From Bacillota bacterium (GTDB lineage: Bacteria > Bacillota > Dethiobacteria > DTU022): DNA of 64,000 nucleotides. The notes beneath the pieces are model-generated. The model was not told the DNA's origin, ran no database searches, and was given only the letters and a program-made list of their open reading frames with translations. Positions 1-64,000 of the stretch are shown in pieces. The translations under genes were made by a program, and so were the position numbers. How positions within the stretch are numbered: position 1 is the stretch's first letter; each line of letters begins with the position of its first letter. The DNA is taken from positions 45,094 through 109,093 of the forward strand of contig JAXHVH010000003.1 of the NCBI GenBank assembly GCA_034189085.1, read 5' to 3'.

Positions 1-1
1 T

Positions 2-718
2 TATCTTGGTTCCCGGTTGGCGGAGTTCTATGAGCGAGCTGGTCGGACTGTCTGCCTTGGCAATGAGGATAAGGAAGGAGCTCTTACTGTTGTCGGTGCG
101 GTTTCACCTCCCGGTGGGGACCTTTCTGAACCGGTATCACAGGCTACCCTGAGGATAGTAAAAGTTTTCTGGGGCCTTGATGCATCCCTGGCTTACCGGC
201 GCCACTTCCCGGCTATAAACTGGCTGCTTAGCTATTCTTTGTATCTTGATAATGTTGCTGCCTATTTTAAAGAAAAAGTCGGGGATCAGTGGAATGAAAT
301 GAGACGTGAAGCGATGCGCCTGCTGCAGGAAGAAGCCGAACTGGAAGAGATTGTCCGGCTTGTTGGCGTAGATGCACTTTCGCCACGAGAAAGGCTGACC
401 CTTGAAACGGCCAAATCACTGCGGGAAGACTTTCTGCACCAGAATGCCATGCACGAGATTGATACTTACAGTTCCCTGGATAAACAGTTTAAAATGATTG
501 AATTGATCCTTTTTTATCATCACCAGGCAGAAGCATTTGTGGACAAGGGAGAGATAGATCTTGACCTGGATAAACTTTTTTCGCTGCCGGTGAGGGAAAG
601 AATTGCCAGGATTAGATATGTTCCGGAAGAGAATCTCAAGGAACTGGATGAGGTATTCCGGGAGATTAAAGAACAAATTGCTTCGTTAGCCGGCGAAGGA
701 GGGGAAGAAGATGCTTAA
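2..718 (+). CDS. ntpA: V/A-type ATP synthase subunit A, C-terminal part (5' end outside window)
   Basis: Frame from nt 2 reads [14 protein letters not shown]...[29 protein letters not shown]...RRHFPAINW, hallmark V/A-ATPase A motifs; overlaps subunit B start. Confidence 0.97.
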
Positions 719-2096
719 GGAATATAAAACGATTGTTGATGTAGCCGGCCCGCTTATGCTGGTTGAAAAAGTGGAAGGTATCAAATATGGAGAATTAACC
801 GAGATTGAGCTGCCCACGGGAGAAGTCAGGCGCGGACAGGTTTTGGAAGTAGACAGGGATAAGGCGCTGGTTCAGATTTTTGAAGGGTCGACCGGCCTGA
901 ATATCGGCTTGGCAAAAGTGCGGTTTCTGGGTAAATCTATTGAACTACCTGTTTCAATGGATCTGCTTGGCCGAGTTTTTAGCGGCCTTGGCCAACCACG
1001 TGATGGTGGGCCGAAAATTATCCCTGATAAAAGGCTTGATATCAACGGCTATCCCATTAATCCATATGCACGTGATTATCCTTCCGAATTCATTCAGACC
1101 GGGGTTTCGGCGATTGACGGGATGAATACCATGGTCCGCGGGCAGAAGCTACCTATATTCTCCAGCTCCGGGTTGCCCCATTCCAGGCTGGCTGCTCAGA
1201 TCGCCAGACAGGCTAAAGTTCTGGGAACTGAAGCCAAATTTGCAGTGGTTTTTGCCGCCATGGGCATAACTTTTGAAGAAGCTGATTTCTTTATCAGCGA
1301 TTTTCGCAAAACCGGAGCAATTGAAAGAGCAGTCCTTTTTATAAATTTGGCTGATGACCCGGCTATTGAAAGAATTTCCACTCCTCGTATGGCTCTCACC
1401 GCCGCCGAGTACCTGGCTTACGAAAAGGATATGCATGTGCTGGTTATCCTGACTGATTTGACCAACTATGCCGAAGCGCTTAGAGAAATATCGGCTGCTC
1501 GTAAAGAAGTTCCCGGACGGCGAGGCTATCCCGGCTATCTTTATACAGACCTTTCGACCATCTATGAAAGAGCCGGACGGATTCAGGGCCGTAAAGGGTC
1601 CATTACTCAGCTGCCGATCCTGACAATGCCCGAAAACGACATTACCCATCCCATTCCCGATTTAACCGGGTACATCACTGAAGGACAGATTATCCTCAGT
1701 CCGGAGATGCACCGCAAGGGTATGTATCCCCCTATCGATGTGCTTCCTTCGCTTTCTCGCTTAAAAGACAAGGGGATCGGCAAAGGAAAAACCCGTGAAG
1801 ATCATGCCGATACGATGAACCAGCTTTACGCAGCTTACGCCCGCGGCAAGGAAGTGAAGGAACTGGCTACTATCCTGGGTGAAGCGGCCTTGTCAGAAGC
1901 TGACAAAAAGTTTTCACACTTTGCCGATGAATTTGAAAACCGCTATGTTTCACAGGGAGAAGAAGAGAACCGCTCCATTGAAGAAACTTTAAACCTGGGC
2001 TGGGATCTTCTTTCCTACCTGCCACGGACAGAGCTGAAAAGAATTCGTGATGAGTACCTCGAAAAGTACCTGCCTGCGCAGAAAGAGGAGGTTTAG
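711..2096 (+). CDS. ntpB: V/A-type ATP synthase subunit B
   Basis: 461 aa; [44 protein letters not shown] motifs; ends in TAG. Confidence 0.97.
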
Positions 2097-2100
2097 GGCC

Positions 2101-2742
2101 ATGGAAATACGGGTCAATCCAACCCGCATGGAGCTAAACCGCCTGAAAAAAAGATTAAAAATGGCGGAGCGGGGCCACAAATTGCTAAAAGATAAAAGAG
2201 ATGAATTGATCCGCCAGTTTCTGATCCTGGTCAGGAAAAACAAAGAATTGCGCGAGGACATTGAAGAAGAGCTTTCCGGTGCTTTTGCCAAGTTTCTGCT
2301 GGCCCGGGCAGTGATGCCTCAGGACAACCTTGAAGAAGCTCTCATGTACCCTACCAGGAAGCTGACCCTTGACATCGATAAACAGAATATAATGAGTGTG
2401 AATGCGCCTAAATTTAGCTGGCATGAAGAATCCGACCAGGACGAGGGAAACAGTATTTATCCTTATGGTTTTGCCGAGACTTCGGCGGAGCTTGATGCTT
2501 CCATCGAAACACTTTCTGGCGTTCTTTCCCGGTTAATGGAGCTGGCGGAAGTGGAAAAAGCAGTACAACTACTGTCTGGAGAAATTGAAAAAACACGCCG
2601 CCGGGTGAATGCCCTCGAATATGTCTTGATCCCAAAACTGACGGAAACAATTAAATATATTACCATGAAACTGGAAGAAAATGAAAGGGGAGCCCTGGTT
2701 CGGTTAATGAAGATTAAGGATGTCGTGCGGGCGAAAATGTGA
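2101..2742 (+). CDS. ntpD: V/A-type ATP synthase subunit D
   Basis: MEIRVNPTRMELNRLKKRL...GHKLLKDKRDEL and EIEKTRRRVNALE motifs; ATG at 2101 preferred over the ORF-track start 2047. Confidence 0.95.
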   Translation: MEIRVNPTRMELNRLKKRLKMAERGHKLLKDKRDELIRQFLILVRKNKELREDIEEELSGAFAKFLLARAVMPQDNLEEALMYPTRKLTLDIDKQNIMSVNAPKFSWHEESDQDEGNSIYPYGFAETSAELDASIETLSGVLSRLMELAEVEKAVQLLSGEIEKTRRRVNALEYVLIPKLTETIKYITMKLEENERGALVRLMKIKDVVRAKM

Positions 2743-2758
2743 TATCGCCGGGATTAAA

Positions 2759-3826
2759 ATGCATACCTACCGCGGGAATATTCATATACACAGCTGCTAT
2801 TCGGACGGCACAGGCAGCATAAAAGAGATTGCGGAGTCGGCGGCCTCCGCCGATTTGGACTATATTATTGTCACCGATCATGAAACCGTCACCGGCCTCA
2901 AAGAAGAAGCGGTTTATAATGGAGTTATGGTGCTGGTGGGGTCGGAAATCAACCGTAAGCACAGCCATTACCTGGCCTTCAATATTGATCGACCCATTGA
3001 ATCTAACGAGGATAACCCCCAGGAAGTGATCGATCAGGTATCGAGGGCAGGCGGTTTTGGTGCGATTGCTCATCCTTTTGAAAAAGGATCAGCCTATATT
3101 GAAAAAGGGAAAGCATATCCATGGATTAAATGGCCTGTTTTCCGTTTTCAAGGCCTTGAAATATGGAATTATACTTCTCACTGGCGGGGCCGGTTTCCCT
3201 TTCCTCTAAAAACTCTTTACTGTTTTTTCTTGAATCGCAGTGCAGCCATGGATGGTCCTTCGCCTGACTGTCTGAAGCTGTGGGACTGTTATAATCGATC
3301 CGGTCATCGAATTTTTGGTATTGGGGGCAGCGATGCCCATGCTTCACTGTACAGGCTGGGTCCACTTAAAGCAACGATATTTACCTATAACTATATTTTC
3401 AGGACCATTAACACTTATATTTACATGGAAGAAGAATTAAGCAGTGATTTTCCAAGAGCAAAAAACCAGATATATAAAGCTCTGCAGGAAGGACGTTCTT
3501 TTTTATCTTATGATATTCTTCATCCGGCTGCTGGATTTCTCTTTTACGGATTAAGCAATAACAGGATTATTCTTCCCGGCAGCGAGTTAGATTATGAAAA
3601 GAATCTTGATTTGCGGATAAAATCTCCATATCGGCGTTCATTAATCCGGGTCATACTCGATGGTAAATTATTTTTAGAAGCAAAAACGGACGATCTATCT
3701 TTTAAGCCGGTGGTTCCTGGTGTGTACAGGGTTGAAGTTTATTATCGTCCTTTAATTGGACGTCCCCGACCGTGGATTTATGCCAATCCCATTTTTGTGA
3801 AGTCCCATTCCCCCGATGATAGTTAA
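2759..3826 (+). CDS. PHP-domain metallohydrolase (CehA/McbA-like)
   Basis: GNIHIHSCYSDG, TDH, AHP and GGSDAH metal-binding motifs of the PHP fold; likely ATG 2759. Confidence 0.8.
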   Translation: MHTYRGNIHIHSCYSDGTGSIKEIAESAASADLDYIIVTDHETVTGLKEEAVYNGVMVLVGSEINRKHSHYLAFNIDRPIESNEDNPQEVIDQVSRAGGFGAIAHPFEKGSAYIEKGKAYPWIKWPVFRFQGLEIWNYTSHWRGRFPFPLKTLYCFFLNRSAAMDGPSPDCLKLWDCYNRSGHRIFGIGGSDAHASLYRLGPLKATIFTYNYIFRTINTYIYMEEELSSDFPRAKNQIYKALQEGRSFLSYDILHPAAGFLFYGLSNNRIILPGSELDYEKNLDLRIKSPYRRSLIRVILDGKLFLEAKTDDLSFKPVVPGVYRVEVYYRPLIGRPRPWIYANPIFVKSHSPDDS

Positions 3827-3928
3827 TCGGATTCGGATGTGTTGCAGGAAACTTTCTGATGTTATACTATAAAAGTGATACAATTTGCAGAAGTCGATTA
3901 AATATCGATTTTATAAGGAGGATTTAAA

Positions 3929-4918
3929 ATGATCAAAGTTGGTATCAATGGATTTGGACGAATTGGCAGGATGACTATGCGAGCATCGCTCAAACAGGAT
4001 AAAGTTAAGATAGTGGCGATCAATGATCTGGCCGACAATGAAGCCCTTGCCCACCTCTTGAAATATGATTCTATTTATGGGCCGGCAGACTGCGACATTA
4101 CCGCCAATGAACGTGGATTTATTGTCGATGGTGAAGAGTTGCGGGTATTTTCGGAAAGAGAGCCGGCGAAAATTCCCTGGAAAGAAGCAGGTGTTGATGT
4201 TGTCATTGAATCAACCGGTATTTTTACCAAGCGCGAAGCTGCTGCTGCCCACCTTGAAGCGGGAGCAAGAAGAGTTATCATTTCCGCCCCGGCTGCCGTT
4301 GATATCATTATTGTTCTCGGGGTAAACGATCATTTATATGACCCCGATAAACATTTTATCATTTCCAATGCTTCCTGCACGACCAATGCGCTGGCGCCCC
4401 TGGCCAAGGTGTTACATGATAATTTTGGTATTCAGAGAGGCCTGATGAATACTACCCATGCTTATACGAACGATCAGCGGCTGCATGATTTTCCTCATTC
4501 TGATATGCGGCGAGCTCGTGCGGCAGCCCTTTCCATGATTCCCACCACTACCGGTGCTGCCAGAACAGTGGGAGAAGTTATTCCTGAACTGAAGGGGCGT
4601 ATTGATGGCCTGGCTATTCGTGTCCCTACCCCGACGGTTTCACTCGTTGATTTTGTCGTCCAGCTGGAAAAAGAGGTTACCGTAGAGGTAATCAACGAGG
4701 CCTTCAAGGAAGCTGCCTCAAATTCAAAATATCTTGCCTACAGTGAAGAACCACTCGTTTCTGCTGATTACCGGGGAAATCCTCATTCTTCCACTGTTGA
4801 TGCCGGGTCAACAATGGTAGTCAAGGACAAACTGGCTCGTGTCCTCGGCTGGTATGACAATGAGTGGGGATATTCCAACCGGCTTATCGATCTGGCAGCC
4901 ATGATTGCCTCAAGATAG
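3929..4918 (+). CDS. gap: Type I glyceraldehyde-3-phosphate dehydrogenase
   Basis: GINGFGRIGR, catalytic ASCTT, WYDNEWGYS; strong SD (AAGGAGG); ends in TAG. Confidence 0.98.
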   Translation: MIKVGINGFGRIGRMTMRASLKQDKVKIVAINDLADNEALAHLLKYDSIYGPADCDITANERGFIVDGEELRVFSEREPAKIPWKEAGVDVVIESTGIFTKREAAAAHLEAGARRVIISAPAAVDIIIVLGVNDHLYDPDKHFIISNASCTTNALAPLAKVLHDNFGIQRGLMNTTHAYTNDQRLHDFPHSDMRRARAAALSMIPTTTGAARTVGEVIPELKGRIDGLAIRVPTPTVSLVDFVVQLEKEVTVEVINEAFKEAASNSKYLAYSEEPLVSADYRGNPHSSTVDAGSTMVVKDKLARVLGWYDNEWGYSNRLIDLAAMIASR

Positions 4919-4931
4919 AAAGGACGATTTG

Positions 4932-5747
4932 ATGAATACTCTAAGCCAAAAGAGCGGCTTGCCCATTCGATGGGATCGGGTGAACGAGATAATCCTGTGC
5001 GGGGAGGATATGCAACCCCGTGATTGCCGGCCAGATGTAAGGTGCCGGACCGATATGCTCGATGTACTCTATGACAAAAGTGCTGTTGGGATTGAGGAAC
5101 TATACTATATGTACCGTGGCTTATCTCTGGCTGAAGACAGTGAGGAGATTGCAGAAGCGGGGTTGAGATATGATATAACGGCCATAAGGCCGGGACTGCT
5201 TGGACGCGAATTTGTGAAAACAGCGGGCCATTACCATCCATTGAAGCCGGGCACCGGTTTTACCTGGCCGGAAGTGTACGAGGTACTCAGCGGCAGGGCT
5301 CATTACCTTCTGCAGCGCAGGTGCTCGGAACAGCCCGGCGAGGTCGATGCCGTCCTGTTGATTTCCGCTCTCCCCGGGGATAAAGTGTTAATCCCCCCGG
5401 GTTTCGGTCACATTACGATCAATGCGGGCAATGATTTCCTGATCATGAGCAACTGGGTTGCCGAAGGGTTTGATTCTGTTTACGAGCCTGTCAGGCAGAT
5501 GCAGGGAGGGGCTTTTTACGCCCTGGAAGATGATGGCGGTGTAAAATTTATTCCAAATCGTAATTACTCTACACTCCCACCGTTAAAAATTTGCCCTGTA
5601 GAACCGGTTGACCAGTTTATGCTGGTCAAAAGTATCCAGATGTATAATATTTTTAAAGAAAACAAAGAAGCCCTGCGCTTTTTAACCAACCCTGAGGATT
5701 ATGGGGCTGTCTTCGAAAACTATTTGGCTAAATTGACGTTGTCCTGA
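4932..5747 (+). CDS. Cupin-type (archaeal-type) glucose-6-phosphate isomerase family protein
   Basis: LYYMYRG, KTAGHYH, EVYEVLSG, PPGFGHITIN motifs of cupin PGI; follows gap; likely ATG 4932. Confidence 0.85.
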   Translation: MNTLSQKSGLPIRWDRVNEIILCGEDMQPRDCRPDVRCRTDMLDVLYDKSAVGIEELYYMYRGLSLAEDSEEIAEAGLRYDITAIRPGLLGREFVKTAGHYHPLKPGTGFTWPEVYEVLSGRAHYLLQRRCSEQPGEVDAVLLISALPGDKVLIPPGFGHITINAGNDFLIMSNWVAEGFDSVYEPVRQMQGGAFYALEDDGGVKFIPNRNYSTLPPLKICPVEPVDQFMLVKSIQMYNIFKENKEALRFLTNPEDYGAVFENYLAKLTLS

Positions 5748-5863
5748 TAGGCTTGACAACAGCTGCTCTTTTATCAACCGATGGCTGCTGTTTATAAAGT
5801 CTGTTATTCTATTTCTCAACCTGTAAGGTGCTTGCGGTATATTATTCCGGAGGAGGTGACCCG

Positions 5864-7084
5864 GTGAAGGTTAACCGGAGTATTGAGGAAATTAATGCAA
5901 AAATAAAGAAAGGAAAAGCAGTAGTCCTGACAGCGGAAGAAGTAACAGATCTGGTTGAACAAAAAGGCAGCACAGAAGCGGCGGCATCAGTTGATGTGGT
6001 TACAACAGGAACATTTGGGCCCATGTGTTCCTCCGGGGTATTTCTCAATGTGGGGCATTCAAGCCCCCGTATTAAGCTGACTGAAGCTTATTTAAACGGT
6101 GTCCCGGCCTATGCCGGGATTGCGGCCGTTGATCTCTACCTGGGAGCAACAGCTCTTCCGGCAGCCGATCCAGCTAATCGTAATTATCCGGGAGAATTTC
6201 TGTATGGAGGCGGGCATGTGATTGAAGATCTGGTTTCCGGGAAGGAAGTCCGCTTTGAAGGTTTTTCTTATGGCACAGATTGCTATCCCCGGAGAAAAGT
6301 TGATACGACCATCCGCCTTGATGAAATAAATGAGGCTACACTATTTAATCCGCGCAATGCCTATCAAAACTACAATGTGGCCGTCAACAAGGGCAAGAAA
6401 ACGATTTATACTTACATGGGTGTGTTGAAACCCAATCTTGGTAATGCCTATTACAGCACCGCCGGTCAATTGAGCCCGCTTTTCAATGATCCCTACCTCA
6501 AGACAATCGGGTTGGGAACGCGCATTTTCCTGGGCGGAGGTATTGGTTACATAGCCTGGCATGGAACACAGCATAATCCTTCCGCAGCACGAACTGATAA
6601 CGGAATCCCGCGTGATCCAGCCGGGACCCTCGCCCTGATTGGTGATTTAAAACAGATGAATGCTCGCTGGCTGAGGGGGCTCAGCTTCCTTGGTTACGGG
6701 GCTACCCTGCAGGTGGGTCTCGGCATTCCAATTCCCATTCTGAATGAAGAGATCATGAAGTACTGTGCCGTCCGCGATGAAGAGATCATTGCCCCGGTGA
6801 TGGATTACTACAAGGACTATCCCAACCTGAAAGGTGGAAATCTTGGCTATGTAAATTATGCCGAGTTGAAAAGTGGATTAATTAATTTGCAGGGGCAAAA
6901 GATTCCCACTGCTTCTCTATCCAGTTATGCCGGGGCGCGGGAGATCGCCCTGATCTTAAAAGAATGGATTGGAAGCGGTCGGTTTTTGCTTACCGAACCT
7001 TCGGCACAGCTCCCTTCGGCGGAAGATAATATCGTTTTAAAATCGATGCCCCGGAAGGATCCGGAGAAGCGGGAGGATGAATAA
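5864..7084 (+). CDS. Homocysteine biosynthesis protein / L-aspartate semialdehyde sulfurtransferase (DUF39, MA1821/MJ0100-like)
   Basis: RSIEEINAKIKKGKAVVLTAEE, VDVVTTGTFGPMCSSG, YGTDCYPR motifs; GTG 5864 after GGAGG; no C-terminal CBS pair visible. Confidence 0.88.
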   Translation: MKVNRSIEEINAKIKKGKAVVLTAEEVTDLVEQKGSTEAAASVDVVTTGTFGPMCSSGVFLNVGHSSPRIKLTEAYLNGVPAYAGIAAVDLYLGATALPAADPANRNYPGEFLYGGGHVIEDLVSGKEVRFEGFSYGTDCYPRRKVDTTIRLDEINEATLFNPRNAYQNYNVAVNKGKKTIYTYMGVLKPNLGNAYYSTAGQLSPLFNDPYLKTIGLGTRIFLGGGIGYIAWHGTQHNPSAARTDNGIPRDPAGTLALIGDLKQMNARWLRGLSFLGYGATLQVGLGIPIPILNEEIMKYCAVRDEEIIAPVMDYYKDYPNLKGGNLGYVNYAELKSGLINLQGQKIPTASLSSYAGAREIALILKEWIGSGRFLLTEPSAQLPSAEDNIVLKSMPRKDPEKREDE

Positions 7085-7509
7085 TGGTTAAACAAAAAAT
7101 TGTGCTTCGCTTCCCACCGAACGTAGTTGAACAGCCAATCATTTACATGATGATCAAAGATTTTGACCTGATGGTTAATATTTTACGTGCCGACATCAAT
7201 CCCCGCAAGGAAGGGCGCCTGATGATGGAGGTAAATGGTGAAAATGCCGATTATCAGAAGGCGATGGCCTGGCTGAAGGAGCAGGGGTTGATCATTACCA
7301 ACCTGGAACAACAGATAATCTGGCGGGAGGATCGTTGTACCCACTGCGGTGCCTGCACCGTGATCTGTCCTACAAGAGCGCTTTACTTCGAACGGCCGTC
7401 GATGAATGTTCGTTTTGACCAGGATAAATGCATAGTCTGCGAACTTTGCCTGCGGGCCTGTCCGGCCAGGGCGATGGAAACACCGATCGACAACACCCTC
7501 TTCAGATGA
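7084..7509 (+). CDS. NIL-domain 2x[4Fe-4S] ferredoxin (MA1822/MJ0099-like)
   Basis: N-terminal NIL domain (MVNILRADI) plus CTHCGACTVICP and CIVCELCLRACP; coupled to the DUF39 gene. Confidence 0.9.
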   Translation: MVKQKIVLRFPPNVVEQPIIYMMIKDFDLMVNILRADINPRKEGRLMMEVNGENADYQKAMAWLKEQGLIITNLEQQIIWREDRCTHCGACTVICPTRALYFERPSMNVRFDQDKCIVCELCLRACPARAMETPIDNTLFR

Positions 7510-8252
7510 GCAGCAGGAGAATTTACCGCCAGGAAGGTTCAGGCCCCCGCCTGACCTCTTTCACTGTTGTTGTGAAGGAAAGCGACCTCTGGATAGCAGT
7601 GAGCAGTTCTGCTTACAAGGAGAGCCTTCCGGGGCACACAGAAAACTTCCTGTGGCGAACTCGCCGCAGCCTTGAATCTTACCTGGGTTTTTATCCCGAT
7701 ATTGCTGAATCCCTGGAACCGTATCTTTTGAAAGAAGATGCGCCATGGATATTGCATCGGATGACTGAAGCGGCAAACAGAGCCGGTGTGGGTCCAATGG
7801 CAGCTGTTGCCGGAGCGGTGGCGGAAAGTGTTGGTACTATGCTGCTCGAATTTTCACCCGAGGTGATAGTCGAAAATGGCGGTGATATTTTTCTTAAAGC
7901 TGATGCTCCTGTTACAGTCGGTATATATGCCGGACAGTCTCCCCTCAGCGGAAAACTTGGTTTGAAGATTAATCCGTCCAGGACACCGCTTGGCATCTGT
8001 ACATCCTCGGGGAAAGTCGGCCCCTCCTTAAGTTTTGGCCGGGCTGATGCAGCTGTAATCGCAGCTGCATCAGCCCCTCTTGCCGATGCAGCAGCAACAG
8101 CCGTCGGCAATATGGTTACCAGCCCCGCTGATTTTAACCGCGCTGTAGGATTTATACGTTCAATTACTGGTGTGAGCGGACTTTTGCTGATTTGTGGTGA
8201 TAAAATGACAGCATGGGGAGATATGGAGTTGCAGCTTCTGGAACAAGCGTAA
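7506..8252 (+). CDS. UPF0280 / ApbE-like family protein (MA1715-like)
   Basis: VKESDL, VGPMAAVAGAVA, VIVENGGDI, GICTSSGKVGPSLSFGRADA motifs; ATG 7506 overlaps upstream stop. Confidence 0.85.
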   Translation: MSSRRIYRQEGSGPRLTSFTVVVKESDLWIAVSSSAYKESLPGHTENFLWRTRRSLESYLGFYPDIAESLEPYLLKEDAPWILHRMTEAANRAGVGPMAAVAGAVAESVGTMLLEFSPEVIVENGGDIFLKADAPVTVGIYAGQSPLSGKLGLKINPSRTPLGICTSSGKVGPSLSFGRADAAVIAAASAPLADAAATAVGNMVTSPADFNRAVGFIRSITGVSGLLLICGDKMTAWGDMELQLLEQA

Positions 8253-8396
8253 AAAAGGAAAAAGGAAAAGCAGTGCAATTCAAGCTATTATTAAATAGTG
8301 ACCATGATCGGCATAAATTATTTTACCACTCCGCTTAATTCCGTGATGTAATAACCAGCGACAAGCAGTAACACATCAACCCTGAAGGTTAACGCC

Positions 8397-8915
8397 ATGC
8401 CTGTTTTACGATACAAAAATCACAAGCCTTTGCTTGGTGCAGAAGTTTATATTGCCCTCAATGCCTGTGTCATAGGCAGGGTTTCCATAGGACCTCGATC
8501 CAACGTATGGTTTGGAGCCGTTATCCGCGGTGATCTGGCGGATATTACCATTGGTGAAGAATGCAGCCTGCAGGACAACATAACTATTCATGTTGATGAA
8601 AATGAACCTGTTGTTGTCGGTAACCGGGTTACAGTGGGCCATAATGCAGTATTACACGGCTGTAAAATCGAAGATGATGTGCTCATCGGAATGGGTGCGA
8701 TAATCCTCAATGGTGCAGTTATCGGCAGAGACAGCCTGGTAGGTGCCGGCAGCCTGATTACGCCGGAGACAATTATACCACCTCGCTCACTGGTATTAGG
8801 TTCGCCGGGCAAAGTAGTGCGCCGGCTGACTGATGAACAGATTCCCGCTGTCGACGGTATGTACCGGCATTATCTCAAGCTGATGCAGGAGTACAGGGAA
8901 AGCGATGATGGTTGA
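8397..8915 (+). CDS. Gamma-carbonic anhydrase family protein (YrdA-like)
   Basis: Hexapeptide repeats; WFGAVIRGD, QDN, H-x-GH-x-A-x-LHGC. Confidence 0.9.
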   Translation: MPVLRYKNHKPLLGAEVYIALNACVIGRVSIGPRSNVWFGAVIRGDLADITIGEECSLQDNITIHVDENEPVVVGNRVTVGHNAVLHGCKIEDDVLIGMGAIILNGAVIGRDSLVGAGSLITPETIIPPRSLVLGSPGKVVRRLTDEQIPAVDGMYRHYLKLMQEYRESDDG

Positions 8916-8954
8916 ACTGCCACCAGATCTGCGTTATAATACGTAATGCAAAAT

Positions 8955-9030
8955 GCCGGCATAGCTCAATTGGTAGAGCAGCTGAATCGTAATCAGCATG
9001 TTGGGGGTTCAAGTCCTCTTGCCGGCTCCA
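8955..9030 (+). tRNA. tRNA-Thr(CGT)
   Basis: GCCGGCA/TGCCGGC acceptor stem, D-arm TAGCTCAATTGGTAGAGC, anticodon arm GCTGA-ATCGTAA-TCAGC, GTTCAAGTC T-loop, discriminator T, encoded CCA. Confidence 0.95.
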
Positions 9031-9043
9031 CACATTAAAGAGC

Positions 9044-9077
9044 AAAGTGGTCTGGATCTAAGATCCAGGCCACTTTT
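9044..9077 (+). terminator. Rho-independent terminator after tRNA-Thr
   Basis: AAAGTGGTCTGGATCT / AGATCCAGGCCACTTT inverted repeat followed by T-run. Confidence 0.75.
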
Positions 9078-9085
9078 GTAATTAA

Positions 9086-9215
9086 TTACCCCCGGCGTGA
9101 GCATTCCCTGAAGCAGAGTATCAATTATAGGTCTGGCAGTAGGTATCTACTGGGTGAAATGCAACCATGTCCGCCGCGAGGCGGAATCTGAGGAACGAGC
9201 AGGTGCGATCGCTTG
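9086..9215 (+). mobile_element. Possible degenerate 5' (domain I) remnant of a group IIC intron
   Basis: TTACCCCCGGCGTGAGC resembles the IIC 5' end GTRCGCCCGGCATGGG; GCAACCATGTCCGCCGCGAGGCGGAATCTGAGGAAC resembles IIC GCAAGGGTGTCCG...GCGGAATCTGAAGGAAG; lies just after a terminator. Recognised from memory only; no RT ORF. Confidence 0.35.
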
Positions 9216-9363
9216 TGCTTACGCTTACAAGTTATGTGTTTGTGCCATAATTAAATAAAGGAAACAGAGTGGCACAGAATAAAAAACTTCGAGCAAAATC
9301 CTCAATTTAAAGCCAGCAAATTAATTTACCAAAACACACCACAAACCCAATAAATCCACTATC

Positions 9364-9411
9364 TATTGCATTCTGTTATAGATAGTATTAGTTTTTGCAA
9401 AAAGGACTGTT
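9364..9411 (+). promoter_or_regulatory. Promoter/operator repeat copy 1, upstream of flavoprotein module 1
   Basis: 41/48 nt identical to 17564-17611; TTGCAT-17bp-TAGTTT plus palindrome TTTTTGCAAAAA. Confidence 0.65.
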
Positions 9412-9700
9412 CCTTTCGGTTCAGAATTAAACAATTAAATATGCAGTAAGATAAAGCACCCGCTATGTTCGCAAAAATTATCGAACCGAACGTGCTCTTA
9501 ATTCCAAAATGGGTGTATTTTTAAGCTACAAATGTATATTGATATATTTTATATATTAAATTGTTCACCCATGAAAGGGTTTATCTTGCATAAATTATTT
9601 ACGGCAAATAGCACTCTCCATTTATTTAGCCTCACAAAATATTTGTTCTCATTAGAAGCGGTTTCATTGCTCAGACACTGGAAGGAGAGAACTTAACTTA

Positions 9701-11356
9701 ATGAAAGAAGAATTCAAAACATGCGATGTACTTGTAGTCGGCGGCGGAGTAGCAGGAATGATGGCTGCCATAAGGGCTGCAGAAGGAGGAGCCAAAGTTA
9801 TTGTTGCGGAAAAAGCGAACACTATTCGAAGTGGTTCTGCCATGATGGGAGTTGATCATTTCCGCAGTTATATACCAGAATACCACGGTGATTTTAGCGA
9901 ATTTAAAAAAGCGTTGGGAAAGGGCCAGGATGCTGCTTCTTTTGCAACGAAAAGCACCGAGTATCTGAAAACGGTATTTGAAAATTCGGCATTGCTGGTA
10001 AAAAAATGGGAAGAATGGGGTATCCCCATTAAATATCATGGGAAGTACCATTTTGCAGGGCACACGTTTCCGGGCGATGATCCCAAAATGGGCGGATGGC
10101 TTAAAATTTCTGGAATGAATATTAAGCCGGTTCTTACAGAGCAAAGCTTGAACCGTAGTGTGGAAATAGTAAATCGGGTGATGGTTTTTGACCTGCTGAA
10201 AAATAAAGATAATAAAGTGGTCGGGGCTATGGCTTTACACACGAGAGAAAATATAATGGTCATTTTTGAGGCTAATGCAGTTATTTTATCTACCGGTTGT
10301 GTAACAGGCCTGTATCCCAATCCTACTCGAGCAGGTTATTTCAACACCTGCTATCCTTTTTTACATTCCGGCGATGGAAGAATTATGGCTTATAGAGCGG
10401 GAGCTGAACTGGCAGATTTAGAATTGACCAGGCGTCACGCGGGGCCGAAATATTTAATCAAGGCCGGGCAAGCGTCATGGGTTGGGGTTTTAAGAGATCG
10501 CGAAGGCAACACGGTTGGACCCTTTCTGGATAAGCCTGATGCGCGTTATGGTGATATGACTGTCGAAGTTAATAAGGAGATTTTTGAGGAATACAGGAAC
10601 CAGGGTAAAGGTCCGATTTACATGGATATGAGTGGTATTACGGATAAAGATTATGAAGAGATGCTTCATTACTTAAGCAATCAATCCGGCACTGCCTTTT
10701 TGGAACACTTTAAACAAACGGGTGTCAATCTCAGGAATGCCGCTGTTGAATTTACCACTTTTGAACACGCTGTATCCAACGGGATCCAGTTCAATCACAG
10801 GGGTGAAACTGGAGTTAATGGTCTCTATGCCGCAGGGGATGAAAGCCGTGGAGGCCTTGGTTTGGCGGCAACCATTGGTTGGAAAACGGGAGAGCATGTA
10901 GCTGAATCTGTTAGATCAATCAGTTCACCAGGTATCAGTGGAGCGGAATCTCTAATTGATGATAGCATTAGACTGGTTAAAGATATAAGAACCCGGGAAG
11001 TGGGTGCCTGCTGGCAAGAAGCCTATGCTGTTCTTCAACAAATTACCAATGATTATTGCGGTTCTGTGCGTTCACAATCAATTTTGGAGGCAGGATTGGA
11101 TTTCCTTGAGAAAATGAAGATCCGGACCAGAGACACCCTAAAAGCAAATGATGCGCATGAGTTAATGTATTGTATGCAGGCTTTGAACTTAATGGATCTT
11201 GCTGAATTATTATTTGTTGCTGCGCTTGATAGAAAAGAGACGAGGGCGTTGCATAAACGGCCGGACTACCCACTGACAAATCCACTGTTAACCGGCAAGA
11301 AACATATTATCAAACAAAAGAATGGCACACCGGTTACAGAGTGGCGTAATGTATAA
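9701..11356 (+). CDS. FAD-dependent oxidoreductase, AprA-like (SDH/FRD/APS-reductase flavoprotein superfamily), copy 1
   Basis: DVLVVGGGVAG dinucleotide fold; EKANTIRSG resembles AprA EKAxxxRSG; GLYAAGD; C-terminal RKETRALHKRPDYP. Confidence 0.85.
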   Translation: MKEEFKTCDVLVVGGGVAGMMAAIRAAEGGAKVIVAEKANTIRSGSAMMGVDHFRSYIPEYHGDFSEFKKALGKGQDAASFATKSTEYLKTVFENSALLVKKWEEWGIPIKYHGKYHFAGHTFPGDDPKMGGWLKISGMNIKPVLTEQSLNRSVEIVNRVMVFDLLKNKDNKVVGAMALHTRENIMVIFEANAVILSTGCVTGLYPNPTRAGYFNTCYPFLHSGDGRIMAYRAGAELADLELTRRHAGPKYLIKAGQASWVGVLRDREGNTVGPFLDKPDARYGDMTVEVNKEIFEEYRNQGKGPIYMDMSGITDKDYEEMLHYLSNQSGTAFLEHFKQTGVNLRNAAVEFTTFEHAVSNGIQFNHRGETGVNGLYAAGDESRGGLGLAATIGWKTGEHVAESVRSISSPGISGAESLIDDSIRLVKDIRTREVGACWQEAYAVLQQITNDYCGSVRSQSILEAGLDFLEKMKIRTRDTLKANDAHELMYCMQALNLMDLAELLFVAALDRKETRALHKRPDYPLTNPLLTGKKHIIKQKNGTPVTEWRNV

Positions 11357-11408
11357 AGAGAAAAATACTGATAATCAGGGTGTTAAAGGTTAGGAGGAGA
11401 TGTTTGTT

Positions 11409-11636
11409 ATGCCCCCGGTTATTAATACTAAATTATGTGATGGTTGTACAGGCAGGGAATACCAGATTTGTGTTGAGCACTGTCCATTTGATGTTTTTAA
11501 AAGTACGGAGATAGGGAAGCCGCCGTTAATTGCCAGGCCAAATGAATGCTGGTATGAGAATGCCTGTGTAATGGATTGTCCAAAGAGGGCCATAAATTTA
11601 CGGATCCCTTTACCAATGCATATCGTGGTGAAATAA
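11409..11636 (+). CDS. AprB-like ferredoxin, copy 1
   Basis: MPPVINTKLCDGCTGREYQICVEHCP mirrors AprB CDGCxxxxxTACxxxCP; second motif CWYENACVMDCP; SD AGGAGG favours ATG 11409 over 11400. Confidence 0.85.
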   Translation: MPPVINTKLCDGCTGREYQICVEHCPFDVFKSTEIGKPPLIARPNECWYENACVMDCPKRAINLRIPLPMHIVVK

Positions 11637-11878
11637 CGCTTCTCGAAAAATTAACGACCCGGTTATGGCTTCATTCTTTTTGGGCAAGAAGTTATATGAA
11701 AATCATTTTTCTTCACCGCCTGATAAGGAGCTGTAACTAGAGTCGCGACTTGGAAGGCTGATTATGCGCATTATAACGAAGAGGGATTAGAAGGTAATCT
11801 ATGTAAGGAGGTGTTCATCACCCCGCTACAAGCAAAATTGCTTTATTATGCATCAAAAAACTTGAGGAGGTATTTATT

Positions 11879-12919
11879 ATGAAGAAACGATTTTTGCTAA
11901 CATCCCTAATCCTTATTGTAGTTGCTGTGTTTGTGTTTACTTTAGGATGTGGGGGGACTGAAGAAAGTGTGGAAGAACCTGCAGAGGAATCTGCAGAAGA
12001 ATCTGCAGAAGAATCTTCCGAAGAGGTTACAGAAGAAGCAGGGGTTGACTTCCCGGAATCAGGCAGGGAGATACTCCAGTTGTGCCCGTTTGGTGCCGGC
12101 GGCGGTTTTGATACAACAGCACGCTATTTTGCGCAGCACCTTACAGAGGACCTGGGAGTTCCGGTAATCACGGAGAATAGAACTGGATCCGGTGGAATTA
12201 TCCCGTTGCTGGACATGCAGAAAACAGAACCGGATGGTTACACCCTGACATTTGTAGCCAGGGCTACTCACCCGCCGCAGCAAGCACTTCATGGTGCAGA
12301 TATTAGATTGGAAGATCTTACCTACATCGCTGGTGTCAAAGAAATTCCATATGTTTTATGTGTAAGTAAAGATTCAGATATTGAGACGTTAGATGATTTA
12401 AAAAATAAAGATTCCGTTGTTTTAGGCACCTCCGGTTCAGGGCATATCAGTGAAATAAGTGCTCATCAACTGGCCGACACTTTTGGCTTTGAGCTAAAGA
12501 AAATACCTTATGATGGGTTAGCTGCAGTAGGTGCCGCCATATTGTCCGGTGAAGTTGATATGGCTTTCTTAAGCGGGACTATCATTGAATCGCATAAAGA
12601 CAATTTAAGACTCCTGGCCATATTCACAGAGGAAAGATCAGATTACTTTGATGTCCCCACCATTGGAGAGCTGGGATATGATTTGTTTTTACCTGTTGAA
12701 ACAATGGGTTATGTCGGACCTCCAGGCATGGATGATGAAGTAGTGGAAATCCTGAGAAGCGCCTTAGAAAATGTCGTCAACAAAGAAGAAACACAGGAGT
12801 GGGCAGCAAGTTTAAAAGAAATAGTTAAGTATATCCCACCGGAGGAAGTGAAGGCGAGCAACCTGGAAGTTATAGAAATTTGTACTGAATATAAAGACTT
12901 GTTAATGGGAAGCGAATAA
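11879..12919 (+). CDS. tctC: Tripartite tricarboxylate transporter substrate-binding protein (TctC/Bug family), lipoprotein
   Basis: PFGAGGGFDTTAR, ENRTGSGG, DGYTL, PYDG motifs; lipobox LGC followed by acidic linker. Confidence 0.88.
   Translation: MKKRFLLTSLILIVVAVFVFTLGCGGTEESVEEPAEESAEESAEESSEEVTEEAGVDFPESGREILQLCPFGAGGGFDTTARYFAQHLTEDLGVPVITENRTGSGGIIPLLDMQKTEPDGYTLTFVARATHPPQQALHGADIRLEDLTYIAGVKEIPYVLCVSKDSDIETLDDLKNKDSVVLGTSGSGHISEISAHQLADTFGFELKKIPYDGLAAVGAAILSGEVDMAFLSGTIIESHKDNLRLLAIFTEERSDYFDVPTIGELGYDLFLPVETMGYVGPPGMDDEVVEILRSALENVVNKEETQEWAASLKEIVKYIPPEEVKASNLEVIEICTEYKDLLMGSE
11981..12016 (+). repeat. Three tandem copies of a 12-nt unit (GCAGARGAATCT, encoding AEES)
   Basis: gcagaggaatct gcagaagaatct gcagaagaatct in the TctC linker. 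Confidence 0.85.
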
Positions 12920-12945
12920 ACTAACCACAGGTTGCTGAACAAGTA

Positions 12946-13020
12946 AAATAGAGGGAATAATGAATACAGCATGAGACAGCCATTCAGCACATATAGAACA
13001 ATCCATTGTTCCCTCTATTT
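12946..13020 (+). other. Long-loop intergenic inverted repeat after tctC
   Basis: AAATAGAGGGAATAATG pairs with CATTGTTCCCTCTATTT (17 bp, one G-U pair). Confidence 0.6.
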
Positions 13021-13282
13021 CTTAAATATTTTATTGAAATATCTATTGCCGGTTGGGATTTCTTACCTGTTTTGCTGATCTAAATAAAGAGAATTGATTA
13101 TCGTGTAAACAGGGGGAAGGGTGAAAGATACATCCCCGGCGTTTAATTTTTGATATGAGCCTGGGCAGCGGGCGAATATTGTTTTACTGGATTGCTTGGC
13201 AGCTACATTATAACTGTCATGGGGAGAAAAGCTTTAAATTATTATTGTATTGCACATATCCTTTACCAAAGGAGAATGTAAT

Positions 13283-13747
13283 TTGACAAAGCAAAATATT
13301 CTGGGTGAATTAATTTTAAAATTAATATTGTTAATTTATGGTTTATATTATTTTATCGAGACAATAACCATGGACATATCCTATAATGCCAGGATATATC
13401 CCTTTATCATCAGCCTGGCTTTTAATATTTTAATGATCATGTTAACCTCGGAGGTATTCAAAAAATATTTGGAACAAGCGAAAAACGACAGGCAATCCTT
13501 CAAAATTATTACTCCGGAAGCAATAAAACTATTCAGTACTTATGCAGCAGGAATCTTATTAATAGCTTTAACATTACTGGTCAATTATTGGCTTGCCATT
13601 ATTGTCGCGTTGCCTCTATTGGCATATGTCTTGGAAGACAAGAAGTTTTCGCTTATTTCCTATGTGTTTCTTCCCGTGGGGATGATCATAATAGTCTATA
13701 TTATTTTTGTCAGGTTTTTAAGTGTAAGGTTGCCAGTTGGGTTCTAA
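13283..13747 (+). CDS. tctB: Tripartite tricarboxylate transporter small membrane subunit (TctB family)
   Basis: Four hydrophobic helices, ARIYP motif, C-terminal FVRFLSVRLPVG; between tctC and tctA; TTG 13283 after AAGGAG. Confidence 0.78.
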   Translation: MTKQNILGELILKLILLIYGLYYFIETITMDISYNARIYPFIISLAFNILMIMLTSEVFKKYLEQAKNDRQSFKIITPEAIKLFSTYAAGILLIALTLLVNYWLAIIVALPLLAYVLEDKKFSLISYVFLPVGMIIIVYIIFVRFLSVRLPVGF

Positions 13748-13835
13748 AGGATTTACCAGTATTTCTGGCATGAGTATGATTATATAAAAAGCTAAAGATT
13801 GTCATACATTTAATATGAAAGGAAATTTATGCCAT

Positions 13836-15308
13836 ATGGAGTATATCGAAGTAGGGATTTTTCTCTGGGTTGTCGTTGGACTGTTAATCGGTATTTTGGT
13901 TGGGGTTTTGCCCGGTTTGGGCGCCGCCACCGCTTTATCCCTCCTTGTGCCCCTGACCTACAAAATGGATACAAATATCGCTATCGCTTTTATTATGGGC
14001 GTTTTTGTAGGGGCAGTATATGGCAGTTCAATTACTTCTATTTTATTGAATATTCCGGGATCGGCAACATCTGTAGCCACGATGTTTGATGGGTATCCCT
14101 TAACGGTTAAAGGTTATTCTTTGACAGCACTTGGTGCATCGATTACCTCTTCTTCAATAGGTGGGATAGCCGGAGCTTTATTTCTGATGTTTGTTAGCCG
14201 CTACATTGCCAATTTTTTTATGCATAACATGGATTCACCGTCTTATTTTTGGATCATTATGATTGCCCTTTCCTGTCTTATTACAGCTATAGGGAAAGAT
14301 CGTACCATTGGGTTTGCATCAGCTTTGTTCGGGCTGATGGTTGGCACGATCGGGATGGATATGATGTCCTTTAATTATCGATATAATTTTGGCAGTTTTT
14401 ACATGGGTGATGGTATACCTATGGTTCCTTTAATATTGGGAATCTACGCATTATCCCATATCATGACATTATCCCAAAGAGAAGTGGGCGAATCCATATC
14501 GAAAAGCGTGCAAATGCATGGCAGTTTATGGGAAGGGGCCAAGCAAACTCTTATTAATTGGGTCCTGGTCATAAGATCCATTATTATTGGTGCAGTAATC
14601 GGTGTCTTCCCGGGGATAGGAGGGGCCACTGCTAATTTAGTTGCTTACTATAATGCTAAAAGCAAATATAACCAGGATGATACATTTGGTAAAGGTGATA
14701 TTCGGGGTGTAATTGCTGCTGAAGCATGCAATAATGCAACGGTGGCATCAACTTTAGTCCCAACATTTACACTGGGAATTCCGGGTGGAATCCCAGCGGC
14801 GATTCTTTTAAGTATACTTATGATTCACGGGTTGACGCCCGGGCCTACTTTGTTTACTGAGAATGTAGATTTTGTTAATCAGACCTTTGTAACTGTTTTA
14901 ATTGCCAATCTTATACTGTTCCCCATTGCTATTTTAACCCTCAGATTCTTTGCCAGAATCACGACGGTGAAAATAAGCATCTTGGTACCATTCCTATTGG
15001 TTTTTGTTGTTTATGGAGTTTATGGGCTGCAGCGGTCCCTTTATGATGTGATCATAGTATTTGTTTTTGGGTTGATCGGTTATTTATTTAATAAATACAA
15101 TATACCAATTGTCCCATTTCTCATATCTTATCTGTTAGGCCCTATGTTTGAAGTAAGTTTGAGGAGATCATTAAGAGCTGGCGATGATATTTTCATCCTG
15201 GTATCAAAGCCTTTTCACATTGTTCTGGCCATCATAGCCCTTTTGCTTATTGTTGGGCCGCCACTTTACAATTTATTTGTTAAAAAACCGTTAATAAAGC
15301 AAGCTTGA
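13836..15308 (+). CDS. tctA: Tripartite tricarboxylate transporter large membrane subunit (TctA family)
   Basis: GVLPGLG, NIPGSATSVATMFDGYP, AAEACNNA, PTFTLGIPG, HGLTPGP motifs. Confidence 0.93.
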   Translation: MEYIEVGIFLWVVVGLLIGILVGVLPGLGAATALSLLVPLTYKMDTNIAIAFIMGVFVGAVYGSSITSILLNIPGSATSVATMFDGYPLTVKGYSLTALGASITSSSIGGIAGALFLMFVSRYIANFFMHNMDSPSYFWIIMIALSCLITAIGKDRTIGFASALFGLMVGTIGMDMMSFNYRYNFGSFYMGDGIPMVPLILGIYALSHIMTLSQREVGESISKSVQMHGSLWEGAKQTLINWVLVIRSIIIGAVIGVFPGIGGATANLVAYYNAKSKYNQDDTFGKGDIRGVIAAEACNNATVASTLVPTFTLGIPGGIPAAILLSILMIHGLTPGPTLFTENVDFVNQTFVTVLIANLILFPIAILTLRFFARITTVKISILVPFLLVFVVYGVYGLQRSLYDVIIVFVFGLIGYLFNKYNIPIVPFLISYLLGPMFEVSLRRSLRAGDDIFILVSKPFHIVLAIIALLLIVGPPLYNLFVKKPLIKQA

Positions 15309-15367
15309 AATTGTGATAATGGATGGCCAGCCACAATACTAAACAGGACTGGGAGGTTAATATCATA

Positions 15368-16066
15368 TTGAGAAAAAATATTGAACTTGTCAATAAACTT
15401 GTCCAGTCGTGCCATATACTCTCAATGGAGGGGCACAATGATATTATTCTGGGCCATGTAAGCGCGCGTATTCCCGAATCGGAAAGTGCGTTAATTAAAT
15501 CAAGCGGGAAAGCCCTGTGGGAAGTTACACCAGATGATGTTATCGCTATTGACTTCGAGGGCACTATAATCGACGGAAATAAAAAGTGTCATAAAGAATA
15601 CCCGATTCATACAGAAGTATACCGTCTCCGGGATGAAATCAATTGTGTTATTCATACTCATCCTTTTTATAGTACCATCATTTCTGCTGCTGGCATAAGC
15701 ATTAAGCCGGTTAGTAACGAAGGAACCATTTTTTTAGACACGCCAATATTTACAGATACTACAGAGTTAATCCAAACTTCTGAACAAGGTGTAGCAGTGG
15801 CAAAGAAGATGGGGAATAATTATGCGCTGCTGTTGCAAAATCATGGGATAGTTGTGGCGGGGAGAACTATAGAGGAGGCCACAATTTTTGCTGTAAGGTT
15901 AGAAAAGGCAGCCAGGGCACAGTATTTCATAGAAGCGCTTGGATCCTACAACTACACCAATGAAGATGAATGCAAGAGAAAAATTGAGCAAACATATGAT
16001 CACAAGCAGATCCAGAATTTTTGGGATTATTATTTAAGAAAATTAAATACCGGGAGATTCACTTAA
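15368..16066 (+). CDS. Class II aldolase/adducin family protein (aldolase, epimerase or decarboxylase)
   Basis: GHVSARIP, E-x-PIH, VIHTHP, LLQNHG metal ligands; TTG 15368 after GGGAGG (ORF track start 15323). Confidence 0.88.
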   Translation: MRKNIELVNKLVQSCHILSMEGHNDIILGHVSARIPESESALIKSSGKALWEVTPDDVIAIDFEGTIIDGNKKCHKEYPIHTEVYRLRDEINCVIHTHPFYSTIISAAGISIKPVSNEGTIFLDTPIFTDTTELIQTSEQGVAVAKKMGNNYALLLQNHGIVVAGRTIEEATIFAVRLEKAARAQYFIEALGSYNYTNEDECKRKIEQTYDHKQIQNFWDYYLRKLNTGRFT

Positions 16067-16218
16067 GATGAGTGATTTCCGTTACTCGATGAATCCAATT
16101 GTTATTATGATAGGCATAAAATAAATGGCGCAGGGTAGACTTTGTCAAATCCAAAGAGGTCAGGATTGGTAATATTCTAGAATTACGCATTAATATTTTA
16201 AATAAAGGATGGTATTTA

Positions 16219-16323
16219 ATGGATAAGCCAAGGTTTTCAATGGAAGAAGATTATTTTGCATGTTTACTATCAGCAATTATAGTTATTCTTTGCATGATTG
16301 GAATTTTCCCAAGTTTACCCTAA
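16219..16323 (+). CDS. Small membrane peptide, 34 aa (MDKPRFSMEEDYFACLLSAIIVILCMIGIFPSLP), absent from the ORF track
   Basis: SD-like AAAGGATGG upstream, single hydrophobic helix, 59 nt before the YeiH gene. Confidence 0.55.
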   Translation: MDKPRFSMEEDYFACLLSAIIVILCMIGIFPSLP

Positions 16324-16382
16324 ATTAAATATTTCTATATTGGCAGTTGCTAATTTATGGAGTTAGACAAGGAGATGCAGCT

Positions 16383-17429
16383 ATGGCGAAATTACCTCCA
16401 CAGAAATACAATAGTTGGTCACAGTATTTTTTAAACATACTGCCGGGTTTCTTGCTGGCACTGGTGGGAGCTGTTTTCGTTTGGTCCCTGGTAAGCGTGA
16501 CGCCGCCGAGCTGGCCGGTTAATTATGTCCTTTATTCTATAGTCCTGGGGATGGTTTTGAGGAACGTTGTAAAACTTCCTGTTATTTTTAAGGAAGGCCT
16601 GGGATTTTCAGCTAAGATTCTCTTATTCATGGGTGTTATATTTTTAGGTGGGACAATAGATATTTCAGTTATTATTGCTACCGGTCCACATGCTATAATC
16701 CTTGCAATTATAGCGGTCACTTCAATGATTACACTTTCTTATGTGTTGGGCAGGTTTATTGGACTGCCGGAAGATTCTAAAGCACTGCTGGGCATTGGAA
16801 TGGGCGTATGCGGAGTATCAGCAATTGTTGCGTTAACCCCGGTTATCAAGGCTAAAGAAAGATACATATTAACTGCGATTGTTGCTTCTTTGTTAAACAG
16901 TGTCATCCTTCTTTTTACAATTCCTATCCTGGTTCACTGGATTTCTATGCCAGAGTTACTGGCTGGCTATTGGAGCGGGGCAATATCATCCAACACAGCG
17001 CAGGCAATTGCTACCGGCTTTGCTATTGGTGAAGAAGCAGGAACAATAGCAACGATCACCAAAACAGCTCGTAATGCTTTAATGGCATTTGCCATCCTTT
17101 ATTTTGCCTATTCATACACACGAAAAGGATTACCCATTGGAGTGAAGCTGCGACCTTTATTGATCTGGGAAAAATTCCCTAAATTTATTTTTGGCTTGAT
17201 AATTATGTCACTATTATCGACATTTGGTTTGTTCACAGCGGAAGTGATGGCACAGTTTAAAGATCTTTCGCGGTGGTTTTTTATGATCTGTTTTGTGGGA
17301 ATGGGTTATGAAATTAGTTTTCGTGATTTTAAATTAAATGATTTTAAACCTGTTTTATTTGGTCTATTTTTATCGCTGATTCTGGCAGTAGTTGCCTATC
17401 TTTATATTAATCTGTTTATTCATGTATAG
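16383..17429 (+). CDS. YeiH / putative sulfate exporter (PSE, UPF0324) family membrane protein
   Basis: GMGVCGVSAIVA, TITKTARNAL, FPKFIFG motifs; ~10 TM helices; ATG 16383 after AAGGAG; ends in TAG. Confidence 0.85.
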   Translation: MAKLPPQKYNSWSQYFLNILPGFLLALVGAVFVWSLVSVTPPSWPVNYVLYSIVLGMVLRNVVKLPVIFKEGLGFSAKILLFMGVIFLGGTIDISVIIATGPHAIILAIIAVTSMITLSYVLGRFIGLPEDSKALLGIGMGVCGVSAIVALTPVIKAKERYILTAIVASLLNSVILLFTIPILVHWISMPELLAGYWSGAISSNTAQAIATGFAIGEEAGTIATITKTARNALMAFAILYFAYSYTRKGLPIGVKLRPLLIWEKFPKFIFGLIIMSLLSTFGLFTAEVMAQFKDLSRWFFMICFVGMGYEISFRDFKLNDFKPVLFGLFLSLILAVVAYLYINLFIHV

Positions 17430-17563
17430 CAGCATCAAGGATTGAGGCTACGCTAACAAAATTCATGAAGTATAGACGTAGATTATCTGATACTTACTCA
17501 TTTTTACTGCCGGGCGGGTTTTTACAAACCGGGTAATGCCAGCAAACCATGCAATCAGTCGAT

Positions 17564-17611
17564 TATTGAATTGTGTTATAACTGGTATTACTTTTTGCAA
17601 AAAGGATTGTT
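17564..17611 (+). promoter_or_regulatory. Promoter/operator repeat copy 2, upstream of flavoprotein module 2
   Basis: 41/48 nt identical to 9364-9411; TTGAAT-17bp-TACTTT plus TTTTTGCAAAAA. Confidence 0.65.
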
Positions 17612-17722
17612 GTTTATTTTTTAGAAGTAAATATCAGTTTAAACGAAAGTCCCAAAATAGGCAAAGATACAAAATTGATAAATATAGTACTCAAATATAT
17701 AAATCAGCAGGAGGTTTGTGCA

Positions 17723-17935
17723 ATGATTAAAGAGATTGATCATTCTGGATGTATCAAGTGCGGATTATGTGCCAAATTTTGCCCCGGCAATGTTATCTCA
17801 ATGAATCCATCAGATGGATTGCCTTATATAGAGCACCCTGATGATTGCTGGAATTGTTTCAATTGTGAGCTTATCTGCCCGGTTAATGTCATTTATGTAG
17901 GGCCCTACAGGAAAGAAAAGCCTCTGGCATGGTAA
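17723..17935 (+). CDS. 2x[4Fe-4S] ferredoxin, AprB-like, copy 2
   Basis: CIKCGLCAKFCP and CWNCFNCELICP; ATG 17723 after GGAGG. Confidence 0.9.
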   Translation: MIKEIDHSGCIKCGLCAKFCPGNVISMNPSDGLPYIEHPDDCWNCFNCELICPVNVIYVGPYRKEKPLAW

Positions 17936-17985
17936 GCAAAAAACTATGGATAATAAATAATTACATAAAACGGAGGAACCAATAA

Positions 17986-19671
17986 ATGAATGAACAAGAA
18001 ACCATTGTCAGGAATAATGAATTCATAACCCATATCAGTGACGTACTGGTAATTGGGGGGGGTTTCTCGGGATTATGGGCTGCTCTGAAAGTTAAGGAAA
18101 ATAATGATCTTTCAGTGAATTTGGTCGATAAAGGGTTTTGTGGATCCACCAGCCATTCATTTTTTTCAGGAGGTGGAATGGTTGTTTTAATGCCGGATGA
18201 TGACCTGGATGAATGGGTGGAAGACATAGCAAATTCGAATGAAGGCATAGCAGACAGGAAAGTTTTAAGATCAATCCTGGAGAATTCACAGGCCAGGATG
18301 AGAGATTACGAAACAATGGGAGTTACTTTCCCACGGAGGGATGGTGAGTACAAACGCATCCGTTCCCGTGGTGCAAAAAAGATAAAGCTGCTTGGTTCTG
18401 CTGAGGGTGGAGGTAAAGCAATAGTTTTAGCTCTTCACAAAGAAGCGTTAAAACGGGGAATAAACATAAAGAACAGGATATTTATTATTGACATACTGGT
18501 AAATGAGCAAGGGCAGGCAGGAGGAGCCCTCGGTATAGATATCAATGATGGCAGTTTTCATGTTTTCAGAGCAAAGGCAACGGTAATAGCCACAAATAGT
18601 GGCAGTTTCAGGGGGCACCATTTAGCCAGTGATCAGCAGGGCACCGGGGTATTTGCTGCTTTTAATAAAGGAGCAAAGCTTCAGAACGCTGAATTCCACT
18701 ACATCAATGTCCGTCCGAATAAGTTTGAAATTGAAGGATCTGGAGTATTGCCTAAATTTGGCGCTCGCTGGGCCAATGCGGATGGGGAGTATTTTATGGA
18801 TAAATATGACCCCGATCTTAAAGATCATGCCCCGAATCATACTATACTGGTTGCAATGGCCAAGGAGGCCAAAGCTGGAAAAGCCCCTTTAGGGTTTGAT
18901 ACACCATCTTTTGCTGAAGAAGGGCGTGTCGGTTTTCGTGAAATGATGATGGGGCACGGATGGATGAAGCTTATTTATAACAAGCTAAGAAATGAAGGCG
19001 TGGATTTTTTACGGGACAAGATTGAGTGGAATGCTGCTTACGAAACAAACAGGGTTGGCCTGAAGACGGATTTTGGTGGAAAAGCCTCAGGTATTGAAGG
19101 TTTATTTGCCGCCGGTATGGCTCGCGCGTTTATCCCGAATACTTTAACCGGCTTGTCCATTGCTTATAGCACCTGGTCCGGATATATGGCTGGAGAAACT
19201 GTTGCTAAATACGTCAATGATGTGGAAATGCCTGAAATCGATATGCAGCAGATTCTTTCAGCGCAGGATAGTTTTGTAGAACCGCTCTACAGGGCGGGAG
19301 ACACAACACCGGACAAAGTCGTTGAGGAGTTACAAAAGGTTATTTTCCCTGCTGACGTACTGATTTTAATCACTCATGATAAATTACAGGATGCTCTTAA
19401 TAATGTTGAAAATATCAGGGATAATATTGAAAGTAAAATGGCTGCCAGCAGCATCCATGATCTGATTAAAGTTAGAGAAACCGAAACCATGATTCTATCT
19501 GCAGAGATGACCTTACGAGCCTCCATGCTGCGCAAAGAATCAAGGCCCTTTATTTATTACAGGGAAGATTACAATGAAAGAGATGATCAGAATTGGTTAC
19601 AATGGATAGTTGTTAAAAAGGACGAAAGTGGCTTTTCATTCAGCACTGAAAAAATTCCCAATGATGGTTAG
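17986..19671 (+). CDS. FAD-dependent oxidoreductase, AprA-like, copy 2
   Basis: DVLVIGGGFSG, GLFAAG; C-terminal RKESRPFIYYREDY...DDQNW resembles AprA RxESRxPGxYYRxDY...W; ends in TAG. Confidence 0.83.
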   Translation: MNEQETIVRNNEFITHISDVLVIGGGFSGLWAALKVKENNDLSVNLVDKGFCGSTSHSFFSGGGMVVLMPDDDLDEWVEDIANSNEGIADRKVLRSILENSQARMRDYETMGVTFPRRDGEYKRIRSRGAKKIKLLGSAEGGGKAIVLALHKEALKRGINIKNRIFIIDILVNEQGQAGGALGIDINDGSFHVFRAKATVIATNSGSFRGHHLASDQQGTGVFAAFNKGAKLQNAEFHYINVRPNKFEIEGSGVLPKFGARWANADGEYFMDKYDPDLKDHAPNHTILVAMAKEAKAGKAPLGFDTPSFAEEGRVGFREMMMGHGWMKLIYNKLRNEGVDFLRDKIEWNAAYETNRVGLKTDFGGKASGIEGLFAAGMARAFIPNTLTGLSIAYSTWSGYMAGETVAKYVNDVEMPEIDMQQILSAQDSFVEPLYRAGDTTPDKVVEELQKVIFPADVLILITHDKLQDALNNVENIRDNIESKMAASSIHDLIKVRETETMILSAEMTLRASMLRKESRPFIYYREDYNERDDQNWLQWIVVKKDESGFSFSTEKIPNDG

Positions 19672-19736
19672 TATTTATTAAAATAAGTCAAATTGGATGT
19701 TATGAACAAAAATACATTAGCCCCCAGGTTGAAGTT

Positions 19737-19776
19737 TAATCAACATGCCGGGGATTCAAGCTCGCTCGCCGACTCA
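19737..19776 (+). repeat. Degenerate copy of the tRNA-Thr 3' half (att-like remnant)
   Basis: taatcaacatgccggg-attcaagctcgctcgccgactcaa vs tRNA 8990-9030 taatcagcatgttgggggttcaagtcctcttgccggctcca: 30/41 matches by hand, starting at the anticodon loop; followed by a CCCTTATT/AATAAGGG hairpin. Confidence 0.65.
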
Positions 19777-20016
19777 AGTAAACCCTTATTTGTAATAAGG
19801 GTTTTTCCCCTTATACGGGTTGGGTACCAGGGGTCACAGGTTTATGATAATAAGTGACCACCATCCGACATTTTGGAATGTTATTTGGCTAAAAATTGCT
19901 TTTTAAAAGCCATATTTCATTGAAAATAGTGTATTTGCAGCTTTTTTATTCTATAATATTATAAATGGCATTTGGAGAGGTGTGCATTGATAAAAAAGTA
20001 AAGGGGTTGTCGTCCA

Positions 20017-21411
20017 GTGGAAAAGCACTTTACCAGGATGGGAGACGGGTCGGGCATCTACATGAGCAAGGAAGAGATTCGTGCCGACCTGGCAGATGGA
20101 ACAACCGATGCCGCCGACCGGGGTAAAATTCCTCCCCTCTCTGCGGAGGAGCTGGATTATCTTTATGAAATAGTAGCAACACCGGTCAATATCGTCAGTG
20201 TTGCCCGGGGCAAGGAAACTGTTACTTCTTCAGATTCAGGGGCGTTTAAAATCAATTACCAGGCCGATATCTCCCTTGATCGGGCTATTTCGATCCAGGT
20301 GCATGAAAAGGTTCTCGCCGCTGATTCGCTTGACCTGGGGAACATCGACTACAGCTACAAGTCGGTCAAGGCTATTCTCCATGATGAAGCCAAAGTTATG
20401 GAAAATGTCCAGATGAATACGATCATGCCGGTGCTCTATGGAGCCATGCCAAATCTGGGCTTGTATACAAAGCCTGACGGCCCGGTTGACAACTGGTCTG
20501 AACTGCTTCCCAGGGCAAAGATTGCTGAAGCGAGACAGGCACAGGAAGAAGCTGTCGAGCTGGCGGTCAAAGATATGGTTTACATAGCCGAAGGAATGTA
20601 TAAGGCTGGAGCGGACGGGATGAATTTTGATACCTGCGGTGCTTCGGGAGATGCTGATTTTCTGGCTGCTCTTGAAGCGGTAAAAATAATCAGGGGAAAA
20701 TATCCGGGCTTCGGCATGGAAATGGGAATGGCCGGAGAATTCATTCTTGGTATGCACGGGCAGCTGGAGTACGAAGGTACCAGGCTGGCTGGTTTATACC
20801 CTCATAAACAGGTTAAAATAGCCGAGCAAGCAGGGGTAACCATTTTCGGGCCGGTTGTTAATACCAGCAGCAATCGCTCGTTTCCCTGGAACCTGGCCCG
20901 CGCTGTTACGTTTGTCAAAGCGTGCTGTGAAGCAGCCGATATAGCGGTCCATGTTAATGTGGGTATGGGAGTAGGAGCTACCCCCATGACACCCGTTCCG
21001 CCGGCTGATGCTGTCTCCAGGGCTTCCAAGGCTTTGATTGAAATCGGCAAGGCCGACGGTTTATAGGTGGGTTCCGGTGATCCTTTCGGCAATGAAGCGA
21101 CTCAGGAAGTGGCTTCCGGGATGGGTGGCATTCGCACAGCCGGAGATCTGGTCATGAGAATGCAGTTGTCCCGGGGTTTAAAAATAGAAGCGGCCAAAAA
21201 ATATGTCGCTGAAAAATTGGGCGTTGCAATGGCGGAGCTGAGTGATTGTTCAGTCATGCGTGAAGTAAGGCAGAACCTGGGGCTGGGCTATCCCATGCCT
21301 GATCCGGGAGCAGCCAAAGGCATCGGGGCCAAGATTCGGATAGCCGAAATCATGGGCCTAAAAATAAACTCCGTTGAACAGTTCAAGAAGAAAACGGGAC
21401 TGCATTATTAA
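20017..21411 (+). CDS. mtbB: Dimethylamine:corrinoid methyltransferase with in-frame amber (pyrrolysine) codon at 21064-21066
   Basis: TRMGDG, YGAMPNLGLY, NFDTCGASGD, GMAGEFILGMHG, WNLARAVTF, then KADGL-TAG-VGSGDP, matching MtbB GVDGI-O-IGVGDP; the joined frame gives 464 aa. Confidence 0.95.
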
Positions 21412-21432
21412 TCTATGAAAGAAGGTGGAAAA

Positions 21433-22917
21433 ATGAAGAGGAACCCCATAGCCGGAAGAAACTCTTTTATGGGCTGCGGTCTGAATCTATTCAGCGATTC
21501 AGATCTGGAGATGATTCATGACGCTACGCTGGAGGTGCTGGAATACGCCGGCCTCTATGTCCAGAGCGATGAGGCAATGGATATTTTTGACGGGGGAGGC
21601 TGTATAGTAGACAAGAAAGAGAAAAATGTAAAAATACCCGCCCACATCGTCGAAGAGGCTATCACTTCGGCACCGAAGAAAATATTCCTTGCCGGACGGG
21701 ATCCAAAGCATGATCTGGTCCTTGAAAACGGACGGGTCAACTTTTGTCCTTTCGGTGAAGGCGTAATGGTAATCGATCCCTACAGTGGTGAATACCGCAA
21801 GTCAACCAAGGCTGATAAGGGAAATGTGGCCAGGCTGGTTGACGCTCTGGATCAGTACGACATGCTGGAGAACACTGTGGCGCCGCGCGATGTTCACCCG
21901 GAAATGGAAAGCCTGCATAACTATGAAGTAACTGTCTCCAATACTACGAAACACGTCCCTCAGCCCTGTCATGACAGGCGCTCCGCCCAGCTGCTCATCG
22001 AAATGGCGGCAGCTGTGGCCGGAGGGAAGGAAAACCTTAAAGATAGGCCCATCGTTTCCGGGTGTACCTGTCCCCAGAGCCCCCTGACTATTTCTGCAGG
22101 GTGCGGCGAGCCGATTATCGAATATGCCCGGGCTAATCTGCCCCAGAATATTCTTTCCATGGCCATGGCCGGGGCTACATCGCCGGTCACCCTGGCGGGG
22201 ACGCTGGTAACCCATAACGCAGAGGTACTCGGGGGCATTGTTCTGGCCCAGTTGACCAGGAAGGGCGCGCCGGTGATGTACGGCAGTTCAACGACTATGA
22301 TTGATATGAGACAGGCGACGGCTACGGTCGGCTGCCCCGAGCTGGGATTAATAAGTGCCGCTGTGGCCATACTGGCCCGTTACTATCTGCTGCCCAGCTA
22401 TGTTGCCGGTACTTAGGGCGATAGCAAGGTTTCAGATGCTCAGTCCGGCCATGAAAAAACCCTGACTTCCCTGCTGCCGGCATTGGCAGGTGCCAATATG
22501 ATCTACGGCGGGGGGATGCTGGAGATGGGTTTGACCATGAGCTTTGGACAACTGGTTATGGATAATGAGATCATTGCTATGACCAGGAAAGTTCTTGAGG
22601 GGATCCCGGTTAACGACGAGTCTCTAGCGGTTGATGTAATTAAAAACGTGGGTGCCCGGGGTCACTTCCTGGCTGAAGAGCATACCTACAGGCACATGCG
22701 AGAGCTTTCGGAAAGCAGGTTAATCGATCGCCGGATGCGGCAATTCTGGACTGACAGCGGATCCAAAGATCTTACCCGGACCTGTGATGAAAAGGCAAGA
22801 GAAATATTGGAAAATCACCGCCCGGAACCGCTGCCTGACCAGGTTCATAAAAAGATTTTGTCAATTATCAGGGAAAGGGAAGAAGAACTGGGCATAAAAT
22901 CCCCGGCTAATGAATAA
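21433..22917 (+). CDS. mttB: Trimethylamine:corrinoid methyltransferase with in-frame amber (pyrrolysine) codon at 22414-22416
   Basis: MAMAGATSPVTLAGTLVTHNAEVL, GAPVMYGSSTT, LPSYVAGT-TAG-GDSKVSDAQSGHEKTLT...AGANMIYGGGMLE; reads through into the ORF-track fragment 22483-22917. Confidence 0.95.
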
Positions 22918-22941
22918 ATTTTTAAAAGAGGAGGTTTTACT

Positions 22942-23613
22942 ATGCCTGAACTTACTTTCCTTGGGCATGCAGCTTTCCGGTTAGGGGAAGAAGGAAGGGA
23001 AACCCTGCTTTTCGATCCCTATATTACCGGTAATCCTCAGGCCCCTCTGAAGTTTGAAGAAGTCGGGGCGGATTACATTTTAGTTTCCCATGCTCATTTT
23101 GACCATCTGGGCGATACATATGAAATTGCCGAAAGGGAAGAAGCGACTATCATATCAACGGCCGAAATTGCCGGTCAGGCAGGTGAAAAAGGGCTGACTG
23201 CCCATGGCCAGCATCTGGGAGGAAGACATCGATTCCAATTTGGTTCGGTCAAACTGACCCTTGCTTTTCACGGCTCGGGGATACCCGGCGGGCATGCCTG
23301 TGGATTTGTTGTCGACTATTACGGAAAGAAAATATATTTTGCCGGCGACACTGCGCTTTTCAGTGATATGAAGTTAATTGGGGAGCTTGATTCTCTCGAC
23401 CTGGCTCTTCTGCCCATAGGAGATAATTACACCATGGGTATCGATGATGCCGTTATGGCTGCTTCTTACCTGCAGGCCGGAGAGGTTATCCCGTATCATT
23501 ACAATACCTGGCCCCTCATTAAAGTAGATCCAGAAGAATTCAAGAAGAAGGTGGAAGATAAAACCGGCAGTAAATGTATTGTCCTTTCACCGGGAGAACA
23601 TCACATCTTCTAA
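22942..23613 (+). CDS. UPF0173 metal-dependent hydrolase (metallo-beta-lactamase fold)
   Basis: FLGHAAF, DPYITGNP, SHAHFDH, YFAGDT, LPIGDNYTMG, PYHYNTWP. Confidence 0.9.
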   Translation: MPELTFLGHAAFRLGEEGRETLLFDPYITGNPQAPLKFEEVGADYILVSHAHFDHLGDTYEIAEREEATIISTAEIAGQAGEKGLTAHGQHLGGRHRFQFGSVKLTLAFHGSGIPGGHACGFVVDYYGKKIYFAGDTALFSDMKLIGELDSLDLALLPIGDNYTMGIDDAVMAASYLQAGEVIPYHYNTWPLIKVDPEEFKKKVEDKTGSKCIVLSPGEHHIF

Positions 23614-23660
23614 TTTACTGTACTCCACCAGAAGAAATATATGTTTTTTGACATAAAGAA

Positions 23661-23698
23661 AAGCCCCTTCCGCAGCTATTAACTGCAGACAGGGGCTT
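23661..23698. terminator. Probable bidirectional terminator between convergent genes
   Basis: AAGCCCCT...AGGGGCTT stem with an inner GCAG/CTGC pair. Confidence 0.55.
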
Positions 23699-23753
23699 AC
23701 TGTCTAACTGTGATCATTTCTTGCGTTCCACGGTCACCAGGAAGCTGAAAAAA

Positions 23754-24632
23754 TCACACTCTTAAGATAGGTCTTGTCAGGCAGGTCGGGCCGCCTCCCC
23801 CTTTGATTGAAACATCTTCCCCGGGGTATTCGTAGACTGTAGCACCTTCTTTTTCGAGGGCTGTTTTTGTCCGGGTATTTCCGGCAATCATAATGCAAAC
23901 CCTTGGTGCTATAGCCAGGACATTGCAGCCGAAAGTATCATATTCTTCATCCGGTACTTCCACTATCTTGATACCTTTTTGCAGGAGCAGGTTACGGAAA
24001 GGTACGGCCATCAGTTTTGAATAAACTACTGCCAGGTCGCGATCAACAGGGCTGATTAACGACATTAAATGCAGGCATTCTTCCGGTCCGTTCCAGTGGG
24101 GTAGCGGTACTTCGATGATTTCATCGACCAGACCAGCGGTTAAGTTCCTCAGTTGAGCCACACCGTCACTGTTTGTGCGGTAACTGAGACCCACAGCCAC
24201 TGTGTTGTCGTCGAACCAGACTACGTCTCCTCCTTCAATTGTTCCCGGCGCCTCGATGGCCCCCAGAATTGGTATGCCCAGATTCTTAAAGAAAGCGCTG
24301 ATTGCCTGCGGCTCAGTTTTTCTTTCCCTTTTTCCCATATTGCATAGAATAACGCCTTTTTTAGTAATCAGGACAGGATCGTGCGTGTAAATTGAATCCA
24401 GTCCTGTTATTTCGTCTTCGGGTAGATAGTGAACATGGGGTACGTTTTTTTCGATAATCGCTGCAAACTGGTTGTATTCAAGCAGTGCTTTTTCAAAGTC
24501 CGGTTTTTCGGGGTAATGGAGCTGCTGCCATTGTCGGTTAACATTGTTTTGGCCCAGCCAGGCTCGGGCGGGACTCTTCATCAGGATTGATTCGATCCTG
24601 CCTGTTTCTGATTGTCCATTATAGCCGATCAT
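23754..24632 (-). CDS. Amidinotransferase / dimethylarginine dimethylaminohydrolase (DDAH)-like protein
   Basis: DSIYTHDP, IEGGDV, RTN, CLHLMS, C-terminal GGGGPTCLTRP (catalytic Cys); ATG 24632 after GGGAGG; only substantial minus-strand gene in the window. Confidence 0.85.
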   Translation of the reverse strand: MIGYNGQSETGRIESILMKSPARAWLGQNNVNRQWQQLHYPEKPDFEKALLEYNQFAAIIEKNVPHVHYLPEDEITGLDSIYTHDPVLITKKGVILCNMGKRERKTEPQAISAFFKNLGIPILGAIEAPGTIEGGDVVWFDDNTVAVGLSYRTNSDGVAQLRNLTAGLVDEIIEVPLPHWNGPEECLHLMSLISPVDRDLAVVYSKLMAVPFRNLLLQKGIKIVEVPDEEYDTFGCNVLAIAPRVCIMIAGNTRTKTALEKEGATVYEYPGEDVSIKGGGGPTCLTRPILRV

Positions 24633-25029
24633 AATACCCTCCCTATACAGGTTGATAATTTTTATCATCTTTATTCTACCATATATCTTCCATTTGCAGA
24701 TCCCTGTTTTATTGACCCAATGGAGTTTGCTCCTGCCAATCAATTGTAGTATCATAATAGCTGATTTAAGAATCATTCCTGAGTTGAGAATAAACAAAAG
24801 GATTAACATCATGAAGGTAGCAATCCTGCCTGTACCGGTCGAAATGAGGTCTTGATCAATACTGCGGGCTGAAAAAAGCTTGAAATTAAAGTTGTTGTTT
24901 TGGACACAACCCCATGGGGACAGTCTATTTGCCCCGCTCATGAACGATTGTTCAGATTTTGCTATTTAAACGGTGTAAAAAAAGCTGAAGCTGTCTTTTT
25001 TGAGGCAAGATGAACTGGAGGAAAAAATC

Positions 25030-25788
25030 ATGATGACTAAGAGAATTGCTGTAGCTGGTAAGGGAGGTACCGGGAAGACAACACTTTCCGCGCTTCTGAT
25101 CCGTTACCTGATGGAAGAAAGACCGGGGAAAAGTATCCTTGCTGTCGATGCTGATGCCAATGCCAATCTAAATGAGGCACTGGGTCTGGAAGTGAAGGAA
25201 ACCATCAGTGCTATTCTTGAAGATACAAAAAATCCAAAAGCTGTGCCCACGGGAATGACCAAATCTGTATTTGTGGAATACCGCCTCAGCCAGGCGATGG
25301 TAGAAGAAGATGCTTTTGATTTATTGGTCATGGGCAATCCTGAAGGGCCGGGTTGTTACTGTTACCCCAATGACCTGCTGAAGAGGTATCTCGAGCAGGT
25401 TAGTAAAAATTACGAGTACCTGGTTACCGATAACGAAGCCGGCCTTGAGCATCTCAGCAGGCGCCTTTTGCCCATGGTCGACTGGCTGATTGTAACCAGT
25501 GATGCCACGGCGCGGGGAATACGCTCTGCCGGCAGGGTGAAAGAGATAGTGCAGAAAGTAAATATTGGTGCCGCCAGGATGGGCCTGGTTATCGGGCGCA
25601 GCCGGGGTAATGAAGGTGAAGCTCTGAAAGAAGAAATTGAAAAAACCGGGCTCACCCTGCTGGGTTTCATGCCGGATGATCCTCTGATTTCAGATTATGA
25701 CTTGAAAGGAAAAGCGCTTATTGATCTTCCGGCAGATTCGCCGGCGGTAAAGGCTTCCCGAGAGCTTTTTGAAACTCTTTCCCTCTAG
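25030..25788 (+). CDS. cooC: CooC/AcsF-type nickel-insertion ATPase (CO dehydrogenase maturation factor)
   Basis: GKGGTGKT, DADAN, GPGCYCYPN, DNEAGLEHLSR. Confidence 0.88.
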   Translation: MMTKRIAVAGKGGTGKTTLSALLIRYLMEERPGKSILAVDADANANLNEALGLEVKETISAILEDTKNPKAVPTGMTKSVFVEYRLSQAMVEEDAFDLLVMGNPEGPGCYCYPNDLLKRYLEQVSKNYEYLVTDNEAGLEHLSRRLLPMVDWLIVTSDATARGIRSAGRVKEIVQKVNIGAARMGLVIGRSRGNEGEALKEEIEKTGLTLLGFMPDDPLISDYDLKGKALIDLPADSPAVKASRELFETLSL

Positions 25789-25906
25789 TAATGAGAAAAC
25801 AGAAAAGCAACCGTGAAATTGGGGGGCTACAGAAGCCAATTTTTACGGTAACTATATCTGTCCTGCGAGAAGGTAAAATGGAGATTGCCAGTTGGAGGTA
25901 GACAGG

Positions 25907-26551
25907 ATGGTTTTCAGTGATCGTCGGCAAGCCGGTGAACAATTGGCTTTTAGGCTTAATTCTTACAAAGGGCAGGAGCCGCTCATTCTGGCTGTCCCCC
26001 GGGGAGGGGTGGCCATTGCCGAGCCGATCTGGCAAAATCTAGGGGGAGAAATCGATTTGATCATAACTCGTAAAATAGGGGCTCCTTTCCAACCGGAGCT
26101 GGCTATCGGGGCAGTGAGTGGGGACGGTTTCGTAATGGCCAACGAAGAGCTTGTCACAAGGATGAATATCCCGGAGGGTTACATTGAAAACAAAGCAGCT
26201 GAAGAACAGGCGGAAATTAAACGCCGCCTTCGACTTTACCGGGGGGAGCGCCCTCTTCCATCGATTGATAACCGGCTGGTGATTCTGGTTGATGATGGAG
26301 TGGCTACCGGTTATACTCTGCTGGCTGCACTGCGCAGCTTGCGGCAGCAACATCCACTGAAGCTGGTCCTTGCCGTTCCTGTGGGTCCGCCTGATACCCT
26401 CACCAGGTTGGCAGAAGAAGTTGACGAACTGGTTTATCTCGAAGCGCCGCCCAACTTTGCTGCTGTCGGCCAGTTTTACACCTGCTTTGATCAAGTCAGT
26501 GATGCTGAAGTGATAGCTGTATTAAAGAAAGCCTGGACAAATGGAGAGTAG
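25907..26551 (+). CDS. Phosphoribosyltransferase family protein
   Basis: FSDRRQAG, LAVPRGGV, RKIGAPFQPELAIGA, ILVDDGVATG PRPP loop. Confidence 0.9.
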   Translation: MVFSDRRQAGEQLAFRLNSYKGQEPLILAVPRGGVAIAEPIWQNLGGEIDLIITRKIGAPFQPELAIGAVSGDGFVMANEELVTRMNIPEGYIENKAAEEQAEIKRRLRLYRGERPLPSIDNRLVILVDDGVATGYTLLAALRSLRQQHPLKLVLAVPVGPPDTLTRLAEEVDELVYLEAPPNFAAVGQFYTCFDQVSDAEVIAVLKKAWTNGE

Positions 26552-26626
26552 TGAGCTGATCATATTTTACCGATAACTGCGTTTATTCATGACGTAATGA
26601 GTAATAATTGTTTATTGAATTGCGAA

Positions 26627-26655
26627 TTGACTTGGCCAGGATGCTGGTGTATCAT
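26627..26655 (+). promoter_or_regulatory. Sigma-A promoter for the metK leader
   Basis: TTGACT-17bp-TATCAT just upstream of the SAM riboswitch. Confidence 0.6.
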
Positions 26656-26677
26656 TGTTATAATTTAATAATCTTTT

Positions 26678-26786
26678 CTCTTATCCAGAGCGGAGGAGGG
26701 ACAGCCCCGATGAATCCCGGCAACCGGATTTGCTGATCACGGTGCCAATTGCTGCGGGGTGGACTCTTTTCCCTGGGAGATGAGAG
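26678..26786 (+). ncRNA. SAM-I (S-box) riboswitch
   Basis: CTCTTATCCAGAG...GAGGGACAGCCCCGATGAA...GGCAACC...GGTGCCAATT...GAGATGAGAG consensus upstream of metK. Confidence 0.93.
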
Positions 26787-26797
26787 GTGCCAGAAGG

Positions 26798-26823
26798 GCC
26801 TCTTGAGAAAAGAGGTTTTTTTG
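26798..26823 (+). terminator. Riboswitch expression-platform terminator
   Basis: CCTCTT-GAGAA-AAGAGG followed by T-run. Confidence 0.75.
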
Positions 26824-26892
26824 TTTTGCATTTTTGTTTGCAGGACAGGGTGGCAAAAAAATCTAAATTTAGCTTGTAAGGAGGAATCGTCA

Positions 26893-28095
26893 GTGCACCA
26901 AAATAATTATCTTTTTACTTCAGAATCAGTTACTGAAGGGCACCCCGATAAAATGGCCGACCAGATTTCTGATGCCATACTTGATGACATAATCAAGTGC
27001 GATCCCCATGCCAGGGTTGCTGCTGAAACCCTGGTTACAACCGGCCTGGTACTGGTAAGCGGGGAAATTACCACCGAATGCTATGTGGACATTCCAAAAC
27101 TGGTTAGAGAGAAGGTAAAAGAAATTGGTTATACCAGGGCCAAGTATGGTTTTGACGGGGATACATGTGCTGTTCTAACAGCAATTGATGAACAATCTCC
27201 GGATATTGCCCTGGGAGTGGATAAAGCCTTCGAGGTGAGAGACAATGAACTGTCAAATCATTATGACCTGACAGGTGCGGGAGATCAGGGGCTTATGTTT
27301 GGTTTTGCCTGCGATGAAACTCCTGAACTGATGCCTTTACCTATTTCACTGGCGCATAAGCTGGCGCAGAAACTGGCCAATGTGCGAAAAAATGGTATTC
27401 TAAAATATCTGCGTCCGGACGGCAAAACTCAGGTCAGTGTTGCCTATCACAACGGGCGCCCTTCCCACCTGGAGACAGTTGTTATAGCTGCTCAGCACAG
27501 TGACAAGGTAGCCCTGGCACAGATAGAGAAAGACATTATTGAATACGTGATCAGGGAAATTGTTCCATCGGAACTGATTGTTCCGGAAACGCGGTTTTTA
27601 ATCAATCCGACCGGACGTTTTGTAGTGGGCGGACCACAGGGTGATACCGGTTTAACTGGAAGAAAAATCATTGTAGATACCTATGGCGGATATGCGGCGC
27701 ACGGCGGCGGTTGTTTTTCCGGCAAAGATCCGACGAAGGTGGATCGTTCTGCTTCATATGCAGCGCGATACGCTGCCAAAAATGTAGTAGCCGCCGGACT
27801 GGCTGCGAAATGCCAGCTTCAGGTTGCCTATGCCATCGGGGTGGCCAGGCCTGTTTCCATGATGGTCGAAACTTTTGGTACGGAAAAAGTGCCGGTTGAG
27901 CTGATAGAAGAACTTATCCGCAGGCATTTTGATTTAAGGCCGGCCGCCATTATTGAAAATCTTGACCTGAGGCGGCCCATTTATAAGCAGGTGGCGGCTT
28001 ACGGCCATTTCGGTCGTCCAGAACTCGATTTGCCCTGGGAACGGCTTGATAAAGTAGATTTGCTTAAAGAGGCCGCCGGGAGTCGTAAGATTTAA
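26893..28095 (+). CDS. metK: S-adenosylmethionine synthetase
   Basis: [35 protein letters not shown]; GTG 26893. Confidence 0.98.
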
Positions 28096-28401
28096 AAAAG
28101 AGGATTAATCTGGAAAGGGTCGGCGGGATCACCGGGACTTGCCGTGTGTTTCCTCCGTCCGGTCGACTCACAGGGATGATCAAAAAGGGAACATTTCCTG
28201 TGGGCTTTCAATTTTGAGTATTCATTATGGCTTTTGTTTTCGAGAAGAAGACCTTCTATTTTGGTAAAATGTCGGTGCAGGCGCACCATTGAGAAAAGTG
28301 TTTTTCGCAACAGGTAGATAAAGACATATTGAAGTGCCAGTACCTGTGATCAGTTTTGGCAGGTGGATATTGTCATAATTTGCAGCAGGGAGGTTTGGCG
28401 T

Positions 28402-30597
28402 CTGGAAAAATTGGAAGGAGTTCTGGAAAAAATCAGGTTCTACAGTGAGGAAAGCGCTTATCTTGTAGGCAGCCTGCGCTGCCAGGATGGTAAAGCGATT
28501 ACCATTGTCGGAAATTTTCCTCCCATGCAGGAAGGGGAGAACCTTCTCATAAAGGGAAGGTGGCAGGTTCATAACCGTTACGGCAAGCAACTGGAGGTAG
28601 AACACTGGGAGAGAATCCTGCCAGCTACGGAAGAAGGCTTGAAACGTTATCTCTCATCGGGATTGATCAAGGGAATCGGGCCGGTAACCGCGGCCAGGAT
28701 AATCGATCACTTCGGTCTCAATACGCTGGAGGTAATGGAAAAAGCCCCTCACCGCCTGCAGGAGGTTGAAGGGATCGGGGCGGTCAAAGCTACCGGGATA
28801 ATTAAGAGTTACCGTCAGTACAAAGATGTCCAGAATGTGCTCGTTTTTTTACAGGGTTATGGAGTCGGAGTTGGCCAGGCCATGCGTCTGTACCGGCATT
28901 ATGGATCGGAAACAGTGGAACGGGTGCAGGAAAATCCTTATCGCATGGCTGAGGATATCTTCGGAATTGGTTTTAAAACCGCTGATAAAATTGCCCGCCA
29001 GCTTGGGATGCCGGAAGAATCCCCGGAAAGGTTGCAGGCGGCCATCACCTATTCTCTGAGCAAAGCGGCAGAAGAGGGGCACGTATTTTTACCCCGTCAG
29101 GTTCTTCTCGAACGGGTAAGGGACCTGCTCGATATATCGGGGGAAGTTTTACAGGAAAGTATTTTTGACAAACAGCTGCTGAAAATGATGGAAAAGAAAC
29201 GCATTCACATCGAAAAGATGGATGATATAGCGGCTATTTATTATGCTCCATTTTTTCAGGCAGAGCAGAGTTCTGCCCGTTTGGTCATGAACCTGAGCAG
29301 GTTTGTGAAGCAGGTTTCACCAATAGAAGCGGCCCAGGTTCTTGGTCAGATAAAATATGATAGTCCCCACCTGACGGAAGAACAGCTGCAGGTAATAGAA
29401 AAGGCGCTGCACAACGGATTGTTGATTGTAACCGGTGGGCCTGGGACCGGGAAAACAACAACCATTAAAGCGTTGCTTGCCATGTTCAGGCTGTTGAAAG
29501 AAAAAGTAGTTCTTGCTGCCCCTACAGGCCGGGCGGCCAAGAGGGTGACTGAAGCGACCGGGCAGGAAGCGTTCACCATCCATAGGTTGCTTGAGTACAG
29601 CTATTCCGAAGGTGAGGGCTTTCGTTTCCAGCGTAATGAAAAAAACCCGGTTGAGGCCGGAGTGATCATTATTGACGAAGCGTCGATGGTTGATCTGATC
29701 CTGATGTATAACCTGCTCAAAGCCATTCCATCCGGAAGCCGCCTGATCCTGGTAGGTGATGTCGATCAGCTGCCGGCAGTTGGAGCGGGAAATGTTCTCC
29801 GGGATCTGATTGGTGCCGGTAACATCCCCTGTTTTCGTCTTGGCCATATTTTTCGCCAGGCCAGGGAAAGCCTGATCATCGTTAATGCCCACCGTATTAA
29901 CCAGGGTCAAATGCCCTATCTAAATGTTAAGAACCGTGATTTTTTCTTTCTGCAAGAAGAAGAACCGGAAAAGGCTGCTCAGCTTGTTGTTCAGCTTTGT
30001 CGGGAGCGATTACCCAATTATGGTCCCTTTGATCCGCTGCTTGATCTGCAGGTGATCACACCGATGCGCAAAACGGCTGCCGGTGTTGATCGGCTGAACA
30101 TCTTGCTCCAGGAAGCGCTGAATCCTCCCGATCGCCATAAAACCGAGACAACCGGCAAGGGTAATGTTTATCGGCTTGGTGACAAAGTGATGCAGATACG
30201 GAATAATTACCAGAAAGAAGTTTACAACGGAGATATTGGCTTAATAACGGCCATTGATCGGGAGGAAGGGGAATTGGTAGTTACCTTCCGTGAGTTACTA
30301 CAGCCTCGCCCGGTAGTTTACGATTTTACTGAACTTGATGAACTGGTCCTTTCTTATGCTGTATCGGTTCATAAAAGTCAGGGCAGTGAATATCCGGTTA
30401 TCATCATGCCTGTTCTGACCCAGCATTACATGCTTTTACAGCGCAATTTACTTTACACCGGGATTACCCGGGCTCGTAAACTGGCAGTATTGGTGGGCAG
30501 TAAAAAGGCACTGGCCATTGCGGTGCATAATAATCGTGCCGAAGAACGGTACAGTTATCTGGACGGACGACTGCTTTCCGGGGGAAATGGCAAGTGA
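28402..30597 (+). CDS. recD2: RecD2 ATP-dependent DNA helicase
   Basis: SGLIKGIGP HhH, TGGPGTGKTT, TIHRLLE, IDEASMVD, VHKSQGSEY; start uncertain (CTG 28402 proposed, ORF track 28363). Confidence 0.93.
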   Translation: MEKLEGVLEKIRFYSEESAYLVGSLRCQDGKAITIVGNFPPMQEGENLLIKGRWQVHNRYGKQLEVEHWERILPATEEGLKRYLSSGLIKGIGPVTAARIIDHFGLNTLEVMEKAPHRLQEVEGIGAVKATGIIKSYRQYKDVQNVLVFLQGYGVGVGQAMRLYRHYGSETVERVQENPYRMAEDIFGIGFKTADKIARQLGMPEESPERLQAAITYSLSKAAEEGHVFLPRQVLLERVRDLLDISGEVLQESIFDKQLLKMMEKKRIHIEKMDDIAAIYYAPFFQAEQSSARLVMNLSRFVKQVSPIEAAQVLGQIKYDSPHLTEEQLQVIEKALHNGLLIVTGGPGTGKTTTIKALLAMFRLLKEKVVLAAPTGRAAKRVTEATGQEAFTIHRLLEYSYSEGEGFRFQRNEKNPVEAGVIIIDEASMVDLILMYNLLKAIPSGSRLILVGDVDQLPAVGAGNVLRDLIGAGNIPCFRLGHIFRQARESLIIVNAHRINQGQMPYLNVKNRDFFFLQEEEPEKAAQLVVQLCRERLPNYGPFDPLLDLQVITPMRKTAAGVDRLNILLQEALNPPDRHKTETTGKGNVYRLGDKVMQIRNNYQKEVYNGDIGLITAIDREEGELVVTFRELLQPRPVVYDFTELDELVLSYAVSVHKSQGSEYPVIIMPVLTQHYMLLQRNLLYTGITRARKLAVLVGSKKALAIAVHNNRAEERYSYLDGRLLSGGNGK

Positions 30598-31355
30598 ATA
30601 AAGAGTTTGGTGGCAGACAAACAGGATCGTCAAAAATTACACCCAGCTGGTTCGATTCTTTCCTTCATCTTTTATACCCGGAACACTGCTTGTTTTGCGG
30701 CGCTGTCCTTCCTTCAATTGCCGGGCGGCCGCTCTGTGCCTGCTGCGCGGAAAAATTTTCCCCTGCAGGTTTCATCTGCCCAAACTGTGGAGATCTGCTC
30801 GGATCTGAGGCAGGGTGCCGCTGTTATGTTAAGGGAGAAATGCTGAAAGCCTTATTTGCCCTTTCATTTTATGAAAAGAGAATACGGGATCTGATCCATG
30901 ATTTAAAATACCGTGGCCGCCGTTCCCTTGCTCGGCCTCTCGGCCGATGGCTTGGTTTTGAAATCAGCAAATGTGATTGTGATTTTCCTGATCTCGTTAC
31001 AGCAGTACCGCTTTATAAACGACGGGAACAGGAGAGAGGTTTTAACCAGAGTGTTTTGATCGCCCGCTCCACTGCTACTTTCCTGAACAGGCCATACAGA
31101 AATCTTCTGGCACGTACAAAAGACACCACATCACAGACAACAATATCGCGTCGTGAAAGGCGAGAAAATATACATGGTGCTTTCCAGTGTGCAGGGCTAA
31201 TACCTGCTGGAGCAACCCTGCTGCTGATAGACGATGTTTATTCCACCGGTTCGACGATGAAAGAAGCAGCTTCTGTTCTTAAACAGCACGGGGTAACAGT
31301 TTACGGAGCGGTGATTGCCTATAATTTTGGAACACGCTTTAATGTGAGCAGATAA
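30594..31355 (+). CDS. comF: ComF family protein (zinc ribbon plus PRTase domain)
   Basis: CLFC...CxxC ribbons, RGFNQS, LLIDDVYSTGSTM. Confidence 0.88.
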   Translation: MNKEFGGRQTGSSKITPSWFDSFLHLLYPEHCLFCGAVLPSIAGRPLCACCAEKFSPAGFICPNCGDLLGSEAGCRCYVKGEMLKALFALSFYEKRIRDLIHDLKYRGRRSLARPLGRWLGFEISKCDCDFPDLVTAVPLYKRREQERGFNQSVLIARSTATFLNRPYRNLLARTKDTTSQTTISRRERRENIHGAFQCAGLIPAGATLLLIDDVYSTGSTMKEAASVLKQHGVTVYGAVIAYNFGTRFNVSR

Positions 31356-31512
31356 TATTAATGTATATTACTTTTCCCCTGCATCAAAGAAAGCCTCCAG
31401 ATTGTTTTTCAGACTTTGTTCCGATCCCGACAGGGGAGGATTTTACACTGGACTGGGGAATACTAATTGTAGTAATATATTAGTCTACAATAATTAACGG
31501 GAGGTTGGAAAG

Positions 31513-32052
31513 ATGGATATTAATGTACGGGGTAAAAATATTGAAGCAACTCCGGCCCTGGTTGATTATGCCCATAAGAAACTTGGTAAGCTGAAAAAGC
31601 ATTTTGATAAATCTACCGATGTGCAGGTTTTATTGAGCGTTATCAAAGAAGAACACATTGTTGAAGTAACCATGAGTTTGAACGGTTTAATCCTGCGCGG
31701 CGAAGAAGCGACAGGCGACATGTATGCTTCAATAGACATGGTGGTAGATAAGCTGGAGAGACAGATTAGAAAGTATAAAACCCGCATGAACAAGTCACTG
31801 CGTCAGCGAGGTGCTCGGGTTATTAGTGAAAAACAAGCTGCCGTTGAAGCGGAAGAGAGGGCTGAAGACGAAGAACCAAATATTGTTAAAACAAAGCGGT
31901 TTTCATTCAAGCCGATGAGCGTAGAAGAAGCGATTCTGCAAATGGATTTGCTGGGGCACAACTTTTTTGTTTTTACCAATGCCGATAGCGAAACCATTAA
32001 TGTGGTTTATCGGCGGAAAGATGGGAATTATGGATTAATCGAGCCTGAATAG
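31513..32052 (+). CDS. hpf: Ribosome hibernation promoting factor, long form
   Basis: DMYASIDMVVDKLERQIRKYK; C-terminal KPMSVEEAILQMDLLGHNFFVF...VYRRKDGNYGLIEP. Confidence 0.96.
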   Translation: MDINVRGKNIEATPALVDYAHKKLGKLKKHFDKSTDVQVLLSVIKEEHIVEVTMSLNGLILRGEEATGDMYASIDMVVDKLERQIRKYKTRMNKSLRQRGARVISEKQAAVEAEERAEDEEPNIVKTKRFSFKPMSVEEAILQMDLLGHNFFVFTNADSETINVVYRRKDGNYGLIEPE

Positions 32053-32098
32053 AGAAGTTCCTAAGTCCCGGGTTAGTCCCGGGCGGGGAGATGTATTT

Positions 32099-33220
32099 TT
32101 GATGCATAAACCAGTCAGTGCGGCTGTTTTTGAAGGGTCCCTGCCGCAGAGTGGTGTCGAGGAAATGGTCATGCAGGTCAGACATGCTGCCCTGCTAGAC
32201 AATCTTGAAAAAATGAACCGGGCAGCCTGTTTCGATCGGATTTTTTTGTCCACCAACCGCCCTGAGCTGGTTGAACCGGCATCTCGTCTTGGAGCGGAAG
32301 TATTGCTCAACTCCATTGATCCCGGTGATTTTCATTTTGGCAATCAATTACAGGAACTGGTTCGCAGCCATAAATTGTCGCGGGTGTTTTGCCTGAACGG
32401 TGCAGGGTGTCCCCTCGTCACAGTGGATGAACTGGTTATGATTGCGCAGGAGCTTCGTTCAAGACAGCGGTTTGTTTACGCCAACAATACCCAGTCAGCA
32501 GATATGATCGGCTTTACTGTACCTGTAAATTTTTATGATATTGAACTTCCGGCAGTTGACAACAGCCTTGCTTTAACTCTTCGAGATCGGTTTAATCTGA
32601 CAATGGCTTTAATGCCTCATACGCGAGGACTTCTCTTTGACATCGATACACCGACCGATCTCGTTGTTCTGGGAGCCGGTCCTTTTGCAGGCCCACGGAT
32701 AAGAGCCGCTTTAAATGAACTTGGTCTTAATTATGGAAGATTGGCAAAAGCCAAGGCTGTGCTGGGTAATGAATATGAAGAAGTAGTCCTGATTGGCAGA
32801 GTCGGAGCCCCGATCATGGCGCAGCTTAATGCCCGCCTGAAGCTTCGGCTGCGCGTTTTTTCCGAGGAACGGGGCATGAAAACCCTTGGGCGAATAGATA
32901 ATAAAGAAGTAGTGTCCCTGCTGGGGCTGCTGCTTGAAGATGCCGGAACAGAGAGTTTCTTCGGTTACCTGGCCCGGGTTGCCCGCTGTGCCTTTATTGA
33001 CAGTCGGGTTTTGATGTATCATTTTAAATATGATTTTTCGGAGCGGGAAAGATTTCTTTCAGATCTGGGACGGTGGAGAGAGATCGACCACCCCTGGCTG
33101 AAGGCTTTTACCAAAGCAGCGGAAGATTGTGCCATACCGGTAATCCTGGGCGGACACTCCCTGATCTCCGGCAGTCTCTGGGCAATCTGTGATGAGATTG
33201 AAGAAGGAGCTGTTGATTAA
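32099..33220 (+). CDS. Hypothetical protein, CofC-like/nucleotidyltransferase fold N-terminus plus unknown C-terminal domain
   Basis: FHFG, GAGCPL and FDIDTPTDL motifs recall CofC/NTP-transferase folds; 373 aa; function not established. Confidence 0.55.
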   Translation: MMHKPVSAAVFEGSLPQSGVEEMVMQVRHAALLDNLEKMNRAACFDRIFLSTNRPELVEPASRLGAEVLLNSIDPGDFHFGNQLQELVRSHKLSRVFCLNGAGCPLVTVDELVMIAQELRSRQRFVYANNTQSADMIGFTVPVNFYDIELPAVDNSLALTLRDRFNLTMALMPHTRGLLFDIDTPTDLVVLGAGPFAGPRIRAALNELGLNYGRLAKAKAVLGNEYEEVVLIGRVGAPIMAQLNARLKLRLRVFSEERGMKTLGRIDNKEVVSLLGLLLEDAGTESFFGYLARVARCAFIDSRVLMYHFKYDFSERERFLSDLGRWREIDHPWLKAFTKAAEDCAIPVILGGHSLISGSLWAICDEIEEGAVD

Positions 33221-33333
33221 TTGGCCGGGCAGGAAAGTAGCCCGGAATAAGTTTTTATCCGCACACGCAGGTCCTGAAGTAGCGCTGCGGCAACAGAACT
33301 TTATCGGTTGTGCAGTTGGAAAGGAGTATTATT

Positions 33334-36315
33334 ATGGCTTCTTTTATTAAAAAACTATTCGGTGAGCCCAACAAAAAAGAGGTAAACCGTCTGCAGAAAA
33401 TTGTAGAACAGATCAGCGATTTGGAGAAATGGGCTTCAGAACTGGATGATAATCAGTTCCCCTTACAGACAGGGCAGTTCAGGGAGCGCTTGCTGAAAGG
33501 AGAAAGCCTTGATGATATATTGCCGGAGGCTTTTGCTCTGGCCAGGGAAGCAGCTTATCGAAAGACGGATATGAAACCTTTTGAGGTGCAGATCATGGGA
33601 GCAATTGTTCTGCATCAGGGTCGTATCGCGGAGATGAAAACAGGCGAGGGCAAAACGCTGGTGGCTACTCTACCAGCATACCTCAATGCTCTTACCGGTA
33701 AAGGGGTCCACATAGTTACAGTAAATGATTATTTGGCCCGCCGGGACCGTGAGTGGATGGGGCCGATTTATGAATTTCTCGGTTTGAAAGTCGGCCTGGT
33801 GGTTCAGGGTATGGAACCGGCCGCCAGGAAGGAATCCTATCAGGCCGATGTCATTTATGCTACCAACAACGAGCTTGGCTTTGATTATCTGCGGGACAAC
33901 ATGGTTCTTTACAAGGAGGACATGGTGCAGCGCAATCTGCATTATGCCATTGTCGATGAAGTGGACAGTATTTTAATCGACGAAGCGCGTACTCCTCTAA
34001 TTATCAGCAGCCGTGTTGAGTCACAGGAAGATTATGGGCGCTGGAAAAAAGAAGTTGAACACCTGATCCGCAAGCAGAGCCGCCTGGTAGGAGAATTACT
34101 TAAAGAAGCCAGATCGGATCTTGATAGTGGTAATGCTGATGAAGCGGCTGAAAAGCTGCTGCTGGCCCGCCGCGGGGCCCCAAAAAACAAAAACTTGCTG
34201 AAAATGATGAAGGAACCCGGTTTGGAACGGCTGGTGGAACGGACCAAACAACGGTTGATGACCGAAAAGCGGCTTACTCACCTGGATGAAGAGCTTTATT
34301 ATGTCATTGATGAAGCAACCCGATTGGCCGATATCAAGGATAAAGGTTACCGGGAACTGGAACGAATCAATCCCCAGCTTTCACATCTCCTGCGCCTCGG
34401 CCATGACAGGGCAGAGGAAGAAGAGTTGATTGACGAACAGGAAACTGAAACCGCTTCCGAACACAGGCATTATTTTGATCAGTTAATTAAAGCTTATTCC
34501 CTTTTTGAAAAAGATGTCGATTACGTGGTGCAGAACGAGAAAGTGGTTATTGTTGATGAATTCACCGGACGGCTGATGCCTGGCCGCCGCTACTCAGATG
34601 GCCTGCACCAGGCAATTGAAGCAAAAGAAGGGGTTCAGGTCCAGGCGGCTACCCGTACAGTGGCTTCGATCACATTTCAGAATTATTTCCGCATGTATGG
34701 GAAAATCGCCGGCATGACCGGTACTGCCCTTACTGAAGAGGAAGAATTCCGTAAAATTTACGGAATGGATGTAGTGGAGGTACCGACAAATAAACCGCTC
34801 ATCCGCAAGGAACAGCCCGATCTAATTTATAAAACCGAACGGGCAAAATTTAATGCTGTTGTTGAAGAGATCAAAAAACGGCAGGAAAAGGGGCAGCCTG
34901 TTCTCGTCGGCACCATTTCCGTGGAAAAATCGGAGATGCTCAGCAAGATGTTGAGAAGGCAGGAAATAGAGCATGAAGTCCTCAATGCTGTCAACCATAC
35001 CCGGGAAGCGTACATCATAGCGCAGGCCGGCCGACGTGGAGCGGTGACCATATCAACCAACATGGCTGGCAGGGGGACAGATATCATACTGGGCGGTAAT
35101 CCGGAATACCTGGTCAAAGAAAAACTGTTCAATGATTTCGGGATGGAGGAAAGCGAGCTCGATGACGAAGCTGCTGAGCGCTGGACCAGGCTTTATCATG
35201 AATTAATAGACGGAGCCCTGGAAGACACCCGTCGCCAGCGGGAAGAAGTGGTTGCCCTGGGCGGGCTGCATGTCCTGGGGACGGAACGCCATGAAAGCCG
35301 CCGTATCGACAATCAGCTTCGCGGTCGGTCCGGGCGTCAGGGAGACCCGGGATCTTCACAGTTTTTTGTCTCCCTGGAAGATGATTTGATGCGCCTTTTC
35401 GGCGGTGATAACATTGCTTCACTCATGGACCGCTTCGGGATAGATGAAGAAATTCCCATTGATCACCCCCTGGTCAGCCGGGCGATTGAAAATGCACAGA
35501 AAAAGGTGGAATCAAGGAACTTTGAAATTCGCCGCAACCTGTTGGAGTATGATGATGTTCTAAACCAGCAGCGTGAAGTGATCTACGGGCAGCGCCGCCG
35601 GGTCCTGGAAGGCGAAAACATGAAAGAGCCCATCATGGATATGGTCGAGGAGGTAATCGATCGCCTCATCGAAGAATATACTGCAGAAAAGGGTTTCCTG
35701 GATGATGAAAGTGCCCGCGCCCTGATCGAACGGGCGAAAGAAACATTTGCTCGTCGTGATAAAATCAGTATAAACGATTTAATCGATCGCGAAGCAGCTG
35801 ATGTCAAGGCTCTTCTCGTGACAGAGGCAAAAGACTTTTATGAATCCCGCGAGCAGGAGCTGACGCCTGAAATAATGCGTGAACTGGAGAGGGTTGTTCT
35901 CCTGCGTACTGTGGACCGTCACTGGATGTACTTCATTGATGTCATGCATCAGCTGCGCTATGAAATACATCTCCAGGCTTACGGGCAGCGAGATCCCCTT
36001 GTACAGTACCGCCTGCAGAGCGCCGAGATGTTCGAAGATATGATCCGTCAGATTCAGGCCGATGTAGTCAGGGCTGTATACCAGGTCCGGGTTACTGCCG
36101 CTCCCCGTCGACAGGCGGTAGCCAGCCAGGCAACAGGTTACAAACCTCGTGTCACTGCTGTAGGAGGCAGACGGAGCAATTCAAATGTGGACCATGGAAG
36201 CAAGCCGCAGAGCAGCCCGGGCAAGCCGGAACCGGTAAAAGTGAAAAAAGTGGGCCGCAATGATCCCTGTCCCTGCGGTAGCGGGAAAAAATATAAAAAA
36301 TGCTGCGGGAAATGA
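33334..36315 (+). CDS. secA: Preprotein translocase ATPase SecA
   Basis: EMKTGEGKT, VDEVDSILIDEARTPLIIS, STNMAGRGTDI, RRIDNQLRGRSGRQGDPG, SEC-C CPCGSGKKYKKCC. Confidence 0.98.
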   Translation: MASFIKKLFGEPNKKEVNRLQKIVEQISDLEKWASELDDNQFPLQTGQFRERLLKGESLDDILPEAFALAREAAYRKTDMKPFEVQIMGAIVLHQGRIAEMKTGEGKTLVATLPAYLNALTGKGVHIVTVNDYLARRDREWMGPIYEFLGLKVGLVVQGMEPAARKESYQADVIYATNNELGFDYLRDNMVLYKEDMVQRNLHYAIVDEVDSILIDEARTPLIISSRVESQEDYGRWKKEVEHLIRKQSRLVGELLKEARSDLDSGNADEAAEKLLLARRGAPKNKNLLKMMKEPGLERLVERTKQRLMTEKRLTHLDEELYYVIDEATRLADIKDKGYRELERINPQLSHLLRLGHDRAEEEELIDEQETETASEHRHYFDQLIKAYSLFEKDVDYVVQNEKVVIVDEFTGRLMPGRRYSDGLHQAIEAKEGVQVQAATRTVASITFQNYFRMYGKIAGMTGTALTEEEEFRKIYGMDVVEVPTNKPLIRKEQPDLIYKTERAKFNAVVEEIKKRQEKGQPVLVGTISVEKSEMLSKMLRRQEIEHEVLNAVNHTREAYIIAQAGRRGAVTISTNMAGRGTDIILGGNPEYLVKEKLFNDFGMEESELDDEAAERWTRLYHELIDGALEDTRRQREEVVALGGLHVLGTERHESRRIDNQLRGRSGRQGDPGSSQFFVSLEDDLMRLFGGDNIASLMDRFGIDEEIPIDHPLVSRAIENAQKKVESRNFEIRRNLLEYDDVLNQQREVIYGQRRRVLEGENMKEPIMDMVEEVIDRLIEEYTAEKGFLDDESARALIERAKETFARRDKISINDLIDREAADVKALLVTEAKDFYESREQELTPEIMRELERVVLLRTVDRHWMYFIDVMHQLRYEIHLQAYGQRDPLVQYRLQSAEMFEDMIRQIQADVVRAVYQVRVTAAPRRQAVASQATGYKPRVTAVGGRRSNSNVDHGSKPQSSPGKPEPVKVKKVGRNDPCPCGSGKKYKKCCGK

Positions 36316-36416
36316 GTCAGGCTGGTGCCTGAAAGAAATGGGTGGTACCCCCCGTCGAGGTTCTACAGTAAATTAAGATCATCAGGCAGCAAGGTGCTGC
36401 GGAGAAGGTGAAGATT

Positions 36417-37539
36417 ATGTTGGAAGAGTACCGTGAAGAACTGGCCCTTCAGCAGAAGCGGCTGGAAGAGATGAGGGCTTCTCTTTGAATATGATGCCAA
36501 ACTGAAAGAACTGCAGAAAGCTGAAGCAAAGGCAGCTGATCCAAAACTGTGGGAAGACAGTAACAGGGCGCAGAAATATTTAAAAAAACAGGGGGCGTTG
36601 CGTGAACAGCTCAGGCCGCTGCAGGAGTTGTTCACTTTAATTGAAGAAACTGGAGTATTTCTCGAGCTAGCCGGTGAAGAGGAAACCGAGGAACCGGAAG
36701 CGATCGCAGAAGCTGGCCCCCTCCTGGAAGAGATAAAAGAAAGATTGGACCAGATGGAGCTGGAGACCCTTTTTAGCGGTAGCTATGATTTTGGCGATGC
36801 CATCGTTTCTCTTCATCCCGGTGCAGGGGGGCTGGAATCGCAGGACTGGGCTGAAATGCTGCTACGCATGTACAACCGGTGGTGTGAACGCAGAGGATAT
36901 CAGGTTGAGCTTGTCGATCTGCTGGCCGATGATGAGGCGGGAATAAAAAGTGCTACTTTTATCGTCCGGGGGCATGCCGCATACGGTTATCTGCAGGCAG
37001 AAAAAGGAGTGCACCGCCTGATCCGTATTTCACCCTTTGATACCTCCAGAAGACGCCATACTTCGTTTGCGTCTGTTGATGTAATCCCGGAAGTGGAGGA
37101 AGAAGAATATGTGATCAATCCCGATGATTTAAAAATAGATACTTTCCGTTCCAGTGGAGCCGGAGGGCAGCATGTCAATAAAACTGATTCAGCTGTCCGG
37201 ATTACCCACATCCCCACCGGTGTTGTCGTGACCTGTCAAAACGATCGGTCTCAACACAGTAACCGTCAGCAGGCCATGCGTGTCCTGCAAGCCAGGCTTG
37301 CGGAACTAACCCGCAGGGAACGGGCTGAAGAGATCAATGCCGAACGCGGTCAGCAAAGAGAAATTGCCTGGGGCAGCCAGATTCGTACTTATACCTTTCA
37401 CCCCTTTACCCTGGTCAAAGACCACCGAACCGGGGTCGAGATCGGACAGGTTGATGAAGTGATGAACGGCGGGATTGATCCTTTTATTGAAGCTTTTTTA
37501 AGCTGGAAAGCCCGTGGTAAAATACCACTCAAGAAATAG
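36417..37539 (+). CDS. prfB: Peptide chain release factor 2, programmed +1 frameshift at CTT TGA (36483-36488)
   Basis: 23-codon ORF1 MLEEYREEL...MRASL-TGA; +1 frame continues EYDAKL...LWED; SPF and GGQ motifs. Confidence 0.96.
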
Positions 37540-37549
37540 GAGCAGATAA

Positions 37550-38425
37550 ATGATCCAGAAACCAATAGTAAACAGGATATTTTTAAAAGCTCTACTGGTA
37601 GATATTTTTGGTATCTTCGTAGGTGCAGTGATTCTTGCCGTAGGCATGAATATGTTCATGGTCCCCAATATGCTTGCTCCCGGAGGAGTTAGCGGGCTGG
37701 CTGTTGTTGTGTATCACCTGCTAAAAATTCCGGTAGGGTTGACAATTATCATCCTCAATATTCCCCTCTTTATTATTGGTTCCCGTGTCCTGGGAGCCCG
37801 GGTTGTCCTGCAGAGCCTCCTTGGCACTTTTCTCTTTTCCCTGGCGGTGGAAATCACAGCACCCCTGCTGCCGGTTGCCACTGAAGATCTTCTGCTGGCC
37901 TCAGTTTATGGCGGACTGGTTATGGGCGTTGGTGTAGGTCTTGTGTTTCGCTACCGAGGCTCGACCGGAGGAACGGGTCTGCTTTCATTAATTTTGGCCA
38001 GGATATGGGGAGTCAGTCCCGGCCAGGCTATGCTCTGGGGAGACCTTACTGTTTTAGCAACTGCTGTTTTTGTCTTTGGTGGAGAAGCGGCAATGTATGC
38101 TGCACTATCCCTTTTCGTCAGTGTCAAAGTAATTGATGCCATTTTGGAAGGGCTTGGTTTGGCCAAATCAGCGATTATTATCACCAGGAAGGGAGAAAAA
38201 ATCAACGAGAGGCTTCTTTTCGAACTGGGACGGGGGGTAACCTGGCTTGAAGGATCGGGAGGCTATACCCGGGAAACGCGGGAAGTGCTGCTCTGTGTGG
38301 TGACGCGGCAGCAGACAGCTCAACTGAAGACAATCATTCACGAAGTGGATCCAGATGCTTTTGTTATTATTGGCAATGCAACCGAGGTTCATGGCGAAGG
38401 CTTCAAGAAAATGCAGCAGCATTGA
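37550..38425 (+). CDS. YitT family membrane protein (UPF0750)
   Basis: LAPGGVSGLA, NIPLF, GSTGGT, GRGVT, DPDAF...EVHGEGF. Confidence 0.9.
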   Translation: MIQKPIVNRIFLKALLVDIFGIFVGAVILAVGMNMFMVPNMLAPGGVSGLAVVVYHLLKIPVGLTIIILNIPLFIIGSRVLGARVVLQSLLGTFLFSLAVEITAPLLPVATEDLLLASVYGGLVMGVGVGLVFRYRGSTGGTGLLSLILARIWGVSPGQAMLWGDLTVLATAVFVFGGEAAMYAALSLFVSVKVIDAILEGLGLAKSAIIITRKGEKINERLLFELGRGVTWLEGSGGYTRETREVLLCVVTRQQTAQLKTIIHEVDPDAFVIIGNATEVHGEGFKKMQQH

Positions 38426-38593
38426 TTGGTAAACATGAAGCAGATTGTCCTTATTTCACCCATCCATTCCATAGAGTTTAATTATTTGCAAAATAAGTAA
38501 AAATATATTAGAATACTGGCAGGAACGTAATTTCTATTGTCGAATGCATAAATATCGGAATAATACAAGCGATGCTCAGGAAGGTTTGACTGA

Positions 38594-39283
38594 ATGGTCG
38601 AAGCAGAAAACGTCTCCATGAAATACAACCGGTGTGCGCAGTATGCACTGGAAGATGTCACTTTTTCCATTGGGCGTGGTGAATTTGTCTTTATTGTTGG
38701 GTCAAGTGGTGCCGGAAAGTCGACGCTGCTGAAACTAATTATTCGTGAAATCAAACCTACCGCCGGGGTGATGAAAGTATTTGGCAAAGATATATCCCGC
38801 CTGCCACGGCGGCGTCTTCCCGATCTGAGGCGGAGTATCGGAATGGTTTTTCAGGACTTTCGTCTGATCGATGATAGAACAGCCAGTGAAAATGTTGCTT
38901 TTGCCCTGATGGTAACAGGTGCTTCCCGCAGGGATATTCGCAAAAGAGTGCCTCACGTTCTGGGTTTGGTTGGGCTGCAGGAAAAAACTAAAGAGCGGGT
39001 TTGTGATTTATCTGGAGGAGAACAACAAAGGGTTGGACTGGCCAGAGCACTGGTCAACCGGCCGTCGATTATTATAGCTGATGAACCAACAGGCAATCTC
39101 GATCCGGGAACAGCGCTGGATATTATGAACCTGCTGCGCAGTATTAATCTGCGGGGCACGACAGTTTTAGTAGCAACCCATAATCGGGAGATTGTTGATC
39201 AGTTTAAAAAAAGGGTTATTTATCTTGATCAGGGCAAGTTAATTGGTGACGAACGGAAGGGAATTTATACCCATGTTCGTTAG
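38594..39283 (+). CDS. ftsE: Cell division ATP-binding protein FtsE
   Basis: GSSGAGKST, VFQDFRL, LSGGEQQRV, ADEPTGNLDP; upstream of ftsX; ends in TAG. Confidence 0.93.
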   Translation: MVEAENVSMKYNRCAQYALEDVTFSIGRGEFVFIVGSSGAGKSTLLKLIIREIKPTAGVMKVFGKDISRLPRRRLPDLRRSIGMVFQDFRLIDDRTASENVAFALMVTGASRRDIRKRVPHVLGLVGLQEKTKERVCDLSGGEQQRVGLARALVNRPSIIIADEPTGNLDPGTALDIMNLLRSINLRGTTVLVATHNREIVDQFKKRVIYLDQGKLIGDERKGIYTHVR

Positions 39284-40160
39284 CGGTCTCGGTTATGTCA
39301 TCAGTGAAACATTCAAAGGATTATACCGCAATCGCTGGATGTGTATAACCTCGACCGGTGTGGTTGTGGTTACCCTCCTTATGCTGGGGCTGTTTATGCT
39401 GGTGAGTCTTAATATTGGACACATCACCGAAACTGTTAAGGAACAGGTTGAGATTGTTGTTTACATAGAAGATCAGGCCGATCAGGAGGCGGTTAATGAG
39501 CTTTACAAAAGGTTGAGCGAGCACAGCCAGGTGGAGGAAGTAACCTATGTCTCCAGCGAAGAGCACATGCGTCGCCTCCAGAGGCAACTCGGCGGTATGC
39601 TGGAAGGTTACGATTCAGCCCTTGACAACCCTTTGCTTGCTTCATATGAAATTAAAACGGTCGTGCCGGAATCAGTAGTTGAACTGGCTAAAGAGTTTGA
39701 AACTTATCCTGCCGTATCAACAGTTTTTTACGGGCAGGGTTATGTGGAAAACCTGTTTGCTGTAACTGGTGTTCTCCAGTATGTGGGACTGGCCCTGATG
39801 CTGGGGCTGGCAGTAACGGCGATTTTTCTCATATCACATACTATTAAACTAACCGTAATGATGCGCAGAAAAGAAATTACAATCATGAAATATGTCGGCG
39901 CATCCAACTGGTTTATCCGCTGGCCTTTTCTAATGGAAGGTTTGTTGATGGGTTTGGTAGGGGCGGTAGTCCCTCTGGTTATCATTTATTATCTTTACCA
40001 GTATTCCATTGAGTGGGTAGCAGGCAACAATCTATATTTTCTCAGTTTGCTCCCCGCAGAACCGGTGATTCGTGAACTGGCCAAGTATCTTGTTCCCCTG
40101 GGTACGGGCCTGGGAGTAATCGGCAGCACATTCTCGATCGGCCGTTTCCTGCGGGTGTAA
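39273..40160 (+). CDS. ftsX: Cell division permease FtsX
   Basis: Four TM segments, RRKEITIMKYVGASNWFIRWPFLMEG. Confidence 0.93.
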   Translation: MFVSGLGYVISETFKGLYRNRWMCITSTGVVVVTLLMLGLFMLVSLNIGHITETVKEQVEIVVYIEDQADQEAVNELYKRLSEHSQVEEVTYVSSEEHMRRLQRQLGGMLEGYDSALDNPLLASYEIKTVVPESVVELAKEFETYPAVSTVFYGQGYVENLFAVTGVLQYVGLALMLGLAVTAIFLISHTIKLTVMMRRKEITIMKYVGASNWFIRWPFLMEGLLMGLVGAVVPLVIIYYLYQYSIEWVAGNNLYFLSLLPAEPVIRELAKYLVPLGTGLGVIGSTFSIGRFLRV

Positions 40161-40219
40161 ATATAAAACATAGACATAGATAGAGAAAAATGCTTTTATT
40201 ATCAGGGAGGAAAGGAATA

Positions 40220-41416
40220 ATGCATACCGGAAATAAGATCTGGTTACTATTATTGATCCTGCCCCTTCTGCTTGTCTTCTGCAGTGCTATGCCGGTTCAA
40301 GCCCTCACGGAAGAAATTGAAGCCAAACAACAGGAACTCGAGGAGATCGAGAAAAAACGGCGCGATGAAAAAAATGCACTTGAGCAGCGCCTGAATCGTG
40401 AAACCGCTTTAGAAGAAGAATTGCTGGAGCTTGAAAACAGGGTCCGGGAACTGCATCTGGAACAGGAGGAGCTGGCCCGTGAAATCACTGCTGTTGAGAG
40501 AGAAATAGAGGAAGCTGAAGCCGAACTGGCTGAAGCAGAAGAGCAGCTCAATTACCAGGAAGAACTGCTCAAGCTAAGGCTGCGGGCTATTCAGCAGCAT
40601 GGTTTTGTTTCTTACATCGAAGTTCTTTTTGAATCGAGCAATTTTGCTGATTTTATAACGCGTCTTCATAATTTGAGTATAATTGCTACCAATGATCTGC
40701 GCCTGGTTGAAGAGTACCAGGCTGAGAAAGAGAAGATTGAAAGCTGGAAAGAAGAGCTGGAGCTGAAAAAGGCCGATCTTGAGACAATGCGCCGCCAGGT
40801 TGCGGAGAACGAGGCTGAACTGGAGCGGGCGGCCGGCGAGAGGGAGGCAATCCTTAAACAGCTGGAAGAAGAAATTGCTTTAAACCTGAAAGCGATTGCC
40901 GATCTTGAAAATGAAGCTCAGCAGATCGATGCCCTGATCCGTAAGCTGATCGCCGAGGCAAGCAACCAATTTTCCGGCCTCAATGGCAAACTCCTGTGGC
41001 CTGTTGAACCGCCGACCTGGGTCAGCTCGGGCTACGGATGGCGCAATGATCCTTTCAGTGGCGCAAAGGCCTGGCACGGGGGAATCGATATTGCTCCCCA
41101 TCATGGGGCAGCCAATTATATTCTGGCTGTCGCTGATGGTCAGGTAATTTATGCGGGTTGGAATGGCGGTTACGGTAACTGTCTGATGGTCGATCACGGC
41201 GGTGGAACAGTTACTCTCTATGCACACATGAGCAGCCTGCTGGTTAATAAAGGGGACGTTGTCCTCAGAGGCGAGCGAATTGCCCGGGCCGGGACTACCG
41301 GTTACAGCACCGGTGTTCATCTTCATTTTGAAGTAAGAGAGTATGAGAAATCACCTGTTCGTAATTACCCAAGTGGCAATCCAGATTACCGACACAATCC
41401 TATCGGTTATTTCTAA
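40220..41416 (+). CDS. EnvC-like coiled-coil murein hydrolase/activator with M23 domain
   Basis: Signal peptide, long coiled coil, HGGIDIA, GGYGN, TGYSTGVHLHFEVR; follows ftsEX. Confidence 0.9.
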   Translation: MHTGNKIWLLLLILPLLLVFCSAMPVQALTEEIEAKQQELEEIEKKRRDEKNALEQRLNRETALEEELLELENRVRELHLEQEELAREITAVEREIEEAEAELAEAEEQLNYQEELLKLRLRAIQQHGFVSYIEVLFESSNFADFITRLHNLSIIATNDLRLVEEYQAEKEKIESWKEELELKKADLETMRRQVAENEAELERAAGEREAILKQLEEEIALNLKAIADLENEAQQIDALIRKLIAEASNQFSGLNGKLLWPVEPPTWVSSGYGWRNDPFSGAKAWHGGIDIAPHHGAANYILAVADGQVIYAGWNGGYGNCLMVDHGGGTVTLYAHMSSLLVNKGDVVLRGERIARAGTTGYSTGVHLHFEVREYEKSPVRNYPSGNPDYRHNPIGYF

Positions 41417-41635
41417 GCAGTGGGATGAGTGTCCGGGAATAAAAGGCCTTTTGACAGATTAAGTATATGACTGTAGCGTAAAATAATTCAGCCATACCCG
41501 GCAGAATTTATCCTGGGGATGGCTGAACTGTTTTGGAAATGGATACAGGTTCATCATTTTATGATATTATTATGCACAGGTGTTCTGAATGAGCAAAAAT
41601 AGAGCGGGAGTTGCGCTGAATGGGAGCTGAAAGCG

Positions 41636-43111
41636 ATGGAAACTGATCGTAAAAGAGCAGTATTTATATGGGTTGCTGTAATTCTTATTTTACTGGTGGG
41701 GACCAACCTCTGGACCTATTTTGCGACTGGCAAATCAGCCGATTCAGGTGATGAGGATCCAACCAGGGTAATTAAATTTGAACCGGCGCAAAGCAACTAT
41801 GATGAGGACACGGAAATTCTTTTTGAGGCCATGGATGCCATTACGAATAATTATTACACTCCTGTCGATGAGGATATCCTGATCGAAGGAGCGGTGCAGG
41901 GTATGATTGAAAGCCTGGGGGATCCCCAGGTCCAGTATTACGATGCTGATGCGCTGGATGCTTTCCTACTAAATACACAGGGTTCGTACGGTGGTATTGG
42001 AGTAAGAATTATTGAAGTGGAGGACGATGTTGTTGTATTTGAAACATTCGCCAGTACCCCTGCAGAACGGGAGGGGCTAACACCGGGAGATCGAATTATC
42101 GAAGCCGACGGCCATGATCTTTCGGGTAAAGGAATTGATTACGTTGTAGAACTGTTACGCGGCCCCGCTAATACGTTTGTTGACATTGTTATTAAAAGGC
42201 CCGGAGCTGATGAACCAATTGTTCTGAAGGTAGAGAGAGAAGAGATCAGAGTCGCCTCAGTTTTCAGTGAGATGCTCGAAGACGGGCTTGGCTATATTAA
42301 AATCAGCAGCTTTGACAGTCATACGGCCGAAGAATTTACCTCACAGTTTAAAACAATTGAACAGAGTGGTTTAAGCAAGGGATTAATACTGGACATGCGA
42401 GATAATCCTGGCGGCCTGGTTGATCAGGCTGTTGCAATCGCCAAGCTGCTGGTCCCGGAAGGAGAAATTGTCCGCCTGGTGGGCCGGAATGATGATGTTA
42501 AAACGATTTACTATTCAAGTGCGGTGAAGAAACCTTATCCTATTGTAGTGCTGATCAACGAAGAATCGGCCAGTTCCGCGGAACTGCTGGCCGGAGCACT
42601 GCAGGATAGAGGAGCGGCACTCCTGGTAGGCAAAACAACTTTTGGCAAAGCTTCTGTACAACAGCTGGTTTATCTTTCAGATGATCAGGCTATTCTACTG
42701 ACCATGGCCCGTTATTTTACCCCTTCTGGCCGGGATATCCACCAGCATGGTATAGAGCCTGATTTTGAGGTGGACATGCCGGAAATACTGCGCTACTACC
42801 GTTATTTTTTACCGGGGCGCCTTGAGCGCGGTGATTACGGTCCCCATGTGGAGATGCTCCAGATGATGTTGGAACAGATCGGTTATACAATTGATGTGAT
42901 TGGCTATTTTGATGAACAGACAACGAGGGCGCTCACTGATTTTCAAACAGCAGCCGGAATAAAGCGAAGTGGTGTATTTGACGATCAGACCTGGATTCAG
43001 CTGCGAGAAGCTCTGGATATTGCCGCTCGTGAACAGGATGAACAGTTAAATTTCGCCCTTGATCTGATCCACAAGCCGGGTCTCTGGAATATAACCGAGG
43101 GAAATGATTGA
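41636..43111 (+). CDS. S41 family C-terminal processing peptidase with PDZ and peptidoglycan-binding domains (CtpA/CtpB)
   Basis: GIGV PDZ motif, LDMRDNPGG, SASSAE, TFGKASVQ, PG-binding domain. Confidence 0.92.
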   Translation: METDRKRAVFIWVAVILILLVGTNLWTYFATGKSADSGDEDPTRVIKFEPAQSNYDEDTEILFEAMDAITNNYYTPVDEDILIEGAVQGMIESLGDPQVQYYDADALDAFLLNTQGSYGGIGVRIIEVEDDVVVFETFASTPAEREGLTPGDRIIEADGHDLSGKGIDYVVELLRGPANTFVDIVIKRPGADEPIVLKVEREEIRVASVFSEMLEDGLGYIKISSFDSHTAEEFTSQFKTIEQSGLSKGLILDMRDNPGGLVDQAVAIAKLLVPEGEIVRLVGRNDDVKTIYYSSAVKKPYPIVVLINEESASSAELLAGALQDRGAALLVGKTTFGKASVQQLVYLSDDQAILLTMARYFTPSGRDIHQHGIEPDFEVDMPEILRYYRYFLPGRLERGDYGPHVEMLQMMLEQIGYTIDVIGYFDEQTTRALTDFQTAAGIKRSGVFDDQTWIQLREALDIAAREQDEQLNFALDLIHKPGLWNITEGND

Positions 43112-44481
43112 TGATGGAATCGTTGCTTGAACTGGGCCGCATCTTCCTGACGACTTTTGCGCTGGCACTGGTTATGCCCATCTTCTGGCTTGTTCTGCTC
43201 CTGGTCTACCTGCAGTACAGGCGGTTGGCCAGCATGGAAGAAAAATTATTTGGCAGAACGATCAACCCCATTGGAAGGCAGATGATTACCTCTCTGGGTT
43301 TTGGATCTCTGGGTGGTTTTGCAGCCAGTATCACCCTGGTTTTACTCGGGCTTTCCCTGGAACAGATCGGTCTTTATTTCCTCTGGCCTGTTGCCCTGCT
43401 TTTACTGCTGATTAACCCCCGCTACCTGTGCTTTTCTTACGCCGGTGGAATAGTGGCTGCTTTTGTGCTTTTGTTCCGGCATATCCTGGTTCCTCTTTTC
43501 CCTGCAGTGGCGGAAAATTTTATCATTGACAATCTACTCATGATCCACATCCCCGCTCTGCTGGTTTTAATTGGCCTTCTTCACCTGGTTGAAGCTTTGC
43601 TGATTTATGTCAGTGGACACAAGGGGAGCAGCCCGGTTTATCTCAAACAGAGTGATGGGAAAGTGGTTGGTGGGCACATGTTGCAGCGTCTCTGGCCTGT
43701 GCCCCTGGTTGCCCTGCTGGTTGCCGTTGTTCCGGAGGTTGATATTGTTGGCGTGAGCATGCCGGATTGGTGGCCAATCATTCAATCAACACTGCAGCCT
43801 GGAACGGGAGAGAGCCTGCAGTATATGATCATTCCTGTGGCAGCCGGTCTCGGTTATGCTGATGTAGCCCTATCTTCAACACCGAGGGAGAAAACATCTT
43901 CATCTGCAGTGTGGCTTGCTCTTTACAGTATTATTCTTTTATTTCTGGCAGTCGGCTCAGAATATTATTCCTTTCTTGTTTTACCGGGAGTGATTTTTGC
44001 TCCCCTTGGACATGAACTTTTAATCCTCTATGGGAACAGGAAGGAAAAAAACCGGCCTCTTCTTTACAGGGAGCGGCCAAATGGTGTGGCAGTGATGATG
44101 GTCCTGCCTGCCAGCGCTGCCGACGATGCAGGCCTTCAGGAAGGAGATCTTATTGTGAAAATCAACGGGCAGCAGGTTACCGGAAATCTTGATATGCTGC
44201 AGAAAATTGACGACAGCTATTTTATGATTTTTATTGAAGGGGAAAGGAAAGGGGAGCCCTTTTCGGTTGTCCTGAAAAAACGTCCTTCTCCGGCCAGGGG
44301 TGGCCTTCTAACCGGCAATTCAGAAAGAAACCGGGAGCCCTTTAAACATCCACTGCTGCACCGTTGTGCTGCCCTGGGCTTGATCCCAGTACCTCCTGCC
44401 GATTCAAAAGTATTTCTTGTAATGAAACAGGGTAGTTCTTCCAAATGGCTGCGGAAATGGAAAAAAAGAATTTTCAAATAA
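43108..44481 (+). CDS. PDZ-domain membrane protein (MinJ/YvjD-like)
   Basis: INPRYLCFSYAGG, LHLVEALLI, C-terminal PDZ; syntenic position after ctp. Confidence 0.78.
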   Translation: MMMESLLELGRIFLTTFALALVMPIFWLVLLLVYLQYRRLASMEEKLFGRTINPIGRQMITSLGFGSLGGFAASITLVLLGLSLEQIGLYFLWPVALLLLLINPRYLCFSYAGGIVAAFVLLFRHILVPLFPAVAENFIIDNLLMIHIPALLVLIGLLHLVEALLIYVSGHKGSSPVYLKQSDGKVVGGHMLQRLWPVPLVALLVAVVPEVDIVGVSMPDWWPIIQSTLQPGTGESLQYMIIPVAAGLGYADVALSSTPREKTSSSAVWLALYSIILLFLAVGSEYYSFLVLPGVIFAPLGHELLILYGNRKEKNRPLLYRERPNGVAVMMVLPASAADDAGLQEGDLIVKINGQQVTGNLDMLQKIDDSYFMIFIEGERKGEPFSVVLKKRPSPARGGLLTGNSERNREPFKHPLLHRCAALGLIPVPPADSKVFLVMKQGSSSKWLRKWKKRIFK

Positions 44482-44546
44482 GCTTATTGATATCATTTGG
44501 CCGATTCTGCACCTGCCGCCTGACCTTACTGATGGAGGTGTAATGA

Positions 44547-45113
44547 TTGCTCACCGCCGCCTCTGCTGCATTTGTGACAATGTTTGTTGCTGAAATGGGC
44601 GACAAATCACAGTTGATTTCCCTGACCATGGCATCCTGTTACCCTTCCCTGCAGGTTCTGACGGGGGCAATGGTAGCCCTGGCTGCAGTTCTCGGCCTGG
44701 CTGTTATGGTAGGTGATTACATATCTTCCGCTGTTCCTCATACTCTGATTGCGGTAATAGCAGGACTCGTTTTTATAGTAATGGGTCTATACAATTACCG
44801 ATCCAGAGATGAAAGGCCGGCGGAGTGTCGCGGCAGGGAAGGATTTTTCCAGACCATGATTATGGTTTTTGTCGCCGAGTTTGGTGATAAAACTCAGCTG
44901 GCCGCCGTTTTCCTTGTTGCCGGTTTCGGTTACCCCCTGGCGGTCTTTGGCGGGGCTATGGCGGCCATGCTTCTAAATCATCTCCTGGCTGTTTTTGTGG
45001 GCAGCCGTTTTTTGGCCCGAATCAACCCCCGTTATATTCGCATTGCTTCCTCCGCACTTTTTATAATAATAGGTCTTATTATTATCATTGCAGAGATTTT
45101 TCCTTCCCCCTGA
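44547..45113 (+). CDS. TMEM165/GDT1 (UPF0016) family transporter
   Basis: Two E-x-GDK-[ST]Q motifs (AEMGDKSQ, AEFGDKTQ). Confidence 0.92.
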   Translation: MLTAASAAFVTMFVAEMGDKSQLISLTMASCYPSLQVLTGAMVALAAVLGLAVMVGDYISSAVPHTLIAVIAGLVFIVMGLYNYRSRDERPAECRGREGFFQTMIMVFVAEFGDKTQLAAVFLVAGFGYPLAVFGGAMAAMLLNHLLAVFVGSRFLARINPRYIRIASSALFIIIGLIIIIAEIFPSP

Positions 45114-45194
45114 TTGTGTTATAATAAACTTTAATGCAAAGGCGAACATGCGGTCTTGTTCATTGCTAAAACGCTGCTGGTGGGAGGTTTTATT

Positions 45195-47177
45195 TTGAGC
45201 AACAGCGGCATTTTTAAAATTAAAGCTGATCACCGTCCTTCCGGGGACCAGCCGGAAGCAATCGGAGCCCTGGAGCAAGGTTTGCACCGGGGCTCCCGTT
45301 ACCAGACCCTCCTGGGAGTAACCGGCTCAGGAAAAACTTTCACTATTGCTAATGTTATTGAACGGGTGCAGCGTCCGACCCTGGTGGTGGCTCCGAACAA
45401 GATTCTGGCTGCTCAGCTTTGCAGCGAGTTTAAGGAGCTTTTTCCGGATAATGCGGTTGAATACTTTATCAGTTATTATGATTATTATCAGCCGGAGGCG
45501 TATTTGCCTTCGAGTGATACTTACATCGAAAAAGATTCATCCATCAACGATGAAATAGATAAACTGCGGCATTCCGCAACAAGCGCCCTGCTGGAACGAT
45601 CGGATGTTATCATTGTTGCTTCTGTATCCTGTATTTACGGTCTTGGTTCTCCGCAGGAATACAGGGAGCAGGTCCTATCGCTGAGGCCGGGAGCACTGAT
45701 CAGTCGTGATCAGATCATCGAGCGCCTGGTGGATATACACTATGAAAGAAACGAGATTGACTTTCATCGAGGGACTTTCCGGGTCCGGGGTGATGTTCTT
45801 GAGATAATACCGGCTTCATTTTCGGAAGCTGCCCTGAGGGTAGAGCTCTTCGGAGACGAAATTGAAAGGTTGCGGGAAATCGACCTTGTCAGCGGCAAGG
45901 TGACTGGAGAACGGACTCATGTTGCGATCTTTCCGGCGACCCATTACGTAACAGCGCCTGACCAGTTAAAGCGGGCCATTGCTGCCATCGAATCGGAACT
46001 GGCAGAGAGGCTGGCCTATTTCAAGAGCCGGGATAAACTGCTCGAAGCCCAGCGCATTGAGCAGCGAACCCTCTTTGATCTGGAAATGCTGCAGGAGATG
46101 GGGTACTGCAGCGGTATCGAAAACTATTCACGTCACCTTGATGGAAGACCGGCCGGCAGCCGTCCCTTTACCCTGCTGGATTATTTTCCTGATGACATGC
46201 TGGTGGTCATTGATGAATCTCACATCACCATTCCCCAGATCAACGGGATGTATCACGGTGATTTGTCGCGCAAGACAACCCTGGTGGAACACGGATTCAG
46301 GCTGCCATCAGCGCTGGACAACCGCCCGCTGCGGTTTGCTGAATTTGAAAAATTGATCAATCAGGCGATTTTTGTATCAGCTACCCCCGGGCCATGGGAG
46401 CTGGAACACAGTGAAGCAGTGGTTGAACAAATTATTCGCCCCACAGGTCTTGTTGACCCGATCGTCGAAGTCAGGCCGGTGGAGGGGCAGGTGGATGATC
46501 TCTACGGTGAAATCAGGCGCAGGGCCGAGGCCGGGCAGCGGGTCCTGGTGACGACGATGACTAAAAGGATGGCCGAAGATTTAACAGATTATTATCGCAA
46601 TATGGGTGTAAAAGTGCGCTACATGCATTCTGATATAGATGCTCTGGAAAGAATGTCTATCATCAGGGGACTGCGGCTTGGCGAGTTTGATGTTTTGATC
46701 GGCATCAATTTGCTGCGGGAAGGGCTTGACCTGCCCGAGGTTACCCTGGTGGCTATTCTTGACGCCGACAAAGAAGGTTTCCTGCGATCGGAGCGATCGT
46801 TGATCCAGACAATTGGCCGTACCGCCCGCAACACCGAAGGATGTGTGATCATGTATGCCGAAGGAATAACTCCATCGATGCGCCGGGCGATTGATGAAAC
46901 CGAAAGGCGCCGTCGCAAACAGATCCTTTTTAACAGAAAGCACGGCATTATTCCCCAAACCATTGTCAAACCGATTCATTCCCTGATCGAAGCGACTGCC
47001 GCCGCCGAAGAGGAAGGGCGGTACATGGAAGAAGAATTAAAAAGTATGCCGGCAGCCGAAAGGCGCAAAGCAGTCAACAAGCTGCGCAAAGAGATGCTCA
47101 GTGCTTCACGGGAGCTGGCCTTTGAACGGGCTGCAGAGCTGCGTGATATGATCTTTGAGCTGGAACAGGGCCAATAA
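45195..47177 (+). CDS. uvrB: Excinuclease ABC subunit B
   Basis: [34 protein letters not shown]-terminal UVR domain; TTG 45195. Confidence 0.98.
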
Positions 47178-47195
47178 CAGGAGGAGCTGACAGAC

Positions 47196-50063
47196 TTGAC
47201 AGCCGGAAACATTGTCATCCGCGGGGCGAGAGAACACAATCTTAAAAATATTAATCTTACCCTTCCCCGTAACAAATTAATTGTTTTTACCGGACTCAGT
47301 GGTTCGGGTAAATCATCTCTTGCTTTTGATACTATTTATGCCGAGGGGCAGCGGCGCTATGTGGAATCATTATCAGCCTATGCCCGCCAGTTCCTTGGCC
47401 AGATGGACAAGCCGGATGTCGACCAGATTGAAGGATTGTCACCGGCTATTTCCATCGATCAAAAAACCGCATCCCGCAATCCCCGTTCCACGGTGGGGAC
47501 CGTTACCGAAATATATGATTATATCCGCCTGCTTTATGCCCGAATTGGCCATCCTTACTGCCCGAATTGCCGCAAGCCTATCAGCCAGCAGACTGTTCAG
47601 CAGATGGTCGATCAAATTGTCGCCATGCCGCAGGATACACGAATCCAGGTGCTTGCACCGCTTGTGCGGAGCCGCAAAGGTGAATATTCAACTTTGTTTG
47701 AAGAGATGTGCCGCAAAGGTTATGTCAGGGTGAGAGTTGACGGTGAGGTTCGCGATCTCGAGGAAGAGATCACCCTCAATAAACAAAAGAAGCACAGCAT
47801 TGAAGTCGTAGTTGACCGCCTGGTAATTCGTGAAGGGATCCAGTCCCGCCTTGCCGATTCTCTGGAGACAGCCCTCAAATTAAGTGGGGGACTGGTCCTG
47901 GTTGAAGAAGCCGGCGGAAAGGAACTGATATTCAGTGAAAACTTTGCCTGTCCCGAATGCGGTTTCAGCTTTGAAGAGATCAGCCCGCGAATTTTTTCAT
48001 TTAACACCCCTTACGGGGCCTGCCCCGAATGCAGCGGCCTTGGAACAAAAGCGGAATTTTCTGCCGAGCTGGTCATCCCCAATCCCGAGTTGTCACTGGC
48101 GGAAGGAGCGGTACAGCCCTGGTCAGGCCGTAATTATTACCAGCAGTTTCTTGAAGCAGCAGCGAAAGCCTGGGATATTGATCTGAAAAAACCGTTTAAA
48201 GATCTTAACCAGGAGGAAAAGAACAAGCTGCTTTATGGATCCCCGGAGGTAATTAATTTTCGTTATGTTAACTTCTTTAAAAGAGTACGCTTTTATCGCA
48301 AGGCTTTTCCCGGTATTTTAAAATTGATGGAAAGACGTTATGCGGAAACTTCCTCCGAGGATATGCGCAACGAGCTTGAGCGCTATATGGAGGTAAAAAT
48401 CTGCCCGGCCTGTGAAGGGAAGCGGTTGAAACCTTCGAGCCTGGCTGTTCTGGTGAATGATACCAATATCGCTGATTTAACCGCCATGACCGTCGAAGAA
48501 GTCTCAGTTTTTTTCGAACAGCTCAAAATCACGCCGCGAGAAACACAAATTGCCAGACAGGTGCTCAAAGAGATTACCGAGCGGCTGCAATTCTTGTGTA
48601 ATGTGGGACTGCAATACTTGACCCTTGATCGAGCGGCGACAACTCTTTCCGGAGGCGAAGCACAGCGGATCAGGCTGGCAACCCAGATCGGATCCGGATT
48701 GACCGGTGTGATTTATATTCTTGACGAGCCGAGCATAGGGCTGCACCAGCGCGATAATGCCAGGCTGATCGGAACATTGAAAGCTCTGCGTGATCTGGGT
48801 AACACAGTACTGGTAGTGGAACACGATGAGGAAACCATCCGCAGTGCCGATGAGATTGTCGATATCGGTCCGGGGGCGGGGGAAAACGGTGGCAAAATTG
48901 TAGCCCAGGGAACCATCGATGATATCATCGCTGAGCCTTCTTCCATAACCGGTGATTATCTGGCAGGCAGGCGCAGCGTGCCCCTTCCGGAAAAGAGGCG
49001 CCGGGTTAACGACCGCTGGCTCTGGATCCGCGGTGCCCGCGAGCACAACCTGAAAAATATTGACGTTGGTATTCCCCTGGGGCTCTTTGTCTGTGTGGCC
49101 GGAGTGTCAGGATCAGGTAAGAGTACATTAATCAATGAAATCCTGGCCCGTTCTCTATCCCGCATTTTGCATCATTCCCGTCAGCTGGCTGGCGAACATG
49201 ATGGCCTGGAGGGAGTAGAACACCTGGACAAGGTGATTGAAATTGACCAGTCGCCAATTGGCCGTACCCCTCGTTCCAATCCGGCTACCTATACCGGTTT
49301 GTTTGACGGCATCCGCGAAATTTATGCCAAAACACCGGAATCCCGCCGCCGTGGTTACCGGCCCGGCCGTTTTAGCTTCAATGTAAAGGGAGGCCGCTGC
49401 GAGGCATGCCGGGGGGACGGCATTCTCCGAATCGAAATGCATTTTTTACCGGATGTTTATATCCCCTGCGAGGTTTGCCGCGGTAAACGGTATAATCGTG
49501 AAACCCTGGAAGTACGCTACAAGGGGAAAAATATTGCCGATATCCTGGATATGACAGTTGAAAAAGCCCTTGAATTTTTTGCCCCTATCCCGAAACTGCA
49601 GCGTAAACTACAGGTGCTGTATGATGTAGGACTCGGGTATATTCGCCTCGGCCAGCCGGCGACTACCCTTTCCGGTGGTGAAGCTCAGCGAGTCAAGCTG
49701 GCCACGGAGCTCTCCAGGCGCAGCAACGGGCGCAGCCTTTACATTCTTGATGAGCCGACGACCGGACTTCACCTGGATGACATCAAAAAGCTACTTAAAA
49801 TTCTTGAAAGGCTCGTTGAGAACGGTAATACAGTAATTGTAATTGAGCATAATCTTGAAGTACTCAAGCGGGCCGATTATCTTATTGATCTGGGTCCCGA
49901 AGGCGGTGATAAGGGCGGGGAAGTCGTAACTGCCGGCTCGCCGGAAAAAGTTGCTACCTGCAGCAGTTCTTACACAGGGGAGTGGCTGGCCGGTATCCTT
50001 TCCCCTCCTTCAGGTAAACGGGACAAAGGCCGTAAATCAAGGAAAAAGGCCGCTGCTCCATAA
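47196..50063 (+). CDS. uvrA: Excinuclease ABC subunit A
   Basis: Two ABC modules ([26 protein letters not shown] x2) and zinc fingers. Confidence 0.98.
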
Positions 50064-50105
50064 AAAATATAAAATGGTTTTTCCGAATCACATGAAAAGG
50101 CAGGT

Positions 50106-51992
50106 ATGGCGCAATTGAAATTGCGCGGAATTAATATGAACGATCAGCTCAGGGAAAAAGTGTCCAGACTTCCCGATCTGCCCGGTGTTTACCTTCTTAA
50201 AAATGGGCAGGGACGGGTTATTTATGTCGGTAAAGCCGTTTCTCTTCACCGCAGGGTACGTTCTTACCTCGCCGAAAACCGGACTGCTGCACCTCGCCTG
50301 AAATCGTTGCAGAAAAAGTGGGAAGACATTGATTATATAGTAACTGATTCCGAAGTGGAAGCATTGATTCTCGAATGTAACCTGATCAAGGAGTACCGCC
50401 CCCGTTTTAACGTTCTGCTGAAGGATGACAAGGATTATCCTTATTTAATTATTACCCCCGAACTTTACCCGCGTCTTGAGCTGCTGCGGCTTTCTCAGAA
50501 GGGCAGTCGCAGAGCCCGTTATCAGCCGCTTCCCGGCAAGGATGAGCTTCGTTTTGGCCCCTACACAGATGTGGGTGCGGTCCGGGAAACGATGCAGCTA
50601 TTGAATTCTGTGTTTCCGCTTCGCCGCTGTCGGCAGCCGCTGGATGGCAGCCCGTCTTCCAGCCGCCCATGCTTGAATTTCCAGATGAAGCGCTGCCTTG
50701 CACCCTGCCGGGGACGGGAGGTCGTTCCCCCTGCTGAATATGACCGTATTGTATTTCAGGTAATTCTTTTTTTACAGGGGCGCTATGATGAACTGGAAAA
50801 AAAGTTAAAAAAACAGATGGAGAAGGCGGCAGCTGTTCAACGCTTCGAAGAAGCAGCCAGCCTGCGGGACAGGCTGCAGTCTCTGCAGAAAGTTACCGGT
50901 CAGCAGCAAAAGATGCTTTCAGCAGTTAATAAAACTGACCGGGACATAGTTGCCCTGGTCCGTTACGATAAGAAAAGAGCGGTTCACCTGTTTCGAGTCA
51001 GGGGTGGCAAAATGCTGAGCCGGGATCATTTCCTGCTTACCGGGACCGGTGATGTGGCTGATGACGAAATTATGGCTTCTTTTATTAAAGGCTATTACAA
51101 CCAGGCTGAAGAAACACCTGCTGAAATTGTTCTTTCCGTCGGCCCGGCTGAAACCGACCTGCTGGAGAAATGGCTGCGGGGGAAAAGAGGGCGCAGGGTA
51201 ACTTTGCGTCAGCCGCGGCGGGGCAACCTGAAAAAACTGATTGAACTGGCCGAGCGCAATGGCCTTTTGCAACTCCAGGAAGAGGAAGAGCGTCGGAAGA
51301 TGAGGATAGAAGAACCTTTGCAGGAACTGGCCCGCCTCTGCAGGCTACCGGAGATTCCTTTTCGTATAGAAGCCTATGATATTTCTCATCTCCGCGGTGG
51401 CCAGGCTGTAGGAGCGATGGCCGTTTTTCATAACGGAGAGCCGGATAAAGAATCTTACCGTCACTTTAATATCAGGGAAGCTCCTGCCGGTGATGATTAC
51501 GGAGCTCTGCGGGAAGTACTGATCAGGCGAAGCAAAAAAGAGCAATGGCCCCGGCCTGATTTAATCCTTGTCGACGGAGGCAGAGGACAGCTGCAAACTG
51601 TTAGAGGAGCGCTGCGTGATAGCAGATTGACAGGTGTTCCTGTAATATCACTGGCTAAAAATCCAGACCGCCTGTTCATGGAAGAGGCAACACTGCCGGT
51701 GCACCTTGCTTCCGATGACTCTTTGCTGCAGTTTCTGCAGCGCATCCGTGATGAGGTGCACCGGTTTGCCATCAGCAGCCACAGGCAGCGACGAGATCGC
51801 AGCGGGATTCGTTCAAAACTTGAAAATATCCCCGGTGTCGGACCCATCCGCAGGGCTGCTCTCCTTTCTCACTTTGGCAGTGTGGAGGATATTAAACAGG
51901 CAACACTGGAACAGCTGCTGGCGGTGCCTGGAATCAGCGATGCTCTGGCCGCTGTTGTCTACAACGAGCTGCACAGAGAAGGAAAGGCTTGA
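50106..51992 (+). CDS. uvrC: Excinuclease ABC subunit C
   Basis: GIY-YIG domain (PGVYL...YVGKA), EAYDISH, VDGGRGQ, RDEVHRFA, HhH. Confidence 0.97.
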   Translation: MAQLKLRGINMNDQLREKVSRLPDLPGVYLLKNGQGRVIYVGKAVSLHRRVRSYLAENRTAAPRLKSLQKKWEDIDYIVTDSEVEALILECNLIKEYRPRFNVLLKDDKDYPYLIITPELYPRLELLRLSQKGSRRARYQPLPGKDELRFGPYTDVGAVRETMQLLNSVFPLRRCRQPLDGSPSSSRPCLNFQMKRCLAPCRGREVVPPAEYDRIVFQVILFLQGRYDELEKKLKKQMEKAAAVQRFEEAASLRDRLQSLQKVTGQQQKMLSAVNKTDRDIVALVRYDKKRAVHLFRVRGGKMLSRDHFLLTGTGDVADDEIMASFIKGYYNQAEETPAEIVLSVGPAETDLLEKWLRGKRGRRVTLRQPRRGNLKKLIELAERNGLLQLQEEEERRKMRIEEPLQELARLCRLPEIPFRIEAYDISHLRGGQAVGAMAVFHNGEPDKESYRHFNIREAPAGDDYGALREVLIRRSKKEQWPRPDLILVDGGRGQLQTVRGALRDSRLTGVPVISLAKNPDRLFMEEATLPVHLASDDSLLQFLQRIRDEVHRFAISSHRQRRDRSGIRSKLENIPGVGPIRRAALLSHFGSVEDIKQATLEQLLAVPGISDALAAVVYNELHREGKA

Positions 51993-52150
51993 CTTAAAGA
52001 TAGGTGGATTTTATAAAAGGAATCGCCATGTAGCACGAACAAAATTGCGGTATATGCTATACTATTGTTACACAGCAAACTTTTTCGTTCAAATACTGCT
52101 CTTCATTTTTCCATGTGGATAGAAGGAAAAATACTGCGGAGGATCAACCA

Positions 52151-52993
52151 ATGAGTTTTCGATTAATTGCCGCCGATCTCGATGATACACTGCTCAATGA
52201 TGAAGCAAAGATCTCCGTCCGAACCCGACAGGCTATCAGGCAGGCTGTTGACAGGGGAATCTTATTTGTCATTGCTACCGGCAGGATGTATAGAACCAGT
52301 GTCCCATTTGTAAGGGATCTGGGACTCCATGGTGATGTTCCCATGATCAATTGCCACGGAGCCCTGGTAAAAATGTCTTCAAGTGAAGAAGTTATTCTAA
52401 GGCGCCCCCTGCTTATGGAAATGGCTGCAGCCGTTGTCGATGTGGTTGAAGAAAATGGTTGTTACGCCAGCCTCTTTTCAGATGACGTAATTTATATCAA
52501 GGAAGAAGGGGAACATTCCAGGTTTTACAGTCAGCTGGCCGATGTAAAACTGCAGATAACTGGTGATCTTCAGCACTTTTTACAGAGCGGAGAAATAATG
52601 CCGGATAAAATAAGTGTAATATGCCCGGAGGGCAGCCTTGATAAAATTGCCTCAGTTTTAAATCGCCGTTTTGGAGATAAGCTGTCCATGCTGCAAGCCC
52701 GCCCATTTTTTCTTGACATCACCGATCAAAAAGCTACCAAGGGTCAGGCTCTGTGCTGGCTGGCCGGGATAAAAGGCATTAAGCAGGAAGAAATACTGGC
52801 TTTTGGCGATGGACACAATGATCTGGATATGGTCGGCTACGCCGGTCTTGGTGTGGCCGTTGCCAATGCCAAACCAGAATTACTGAAAGCGGCAGATCTG
52901 GTTACCGCAGATAACAGCAGGGATGGAGTTGCGGTTGTGATCGAAAAGTACATTCTTAATCACAGCACTTATAAAACAGAAGGGTTTTATTGA
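52151..52993 (+). CDS. Cof-type HAD-IIB hydrolase
   Basis: ADLDDTLL, ATGR, KGQAL, AFGDGHNDLDM. Confidence 0.9.
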   Translation: MSFRLIAADLDDTLLNDEAKISVRTRQAIRQAVDRGILFVIATGRMYRTSVPFVRDLGLHGDVPMINCHGALVKMSSSEEVILRRPLLMEMAAAVVDVVEENGCYASLFSDDVIYIKEEGEHSRFYSQLADVKLQITGDLQHFLQSGEIMPDKISVICPEGSLDKIASVLNRRFGDKLSMLQARPFFLDITDQKATKGQALCWLAGIKGIKQEEILAFGDGHNDLDMVGYAGLGVAVANAKPELLKAADLVTADNSRDGVAVVIEKYILNHSTYKTEGFY

Positions 52994-53032
52994 TCACAGG
53001 GGAGGCTGATTACCATTGTTGAAGATGATGCC

Positions 53033-53878
53033 ATGAGGGTTGTGCTGATTACCGGTTTGTCCGGAGCAGGTAAGAGTTTCGCCCTGAACTGTTTTGAAGA
53101 TCTGGGTTATTACTGTGTTGACAATATGCCGCCTACGCTAATCCCCAAGTTTGCCGAACTATTTATCCAGTCTGAAAATAAAAAAGTAGCCCTGGTCTGT
53201 GATATGCGGGGTGCAGCCTTTTTTGAAGATCTTTTTATTGCTCTCAGGGAACTGGAAACTGGTGGGATCGATTATGAAATCCTTTTTCTCACTGCTGACG
53301 ATGATGTCCTGATCAGGCGTTTCAAGGAGACACGTCGCCGTCATCCCCTTGCTGACCTTAGCTTGCCGGAAGCAATTCAAAAAGAACGGGAAGCATTAAG
53401 TGAATTGCGGGGTAGAGCCAATCAGGTTGTAGACACATCTTATCTTAAACCGTGGGAATTGAAAAACCGCATAGTCGAGACCTATGAACCTGGTCAGCGT
53501 GATAAAAACATGCAGATCCGAATTATATCCTTCGGTTTTAAGTACGGCCTGCCTATTGATGCTGATCTTGTTTTCGACGTACGCTTTTTACCCAATCCTC
53601 ATTATGTTGATCATCTCAAGCCCTTAACGGGGGAAGATGAACAGGTCAGATCATATCTCTGGCGATGGCCTGAAACAGTGAAGTACTTTCAGATGGTAAA
53701 AGAGCTTCTTGAATTTTCCATCCCCTACTATGTCAAAGAGGGTAAAGCAAACCTGGTTATTGCCATTGGTTGTACGGGCGGGCATCACAGATCAGTCGTC
53801 CTGGCCGATGAGCTGGGCCGCGAGCTGGGGTCCCATTATAACCTTTTTGTTGAACACAGGGACATTGATAATAATTAA
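53033..53878 (+). CDS. rapZ: RapZ/YvcJ P-loop nucleotide-binding protein
   Basis: TGLSGAGKS, SFGFKYGLP, FDVRFLPNPHY, IGCTGGHHRSV. Confidence 0.95.
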   Translation: MRVVLITGLSGAGKSFALNCFEDLGYYCVDNMPPTLIPKFAELFIQSENKKVALVCDMRGAAFFEDLFIALRELETGGIDYEILFLTADDDVLIRRFKETRRRHPLADLSLPEAIQKEREALSELRGRANQVVDTSYLKPWELKNRIVETYEPGQRDKNMQIRIISFGFKYGLPIDADLVFDVRFLPNPHYVDHLKPLTGEDEQVRSYLWRWPETVKYFQMVKELLEFSIPYYVKEGKANLVIAIGCTGGHHRSVVLADELGRELGSHYNLFVEHRDIDNN

Positions 53879-53895
53879 TCCTGCTGGAGGAATGG

Positions 53896-54870
53896 TTGCA
53901 GGTGTCTTTAACTACACAGATCAAACATGAATTGGTTCGGCAGAACAATGCACTGCTTTGCTGCAGCTCTTGGGAATTGAAAGCCCTTCTGCTGAGGCAC
54001 GGTTATTATACTATAGGCAGCGGGAATCACATTCTGAGCATTGCGATCGAGGATAATGCTGTTGCCCGGCGGCTTTTTAACCTGCTCCATGAGGCTGGTG
54101 TAGAAAACCCACTGATAATCAGGCAGCAGGAACGAAGGCTTGGTTTAAACCGTTTCCTGGTTCAGATCACAGGAAAGGAACAGATTGATGCTCTGCTGAT
54201 CTATCTGGATTTAAAAGAAGCCGGACGCCAGATCGGTTTCTACAGGAGAAAAACTGCGCTGCCGAGGCGGGTCTGCTGCCGCAGGGCTTTTTTAAGAGGG
54301 CTTTTCCTTGCCGGGGGGAGTGTGAGTGTCTCGAAACGTTCCGGTTACCACCTGGAGTTGAACTGCGGCAGCAGCGAAGATGCCGAAATCTATTATCGGG
54401 TCTTGAAAAGCTTCAACCTTTCCCCACTGGTCAGAAAAAGAAAAAATGATTCTTTTATCTATTTTAAAAATGCAGAAGCTGTTGCCGATTTTTTACGGAT
54501 TATCGGGGCGGGAGGGGCACTTTTGCAGCTCGAAAGCATGCGTGTTGTAAAAAGCATGCGCAACAGGGTCAACCGCCTTGTGAATTGTGAAACGGCAAAT
54601 TTGGAAAAGGTAGTTGCATCAGCCCAGCATCAGCTTGAGACAATCGAACAAATTGATCGTTTTATTGGACTCAAGAATATTCCCCTTCCCCTGCAGGAAG
54701 CAGCTCTGGCTCGCAGAAGCCATCCTGAAGCATCATTGAAAGAACTTGGCGAGTTATGTGATCCTTCCATCAGCAAATCAGCTATGAATCACCGCTTCCG
54801 CCACCTTGAAAAAATTGCAGAGAAAGCAACTGCTATTACTATAAGCAAAAAGCATGCCAGCCGGAAGTAA
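53896..54870 (+). CDS. whiA: DNA-binding protein WhiA
   Basis: RAFLRGLFLAGGS, YHLE, RNRVNRLVNCETANL, HPEASLKELG. Confidence 0.95.
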   Translation: MQVSLTTQIKHELVRQNNALLCCSSWELKALLLRHGYYTIGSGNHILSIAIEDNAVARRLFNLLHEAGVENPLIIRQQERRLGLNRFLVQITGKEQIDALLIYLDLKEAGRQIGFYRRKTALPRRVCCRRAFLRGLFLAGGSVSVSKRSGYHLELNCGSSEDAEIYYRVLKSFNLSPLVRKRKNDSFIYFKNAEAVADFLRIIGAGGALLQLESMRVVKSMRNRVNRLVNCETANLEKVVASAQHQLETIEQIDRFIGLKNIPLPLQEAALARRSHPEASLKELGELCDPSISKSAMNHRFRHLEKIAEKATAITISKKHASRK

Positions 54871-55007
54871 AAGGGGAGGATTTCTTGACGCCCATGTCGA
54901 AATAGGCATCATCAGGACAGCTTTTTAGATCCTCTCTACCCGAAAGCCCCGCAAACAGCTATAACATTCCATCCGTGCGGGAATATCTGTGAACAGGAGA
55001 ATCAGCG

Positions 55008-56453
55008 GTGAAACTTGGTTACAATCTGAAGCTTGAACAGACCCAGAAGCTGATTATTACTCCGGAGCTCAAACTGGCCATTACCCTGCTTCAGTATTCC
55101 ACCCTTGAACTGCAAGATCACATCCAGGAAGAACTTCTCAACAACCCGGTGTTGGAGATCCAGGATAATAGAGAAGAGGAAAAAAACAAGCCGGCCGATT
55201 TGAACGAAGAACATGAACAGGATCAGACAAACGATGATGAGTTCCCCTGGGAAGAATATTTCCGTGATATGGATGTGGATATGTCTTTTACACGGGGCAG
55301 CCTGGCGAAAGGGAATGATGAAAGGCCTTCCGTTGAAAATTGTGCCGGAGCAGGGGGTACAATGCTCGAAGATCTGTTGAGTCAGCTGAGAATGCTTTCT
55401 TTGAGTGATCGACAGTACAGGATTACCGCTTTTCTTGCCGGTAATCTTGATCATAAAGGCTATCTGCAGGGTGAGATTGAAGAGTTGTCCGCTGCTCTTG
55501 GTGCACCAGCGGAAGAACTGGAAGAAGCACTGGCTATATTACAGAAATTGGAACCAACTGGCATCGGTTGCCGGAACCTGCAGGAATGCCTTCTTCTTCA
55601 ACTTAACAGAATGGAAAGGGTTCCCGAACAGGCCTTGAAAATTGTCAAGAGGTATTTGCCGGCAGCCGCTGACGGTCGCTTTGCTTATATTTCCTCTCGC
55701 CTTGGTTGCACCGAGAAGGAAGTTGAAGAAGCAGTTTCTGTCATCCGCACTTTGAATCCCAAACCCGGCAGCATCTTCGTTGGAGGGGATGAAACTCGTT
55801 ATATTGTGCCCGATGTGATTGTTGAAAAAGTCGATGATCGTTATGTAATCATGAGCAACGACAACAGTGCCCCTCAGTTGACAATCAACCCGTTTTATAA
55901 GCGCATGCTCTCCGGCGGTACCGCCGATGAAAAATTGACTGCCTTCATTAAAAATAAAATTGAAAGAGCTTACTGGCTGATTCGCAGTATCGAACAGAGA
56001 CGTCTCACCCTGTTCAGGGTTTCTCAGCAAATTATCGACCTTCAGAGGCCTTTTTTGGACGAAGGTATAAAAAAATTGAAACCCTTAACCCTCAAGGAAG
56101 TGGCCGTTAATGTGGGAGTCCACGAGTCGACAGTAAGCAGAGCTACAGCCAATAAATACATCCAAACTCCACGCGGCCTTTTCCCCCTCAAATTTTTCTT
56201 TTCCAGCGGCATAAGTGGAAGTGAGGGAGCAGATTATTCCTCGCGCAGTATTAAAAAATATATTCATGAGCTGGTAGATGCTGAAGATCCGGGTAAACCA
56301 CTCAGCGACCAGCACCTCGCGGAGATACTTCGAGAAAAGGGTATCAGCATTTCCAGGAGAACTGTTGCCAAATACCGGGAGGAAATCTCCATTCCCGCTT
56401 CATACAAGAGGCGTCGTAATACGACTGTCGGGAGGAAGCAAAAAAATGATTAA
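55008..56453 (+). CDS. rpoN: RNA polymerase sigma-54 factor
   Basis: EPTGIGCRNLQECL, HESTVSRATANKY, RpoN box SRRTVAKYRE. Confidence 0.97.
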   Translation: MKLGYNLKLEQTQKLIITPELKLAITLLQYSTLELQDHIQEELLNNPVLEIQDNREEEKNKPADLNEEHEQDQTNDDEFPWEEYFRDMDVDMSFTRGSLAKGNDERPSVENCAGAGGTMLEDLLSQLRMLSLSDRQYRITAFLAGNLDHKGYLQGEIEELSAALGAPAEELEEALAILQKLEPTGIGCRNLQECLLLQLNRMERVPEQALKIVKRYLPAAADGRFAYISSRLGCTEKEVEEAVSVIRTLNPKPGSIFVGGDETRYIVPDVIVEKVDDRYVIMSNDNSAPQLTINPFYKRMLSGGTADEKLTAFIKNKIERAYWLIRSIEQRRLTLFRVSQQIIDLQRPFLDEGIKKLKPLTLKEVAVNVGVHESTVSRATANKYIQTPRGLFPLKFFFSSGISGSEGADYSSRSIKKYIHELVDAEDPGKPLSDQHLAEILREKGISISRRTVAKYREEISIPASYKRRRNTTVGRKQKND

Positions 56454-57630
56454 CAAAAAAAGCATAGAAGATGTTGAGGTTGCGGGGGAAAAAATATTAG
56501 TGCGGAGCGATTTCAACGTTCCGCTGGAGAACGGACGGGTCCGTGATGACACCAGGATCAAAGCAGCCGTACCAACCATACAATCCCTGATTAACAGGGG
56601 AGCCAGGGTAGTGCTGGCTTCCCATCTGGGGCGCCCCGGAGGAGAACCGAAACCGGAACTGAAAATGGACCCGGTTGCTGATAGACTGGCCTTAATTCTT
56701 GGCCGGCCAGTTCAGAAAATCAACTCCGTTGTTGGCCCTGAAGTTAATAAAAAGGTTGTGGAAATGCAAGAAGGAGAAGTTTTGATCCTGGAAAACCTGC
56801 GTTTTGAAAAAGGGGAAGAGAAAAATGATCCCCAATTTGCCCGCCTGCTGGCTGAACCTTTTGATCTCTTTGTCAATGATGCTTTTGGCACCGCCCACCG
56901 TACCCATGCTTCGACAGCAGGAGTGGCCTCTTTTTTGCCGGCTGTAGCCGGACTGCTGATGAAAAAAGAGATTGAAGAACTGAGCCGTTGTTTGAACGAT
57001 CCGGCTCGTCCGCTGACGGCAATCATTGGCGGAGCCAAGGTCTCAGGTAAGATTAATGTAATCCGGCGCTTCCTGGATCTGGCCGACAATCTCCTGCTTG
57101 GAGGTGGCATGGCCAACACCTTCCTCGTGGCCGATGGTTTTACCCTGGGTGATTCTTTTTATGAGGAAGAAATGGTTGAAGAGGCAGCTGACCTTCTTGA
57201 TGAGAGCGAAGAAAGCAGGTGCTGTTTGCTCCTGCCTGTTGATCTGGCAGTGACGGAAGAGCTTAAGACGGGTTCCTCCTTCAAAAATTTAAGCCCCGAA
57301 GAGGTGGAAGAAGGAGGTAAGGCGGTTGATATTGGCCCGGAAACCGTTGCTCTTTTTGGCGATATCATTGCCGACGCCGCTATGATTATCTGGAATGGTC
57401 CTATGGGAGTATTTGAGGTGCCGCCTTTTGACAACGGTACGGCTGGTGTGGCTGCCGCGATAGCCGGCAGTGAAGCTTATTCAGTAGTTGGAGGTGGGGA
57501 TCTGGTAGCCGCCCTGGAAGGGCTTGGATTGACTGAAAAAATTAATTTTATATCCACCGGCGGCGGGGCTACTCTGGAATTTTTGGAAGGGAAAGAACTG
57601 CCGGGAATTGCGGTACTGCAGGATAAATGA
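56446..57630 (+). CDS. pgk: Phosphoglycerate kinase
   Basis: RSDFNVPL, SHLGRP, LENLRF, VNDAFGTAHR, ISTGGGATLEFLEG; ATG 56446 overlaps the end of rpoN. Confidence 0.98.
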   Translation: MINKKSIEDVEVAGEKILVRSDFNVPLENGRVRDDTRIKAAVPTIQSLINRGARVVLASHLGRPGGEPKPELKMDPVADRLALILGRPVQKINSVVGPEVNKKVVEMQEGEVLILENLRFEKGEEKNDPQFARLLAEPFDLFVNDAFGTAHRTHASTAGVASFLPAVAGLLMKKEIEELSRCLNDPARPLTAIIGGAKVSGKINVIRRFLDLADNLLLGGGMANTFLVADGFTLGDSFYEEEMVEEAADLLDESEESRCCLLLPVDLAVTEELKTGSSFKNLSPEEVEEGGKAVDIGPETVALFGDIIADAAMIIWNGPMGVFEVPPFDNGTAGVAAAIAGSEAYSVVGGGDLVAALEGLGLTEKINFISTGGGATLEFLEGKELPGIAVLQDK

Positions 57631-57673
57631 AAACCGTAAAGGTGCCGGCCGAACAAAACCGGGGGGAATAACC

Positions 57674-58447
57674 ATGAAGCTGATTATTGCTGCGAACTGG
57701 AAAATGCATAAGACAGCAGCCGAAACGGTTGCTTTTTGTCACGATTTTTGCCGTAAACTTGAAAGGTACAAAGGAATTGATATTTTGCTTTGCCCGCCCT
57801 TTACTGCCCTGGCTGCTGCGGCAGATGCCCTGTCCGGGACAACGGTGAAGCTGGGAGCACAGAATATATACTGGGAAAATGAGGGGGCGTTTACAGGCGA
57901 AATATCTGCCCCCATGCTCCTCGAACACAGGGTTGAGTTTGTAATCATCGGGCACTCTGAAAGACGGCATTTAATGGGTGAAACCGACAGCCAGGTTCAC
58001 AAAAAAATGTTAGCTGCGTTAAACAGTGGTCTCAGGCCGATTCTCTGCGTTGGCGAAACGGAAGAAGAAAGGAAGCGGCAGGCCACTGCCTCAGTGCTGG
58101 AACGTCAGCTTAGAGGAGCTCTGGAAGGTCTTGATCCTGCTGAAACGGAAAGCCTGGTCATAGCCTACGAGCCGGTTTGGGCTATCGGTTCCGGCCAGGC
58201 AGCTTCTGCTGAAGATGCTGAAGAGGCTGCCCTTCTGATCCGGGAAATGGTTAAAAAGCTGCTGGGGGAAAGATCTGCAAGGGGACTGCGGATCCAGTAT
58301 GGAGGTAGTGTTAAGGACAGCAACATCGGTCTTTTCGTCAGAATGCCTTCCATTGACGGGGCCCTGGTTGGCGGGGCCAGCCTGCAGGCAGAATCATTCA
58401 GGGGACTCATCTGTGCTGCCGGTGATTCTTTAACCGAGGGAAAATGA
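57674..58447 (+). CDS. tpiA: Triosephosphate isomerase
   Basis: ANWKM, GHSERR, AYEPVWAIG, YGGSV, LVGGASL. Confidence 0.98.
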   Translation: MKLIIAANWKMHKTAAETVAFCHDFCRKLERYKGIDILLCPPFTALAAAADALSGTTVKLGAQNIYWENEGAFTGEISAPMLLEHRVEFVIIGHSERRHLMGETDSQVHKKMLAALNSGLRPILCVGETEEERKRQATASVLERQLRGALEGLDPAETESLVIAYEPVWAIGSGQAASAEDAEEAALLIREMVKKLLGERSARGLRIQYGGSVKDSNIGLFVRMPSIDGALVGGASLQAESFRGLICAAGDSLTEGK

Positions 58448-58518
58448 TCTGATTTTATAAATAAAGGGCGGTTTCAATTACCACAGAATTGAAGAGCATA
58501 GATGGGGAGTGATCGTAA

Positions 58519-59799
<1,281 letters not shown>

Positions 59800-59865
59800 T
59801 CCCTGCCAGCCATCAAAGCGGATCTGGTAAAAAAAGGAATGGTATTAGCCGATAAAAATAACTGT

Positions 59866-59894
59866 TTGTCAAAGTACCGGATCTATGTTAAAAT
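59866..59894 (+). promoter_or_regulatory. Sigma-A promoter for secG
   Basis: TTGTCA-17bp-TAAAAT with extended TG. Confidence 0.6.
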
Positions 59895-59940
59895 AAGGGC
59901 TGTTCGCTATTCAGTGATAGTTTTTGGAGGTTAATATAAA

Positions 59941-60165
59941 ATGATTGGGACAGTGATTACCGTAATTTACTTGATTATATGCATCGCGTTGATTGGCATT
60001 GTGCTTTTGCAGTCCGGACGCAGCGCCGGTCTCGGTGCAATTGCGGGCGGTGCCCAGTCTTTGGTCGGTAAAAAGAAAGGGCTGGACGAGAAGCTGAGTA
60101 AAGCAACCACGTATGTGGCCGTTGCTTTCATGCTCTTTACTATTTTGCTGCTAGTTATTAACTAA
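59941..60165 (+). CDS. secG: Preprotein translocase subunit SecG
   Basis: VLLQSGRSAGLGAIAGGA, two TM helices; eno-secG-rnr-smpB synteny. Confidence 0.93.
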   Translation: MIGTVITVIYLIICIALIGIVLLQSGRSAGLGAIAGGAQSLVGKKKGLDEKLSKATTYVAVAFMLFTILLLVIN

Positions 60166-60193
60166 CAGCAGTGTTTTGAAAAATATTATTGAC

Positions 60194-60229
60194 GGCAGGG
60201 GAGCCGGTTGTGTCCCCTGCCTTTTATTT
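60194..60229 (+). terminator. Rho-independent terminator after secG
   Basis: GGCAGGGGA / TCCCCTGCC stem followed by TTTTATTTT. Confidence 0.75.
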
Positions 60230-60333
60230 TATCGGGGAAGGATTTATAATGATATCAAGCATTAATTTTGGAGAGGCAATTAAATTGCCGTACGAAAGGC
60301 GTGGTTTAATAATTGGAAAAGAGAAGTAATACC

Positions 60334-62463
60334 ATGAAAGAAATTCAGAATAAAATTGAAGAAATCTTAAAAGATCATAAAAAAAATGCTCTTACCGAAA
60401 AAGATCTCCTATCAGCCCTTGGACTGCAAAGCCAGGATAAAAAAGTTTTAGTTGATGAATTAAGAAAGATGGAGAATGATGGAAGGTTGATAAAAACCGC
60501 CCGCGGCCGGTATGGATTACCCGAGCGTCTCAACTACCTGGCGGGAATCCTGCAGGGTAACAAACGGGGTTTTGCCTTTCTCCGTCCGGATCTGAAGAGC
60601 GAAGATGTGTTCATCAGTGCCGATAACTTGAAAGGTGCTGCACACGGTGATCGGGTGATGGTTCGCCTTGAAAACAGAAAAAGAAGCAAAAAGCGCCGTG
60701 AAGGGACGGTCATTGGCATTCTTAAACGAGGCAGCAACCGTCTCGTGGGGACTCTTCACCGCGACAAGAAAAATTATTATGTTATTCCTGACGATCGGCG
60801 CTTTCCCGGTCCGATCATAGTTCCCTTTAAAAAAGTAAAGGGCCCTGAAGTGGGCGACAAGGTTGTAGTGGAGATTGAAAAGTGGGGTCAGGGGACTAAA
60901 CCGTCGAGGGGAAAAATAGTCGAGCATTTCGGTCCTGCCGGTAGCCAGCTGACTGAGAAACTTGCATTTTCCCACAAGTATGAGCTGCCCGGTGATTTTC
61001 CGCCCGCTGTTTTAAAAGCCCTGGACCAGCTTCCGGGTGAAGACGAAGTTGCCGAAGCGTTGTCGTCGGAAGGACGGGAAGATCTGCGCGACCTGAGTAT
61101 GGTTACGATAGATGACGAGCTGGCCCGTGATTTTGACGATGCCGTATCTTTACAGGAACTCCCCGGCGGGAGCTGGCGATTGGGAGTTCACATTGCCGAT
61201 GTTTCTCACTATGTGAGGGAAGGTAAACCCATAGACCGGGAAGCTTTTAGAAGAGGAACCAGTATTTACCTGGCGGAACGGGTTATTCACATGCTGCCGC
61301 CTGCACTTTCAGAAAATCTTTGCAGTTTGCAGGCGAACAAAAATCGTCTTGCCGTCAGTGTGATTATGGACATTGATGATCGGGGAGAAATGACCGGGGC
61401 CCGTTTTACACCCAGCCTGATCAAAGTAACCGAGCGATTAACATACCAGCAGGTTGAGGCACATTTAAAAGGGCAGCAGGAAAAGCCTGCTTTTAAAGAT
61501 AAGTCGCTTAAAGCGATGCTGGACAATATGTCAACTTTGGCGGAAGTGCTGCGCCGGCGGCGCATGAAACGGGGAGCACTGGATCTCGATCTTCCCGAAG
61601 CGAGAATTGAGGTTGATGAAGAAGGAGTTCCTGTGACTATTGAAAAACGGGTGATGGGGCGTTCCGAATCACTGATCGAAGAATTTATGATTTACTGTAA
61701 TGAAGCGGTAGCGGGCTATCTGATTGGGAAAGAAAGGCCCTGTATATTCCGTGTGCATGCTGTTCCGGCCGAGGAAAAACTGGCCCAGCTACGTGAAACC
61801 CTGACCCTGATGGGCATCGGGGCTCTGTCCAATATAAAGATTCTCAAGCCGGAACATTTGATCGGCCTCCTGGAACAGACCAGGGGAGAACGGACGGAAA
61901 GATTAGTCCGCTACCTGGTACTGCGCTCACTGCCGCAGGCCATGTACAGTGCTGAGAACGAAGGGCATTTTGGCCTTGCTTCCCAGTACTACTGTCACTT
62001 TACATCGCCCATCCGGCGCTATCCCGACCTGGTGGTGCACCGTATTCTCAAGCAGCAGCTATCTCCACAGGGATTGTCCGGTGAAAGAGCAAAACGTCTG
62101 CAGGCCAGGCTGCCCGAAGTAGCATTGTATTCATCAGAAAGAGAACGAGCCGCAGTGGAAGCTGAAAGAGCAGATGAAGAGATTAAAAAGGCGCAGTACA
62201 TGGAACAAAAAATCGGTGAAGTTTATTCCGGTATCATCAATGGAGTGACCAACTTTGGCCTTTTTGTCGAGCTTGACAATACCATAGAAGGCATGATCCC
62301 GGTCGGTGAACTGGATGACGACTATTACATATATAATGAAAAGGCCGCTTCCCTGGTCGGCGAGAGAAAACGAAAAACCTATCGCCTGGGAGATGCCATT
62401 AAAGTGCGGGTAATCAGGGCCAGCAGGGAAGAAGGGCAGGTCACCTTTGCCCCGGCAGAATAA
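60334..62463 (+). CDS. rnr: Ribonuclease R
   Basis: HGDRV, TIDDELARDFDDA, HIADVSHYV, HFTSPIRRYPDL, C-terminal S1 domain. Confidence 0.96.
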   Translation: MKEIQNKIEEILKDHKKNALTEKDLLSALGLQSQDKKVLVDELRKMENDGRLIKTARGRYGLPERLNYLAGILQGNKRGFAFLRPDLKSEDVFISADNLKGAAHGDRVMVRLENRKRSKKRREGTVIGILKRGSNRLVGTLHRDKKNYYVIPDDRRFPGPIIVPFKKVKGPEVGDKVVVEIEKWGQGTKPSRGKIVEHFGPAGSQLTEKLAFSHKYELPGDFPPAVLKALDQLPGEDEVAEALSSEGREDLRDLSMVTIDDELARDFDDAVSLQELPGGSWRLGVHIADVSHYVREGKPIDREAFRRGTSIYLAERVIHMLPPALSENLCSLQANKNRLAVSVIMDIDDRGEMTGARFTPSLIKVTERLTYQQVEAHLKGQQEKPAFKDKSLKAMLDNMSTLAEVLRRRRMKRGALDLDLPEARIEVDEEGVPVTIEKRVMGRSESLIEEFMIYCNEAVAGYLIGKERPCIFRVHAVPAEEKLAQLRETLTLMGIGALSNIKILKPEHLIGLLEQTRGERTERLVRYLVLRSLPQAMYSAENEGHFGLASQYYCHFTSPIRRYPDLVVHRILKQQLSPQGLSGERAKRLQARLPEVALYSSERERAAVEAERADEEIKKAQYMEQKIGEVYSGIINGVTNFGLFVELDNTIEGMIPVGELDDDYYIYNEKAASLVGERKRKTYRLGDAIKVRVIRASREEGQVTFAPAE

Positions 62464-62673
62464 AAATGTGTCAGGGAGACGGGGAATTTGACACATACCC
62501 AGCTTTATCCCTGTGACAGTGCGATGGAGGATTGGCACATATAGTTTTGCCCTGCGAGGAATTTGATTTAAATAACCCCATTATCCCATTTGTAAAACCG
62601 GGTTAAAATTTTTTCAGCTGCATTGTTGCTAATTTAATGTAAATAAGAATAACTGCAGGGAGGTCAAATAAAG

Positions 62674-63219
62674 ATGGATATCTACAAAATATTGGAAGAA
62701 CGGAGAAGCATCCGAAAGTATGAGCCTGAGCCGGTACCAATTGACAAATTGAAACACATCCTGGAGGCAGCCCGGATCGCCCCATCATGGAAAAATTTGC
62801 AGTGCTGGCGGTTTATTATTGTAAGGGATCATGAATTGAAAAAGCAGCTGGCCGAAAGTATGCCCACGACCAACCCTGCCCGGTCGGCGGTCGGTAAAAC
62901 CGCCCCGGTGGTCATAGTGCTCTGTGCTGAACCTTCTGAATCAGGGTTGCATGACGGTAAAGATTATTACATGCTCGATGCCGGCCTGGCCATGCAGCAG
63001 CTAATGCTGGCTGCACATGCTGAAGGCCTGGGCACATGCTGGGTGGGCCTTTTTGATGAAGAAAAGGTGAAGAAAGTATGCAGCATTCCGGAAGATTATC
63101 GTGTAGTGGCAATGTCGCCACTGGGTTACCCGGCAGTAAAACCTTCTGTCCGTCCTCGCAAAGAGCTTACGGAAATAATCTTTGCTGAAAAATGGGATCA
63201 GCAATTTGAACTTGATTAG
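62674..63219 (+). CDS. Nitroreductase family protein
   Basis: RRSIRKY, APSWKNLQCW, GLGTCWV, LGYP; ends in TAG. Confidence 0.92.
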   Translation: MDIYKILEERRSIRKYEPEPVPIDKLKHILEAARIAPSWKNLQCWRFIIVRDHELKKQLAESMPTTNPARSAVGKTAPVVIVLCAEPSESGLHDGKDYYMLDAGLAMQQLMLAAHAEGLGTCWVGLFDEEKVKKVCSIPEDYRVVAMSPLGYPAVKPSVRPRKELTEIIFAEKWDQQFELD

Positions 63220-63271
63220 GGTACAATAAAAAAAGTCCTTCGGACCTGAAAACATTGGAGCATAGAACGTC

Positions 63272-63730
63272 ATGAGTAAGATTATCAGCACCAATCGCAA
63301 AGCGCGGCATGACTATCATATAGAAGAGACCTACGAAGCTGGAATCGTCCTTACTGGAACTGAGGTTAAATCCGTCCGCAACAGCCGGGTCAACCTGAAG
63401 GACAGCTATGCCAGAGTTGAAAATGGAGAACTTTTCCTGTATAATATGCATATAAGCCCATATGAACCGGGCAACCGTTTTAACCATGATCCTCTCAGGG
63501 TGCGCAAGCTTTTAATGCACCGCATGGAAATTAACCGGCTGGCCGGGAAAATAAAAGAGAAGGGCTATGCTTTAATCCCTCTCAGGATATACCTGAGCGG
63601 GGGGCTGATAAAGATAGAGCTTGGCCTGGCCCGCGGTAAAAAGCTTTATGATAAGAGGCGTGATATTGCCGAACGGGACAGCAAGCGGGAGATGGAGAGA
63701 GCATTTCGCGAAAAACAGCGAGAAGGCTAA
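63272..63730 (+). CDS. smpB: SsrA-binding protein
   Basis: [33 protein letters not shown]. Confidence 0.98.
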
Positions 63731-63734
63731 CTGA

Positions 63735-64000
63735 GGGGGCGTAAGGATTCGACGGGGGTTGTAGATGCAGGAGTGGCAAGTCCAGGACCATGGCCTGGTA
63801 AAAACATGGAACGGCTATAAACGCCAAACCTAAATTAGCTCTCGCTGCTTAATCTAAAGCAGCGCATCCCTTCTTTCCCCGGCCGGGGGAAAGATACGGG
63901 GTGACACTAATCCGGTCTACTGCTTGAGAGGCTGCCCGGCCGCTTGAGCAGGAATTTTAAGCGGGCTGGTGCCAGGGGATCCTGTTCCGGGGAGCTCAAG
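63735..64000 (+). ncRNA. ssrA: tmRNA, 5' portion (runs off the window); tag frame 63823-63852 encodes (A)AKPKLALAA
   Basis: GGGGGCGTAAGGATTCGAC 5' end right after smpB; ATAAAC then GCC AAA CCT AAA TTA GCT CTC GCT GCT TAA. Confidence 0.95.

Follow-up and report, generated by a model that had tools for sequence, protein, structure and literature searches.

In an uncultured, anaerobic member of the Bacillota, a 10-kb gene island places two flavoprotein-ferredoxin pairs, A1-B1 and B2-A2, on either side of genes for a TTT importer, a class II aldolase-fold enzyme, and a YeiH-type membrane protein, raising the question of which pathway such a combination could serve. The island, which lies within the 64-kb stretch of DNA analysed here (the window), is horizontally acquired. 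Its GC content is 40% compared with 48.6%, the drop from about 0.49 to 0.40 coming directly past a tRNA-Thr(CGU) gene (8955..9030, + strand; ARAGORN, Rfam) at the upstream edge, and pyrrolysine-type methylamine methyltransferase genes flank the other side. Pfam and NCBIfam profile searches, from which the domains of the nine ORFs were assigned, recovered all nine genes of the initial annotation on the + strand, in the A-B and then B-A order that it had described, with a GC3 of 0.35-0.41 against 0.44-0.59 for flanking genes. An ORF scan found no sat, qmo, dsr, or cysC within the 64-kb window, in agreement with the initial annotation for the first three; the remaining ORFs scanned belong to housekeeping or methylamine metabolism or gave no Pfam hit under the thresholds applied.

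Both flavoproteins carry the FAD_binding_2 and Succ_DH_flav_C domains and share 22% identity with each other. By sequence comparison, each is assigned to a large unnamed clade of the AprA/fumarate-reductase superfamily: A1 (551 aa; 9701-11356, + strand), for which over 1600 homologues without a name are known, to an uncharacterised clade that lies closest to the alpha subunits of PAPS/APS reductases, and A2 (561 aa; 17986-19671, + strand) to a second uncharacterised clade. Their partners are B1, a 78-aa di-cluster ferredoxin (11400-11636, + strand), and B2, a 70-aa 2x[4Fe-4S] ferredoxin matching Pfam Fer4 families (17723-17935, + strand), for which the likely start within an ORF spanning 17675-17935 is the ATG at 17723, preceded by GGAGG. 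The best NCBIfam match of B1 is aprB (40.7 bits, spanning only model positions 1-65 of 132), and B2 reaches 34 bits against the same model over the ferredoxin core only. In alignments, B1 has seven cysteines, with Glu in place of the central Cys in its second cluster motif, B2 has eight, and both keep the Cys-Trp pair. The pairing itself is invariant, with a B1 homologue after the A1 homologue in every A1-family locus examined and a B2 homologue directly 5' of the A2 homologue in all loci where upstream sequence is present.

If these pairs were divergent genuine APS or PAPS reductases, the island would belong to sulfate reduction or assimilation. Among solved structures, A1 is indeed closest to the alpha subunit of the Methanothermococcus thermolithotrophicus PAPS reductase (8a8o_A; 208 bits with the family profile), to which the AF2 model of A1 (pLDDT 86) aligns with a TM score of 0.85, and the best E-value match of A2 is the same enzyme (8A8O), which likewise combines an FAD subunit with a short 2x[4Fe-4S] ferredoxin bearing Cys-Trp. 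AprAB (1JNR/2FJA) also shares the superfamily and the subunit logic, the AprB ferredoxin core being recognisable in B1 and B2. However, identity to the PAPS reductase is just 23-24%, its catalytic His sits in a five-residue segment deleted in A1 and A2, and its flavin-adjacent Asn and Trp are missing in both, as is the catalytic Arg in A1. AprA aligns well over the N-terminal half only, its signature residues Asn74, Trp234, and His398 are missing in both families, and an Arg aligned with its catalytic Arg265 is kept by A2 alone. Moreover, the AprB C-terminal tail is absent from the 70-78-aa B1 and B2 (compared with the 132-position model), scores fall far under the AprA and AprB cut-offs, and the window lacks sat, cysC, qmo, and dsr, with neither sat nor qmo in the island. 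The assimilatory "AprAB-like" clade, which is PAPS-reductase-like and linked to sat/cysC/asr (PMC8477390), is distinct from the clade described here, which sits among organic-acid importers and lyases. A genuine APS or PAPS reductase is the least probable of the explanations considered; the initial view of A1 and A2 as non-canonical AprA paralogues has held up, both lying in unnamed clades outside bona fide AprA, whereas the AprA-type flavin N5-sulfite adduct mechanism that it invoked conflicts with the missing residues.

A second possibility, suggested by their Pfam domains and the automatic names of their homologues, is that A1 and A2 represent ordinary soluble enzymes of the fumarate reductase, succinate dehydrogenase, or L-aspartate oxidase type. 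Their modelled overall folds resemble E. coli FrdA/SdhA and NadB (TM 0.80-0.84), that of A2 (pLDDT 84) lying closer to SdhA (TM 0.84) than to 8a8o_A (0.76). The Sdh/Frd covalent-FAD (8-alpha-flavinylation) position is occupied by an invariant His in A2; A1, which has no His there, retains one in alignment with FrdA His232. Against this, both families lack the dicarboxylate-binding Arg287 and Arg390 of Frd/Sdh/NadB, the Thr244/Glu245 loop (FrdA numbering), and proton-shuttle residues, and in A2 His355 is replaced by Glu and His232 by Asn. The partner is a short ferredoxin, and the island has neither a three-cluster FrdB/SdhB-type subunit nor a membrane anchor, making this identity highly unlikely. 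Because scores fall short of every curated NCBIfam cut-off, including that of AprA, by a factor of at least three and most of the defining active-site residues are missing, A1 and A2 were rejected as APS/PAPS reductases, fumarate reductases, or aspartate oxidases.

The genes between the pairs suggest the uptake and probable breakdown of an organic acid. The solute-binding protein TctC (11879-12919, + strand; PF03401, 112.8 bits), the small membrane subunit TctB (13250-13747, + strand; PF07331, 32.7 bits vs a 29.1 cut-off), and the large membrane subunit TctA (13815-15308, + strand; PF01970, 413.5 bits) each exceed the Pfam gathering score. TctC bears an acidic linker and, with its LGC lipobox, a lipoprotein signal; its relatives in the PDB are the Bug/TctC/TphC/AdpC binding proteins. 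TTT, TRAP, and DASS importers carry mostly plain carboxylates. Next comes a class II aldolase/adducin-fold metalloenzyme (15323-16066, + strand; PF00596, 147 bits), a predicted lyase or decarboxylase that shows the HxH...H triad and one Glu in PDB alignments, with unnamed homologues, scores under every NCBIfam equivalog cut-off, and a sub-threshold PhtC-like match. The product called in other genomes has 232 aa, so translation probably begins some 15 codons past 15323.

Are these genes chance neighbours, brought together by island assembly without a joint function? The island contains no regulator gene, and gaps of 240-330 bp separate some of its members, as might be expected of such an assembly. 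Both A-B units, however, are preceded by a common upstream element, a 68-nt direct repeat (family D1) whose copies, 78% identical, lie upstream of A1 (9364..9431, + strand) and 92-159 nt upstream of B2 (17564..17631, + strand). The window holds exactly two occurrences of its 27-nt core, which contains the palindrome TTTTTGCAAAAA, where 0 would be expected; both lie upstream of the A-B units, and the repeat is a candidate shared operator or promoter element. Furthermore, a deltaproteobacterial MAG from a phylum unrelated to that of the window's host (L012) presents A1(49%)-B1-TctC-TctA-aldolase(40%)-B2-A2(45%) in the order seen here, and B2-A2 accompanied by a solute-binding-protein importer, often with the class II aldolase, recurs in more than 20 loci from several phyla, so that the initial expectation of co-occurrence is borne out. 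Of 15 further loci, 14 combine B2-A2 with a TTT or TAXI-TRAP importer and five contain the aldolase, which is also present in L091 and L092. The uniformly low GC3 and the conserved order in an unrelated phylum place the arrangement beyond chance, and an accidental grouping is very improbable. Given the common strand and GC3, the shared 27-nt core, the L012 order, and the recurrent sub-modules, the island genes are one functional unit.

This combination, kept across phyla, is undescribed, as the initial annotation had supposed: a literature search on it returned only a remark on 19 "fumarate reductase paralogs" "of unidentified substrates" in Desulfitobacterium hafniense DCB-2, to which no function, partner, or pathway was assigned (PMC3306737). 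One member of the A1 family, from D. dichloroeliminans (49% identity), sits within an array of three A-B pairs.

A possible sulfur connection comes from the remaining gene, a YeiH/PSE membrane protein (16347-17429, + strand; PF03601, 194.9 bits) that likely starts at the ATG at 16383. It is a putative sulfite/sulfate-type exporter, scoring 90 bits against TIGR00698 (cut-off 232.6) and sharing 28% identity with E. coli YeiH and 83% with the YeiH of L090. Work from 2026 reported that Salmonella and Bordetella depend on yeiH to resist sulfite stress (PMC12880088; bioRxiv 10.64898/2026.04.22.720190). Of the four nearest relatives examined, three have YeiH beside the A2 homologue (L090, 68% identical; L141, 49%; L091, 48%), with YeiH position and importer type varying between loci; in an NJ tree, these three and the window branch basally together. 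TauE or YeiH likewise lies near the A1 homologue in two of its three nearest relatives examined, L002 (63%) having TauE and L004 (55%) having YeiH and an SsuA-like ABC system, and an SsuA-like binding protein is present in L140 (53% to A2); the SsuA-like matches score under their cut-off. These neighbours and the sulfite-stress role of yeiH have strengthened the sulfite and sulfonate lead. In contrast, about 80% of related loci lack a sulfite-type exporter (YeiH or TauE), and YeiH, initially cast as a core component, is accessory to the gene set. Hosts of exporter-less loci include Desulfitobacterium, Moorella sulfitireducens, Desulfovibrio, Mailhella, and Desulfatiglandales, names that account for many such hosts and that we take to be those of sulfite-reducer groups, in which sulfite could be consumed internally.

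The substrate is probably an imported organic acid, broken down by undescribed chemistry, and possibly sulfonated. We tentatively favour, at a little short of even confidence, a pathway that imports a sulfo-substituted carboxylate, processes it by redox/lyase chemistry other than the AprA mechanism, and exports sulfite. In the order of steps that we infer for this presumably catabolic island, TctC and TctBA would import an organic anion with at least one carboxylate, and A1B1 and A2B2 would act on its carbon skeleton as two distinct soluble cytoplasmic alpha-beta flavoenzymes. Electrons would pass from a low-potential donor through the two Fe-S clusters of B and the conserved Trp to the FAD of A, a route taken from the AprAB/PAPS-reductase architecture common to both pairs. 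The aldolase-fold enzyme, of the Zn/Mn type, may perform C-C cleavage, decarboxylation, or beta-elimination, and YeiH would export a small toxic anion set free in the pathway, sulfite if the substrate is a sulfo-substituted carboxylate. Because the AprA active site plays no part in these flavoenzymes, sulfite would be lost through elimination or reduction at a carbon atom, not via the canonical AMP-sulfate/N5 adduct route.

The same operon logic could instead serve a sulfur-free substrate, such as a hydroxy-aromatic, N-heteroaromatic, or unsaturated polycarboxylate, with the flavoenzymes reducing a C=C bond or partly the ring, the aldolase-fold enzyme decarboxylating or cleaving the product, and YeiH exporting another anion or being only loosely associated. 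The constant neighbours of both flavoprotein families are carboxylate-type importers (TTT, TRAP, TAXI-TRAP, DASS), and further recurrent partners are decarboxylase/lyase-type: the class II aldolase with its PhtC-like match, Amidohydro_2, and UbiD, all aromatic-acid-decarboxylating families. To our knowledge, none of the three takes part in sulfonate pathways, and the decarboxylation of hydroxy-aromatic acids would suit them instead, which counts against a sulfonated substrate. A xanthine-dehydrogenase-type Mo enzyme downstream of the TTT genes in L108, the SdhA/FrdA-like fold and covalent-FAD His of A2, and the FrdA His232-aligned His of A1 also agree with a sulfur-free substrate, and the multi-copy A-B arrays of Desulfitobacterium and Moorella, which adjoin Crp/Fnr or LysR regulators, look like alternative reductases for organic electron acceptors. 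A sulfur-free substrate nevertheless leaves unexplained the presence of the unrelated YeiH and TauE families and of SsuA-like proteins around the closest relatives of A1 and A2, and the dicarboxylate-binding arginines are gone from both families. Of the initial interpretation, a real, conserved, and undescribed combination with a sulfite lead stands, while the AprA mechanism and YeiH as a core component do not, and the importers and lyases are constant; the aromatic or dicarboxylate alternative, which remains short of probable, is therefore nearly as likely as the sulfonated one.

A sulfo-substituted substrate would set the island apart from known sulfonate systems. A TTT importer and a PF03601/PSE-family exporter also occur together in the sulfolactate cluster SlcHFG-SlcC-ComC-SuyAB-SuyZ. 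The catalytic genes of the island differ from those of that cluster in encoding two pairs of flavin/Fe-S proteins and an enzyme of the class II aldolase fold, and homologues of SuyAB, SlcC, and ComC are missing from the window. Neither the island nor the related loci examined contain a sulfite reductase, Xsc, SuyAB, CuyA, or a glycyl-radical sulfolyase, which speaks against a sulfonated substrate. Should the substrate prove to be sulfonated, the island would encode an oxygen-independent organosulfur pathway based neither on glycyl-radical enzymes nor on SuyAB.

All nine genes listed in the initial annotation were recovered by ORF calling with Pfam and NCBIfam searches, and all lie on the forward (+) strand. 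The flavoprotein gene A1 (9701-11356; Pfam FAD_binding_2 and Succ_DH_flav_C) is followed by B1 (11400-11636), encoding a di-cluster ferredoxin whose top curated NCBIfam match is AprB, by tctC, tctB and tctA (11879-15308; Pfam), and by genes for a class II aldolase/adducin-fold protein (15323-16066; Pfam PF00596) and a YeiH membrane protein (16347-17429; Pfam PF03601), with B2 (most likely 17723-17935, its ATG preceded by GGAGG) and the second flavoprotein gene, A2 (17986-19671; Pfam), completing the set. The nine genes occupy a low-GC island, with 40.0% GC against 48.6% in the remaining window and a GC3 of 0.35-0.41 in every island gene compared with 0.44-0.59 in flanking genes. Its 5' edge falls directly after a tRNA-Thr gene (8955-9030); no integrase was found in the island, and a repeat search detected no att-type repeats of the tRNA at its far end. 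Between the tRNA and the first repeat element described below lie about 300 bp of non-coding sequence (9045-9360), including a short segment (about 9165-9215) whose high GC sets it apart from the remaining island; this sequence may be the remnant of an insertion junction.

The other window ORFs with a Pfam match belong to housekeeping functions (V/A-ATPase, glycolysis, metK, secA, uvrABC, rpoN, RNase R) or to methylamine metabolism (mtbB/mttB), while four ORFs gave no Pfam match under the thresholds applied. In Rfam searches, a tmRNA gene and an S-box riboswitch mark the host as bacterial, and metK is preceded by a SAM riboswitch. The window GAPDH groups at 90% identity or above with proteins labelled "Firmicutes bacterium ML8_F2" or "Bacillota bacterium", which places the host in an uncultured Bacillota lineage. 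Just upstream of the island (5828-7509), a HcyBio gene (homocysteine biosynthesis, sulfur incorporation) is followed by a NIL-domain ferredoxin gene; this sulfur-assimilation pair is not within the low-GC region and probably has nothing to do with the island. Directly 3' of the island are genes for dimethylamine (mtbB, 20017-21411) and trimethylamine (mttB, 21415-22917) methyltransferases, each carrying a single in-frame stop at the position of pyrrolysine and overlapped by an Rfam PYLIS element (PYLIS_2, 21064-21163; PYLIS_3, 22414-22513), a combination that indicates pyrrolysine use in this uncultured Bacillota lineage.

The strongest result of our analysis is the conservation of the gene set across related loci (L numbers; percentages are identities to the window proteins). 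Wherever upstream sequence exists in these loci, a B2 homologue lies directly upstream of the A2 homologue. In a deltaproteobacterial MAG (L012), the order A1 (49%)-B1 (47%)-TctC-TctA-aldolase (40%)-B2 (49%)-A2 (45%) is that of the window without YeiH, and beside such a copy a chance juxtaposition of the nine genes is hardly credible. The A1 and A2 homologues of L012 (9938-11610 and 16200-17922) each seem split over two reading frames, which indicates assembly errors or pseudogenes. Among 15 further A2-family loci from metagenomes and MAGs, TAXI-TRAP genes occur in seven and TctC in seven (TctA in five, TctB in five), with a class II aldolase in five and a small response regulator in five; L091 reads B2-A2-aldolase-DASS transporter-YeiH, and L092 reads TAXI-TRAP-B-A-aldolase-B2-A2. 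For GC-rich loci, genes were called as the longest ORF with a GC3 filter, without which antisense artefacts arose.

A1-family loci carry an A-B pair with a TRAP, TAXI or TTT importer behind it; Amidohydro_2 genes are frequent there, and UbiD and an enolase-superfamily protein were each seen once. Moorella sulfitireducens (L087) has four A-B pairs in about 20 kb and Desulfitobacterium dichloroeliminans (L088; CP003344, 1515576-1537216) three in about 20 kb. Genes for TRAP, DASS and MFS transporters are scattered among the pairs, with LysR or Crp/Fnr regulators at the flanks. These arrays have the appearance of sets of alternative organic-anion oxidoreductases. For D. hafniense, the genome paper lists 19 "fumarate reductase paralogs ... 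of unidentified substrates" (PMC3306737). Two further features were seen in related loci. A single-domain response regulator of about 160 aa, absent from the window, lies directly 3' of the A2 homologue in five Desulfobacterota-type loci (L092, 11739-12230; L095, 11695-12150; L117, 11775-12266; L119, 4899-5390; L121, 6086-6583). Besides, a gene for about 565 aa with a weak ferredoxin-like match adjoins the second flavoprotein in place of the short B in L095 (2862-4556) and L117 (4583-6283), and its product may be a fused or alternative electron-transfer partner.

A1 and A2, which share 22% identity, fall short of each curated NCBIfam model at least 3-fold. For AprA, they score 93.5 and 81.6 against TIGR02061 (cut-off 641.75) and 178.6 and 125 against NF005331 (cut-off 557); for NadB, 113 and 110 against TIGR00551 (cut-off 452.75). 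Their top scores among fumarate reductase/succinate dehydrogenase models are likewise below threshold, at 204.9 for A1 with NF006131, the PRK08275-type "fumarate reductase" (cut-off 587), and 184.7 for A2 with TIGR01812, sdhA_frdA (cut-off 567.3). The A1 family profile gives 208 bits with PAPS reductase, 148 with Archaeoglobus fulgidus AprA, mainly over its N-terminal half, 122 with FrdA and 107 with NadB, and the A2 profile gives 151 bits with PAPS reductase, 144 with Mycobacterium smegmatis SdhA and 128 with FrdA. AlphaFold superpositions agree with this placement: the A1 model (pLDDT 86) fits best on the PAPS reductase of Methanothermococcus thermolithotrophicus (PDB 8A8O; TM 0.85), and the A2 model (pLDDT 84) on SdhA/FrdA (TM at most 0.84; 0.76 with 8A8O). 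Among scored candidates, more than 1600 A1 and more than 360 A2 homologues were found, with top identities of 67-68% in both families and names limited to "FAD-binding protein" or automatic "succinate dehydrogenase/fumarate reductase" labels; a scan of genome contigs returned many distant paralogues, used for context only. The 6-hydroxynicotinate reductase of Eubacterium barkeri, considered as a characterised relative, had no NCBIfam counterpart among the best 25 matches and was set aside.

To place the active sites, we aligned the window A1 and A2, five members per family, Escherichia coli K-12 FrdA, SdhA and NadB, and PAPS reductase. The initial annotation had cited the flavin N5-sulfite adduct of AprA, and the alignment leaves this mechanism unsupported, since AprA Asn74, Trp234 and His398 (A. 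fulgidus numbering) have no equivalent in either family: the Asn74 column is variable (R55 in A1, V66 in A2), the Trp234 column holds C217 in A1 and a gap in A2, and His398 lies within a five-residue HGQAG segment missing from both. The flavin-adjacent Asn and Trp and the catalytic His of AprA and PAPS reductase are absent throughout, and only AprA Arg265 (PAPS-reductase Arg237) is kept, in A2 alone, as R243, invariant in its family; A1 has Gly there. Sulfite release, if it occurs, would therefore require a catalytic solution other than that of AprA. Nor does either family keep FrdA Arg287, Arg390 or the Thr244/Glu245 loop (E. coli numbering). The A1 family retains His232, has Glu for Arg287 and His or Met for His355, and lacks Arg390 and Thr244/Glu245; the A2 family has Asn for His232, Asn, Val or Thr for Arg287, an invariant Glu for His355, and Thr, Met, Pro or Ser for Arg390. 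The NadB set Arg290/His351/Arg386 occupies the same columns as that of FrdA and is not matched. At the position of covalent 8-alpha-N3-histidyl FAD, the alignment places a His that is invariant in the A2 family (H57) and absent from the A1 family.

Because each family has distinct invariant polar residues of its own and lacks the known signature residues, A1 and A2 represent, to judge from the alignment, a known scaffold with two new active sites, and they are predicted not to be APS reductases, fumarate reductases or aspartate oxidases. Among the invariant residues, D52, H53, H62, H121, R182 and R227 of A1 and H211, H212, H238, R243, H324 and E353 of A2 are candidates for lining the pocket at flavin N5. 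Canonical APS/PAPS reductases are the relatives suggested by the structural fit of A1, and this identity is most improbable for the pairs; as the initial annotation had noted, the genomic partners of APS reductase, sat, qmoABC and dsr, are missing among the other window ORFs scanned. A canonical fumarate reductase or aspartate oxidase, closest to the SdhA-like fold of A2, is just as remote a prospect. A PAPS-reductase-like "AprAB-like" clade described earlier keeps the AprA catalytic residues and adjoins sulfate-assimilation genes (PMC10322725, PMC8477390), whereas A1 and A2 lack most of these residues and neighbor TTT/TRAP importers and lyases.

The small subunits B1 (78 aa) and B2 (70 aa), about 30% identical over 43 residues, score 40.7 and 34.0 against the AprB model TIGR02060 (cut-off 135.65) and cover positions 1-65 and 11-73 of its 132. 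Both correspond to the core of AprB, lacking the C-terminal tail with which it wraps AprA, and both retain the Cys-Trp that in AprB-type proteins comes before the flavin. B2-type proteins have all eight Cys, and in all seven aligned B1-type proteins (window, L002, L003, L004, L087, L088, L089) the middle Cys of the second CxxCxxCxxxCP motif is replaced, by Glu in six and by Gly in one, so that a [3Fe-4S] or carboxylate-ligated cluster is predicted as a trait of the A1 family alone.

Adjacent tctC, tctB and tctA are predicted to form a complete TTT importer, as the initial annotation held, with each subunit above its Pfam gathering score (TctC 112.8 vs 27, TctB 32.7 vs 29.1, TctA 413.5 vs 28.9). 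TctC has a lipobox and an acidic linker, consistent with a monoderm host. Class II aldolase folds support aldol cleavage, epimerisation, dehydration and aromatic decarboxylation. The island member scores 147.1 against PF00596 (gathering 22.2), and its IHTHP and QNHG motifs align with the metal-binding His of solved relatives, leaving the His triad intact. By comparison with FucA, we assign a presumed catalytic Glu, and the positions that we take to match the FucA phosphate-binding sites are His-Lys. All NCBIfam equivalogs fall below cut-off (PhtC decarboxylase 96.6 vs 200, FucA 87.8 vs 264, MtnB 78.4 vs 226, AraD 64 vs 389, OtnC 62.9 vs 250), and a homologue search returned automatic sugar-phosphate names only.

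Two copies of a 68-nt direct repeat lie in the island, one 5' of A1 and another 5' of B2. Their 27-nt core, GTATTAnTTTTTGCAAAAAGGAyTGTT (9385-9411 and 17585-17611), includes the 12-bp palindrome TTTTTGCAAAAA, occurs exactly twice in 64 kb with none expected by chance, and was not found in any of 141 related loci. Since this core lies only upstream of both A-B units, it suggests that A1-B1 and B2-A2 are co-regulated, and makes the core a candidate operator. We also considered the 68-nt repeat as a sigma-54 promoter and rejected it as non-canonical (spacing GG-N11-GC, with AG in copy 1); rpoN is encoded in the window (55008-56453), and no enhancer-binding protein gene was found in the island.

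YeiH, which the initial annotation had included in the pathway, does not belong to the core, as most related loci lack both YeiH and TauE. The window protein exceeds the PF03601 gathering score (194.9 vs 24.5), falls below TIGR00698 (90.2 vs 232.6) and is 28% identical to E. coli YeiH, making it a distant family member with putative sulfite transport. In Salmonella, yeiH is needed for sulfite-stress resistance (2026; PMC12880088), and in Bordetella for sulfite tolerance and cysteine detoxification (2026; bioRxiv 10.64898/2026.04.22.720190). YeiH is concentrated around the closest relatives of the window flavoproteins. L090 (A2 68%, B2 71%, YeiH 83%) reads YeiH-LysR-A'-B'-B2-A2, L141 (A2 49%) reads B-A-TAXI-TRAP-B2-A2-YeiH, L091 (A2 48%) also has YeiH, and L140 (A2 53%), whose contig ends at the gene, has an SsuA-like binding protein below its cut-off; near A1 relatives, L002 (63%) carries a TauE-family gene, and in L004 (55%) YeiH precedes an SsuA-like ABC system. 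An NJ tree without bootstrapping puts the window, L090, L141, L091 and L140 at the base, with YeiH-less loci forming the crown. Pairwise identity among the YeiH proteins of the window, L091 and L004 is only 31-32%, and their positions differ, which suggests that YeiH was recruited repeatedly. YeiH occurs in roughly 4 of about 23 informative A2 loci, and about 0.1 such loci would be expected by our own estimate, not a computed statistic, which assumes about one gene per genome. The exporter-less loci bear labels largely of taxa that we take to be sulfite reducers, and internal use of sulfite by such hosts would explain the uneven exporter distribution. Two further candidates were rejected: the L090 LysR as an orthologue of the sulfite sensor YeiE (23% identity, a generic LysR-family similarity) and the L004 radical-SAM/SPASM gene as the maturase of an anaerobic sulfatase (its top match, below cut-off, is a maturase of tungsten-cofactor oxidoreductases).

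In the proposed scheme, TctC and TctBA would import a carboxylate-bearing anion. A1B1 and A2B2 are predicted to be soluble, with no signal peptides and an FAD fold that begins within the first 25 residues; through the two clusters, the Trp and the FAD they would connect the substrate electronically with a low-potential partner outside the complex. The aldolase-fold metalloenzyme would then perform cleavage, decarboxylation or elimination, and YeiH would remove a toxic anion. We rank first a sulfo-carboxylate substrate with sulfite export, at slightly under an even chance, because YeiH, TauE and SsuA-like genes converge on the nearest relatives of both flavoproteins and because, to our knowledge, the only characterised enzymes of this architecture release sulfite. 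The island resembles sulfolactate clusters in pairing a TTT importer with a PSE exporter. Known C-S lyases (SuyAB, CuyA, Xsc and the glycyl-radical IslA/HpsG) were found neither in the island, all nine genes of which belong to other families, nor in the related loci read.

The main rival, which we consider possible and well short of an even chance, is a non-sulfur substrate: a hydroxy-aromatic, an N-heteroaromatic or an unsaturated polycarboxylate. It is favored by the ubiquity of carboxylate-type importers in related loci, the recurrence of three decarboxylase-type families, an XDH-type Mo enzyme adjoining the TTT genes in L108, and the Sdh-like character of A2 with its His at the covalent-FAD position; however, it leaves the exporter pattern unexplained. 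Extending the sulfo-carboxylate reading, we propose, as a rather doubtful case, that A2B2, and possibly A1B1 as well, belong to a new class of flavin/Fe-S enzymes that work independently of oxygen and of radical-SAM activation. Such enzymes would free sulfite from sulfo-carboxylates or organic sulfate esters, breaking the C-S or O-S bond by reduction or elimination.

The initial annotation did not recognise this gene combination as a described pathway, and our searches on AprA-like enzymes in sulfonate metabolism, flavoenzyme desulfonation and the combination itself likewise found no description of the cluster in the results returned; a paper on the benzene-activation "Magic" cluster proved unrelated. 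The novelty lies in the two active sites and the conserved operon joining them, neither of which our searches found described, the scaffold and subunit logic being those of AprAB/PAPS reductase. Both clades, each with at least several hundred to more than 1000 unnamed homologues in anaerobes of sediments, groundwater and guts, have been annotated as "fumarate reductase" for about 20 years without a substrate. The island and its syntenic copy in another phylum offer a compact, testable unit of importer, two alpha-beta enzymes, lyase and exporter, and solving its function would give one to many "dark" redox enzymes of anaerobes. If the proposed enzyme class is real, anaerobes would have a route to organosulfur carbon and sulfite distinct from SuyAB, CuyA, Xsc and glycyl-radical sulfolyases, and the large, unnamed groups of "fumarate reductase paralogs" in Desulfitobacterium, Moorella, Desulfobacterota and Chloroflexota would serve as a pool of organic-anion reductases of this kind. 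Should the product be sulfite, the sulfur cycle would gain both a new desulfonation mechanism and another source of sulfite and H2S; should it not be, ferredoxin-linked reduction of aromatic or unsaturated acids would most likely be revealed.

What the first reader, a model, noticed from the sequence alone, without database searches (positions are those of the whole stretch)
20017..21411. Bacterial dimethylamine methyltransferase MtbB with an in-frame amber codon: genetic-code expansion with pyrrolysine
Seen: ORF-track pieces 20017-21066 and 21067-21411 are in the same frame, separated only by TAG (21064-21066), in the context KADGL*VGSGDP. Known: methanogen MtbB has pyrrolysine at exactly this position (GVDGI-O-IGVGDP), and Pyl is catalytically required. 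Inference: this bacterium decodes UAG as Pyl and demethylates dimethylamine; standard annotation would call it a broken gene.
Basis: partly seen in the sequence, partly recalled or inferred. Interest (0 to 1): 0.88.

Follow-up and report, generated by a model that had tools for sequence, protein, structure and literature searches.

The report
Bacterial pyrrolysine-type dimethylamine methyltransferase gene
This is a real dimethylamine methyltransferase gene (mtbB) in an uncultured Bacillota bacterium, read through an in-frame UAG that almost certainly encodes pyrrolysine, next to a trimethylamine methyltransferase gene with the same feature; this kind of gene has been known in bacteria since 2007.

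Summary
Frame 20017-21411 (+) holds one in-frame TAG (21064-21066, KADGL*VGSGDP).

- **Family:** read across the TAG, the protein is a full-length MtbB (Pfam PF09505, 608 bits; NCBIfam equivalog TIGR02368, 487 against a cut-off of 369).
- **Conservation:** TAG sits at this codon in 26 of 26 related loci, down to 52% protein identity. A conserved frame of 112-115 codons follows. dN/dS after the TAG (0.11) matches that before it (0.09).
- **Second case:** the next gene, mttB (21433-22917), has its own conserved in-frame TAG (22414-22416; TIGR02369, 730 against 525).
- **Not a pseudogene, split gene or assembly error.**

The 64-kb window holds no pylT, pylS or pylBCD, no corrinoid protein and no MT2 gene. 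I could not reach the rest of this genome, so Pyl decoding is inferred, not shown. One related MAG with an mtbB(TAG) orthologue does carry a complete pyl cluster on another contig.

TAG also ends 10 of 51 ordinary genes here, so UAG is ambiguous, as in known Pyl bacteria. The Rfam "PYLIS" hits reflect coding conservation, not RNA structure.

Pyl-type bacterial MtbB was described in 2007, and public data hold thousands of homologues. Verdict: interpretation supported, a new member of a known kind, modest interest.

The parts
19934..19962 (+). Sigma-70-like promoter candidate (TTTGCA-17-TATTAT) about 55 nt upstream of the mtbB start. This is a consensus match only.
   Evidence: No sigma-54 -24/-12 element lies upstream.
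20017..21411 (+). mtbB, a dimethylamine:corrinoid protein Co-methyltransferase of 464 codons. It starts at GTG and ends at TAA, with one in-frame UAG read as pyrrolysine at codon 350.
   Evidence: PF09505, 608 bits; TIGR02368, 487 > 369.
21064..21066 (+). In-frame TAG, the predicted pyrrolysine codon of MtbB.
   Evidence: TAG is kept in 26/26 related loci. It aligns to position 1 of Rfam RF02509. The frame after it is under purifying selection.
21064..21163 (+). Rfam PYLIS_2 (mtbB) match. It confirms the register with mtbB genes; RNA structure is not supported.
   Evidence: 49.1 bits; most modelled pairs are not formed; covariation term -0.53; z = -2.0.
21433..22917 (+). mttB, a trimethylamine:corrinoid protein Co-methyltransferase. 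It starts at ATG behind the RBS GAAGGTGG, 21 nt after mtbB, and has its own in-frame UAG.
   Evidence: gene call in L001; TIGR02369, 730 > 525.
22414..22416 (+). In-frame TAG, the predicted pyrrolysine codon of MttB (YVAGT-TAG-GDSKV).
   Evidence: Conserved in all orthologues, whereas non-Pyl MttB paralogues have Ala or Gly codons there. It aligns to position 1 of Rfam RF02510, 81 bits.
22942..23613 (+). Metallo-beta-lactamase-fold hydrolase (PRK00685 type), 24 nt after mttB. It is probably co-transcribed; its role in the pathway is unknown.
   Evidence: Its position after mttB is conserved in L002, L003, L006 and L012.

Best explanation
Window 20017-21411 encodes a functional pyrrolysine-type dimethylamine:corrinoid methyltransferase (MtbB). 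It forms an operon with a pyrrolysine-type trimethylamine methyltransferase (MttB, 21433-22917), and probably with an MBL-fold hydrolase.

In both genes the ribosome reads one UAG as pyrrolysine. This needs a tRNA-Pyl(CUA) charged by a split bacterial PylSn/PylSc synthetase, with Pyl made from lysine by PylBCD. All of these must be encoded elsewhere in the genome (inferred).

By analogy with the characterised methanogen enzymes, the Pyl side chain in the centre of a TIM-barrel-like fold binds and activates the methylamine. One methyl group then passes to the Co(I) of a corrinoid protein, and an MT2 enzyme passes it on to tetrahydrofolate in bacteria. The corrinoid protein, MT2 and the reductive activase are also encoded outside the window.

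UAG remains an ordinary stop for about a fifth of the genes. Decoding is therefore ambiguous and is most likely limited by conditional expression of the pyl genes, as in Acetohalobium arabaticum.

- **Shown:** gene identity, position and conservation of the UAG, selection on the downstream frame, and absence of the partner genes from the window.
- **Inferred:** Pyl insertion, the substrate, and the methyl acceptor.
For: **Family membership**
- Pfam PF09505 matches full length across the TAG.
- The protein exceeds the NCBIfam equivalog cut-offs for MtbB and MttB.

**The stop position is shared**
- Of 2,659 homologue clusters (E <= 1e-10), nearly all of the best 120 listed end at 349-352 aa, the same stop position.

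**DNA-level conservation**
- TAG is kept at this codon in 26/26 loci, from 93% down to 52% protein identity.
- It is always followed by a conserved open frame of 112-115 codons.

**Selection**
- Against the two nearest MAGs (dS about 0.41-0.45), mtbB dN/dS is 0.09 before the TAG and 0.11 after it.
- For mttB the values are 0.03-0.04 before and 0.11-0.15 after.

**Register with the Rfam models**
- The UAG aligns to position 1 of the Rfam mtbB and mttB models.
- The consensus after UAG translates to O-IGVGDP....

**Second Pyl gene**
- A second, independent Pyl-site TAG lies in the adjacent mttB.
- Non-Pyl MttB paralogues carry Ala or Gly codons at that site.

**Pyl machinery in a relative**
- MAG GCA_040776805.1 has an mtbB(TAG) orthologue on contig 1 (L016).
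- On contig 2 (L037) it has a complete pylSc-pylD-pylT(CUA)-pylB-pylC-MT2-pylSn cluster, with all five proteins above NCBIfam cut-offs.

**Literature**
- Bacterial Pyl-MtbB and Pyl-MttB co-occur with pyl genes (PMC1976440; PMC8318568).
- A. arabaticum expands its code only on TMA (PMC3941956).

**Fold**
- A model of a 68%-identical homologue matches only (beta/alpha)8 barrels, including methyltransferases.
Against: - **No partner genes in the window.** The 64 kb hold no pylT, pylS or pylBCD and no corrinoid protein, MT2 or activase gene. The 10-kb flanks of the related mtbB loci also lack pylT and pylS.
- **The rest of the genome was out of reach.** The genome is not among the reference species, and its own PylS could not be singled out among more than 4,600 PylSc-like clusters.
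- **TAG is still a common stop.** It ends 10 of 51 ordinary genes, including V-ATPase B, GAPDH, HPF, RF2 and FtsE, so unregulated suppression would be costly.
- **No supported cis element.** No conserved RNA structure is supported after the UAG.
- **The structural model is weak.** Mean pLDDT is 65, and the part after the Pyl site is below 50.
- **No experimental data.** There is no protein or activity evidence.
Confidence: 0.85

Rival explanations
1. The gene is a pseudogene. A nonsense mutation broke a former mtbB, and only a truncated, inactive 349-aa product, or none, is made.
For: An in-frame stop is what a nonsense mutation looks like. No pyl genes lie in the window. TAG is a normal stop for 10 of 51 genes here.
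Against: The stop is TAG, at the same codon, in 26/26 relatives. The 114 codons after it have no further stop or frameshift, and dN/dS there is 0.11, equal to the upstream part. The adjacent mttB shows the same pattern at its own known Pyl site. The family's curated model spans the site.
Confidence: 0.03
2. The pyl machinery was lost very recently in this particular genome. The two genes would be still-intact relics that now terminate at UAG.
For: The genome outside the window was not seen. A natural homologue that replaced TAG by TTG (Leu) exists (P0002), so lineages do leave the Pyl state.
Against: Purifying selection has acted over the whole divergence from the nearest MAGs (dS about 0.41-0.45). 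Both genes are perfectly intact. Synteny and both TAGs are retained throughout the clade.
Confidence: 0.06
3. The two pieces are made separately. Translation ends at TAG and restarts at the GTG that follows (21067), giving a two-subunit enzyme without pyrrolysine.
For: In the window, a GTG follows the TAG directly, and ORF finders list 21067-21411 as an ORF.
Against: The codon after TAG is a canonical start (GTG) in only 6 of 26 relatives; the others have GTA (10), ATT (8) or ATA (2). In mttB the codon after TAG is GGC. No RBS lies upstream of 21067. The missing residue is the catalytic one in this family.
Confidence: 0.02
4. UAG is read by a suppressor tRNA carrying a canonical amino acid, or TAG is reassigned genome-wide, and pyrrolysine is not involved.
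For: One gene caller translated a homologue's TAG as Gln (P0063). A Leu-codon variant of the family exists.
Against: TAG ends about 20% of the genes, and the sequence after those stops shows no long open frame (0-50 codons). On the coding strand only the two methyltransferase TAGs have long open frames on both sides. The only tRNA in the window is tRNA-Thr. P0063's Gln is an artefact of the caller's genetic code; the DNA has TAG. The site is the family's Pyl site.
Confidence: 0.03

Closest known systems
Methanosarcina barkeri MtbB1-3 (archaeal dimethylamine:corrinoid methyltransferases; Paul, Ferguson & Krzycki 2000, as cited in PMC8318568)
   Same: It belongs to the same family (TIGR02368 equivalog, PF09505). 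It has a single in-frame UAG at the same aligned position and a conserved motif after it: O-(I/V)G(V/S)GDP ... GIR(A/T)AGDLV.
   Different: The host is a bacterium (tmRNA, SmpB, RF2 frameshift, sigma-54). The methyl acceptor downstream must be tetrahydrofolate via an MT2, not coenzyme M. No mtbC corrinoid gene is adjacent. TAG is a frequent stop here (about 20%); Pyl archaea use it at 11% or less (PMC3941956).
mtbB-mttB locus of a draft genome (GCA_000620305.1, contig JHVU01000018.1; my guess, unverified, is D. alkalitolerans) and of Desulfitibacter sp. BRH_c19
   Same: These are the closest named or draft-genome relatives, about 82% MtbB identity. They share the adjacent mtbB(TAG)-mttB(TAG) pair, with no corrinoid gene between the two.
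   Different: There the pair is preceded by a non-Pyl MttB paralogue and a divergent sigma-54 activator. In the window it follows a ferredoxin/FAD-oxidoreductase pair and precedes MBL hydrolase-...-metK-recD2, with no sigma-54 promoter.
Pyl-MtbB and Pyl-MttB of the Olavius algarvensis delta1 symbiont and of marine Deltaproteobacteria (PMC1976440; PMC8318568)
   Same: These are bacterial MtbB and MttB with an in-frame UAG. They set the precedent that bacteria carry Pyl-type dimethylamine methyltransferases.
   Different: They belong to a different phylum. In those genomes, pylT, pylSn, pylSc and pylBCD were found in the same bin, and several of these genes were clustered. Here that could not be examined.
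Acetohalobium arabaticum conditional genetic-code expansion (Prat et al. 2012, as described in PMC3941956)
   Same: It is a Bacillota bacterium in which UAG is both a stop and a Pyl codon, with Pyl decoding switched on by the substrate. This is the likely model for how a genome with many TAG stops tolerates suppression.
   Different: Regulation in the window's organism is untested.
Non-Pyl members of the MttB superfamily (e.g. glycine betaine methyltransferase MtgB; Ticak 2014, as cited in PMC8318568)
   Same: They share the superfamily fold and corrinoid-dependent methyl transfer. Such paralogues lie next to mtbB in several relatives.
   Different: They have Ala or Gly codons at the Pyl position and use quaternary amines. 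The window's MttB has TAG and passes the Pyl-type equivalog model.

Membership tests
MtbB, dimethylamine:corrinoid protein Co-methyltransferase (PF09505 / TIGR02368) | Full-length match to the curated family model above its cut-off | tested here: met
   PF09505: 608 bits, profile positions 7-463 of 463, in one stretch across the TAG. TIGR02368 equivalog: 487.4 bits against a cut-off of 369.1.
MtbB, dimethylamine:corrinoid protein Co-methyltransferase (PF09505 / TIGR02368) | Single in-frame UAG at the family's pyrrolysine position | tested here: met
   TAG at 21064-21066 aligns to position 1 of Rfam RF02509, whose consensus continues O-IGVGDP. TAG is at the same codon in 26/26 related loci.
MtbB, dimethylamine:corrinoid protein Co-methyltransferase (PF09505 / TIGR02368) | The reading frame after the UAG is translated (open, conserved, under purifying selection) | tested here: met
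   An open frame of 112-115 codons follows in every locus where the sequence extends to the end of the frame. dN/dS is 0.11 after the TAG against 0.09 before it.
MtbB, dimethylamine:corrinoid protein Co-methyltransferase (PF09505 / TIGR02368) | Cognate corrinoid protein (MtbC-like) encoded with it | tested here: not met
   tblastn with two corrinoid proteins finds none in the window. It is present beside mtbB in more distant relatives (L016-18, L020, L024, L025, L032) but absent in the window's own clade. This is a typical gene-context feature, not a defining one, and the partner may be encoded elsewhere.
MtbB, dimethylamine:corrinoid protein Co-methyltransferase (PF09505 / TIGR02368) | Dimethylamine-dependent methylation of Co(I)-corrinoid protein | not testable with these tools
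   This needs an enzyme assay.
MttB, Pyl-type trimethylamine methyltransferase (PF06253 / TIGR02369) | Match above the equivalog cut-off, with UAG at the Pyl position | tested here: met
   TIGR02369: 729.9 bits against 525. TAG at 22414-22416 aligns to position 1 of RF02510, 81 bits. It is conserved in orthologues, while non-Pyl paralogues have Ala or Gly codons.
Pyrrolysine decoding system (pylT, pylSn/pylSc, pylBCD) | tRNA-Pyl (CUA) gene in the genome | tested here: inconclusive
   None is in the 64-kb window or in the flanks of the mtbB loci fetched by then (L001-L024). ARAGORN does detect bacterial pylT in positive controls L037 and L038.
Pyrrolysine decoding system (pylT, pylSn/pylSc, pylBCD) | PylS and PylBCD genes in the genome | tested here: inconclusive
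   tblastn with verified bacterial PylSc, PylSn, PylB, PylC and PylD finds nothing in the window. The genome-wide test was impossible. In a related MAG, the cluster lies on a different contig from mtbB.
Pyrrolysine decoding system (pylT, pylSn/pylSc, pylBCD) | Pyl residue in the mature protein | not testable with these tools
   This needs mass spectrometry.
PYLIS cis-element (Rfam RF02509 / RF02510) | Conserved stem-loop after the UAG, supported by covariation | tested here: not met
   The hits exceed the gathering scores. However, most modelled pairs are non-canonical in the window. The RNAalifold covariation term is only -0.53 kcal/mol, with many broken pairs. The single-sequence fold has z = -2.0. 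Variation is concentrated at third codon positions.

The most novel reading that the evidence does not exclude
In this clade of uncultured Bacillota (relatives come from what I take to be soda-lake, serpentinite and clay-rock samples), the mtbB-mttB-MBL operon sits in a housekeeping region. It has no corrinoid, MT2, activase or pyl genes nearby, while UAG still ends about 20% of genes, essential ones included.

The most novel reading not excluded has two parts:
- Pyl insertion is conditional and effectively gene-specific, with no conserved RNA element, so it would rely on a still unknown regulatory or context mechanism.
- Both methyltransferases share one corrinoid protein encoded elsewhere. 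That would make these bacteria a methylamine sink competing with methylotrophic methanogens.
Probability: 0.3. Interest if true: 0.4.

Novelty: new member of a known kind. Interest (0 to 1): 0.25.

Why it matters
**Annotation.** Generic gene callers split both genes into fragments: nearly all public homologue calls stop at 349-352 aa. Recognising the read-through restores two complete enzymes.

**Metabolism.** The restored genes predict that this uncultured Bacillota lineage demethylates di- and trimethylamine. This bears on methylamine turnover, and on competition with methylotrophic methanogens, in anoxic and probably alkaline habitats.

**Coding.** The window is another example of a bacterium where UAG is both a frequent stop and a sense codon.

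None of this is new in kind, because the phenomenon, the family models and close relatives are already public.

Tried and rejected
1. **Finding the window's genome.**
   - An exact look-up of the MBL protein found nothing.
   - The MtbB fragment is on record only on a 12-kb Logan contig.
   - The single genome-contig scan showed that the genome is not a reference species. The best hits are MAGs at 92-93%.
2. **Finding this lineage's pyl genes.**
   - I used the M. mazei PylRS catalytic domain, recalled from memory and verified against PDB 2q7e. It returned only Methanosarcina hits.
   - An exhaustive search of cluster representatives gave bacterial PylSc seeds.
   - A profile search then returned more than 4,600 clusters with flat scores. 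None could be assigned to the window's clade.
   - Two speculative look-ups gave complete pyl clusters. One (L037) is from the same MAG as the mtbB locus L016 (62% identity), which is only a proxy; the other (L038) is from a JGI metagenome contig.
3. **pyl genes near paralogous mtbB copies** in Desulfitibacter sp. BRH_c19, contig JHVU01000018.1 and CP085524: none within 10 kb.
4. **A PYLIS RNA structure:** not supported.
5. **A sigma-54 promoter upstream of mtbB** (relatives have a sigma-54 activator next to the pair): none.
6. **The base after TAG as a discriminator:** both Pyl sites have G there, but so do 3 of 10 true TAG stops.
7. **Structure prediction.**
   - A model of the Leu-variant homologue reached only mean pLDDT 65.
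   - It gave generic TIM-barrel matches.
   - No MtbB relative is found in the PDB by sequence.
8. **Literature on Pyl in Desulfitibacter, Dethiobacter or Contubernalis:** nothing found. Prat et al. 2012 is not held.
Full report
**1. The observation**

On the + strand, a GTG at 20017 opens a frame that ends at TAA 21409-21411. An AAAGGGG lies 9-15 nt upstream of the GTG. The frame has a single in-frame TAG at 21064-21066, in the context ...EIGKADGL-TAG-VGSGDPFGNE.... The ORF list shows the two same-frame pieces 20017-21066 and 21067-21411. An independent public assembly of the same sequence (a 12-kb Logan contig from run SRR24907504, L001) carries the same TAG, so it is not an assembly error of the window.

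**2. What the gene is**

Read across the TAG, the 464-residue product matches Pfam PF09505 (Dimeth_Pyl). The match is one uninterrupted stretch over profile positions 7-463 of 463, at 608 bits. It also exceeds the NCBIfam equivalog cut-off for [dimethylamine--corrinoid protein] Co-methyltransferase (TIGR02368, 487.4 against 369.1).

Rfam's mtbB 'PYLIS_2' model starts at the UAG, and it aligns its position 1 to 21064. The model consensus after the UAG translates to O-IGVGDPMGMPISH...GIRAAGDLVARM. The window has O-VGSGDPFGNEATQ...GIRTAGDLVMRM.

**3. A second case next door**

Twenty-one bases after mtbB, a gene starts at ATG 21433 behind the RBS GAAGGTGG; the gene call in L001 uses the same start. 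It encodes an MttB (PF06253) with its own in-frame TAG at 22414-22416 (YVAGT-TAG-GDSKV). Read through, it scores 729.9 bits against the Pyl-type trimethylamine methyltransferase equivalog TIGR02369 (cut-off 525). Rfam PYLIS_3 aligns from the TAG at 81 bits.

A systematic scan shows that these two TAGs are the only ones on the coding strand with long open frames on both sides.

**4. Comparative evidence that the TAGs are read through**

- **Public gene calls.** Of 2,659 MtbB homologue clusters (E <= 1e-10), nearly all of the best 120 listed are called as 349-352 aa, so they stop at the same place.
- **DNA level.** All 26 related loci that cover the site have TAG at this codon, from 93% down to 52% protein identity. 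They include Bacillota, a Desulfobacteraceae MAG and a Thermoleophilia MAG. A conserved open frame of 112-115 codons follows wherever the sequence extends that far.
- **Selection on mtbB.** Against the two nearest MAGs (L002 and L003; dS about 0.41-0.45), dN/dS is 0.09 before the TAG and 0.11 after it.
- **Selection on mttB.** The values are 0.03-0.04 before the TAG and 0.11-0.15 after it.
- **Contrast with paralogues.** The mttB TAG is conserved in all orthologues, whereas non-Pyl MttB paralogues in the same loci carry Ala or Gly codons there.
- **No conserved restart codon.** The codon after the mtbB TAG is GTA (10 loci), ATT (8), GTG (6) or ATA (2). A restart codon is therefore not conserved, which argues against two separately translated pieces.

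These results rule out a pseudogene or a split gene for the lineage as a whole.

**5. What is not in the window**

- **RNA genes.** The only tRNA is tRNA-Thr. Rfam finds a tmRNA, a SAM riboswitch and the two PYLIS hits.
- **Protein-coding genes.** Pfam and NCBIfam annotation of about 50 genes shows an ordinary Bacillota chromosomal stretch:
  - V-type ATPase A/B/D and GAPDH;
  - a TctCBA transporter and two FAD flavoproteins;
  - metK behind a SAM riboswitch, RecD2 and HPF;
  - SecA, RF2, FtsEX and UvrABC;
  - RapZ, WhiA and RpoN;
  - pgk-tpi-eno, RNase R, SmpB and the tmRNA gene.
- **Pyl and partner genes.** tblastn probes found nothing in the window. The probes were verified bacterial PylSc, PylSn, PylB, PylC and PylD, a pterin-binding MT2 and two corrinoid proteins.
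- **Positive control.** ARAGORN does find tRNA-Pyl(CUA) in two bacterial pyl clusters, so the absence of pylT from the window is real.

**6. The genome-wide test could not be done**

The genome is not among the reference species. The nearest hits are an 'uncultured Syntrophomonadaceae' MAG (93%) and a 'Bacillota bacterium' MAG (92%).

I then tried to reach this lineage's PylS:
- I started from the M. mazei PylRS catalytic domain, recalled from memory and verified at 606 bits against PDB 2q7e.
- From it I reached bacterial PylSc representatives, including A. arabaticum, E. limosum, Desulfovibrio and a Firmicutes MAG.
- The profile search returned more than 4,600 PylSc-like clusters with flat scores. 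None could be assigned to the window's clade.

One look-up gave a useful proxy. PylSc P0459 lies on JAXGZS010000002.1, in the same MAG (GCA_040776805.1) as the mtbB(TAG) locus L016 on JAXGZS010000001.1. It sits in a cluster pylSc-pylD-pylT(CUA)-pylB-pylC-MT2-pylSn followed by a sigma-54 activator and an MttB gene. All five Pyl proteins exceed their NCBIfam cut-offs. So in a related Bacillota genome the Pyl machinery exists and is not linked to mtbB. That is the situation I infer for the window's genome.

**7. How UAG is used here**

Of 51 genes in the window, 26 end in TAA, 15 in TGA and 10 in TAG. The TAG-terminated genes include V-ATPase B, GAPDH, HPF, RF2 and FtsE, and the next in-frame stop follows 0-50 codons later. 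UAG is therefore ambiguous, not reassigned.

This use is higher than in Pyl archaea, where it is 11% or less (PMC3941956). It fits the bacterial strategy of conditional Pyl expression described for A. arabaticum (same paper; also PMC8318568).

I found no sign of a cis-acting insertion element:
- The RNA after the mtbB UAG folds only modestly better than shuffles (z = -2.0).
- The alignment of 17 relatives varies mainly at third codon positions.
- The covariation term is -0.53 kcal/mol.
- Most base pairs of the Rfam model are not formed.

The base after the UAG (G at both sites) does not separate Pyl sites from true stops.

**8. Gene context**

- **Operon.** mtbB, mttB and an MBL-fold hydrolase (22942-23613) are separated by 21 and 24 nt and are probably one operon.
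- **Promoter.** A sigma-70-like promoter match lies at 19934-19962.
- **Synteny.** The order mtbB-mttB-MBL-amidinotransferase(-)-ParA-like-PRTase-SAM riboswitch/metK-recD2 is colinear in the nearest MAGs (L002, L003, L006, L012). The pair is thus a stable chromosomal feature of this clade, and only the upstream side differs.
- **Desulfitibacter-type loci.** In Desulfitibacter sp. BRH_c19, and in draft genome GCA_000620305.1 (contig JHVU01000018.1; from memory I think this is D. alkalitolerans, unverified), the same pair follows a non-Pyl mttB and a divergent sigma-54 activator.
- **More distant relatives.** In the complete genome CP085524, a corrinoid protein gene sits between the two methyltransferase genes. 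Corrinoid genes also adjoin mtbB in the more distant loci L016-L018, L020, L024 and L032.

**9. Mechanism**

*Shown:* family membership, the Pyl-site UAG, and a translated C-terminal segment.

*Inferred from established knowledge of the methanogen enzymes and of bacterial methylamine and quaternary-amine pathways:*
- Pyl-tRNA(CUA) inserts pyrrolysine at codon 350.
- Pyl is thought to play the essential role in passing a methyl group from the methylamine to a corrinoid protein (PMC12626013). The detail that its ring binds and activates dimethylamine, with Co(I) as acceptor, is from my own knowledge.
- An MT2 then transfers the methyl group to tetrahydrofolate.

No MtbB-family structure is in the PDB by sequence. 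An AlphaFold model of the 68%-identical homologue P0002 has moderate confidence (mean pLDDT 65, pTM 0.69). Its post-Pyl part is poor because public homologues are truncated there. It matches only generic (beta/alpha)8 barrels, among them BHMT and an M. mazei methyltransferase. That is consistent with a TIM-barrel methyltransferase but adds nothing specific.

**10. Comparison with what is known, and novelty**

- Pyl-type MtbB and MttB in bacteria were reported in 2007 for the Olavius delta1 symbiont, together with pylT, pylSn, pylSc and pylBCD (PMC1976440).
- They were reported again for marine Deltaproteobacteria (PMC8318568).
- A 2024 review counts 204 split-type (PylSn+PylSc) PylRS sequences, the class I take to be bacterial (PMC11363022).
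- Curated equivalog models exist for both enzymes.
- Close relatives at about 82% identity are already in public databases, and some are named as dimethylamine methyltransferase.

The finding is therefore a correct recognition of a known phenomenon in a new, uncultured member.

**11. Verdict**

| Item | Result |
|---|---|
| Observation | confirmed |
| Interpretation | supported; the Pyl machinery itself is untested for this genome |
| Novelty | new member of a known kind |
| Interest | 0.25 |

Noticed in passing
window 21433-22917 (TAG at 22414-22416): The adjacent mttB also has a conserved in-frame TAG at the Pyl position (TIGR02369, 730 bits; Rfam PYLIS_3, 81 bits).
   Followed up: yes
L030 10001-11401 (GCA_016278615.1, JADQBM010000005.1): An MtbB homologue (P0002, 68% identical) has a true TTG (Leu) codon in place of the Pyl TAG. 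It stands alone, without mttB or a corrinoid gene. It was the only sense-codon variant among the best 120 homologues listed. It may be a non-Pyl MtbB with a changed function, or a relic.
   Followed up: partly
L034 1640-3046: Homologue P0063, called full length with Gln at the Pyl site, actually has TAG in the DNA (VDGF-TAG-VGVGDP). The Gln comes from a gene call made with a different genetic code. The upstream MttB call (494 aa) is probably read through in the same way.
   Followed up: yes
window, stop codons of 51 genes: TAG ends 10 of 51 genes (TAA 26, TGA 15), among them V-ATPase B, GAPDH, HPF, RF2 and FtsE. If tRNA-Pyl is active, these would gain extensions of 0-50 codons.
   Followed up: partly
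window 36420-37539 (CTT TGA at 36483): prfB (RF2) shows the classic programmed +1 frameshift: ...MRASL-CTT TGA, then the frame continues as FEYDAKLKEL.... The gene itself ends in TAG.
   Followed up: partly
window 26678-26786: A SAM riboswitch (Rfam RF00162, 79 bits) lies directly upstream of metK (S-adenosylmethionine synthetase).
   Followed up: no
window 63272-64000: smpB is followed by the tmRNA gene, which is cut by the window end (88 bits). This confirms a bacterial host.
   Followed up: no
L025 1-14900 (CP085524.1) and L032 10001-21050 (JGI contig carrying the second mtbB copy, P0055, named Desulfitibacter sp. BRH_c19): In these relatives, mtbB(TAG) plus a corrinoid protein gene lie among lysine-fermentation genes: lysine 5,6-aminomutase, Kce (BKACE) and CoA-transferase in both, plus a lysine 2,3-aminomutase-like radical SAM gene in L025 and a Kdd-like dehydrogenase in L032. 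The reason for this association is unknown.
   Followed up: no
L037 8001-13410 (JAXGZS010000002.1): This bacterial pyl cluster has an unusual order: pylSc-pylD-pylT-pylB-pylC-(pterin-binding MT2)-pylSn. pylT sits between pylD and pylB, and pylSn is at the far end. A sigma-54 activator and an MttB gene follow.
   Followed up: partly
window 9701-19671: Upstream of mtbB lie two Sdh/Frd/AprA-like FAD flavoproteins (9701-11356 and 17986-19671), a TctCBA tripartite transporter, a class II aldolase, a YeiH-type permease and a small 2x[4Fe-4S] ferredoxin. This block is not conserved upstream of mtbB in the nearest MAG, L002, and its function is unknown.
   Followed up: partly
window 5828-8252: A homologue of the 'methanogenesis marker 16 metalloprotein' (TIGR03287, below its cut-off) is followed by a ferredoxin-domain protein and a PRK04334-type hypothetical protein. 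These are archaeal-flavoured genes in a bacterium, near V-type ATPase genes.
   Followed up: no

What the first reader, a model, noticed from the sequence alone, without database searches (positions are those of the whole stretch)
21433..22917. Second Pyl gene in tandem: amber-containing trimethylamine methyltransferase MttB
Seen: YVAGT-TAG(22414-22416)-GDSKVSDAQSGHEKT continues in frame to 22917. Known: Pyl-MttB acts on trimethylamine, whereas non-Pyl MttB homologues act on quaternary amines. Two independent ambers, both at conserved Pyl sites, argue strongly against random nonsense mutation. Inference: sequential TMA to DMA to MMA demethylation feeding methyl groups into acetogenesis or syntrophic metabolism.
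Basis: partly seen in the sequence, partly recalled or inferred. Interest (0 to 1): 0.82.

Follow-up and report, generated by a model that had tools for sequence, protein, structure and literature searches.

The report
Pyrrolysine-type trimethylamine methyltransferase gene (mttB)
This is a genuine bacterial gene for the trimethylamine methyltransferase MttB, whose single in-frame TAG sits at the position where the rare amino acid pyrrolysine is inserted; it is a well-known kind of gene, found here in an uncultured Dethiobacter-related Firmicute where it had not been discussed.

Summary
Window 21433-22917 (+) is one reading frame of 494 sense codons with one internal TAG at 22414-22416 (codon 328) and a TAA stop.

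That TAG aligns with Pyl334 of the solved Methanosarcina barkeri MttB structure (7XCL, E=1e-124). The catalytic helpers Gly110, Met249 and Tyr364 are conserved.

All 18 related genomic loci keep TAG at this codon and stay open for about 160-168 further codons. All 52 closest database proteins end at that column. dN/dS after the TAG is 0.05-0.15, against 0.03-0.05 before it.

The gene lies 21 nt after an amber-containing mtbB (20017-21411). This tandem is conserved in every relative where the upstream sequence is held.

The window and the ±10 kb flanks of the relatives contain no pylTSBCD genes, cognate corrinoid protein, RamA, MT2 or mtmB. One relative (L013) has a distant corrinoid protein and an MT2. 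Pyl decoding and the proposed TMA-to-acetogenesis flow are therefore inferred, not shown. The Rfam PYLIS hits reflect coding conservation, not RNA structure.

Verdict: a real, functional gene and an ordinary new member of a known kind. Interest is modest.

The parts
21433..22917 (+). mttB: Pyl-type trimethylamine:corrinoid methyltransferase, 494 residues counting the amber codon
   Evidence: Single frame. Pfam PF06253 333.6 bits. NCBIfam TIGR02369 729.9 bits against a cut-off of 525. 7XCL E=1.4e-124 and 46% identity.
22414..22416 (+). In-frame TAG (codon 328), the predicted pyrrolysine codon
   Evidence: Aligns to X (Pyl334) of 7xcl and to K of the 7xcm variant. TAG is kept in 18 of 18 related loci. 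All 52 closest database proteins end at this column.
22417..22914 (+). Post-amber coding part of mttB (166 codons), including Tyr358, the equivalent of Tyr364
   Evidence: dN/dS is 0.05-0.15 against relatives. Tyr358 is invariant in all 17 full-length TAG-type genes aligned (the window's and 16 relatives). It aligns to 7XCL residues 335-488.
21420..21426 (+). Shine-Dalgarno-like AAGGTGG, 6 nt before the mttB ATG
   Evidence: Read directly from the sequence. The mtbB stop lies only 21 nt before the mttB start, which suggests co-transcription.
20017..21411 (+). mtbB: Pyl-type dimethylamine:corrinoid methyltransferase, with its amber at 21064-21066
   Evidence: Pfam PF09505 608 bits. NCBIfam TIGR02368 483 bits against a cut-off of 369. 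Its TAG is kept in 15 of 15 relatives. The tandem with mttB is conserved in every locus with upstream sequence.
19934..19962 (+). Promoter-like site (TTTGCA-17-TATTAT) in the 345-nt spacer upstream of mtbB
   Evidence: A consensus scan only, 9 of 12 matches. This is weak evidence.
22942..23613 (+). MBL-fold metal-dependent hydrolase (UPF0173-like), 24 nt after mttB with a strong RBS. It may be co-transcribed, and a functional link is unproven.
   Evidence: Pfam Lactamase_B_2/B_3. NCBIfam NF001911 264.6 bits. It lies downstream of mttB in seven of the related loci (L001-L004, L006, L012, L014), but is missing from L008 and displaced in L014.

Best explanation
The locus 21433-22917 encodes a functional pyrrolysine-dependent trimethylamine:corrinoid protein Co-methyltransferase (MttB, EC 2.1.1.250). 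It belongs to an uncultured Firmicute related to Dethiobacter and to MAG ML8_F2. The ribosome reads UAG328 as pyrrolysine, using a tRNA(Pyl)/PylS pair and PylBCD that must be encoded outside this window. This step is inferred. The full-length TIM-barrel enzyme then binds TMA on the pyrroline ring of Pyl, with help from the Tyr358-water-Gly108 network. It transfers one methyl group to the Co(I) corrinoid of a partner protein and releases DMA. This mechanism is inferred by homology to the M. barkeri MttB-MttC structures. The MtbB encoded just upstream would take DMA to MMA in the same way. The two genes form a conserved two-gene module, probably one transcript. Unlike the classical mttC-mttB and mtbC-mtbB pairs and the pyl-linked bacterial clusters, this module carries no corrinoid-protein gene of its own. 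The methyl acceptor, MT2 and reductive activase are therefore supplied in trans. Where Pyl-tRNA is lacking, translation would stop at codon 328 and give an inactive 327-residue product.
For: Shown here:
- One frame with a single TAG.
- The TAG aligns on Pyl334 of 7XCL, E=1.4e-124.
- Gly110, Met249 and Tyr364 map to Gly108, Met243 and Tyr358. These residues are invariant in all 17 full-length TAG-type genes aligned (the window's and 16 relatives), while Tyr is variable in non-Pyl homologues.
- TAG is kept at the same codon in 18 of 18 related loci, down to 56% identity and including a Dehalococcoidia MAG, with 160-168 further open codons.
- All 52 closest database proteins (63-97% identity) are 315-330 residues long and end at that column. 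All 68 full-length hits (59% identity or less) carry a sense residue there.
- dN/dS is 0.03-0.05 before the TAG and 0.05-0.15 after it.
- The mtbB-mttB tandem and the mtbB amber are conserved.
- Family models match: PF06253 and TIGR02369.

From the literature: the role of Pyl334, Tyr364 and Gly110-Thr111 in M. barkeri MttB (PMC9842639). The closest named relative, ML8_F2, encodes CODH/ACS and a V-type ATPase (PMC4846661), and the window also carries V-ATPase genes.
Against: No pylT, pylS, pylB, pylC or pylD was found in the 64-kb window, in 10 kb upstream of it, or within ±10 kb of the gene in 18 relatives. The decoding machinery of this lineage therefore remains unseen.

No cognate corrinoid protein, MT2 or RamA lies in the window.

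TAG is an ordinary stop codon here, ending 10 of 50 genes, so read-through must compete with termination.

No RNA structure supports a dedicated insertion element: the fold z-score is +0.24 and the covariation term is -0.69.

The NCBIfam 'equivalog' model also passes non-Pyl homologues. The family score therefore does not prove TMA specificity.

Identity to the only structurally characterised MttB is 46%, lower than to some non-Pyl homologues at 57-59%.
Confidence: 0.88

Rival explanations
1. This is a Pyl-containing member of the MttB superfamily, but its substrate is not TMA. It could be another tertiary or methylated amine.
For: Identity to the characterised M. barkeri enzyme is only 46%. 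Homologues at 57-59% identity lack Pyl and presumably use other substrates. The TIGR02369 model does not separate these classes. Thr111 is replaced by Glu109.
Against: To my knowledge, every Pyl-bearing MttB studied so far acts on TMA. The residues around Pyl334 are conserved. The gene is paired with a DMA methyltransferase, which uses the product of TMA demethylation. Glu at position 109 is shared by all 52 TAG-type relatives, and residue 111 acts through its backbone in the structure.
Confidence: 0.06
2. The UAG is read through, or the gene is otherwise expressed, without pyrrolysine. A suppressor or near-cognate tRNA would insert a standard amino acid, giving a non-Pyl enzyme.
For: No pyl genes were found in any sequence held for this lineage. 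Non-Pyl relatives tolerate W, L, H or M at this column.
Against: If a standard residue worked, TAG would have been replaced by a sense codon in at least some of the 18 loci. It was not, even though synonymous sites are saturated (dS above 1.5). The same strict TAG conservation is seen in mtbB, a family in which Pyl is catalytic. Pyl clusters are commonly unlinked from some of their client genes, and only about 20 kb per genome could be inspected here.
Confidence: 0.04
3. The gene is a pseudogene or nonsense allele, or a split gene producing separate N- and C-terminal polypeptides.
For: Gene callers split it into products of 327 and 130-144 residues. TAG is a normal stop codon in this genome.
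Against: The stop is always TAG, always at the catalytic column, in 18 of 18 loci. dN/dS after the stop is 0.05-0.15. Only a TTG ORF start at 22483 follows the TAG, 23 codons downstream within conserved coding sequence. The catalytic Tyr358 lies in the downstream part.
Confidence: 0.02

Closest known systems
Methanosarcina barkeri MttB (PDB 7XCL/7XCM/7XCN), the structurally characterised Pyl-dependent TMA methyltransferase
   Same: Same family and length, E=1.4e-124 over residues 2-482. The amber codon sits on Pyl334. Gly110, Met249 and Tyr364 are conserved, and the dimerisation-loop region aligns throughout.
   Different: Identity is only 46%. The host is bacterial. Thr111 is replaced by Glu109. 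No adjacent mttC corrinoid gene is present. Here the gene follows mtbB rather than mttC.
Bacterial pyl-cluster-linked mttB, as in L020 and L023 (mttC-mttB(TAG)-pylSc-pylB-(pylC)-pylD-pylSn). From my own knowledge, this is the layout described for Desulfitobacterium, Acetohalobium and Bilophila.
   Same: A bacterial amber-containing mttB split at the same place, giving products of 328/333 plus about 146/151 residues.
   Different: Those genes are 59% and 43% identical to this one. They sit next to mttC and the pyl genes. The window's gene has neither within 64 kb and is instead fused into an mtbB-mttB module.
Near non-Pyl MttB homologues (P0039, P0040, P0042 and others; 'trimethylamine methyltransferase family protein')
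   Same: They are 52-59% identical over the full length, and pass the same Pfam model and even the TIGR02369 cut-off.
   Different: They have a sense codon (S, W, L, H, M and others) at the Pyl column, and Tyr364 is often replaced by another residue. By analogy with MtgB and related enzymes, they are presumed to act on quaternary amines.
Desulfitobacterium hafniense MtgB (PDB 2QNE/9YCE), the glycine betaine methyltransferase
   Same: MttB superfamily TIM barrel, E=5.8e-73.
   Different: Leu occupies the Pyl column. The score is much lower and the substrate is different.

Membership tests
Pyl-dependent MttB (trimethylamine:corrinoid protein Co-methyltransferase) | Full-length sequence membership of the MttB superfamily | tested here: met
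   PF06253 333.6 bits over residues 17-487. TIGR02369 729.9 bits against a cut-off of 525. 7XCL E=1.4e-124. Note that TIGR02369 also passes non-Pyl homologues, so this feature is necessary but not sufficient.
Pyl-dependent MttB (trimethylamine:corrinoid protein Co-methyltransferase) | A single in-frame UAG at the column of Pyl334 | tested here: met
   Codon 328 (22414-22416) aligns on X334 of 7xcl_A. It is conserved in 18 of 18 relatives.
Pyl-dependent MttB (trimethylamine:corrinoid protein Co-methyltransferase) | The reading frame downstream of the UAG is intact and under purifying selection | tested here: met
   166 further codons run to the TAA stop. dN/dS is 0.05-0.15 against 0.03-0.05 upstream.
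Pyl-dependent MttB (trimethylamine:corrinoid protein Co-methyltransferase) | Active-site residues that activate Pyl (Gly110, Tyr364; also Met249) | tested here: met
   Gly108, Tyr358 and Met243 are present and invariant in the 17 full-length TAG-type genes aligned, the window's included. Their roles are taken from PMC9842639.
Pyl-dependent MttB (trimethylamine:corrinoid protein Co-methyltransferase) | The genome encodes tRNA(Pyl), PylS and PylBCD | tested here: inconclusive
   These genes are absent from the 64-kb window, from 10 kb upstream of it, and from ±10 kb around the gene in 18 relatives. The rest of the genome could not be read. The best 120 PylSc hits gave no protein traceable to this lineage.
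Pyl-dependent MttB (trimethylamine:corrinoid protein Co-methyltransferase) | Partner corrinoid protein (MttC), MT2 and the RamA activase | tested here: inconclusive
   None is present in the window. One relative (L013) has a B12-binding protein and a URO-D-type MT2 about 3 kb downstream. Whole-genome content is unknown.
Pyl-dependent MttB (trimethylamine:corrinoid protein Co-methyltransferase) | TMA-specific methyl transfer activity and Pyl present in the protein | not testable with these tools
   This needs an enzyme assay or proteomics.
PYLIS-type cis element (Rfam RF02510 PYLIS_3) | A conserved RNA secondary structure 3' of the UAG | tested here: not met
   The Rfam hit scores 81.2 bits against a gathering score of 38, but several model pairs are non-canonical in this sequence. 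The MFE z-score is +0.24. The 17-sequence alifold covariation term is only -0.69 kcal/mol. The match is explained by coding conservation.

The most novel reading that the evidence does not exclude
Dethiobacter-related Firmicutes of soda lakes, meromictic lakes and serpentinising sites may be unrecognised pyrrolysine users. They would demethylate TMA and DMA with a self-contained mtbB-mttB module that has lost its dedicated corrinoid-protein genes and its linkage to the pyl cluster. The module would then rely on a shared corrinoid protein, or on pyl functions organised in an unusual way. At the extreme, it would depend on Pyl made by other organisms.
Probability: 0.15. Interest if true: 0.5.

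Novelty: new member of a known kind. Interest (0 to 1): 0.3.

Why it matters
Pyl-dependent methylamine methyltransferases are the only known natural clients of the 22nd amino acid, and they control anaerobic turnover of TMA and DMA. This locus adds a well-supported bacterial example in a lineage common in soda-lake, meromictic-lake and serpentinite habitats. In the papers I could search, methylamine use and pyrrolysine were not discussed for this lineage.

There are two practical points. First, gene callers split the gene, so it needs a transl_except annotation. Second, the NCBIfam 'trimeth_pyl' equivalog alone does not separate Pyl from non-Pyl enzymes; the amber column must be checked. Conceptually, the locus adds nothing new to the mechanism.

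Tried and rejected
1. **Search for Pyl machinery.**
   - ARAGORN and Rfam on the window found no pylT. ARAGORN on 19 loci also found none.
   - tblastn with PylSc probes, and with PylB, PylC, PylD, PylSn and MttC seeds taken from L020 and L023, found nothing in the window or in L001-L019. The exception was a distant corrinoid protein in L013.
It returned 3729 hits, but none of the 120 listed is named from this lineage.
   - Five look-ups of unnamed NCBI PylSc hits gave WGS records (JBFOMT, MCHG, JADQBO, CAZGDI, POVV) that do not match any MAG carrying the lineage's mttB.
2. **Reading beyond the window on its 111-kb contig.** The upstream 10 kb is housekeeping. Three downstream look-ups returned nothing.
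3. **PYLIS RNA element.** Rejected as a structural feature.
4. **Functional link to the downstream MBL-fold gene.** Not supported. It belongs to a conserved backbone block (MBL, ADI-like, ParA, PRT, MetK, RecD2) and is missing or displaced in some relatives.
5. **Conserved leader upstream of mtbB.** Only about 55-100 nt is conserved, and only in the two closest relatives.
6. **Literature.** No open paper links Dethiobacter or Desulfitibacter with pyrrolysine or with TMA methyltransferases.

Full report
**Observation.** Window 21433-22917 on the + strand translates as one frame: 327 codons, a TAG, 166 more codons, then a stop. The TAG is at 22414-22416 and the terminal TAA at 22915-22917. An AAGGTGG Shine-Dalgarno-like motif lies 6 nt before the ATG at 21433. 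Mechanical ORF listing splits the gene into 21415-22416 and 22483-22917, as public gene callers also do. Across the whole window, only two + strand TAG codons join two open stretches of at least 100 codons each. They are this one and the one at 21064 in the upstream gene; the lone - strand case is an ORF antisense to a phosphoribosyltransferase gene.

**Identity.** The read-through protein matches Pfam MTTB (PF06253, 333.6 bits, residues 17-487) straight across the TAG. It also matches NCBIfam TIGR02369 'trimeth_pyl' at 729.9 bits against a cut-off of 525. Against solved structures, the best match is M. barkeri MttB (7xcl/7xcm, E=1.4e-124, residues 2-482). In that printed alignment the window's TAG falls on the X of 7xcl, which is Pyl334, and on the K of the 7xcm variant. 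In glycine betaine MtgB (2qne) the same column is Leu. Overall identity to M. barkeri MttB is 46%.

The structure paper names Pyl334, Tyr364, the Gly110-Thr111 cis peptide and Met249 as the key active-site elements (PMC9842639). These map to TAG328, Tyr358, Gly108-Glu109 and Met243.

**Is the amber functional?**
- A scan of one genome per species found 18 related loci (56-97% identity). None is identical to the window.
- All 18 have TAG at the same codon. In the 16 loci long enough to show it, the frame continues for 160-168 codons to a normal stop.
- Nei-Gojobori dN/dS against the window is 0.03-0.05 upstream of the TAG and 0.05-0.15 downstream. Synonymous sites are saturated for most pairs. 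The downstream part is therefore clearly translated and constrained.
- In the protein database, the 52 closest clusters (63-97% identity) are all 315-330 residues long and end at the Pyl column. The 68 full-length hits (59% identity or less) carry W, L, H, M, V and other residues there.
- Gly108, Met243 and Tyr358 are invariant in the 17 full-length TAG-type genes aligned (the window's and 16 relatives). Tyr is replaced in 30 of 68 non-Pyl homologues.

**A caution on family models.** TIGR02369 is labelled an equivalog, yet five non-Pyl homologues with S, W or L at the Pyl column score 622-771 bits, well above its cut-off. The family score does not establish Pyl or TMA specificity. The amber column and the active-site residues do that work.

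**Context.**
- Upstream, 20017-21411 encodes MtbB, the dimethylamine methyltransferase. It scores 608 bits on PF09505 and 483 bits on TIGR02368 against a cut-off of 369. It has its own amber at 21064-21066, conserved in 15 of 15 relatives.
- The mtbB stop and the mttB start are 21 nt apart. The mtbB-mttB tandem is present in every related locus with enough upstream sequence, including the Dehalococcoidia MAG L018.
- A 345-nt spacer with a weak promoter-like site precedes mtbB. Only its last 55-100 nt is conserved, and only in the closest relatives.
- Downstream, 24 nt after mttB, lies an MBL-fold metal-dependent hydrolase (NF001911). A convergent ADI/DDAH-like gene, ParA, a phosphoribosyltransferase, metK with its SAM riboswitch, and recD2 follow. 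This block is syntenic in the closest relatives, but the MBL gene is absent or displaced in some. I therefore treat it as chromosomal backbone rather than part of the system.
- The pair has 51.8% G+C against 47.1% for the window.

**What is missing.** Every substantial ORF of the window was scanned against Pfam. The window is a Firmicute core region: V-ATPase, gap, TctABC, secA, prfB, ftsEX, uvrABC, whiA, rpoN, pgk-tpi-eno, rnr, smpB and tmRNA. It contains no B12-binding corrinoid protein, URO-D-type MT2, RamA, MtmB, PylS or PylBCD. Neither ARAGORN nor Rfam finds a tRNA(Pyl).

By contrast, two unrelated bacterial contigs fetched through PylSc hits show the classical layout mttC-mttB(TAG)-pylSc-pylB-(pylC)-pylD-pylSn. 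Their MttB is only 59% and 43% identical to this one. Seeds from those clusters find nothing in the window or in L001-L019, apart from a distant corrinoid protein in L013. That protein sits beside a URO-D MT2, 3 kb downstream of mttB.

My attempts to locate PylS in this lineage failed for lack of access to whole genomes. Pyl decoding is therefore an inference. It is a strong one, given the conservation of two independent ambers across deep divergence. TAG also ends 10 of 50 ordinary genes here, as is usual for Pyl-using bacteria (my knowledge).

**PYLIS.** Rfam reports PYLIS_3 at 22414-22513 (81.2 bits) and PYLIS_2 at 21064-21163 (49.1 bits), each starting on its TAG. The alignments show broken pairs. 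The 120 nt after the mttB TAG fold no better than shuffles, with a z-score of +0.24. A 17-sequence consensus fold has almost no covariation support, at -0.69 kcal/mol. These hits confirm orthology of the coding sequence, not the presence of an insertion element.

**Organism.** The exact N-terminal product occurs in a Logan assembly of SRR24907504. The window's own record is an NCBI contig of 111,264 bp whose name is withheld. The 90% cluster includes OPL14763.1 from 'Firmicutes bacterium ML8_F2'. This is a Mahoney Lake MAG placed next to Dethiobacter alkaliphilus, with 46.6% G+C, CODH/ACS and a V-type ATPase (PMC4846661).

Other relatives are MAGs labelled Syntrophomonadaceae, Bacillota or Clostridia, and 'Desulfitibacter sp. 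BRH_c19'. Isolate names such as CSSed, CROMO and K_DeepCast point to Cock Soda Lake sediments, the CROMO serpentinite site and a deep-lake water column; this reading of the names is my own. The soda-lake study describes the Syntrophomonadaceae MAGs as Dethiobacter-related and as carrying the Wood-Ljungdahl pathway (PMC6146748). No searchable paper connects these genera with pyrrolysine or with TMA methyltransferases.

**Mechanism.**
- Shown: an intact, selected, amber-containing MttB with a conserved Pyl-activating site, in a conserved module with an amber-containing MtbB.
- Inferred from homology: UAG328 is decoded as Pyl. TMA adds to the pyrroline imine. The methyl group passes to a Co(I) corrinoid protein and DMA is released. 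MtbB repeats this on DMA to give MMA.
- Inferred from a relative's published genome: the methyl groups could enter the methyl branch of the Wood-Ljungdahl pathway.
- Unknown: which corrinoid protein, MT2 and activase serve the pair; whether MMA is used further; and how Pyl synthesis is organised and regulated.

**Verdict.** It is a new member of a well-known kind, with two modest points of interest: the host lineage, and the corrinoid-less, pyl-unlinked mtbB-mttB module. Interest is 0.3.

Noticed in passing
window 20017-21411 (TAG at 21064-21066): The upstream gene is an amber-containing dimethylamine methyltransferase, MtbB. It scores 608 bits on PF09505 and passes TIGR02368. Its TAG is conserved in 15 of 15 relatives. 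GTG at 20017 is the likely start, because gene callers give a 349-residue N-terminal product.
   Followed up: partly
P0039, P0040, P0042, P0058, P0115 (database proteins): The NCBIfam equivalog TIGR02369 'trimeth_pyl' (cut-off 525 bits) also passes non-Pyl MttB homologues, at 622-771 bits, that carry S, W or L at the Pyl column. Automatic naming as '[trimethylamine--corrinoid protein] Co-methyltransferase' can therefore be wrong for such proteins. W and L, the commonest residues there, are each one base change away from TAG.
   Followed up: partly
L005 5694-7109, L009 1362-2765, L013 7047-8513, L015 6788-8227, L007 6254-7669(-): In several relatives a non-Pyl MttB-family paralogue (32-36% identity) lies directly upstream of mtbB-mttB. 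L013 also has a GntR regulator upstream, and a corrinoid protein plus a URO-D MT2 about 3 kb downstream. This suggests a larger methylated-amine island in those genomes.
   Followed up: partly
window 23754-24941 (-): An amidinotransferase-fold gene matches the arginine deiminase and dimethylargininase (DDAH) models, but scores below all NCBIfam cut-offs. It is conserved beside the MBL gene in relatives. A DDAH-like activity would release dimethylamine, the MtbB substrate. This link is pure speculation.
   Followed up: no
window 36417-37539: prfB (RF2) appears to need the classical programmed +1 frameshift. The short frame MLEEYREELALQQKRLEEMRASL ends at CTT TGA (36483-36488), and the +1 frame continues as EYDAKLKELQ... 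into the PCRF/RF-1 domains.
   Followed up: partly
window 26678-26786: A SAM (S-box) riboswitch scores 79 bits, immediately upstream of metK. The listed TTG ORF start at 26749 overlaps it, so the true metK start is further downstream.
   Followed up: no
window 63735-64000: A tmRNA gene scores 87.8 bits and is cut off by the end of the window. It lies directly after smpB (63272-63730).
   Followed up: no
window 9701-19671: Two paralogous FAD flavoproteins of the fumarate-reductase/SdhA type (9701-11356 and 17986-19671) flank a TctCBA tripartite transporter, a class II aldolase, a YeiH-family membrane protein and a small ferredoxin. This looks like an uncharacterised organic-acid utilisation cluster. 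It is present in the window and in its Logan twin (L019), but not upstream of mtbB in L001 or L002.
   Followed up: no
L020 101-5742; L023 10001-19103: Two unrelated bacterial contigs show the canonical pyl clusters with mttC-mttB(TAG). In L023, two choline-kinase-like genes are inserted between pylSc and pylB.
   Followed up: no
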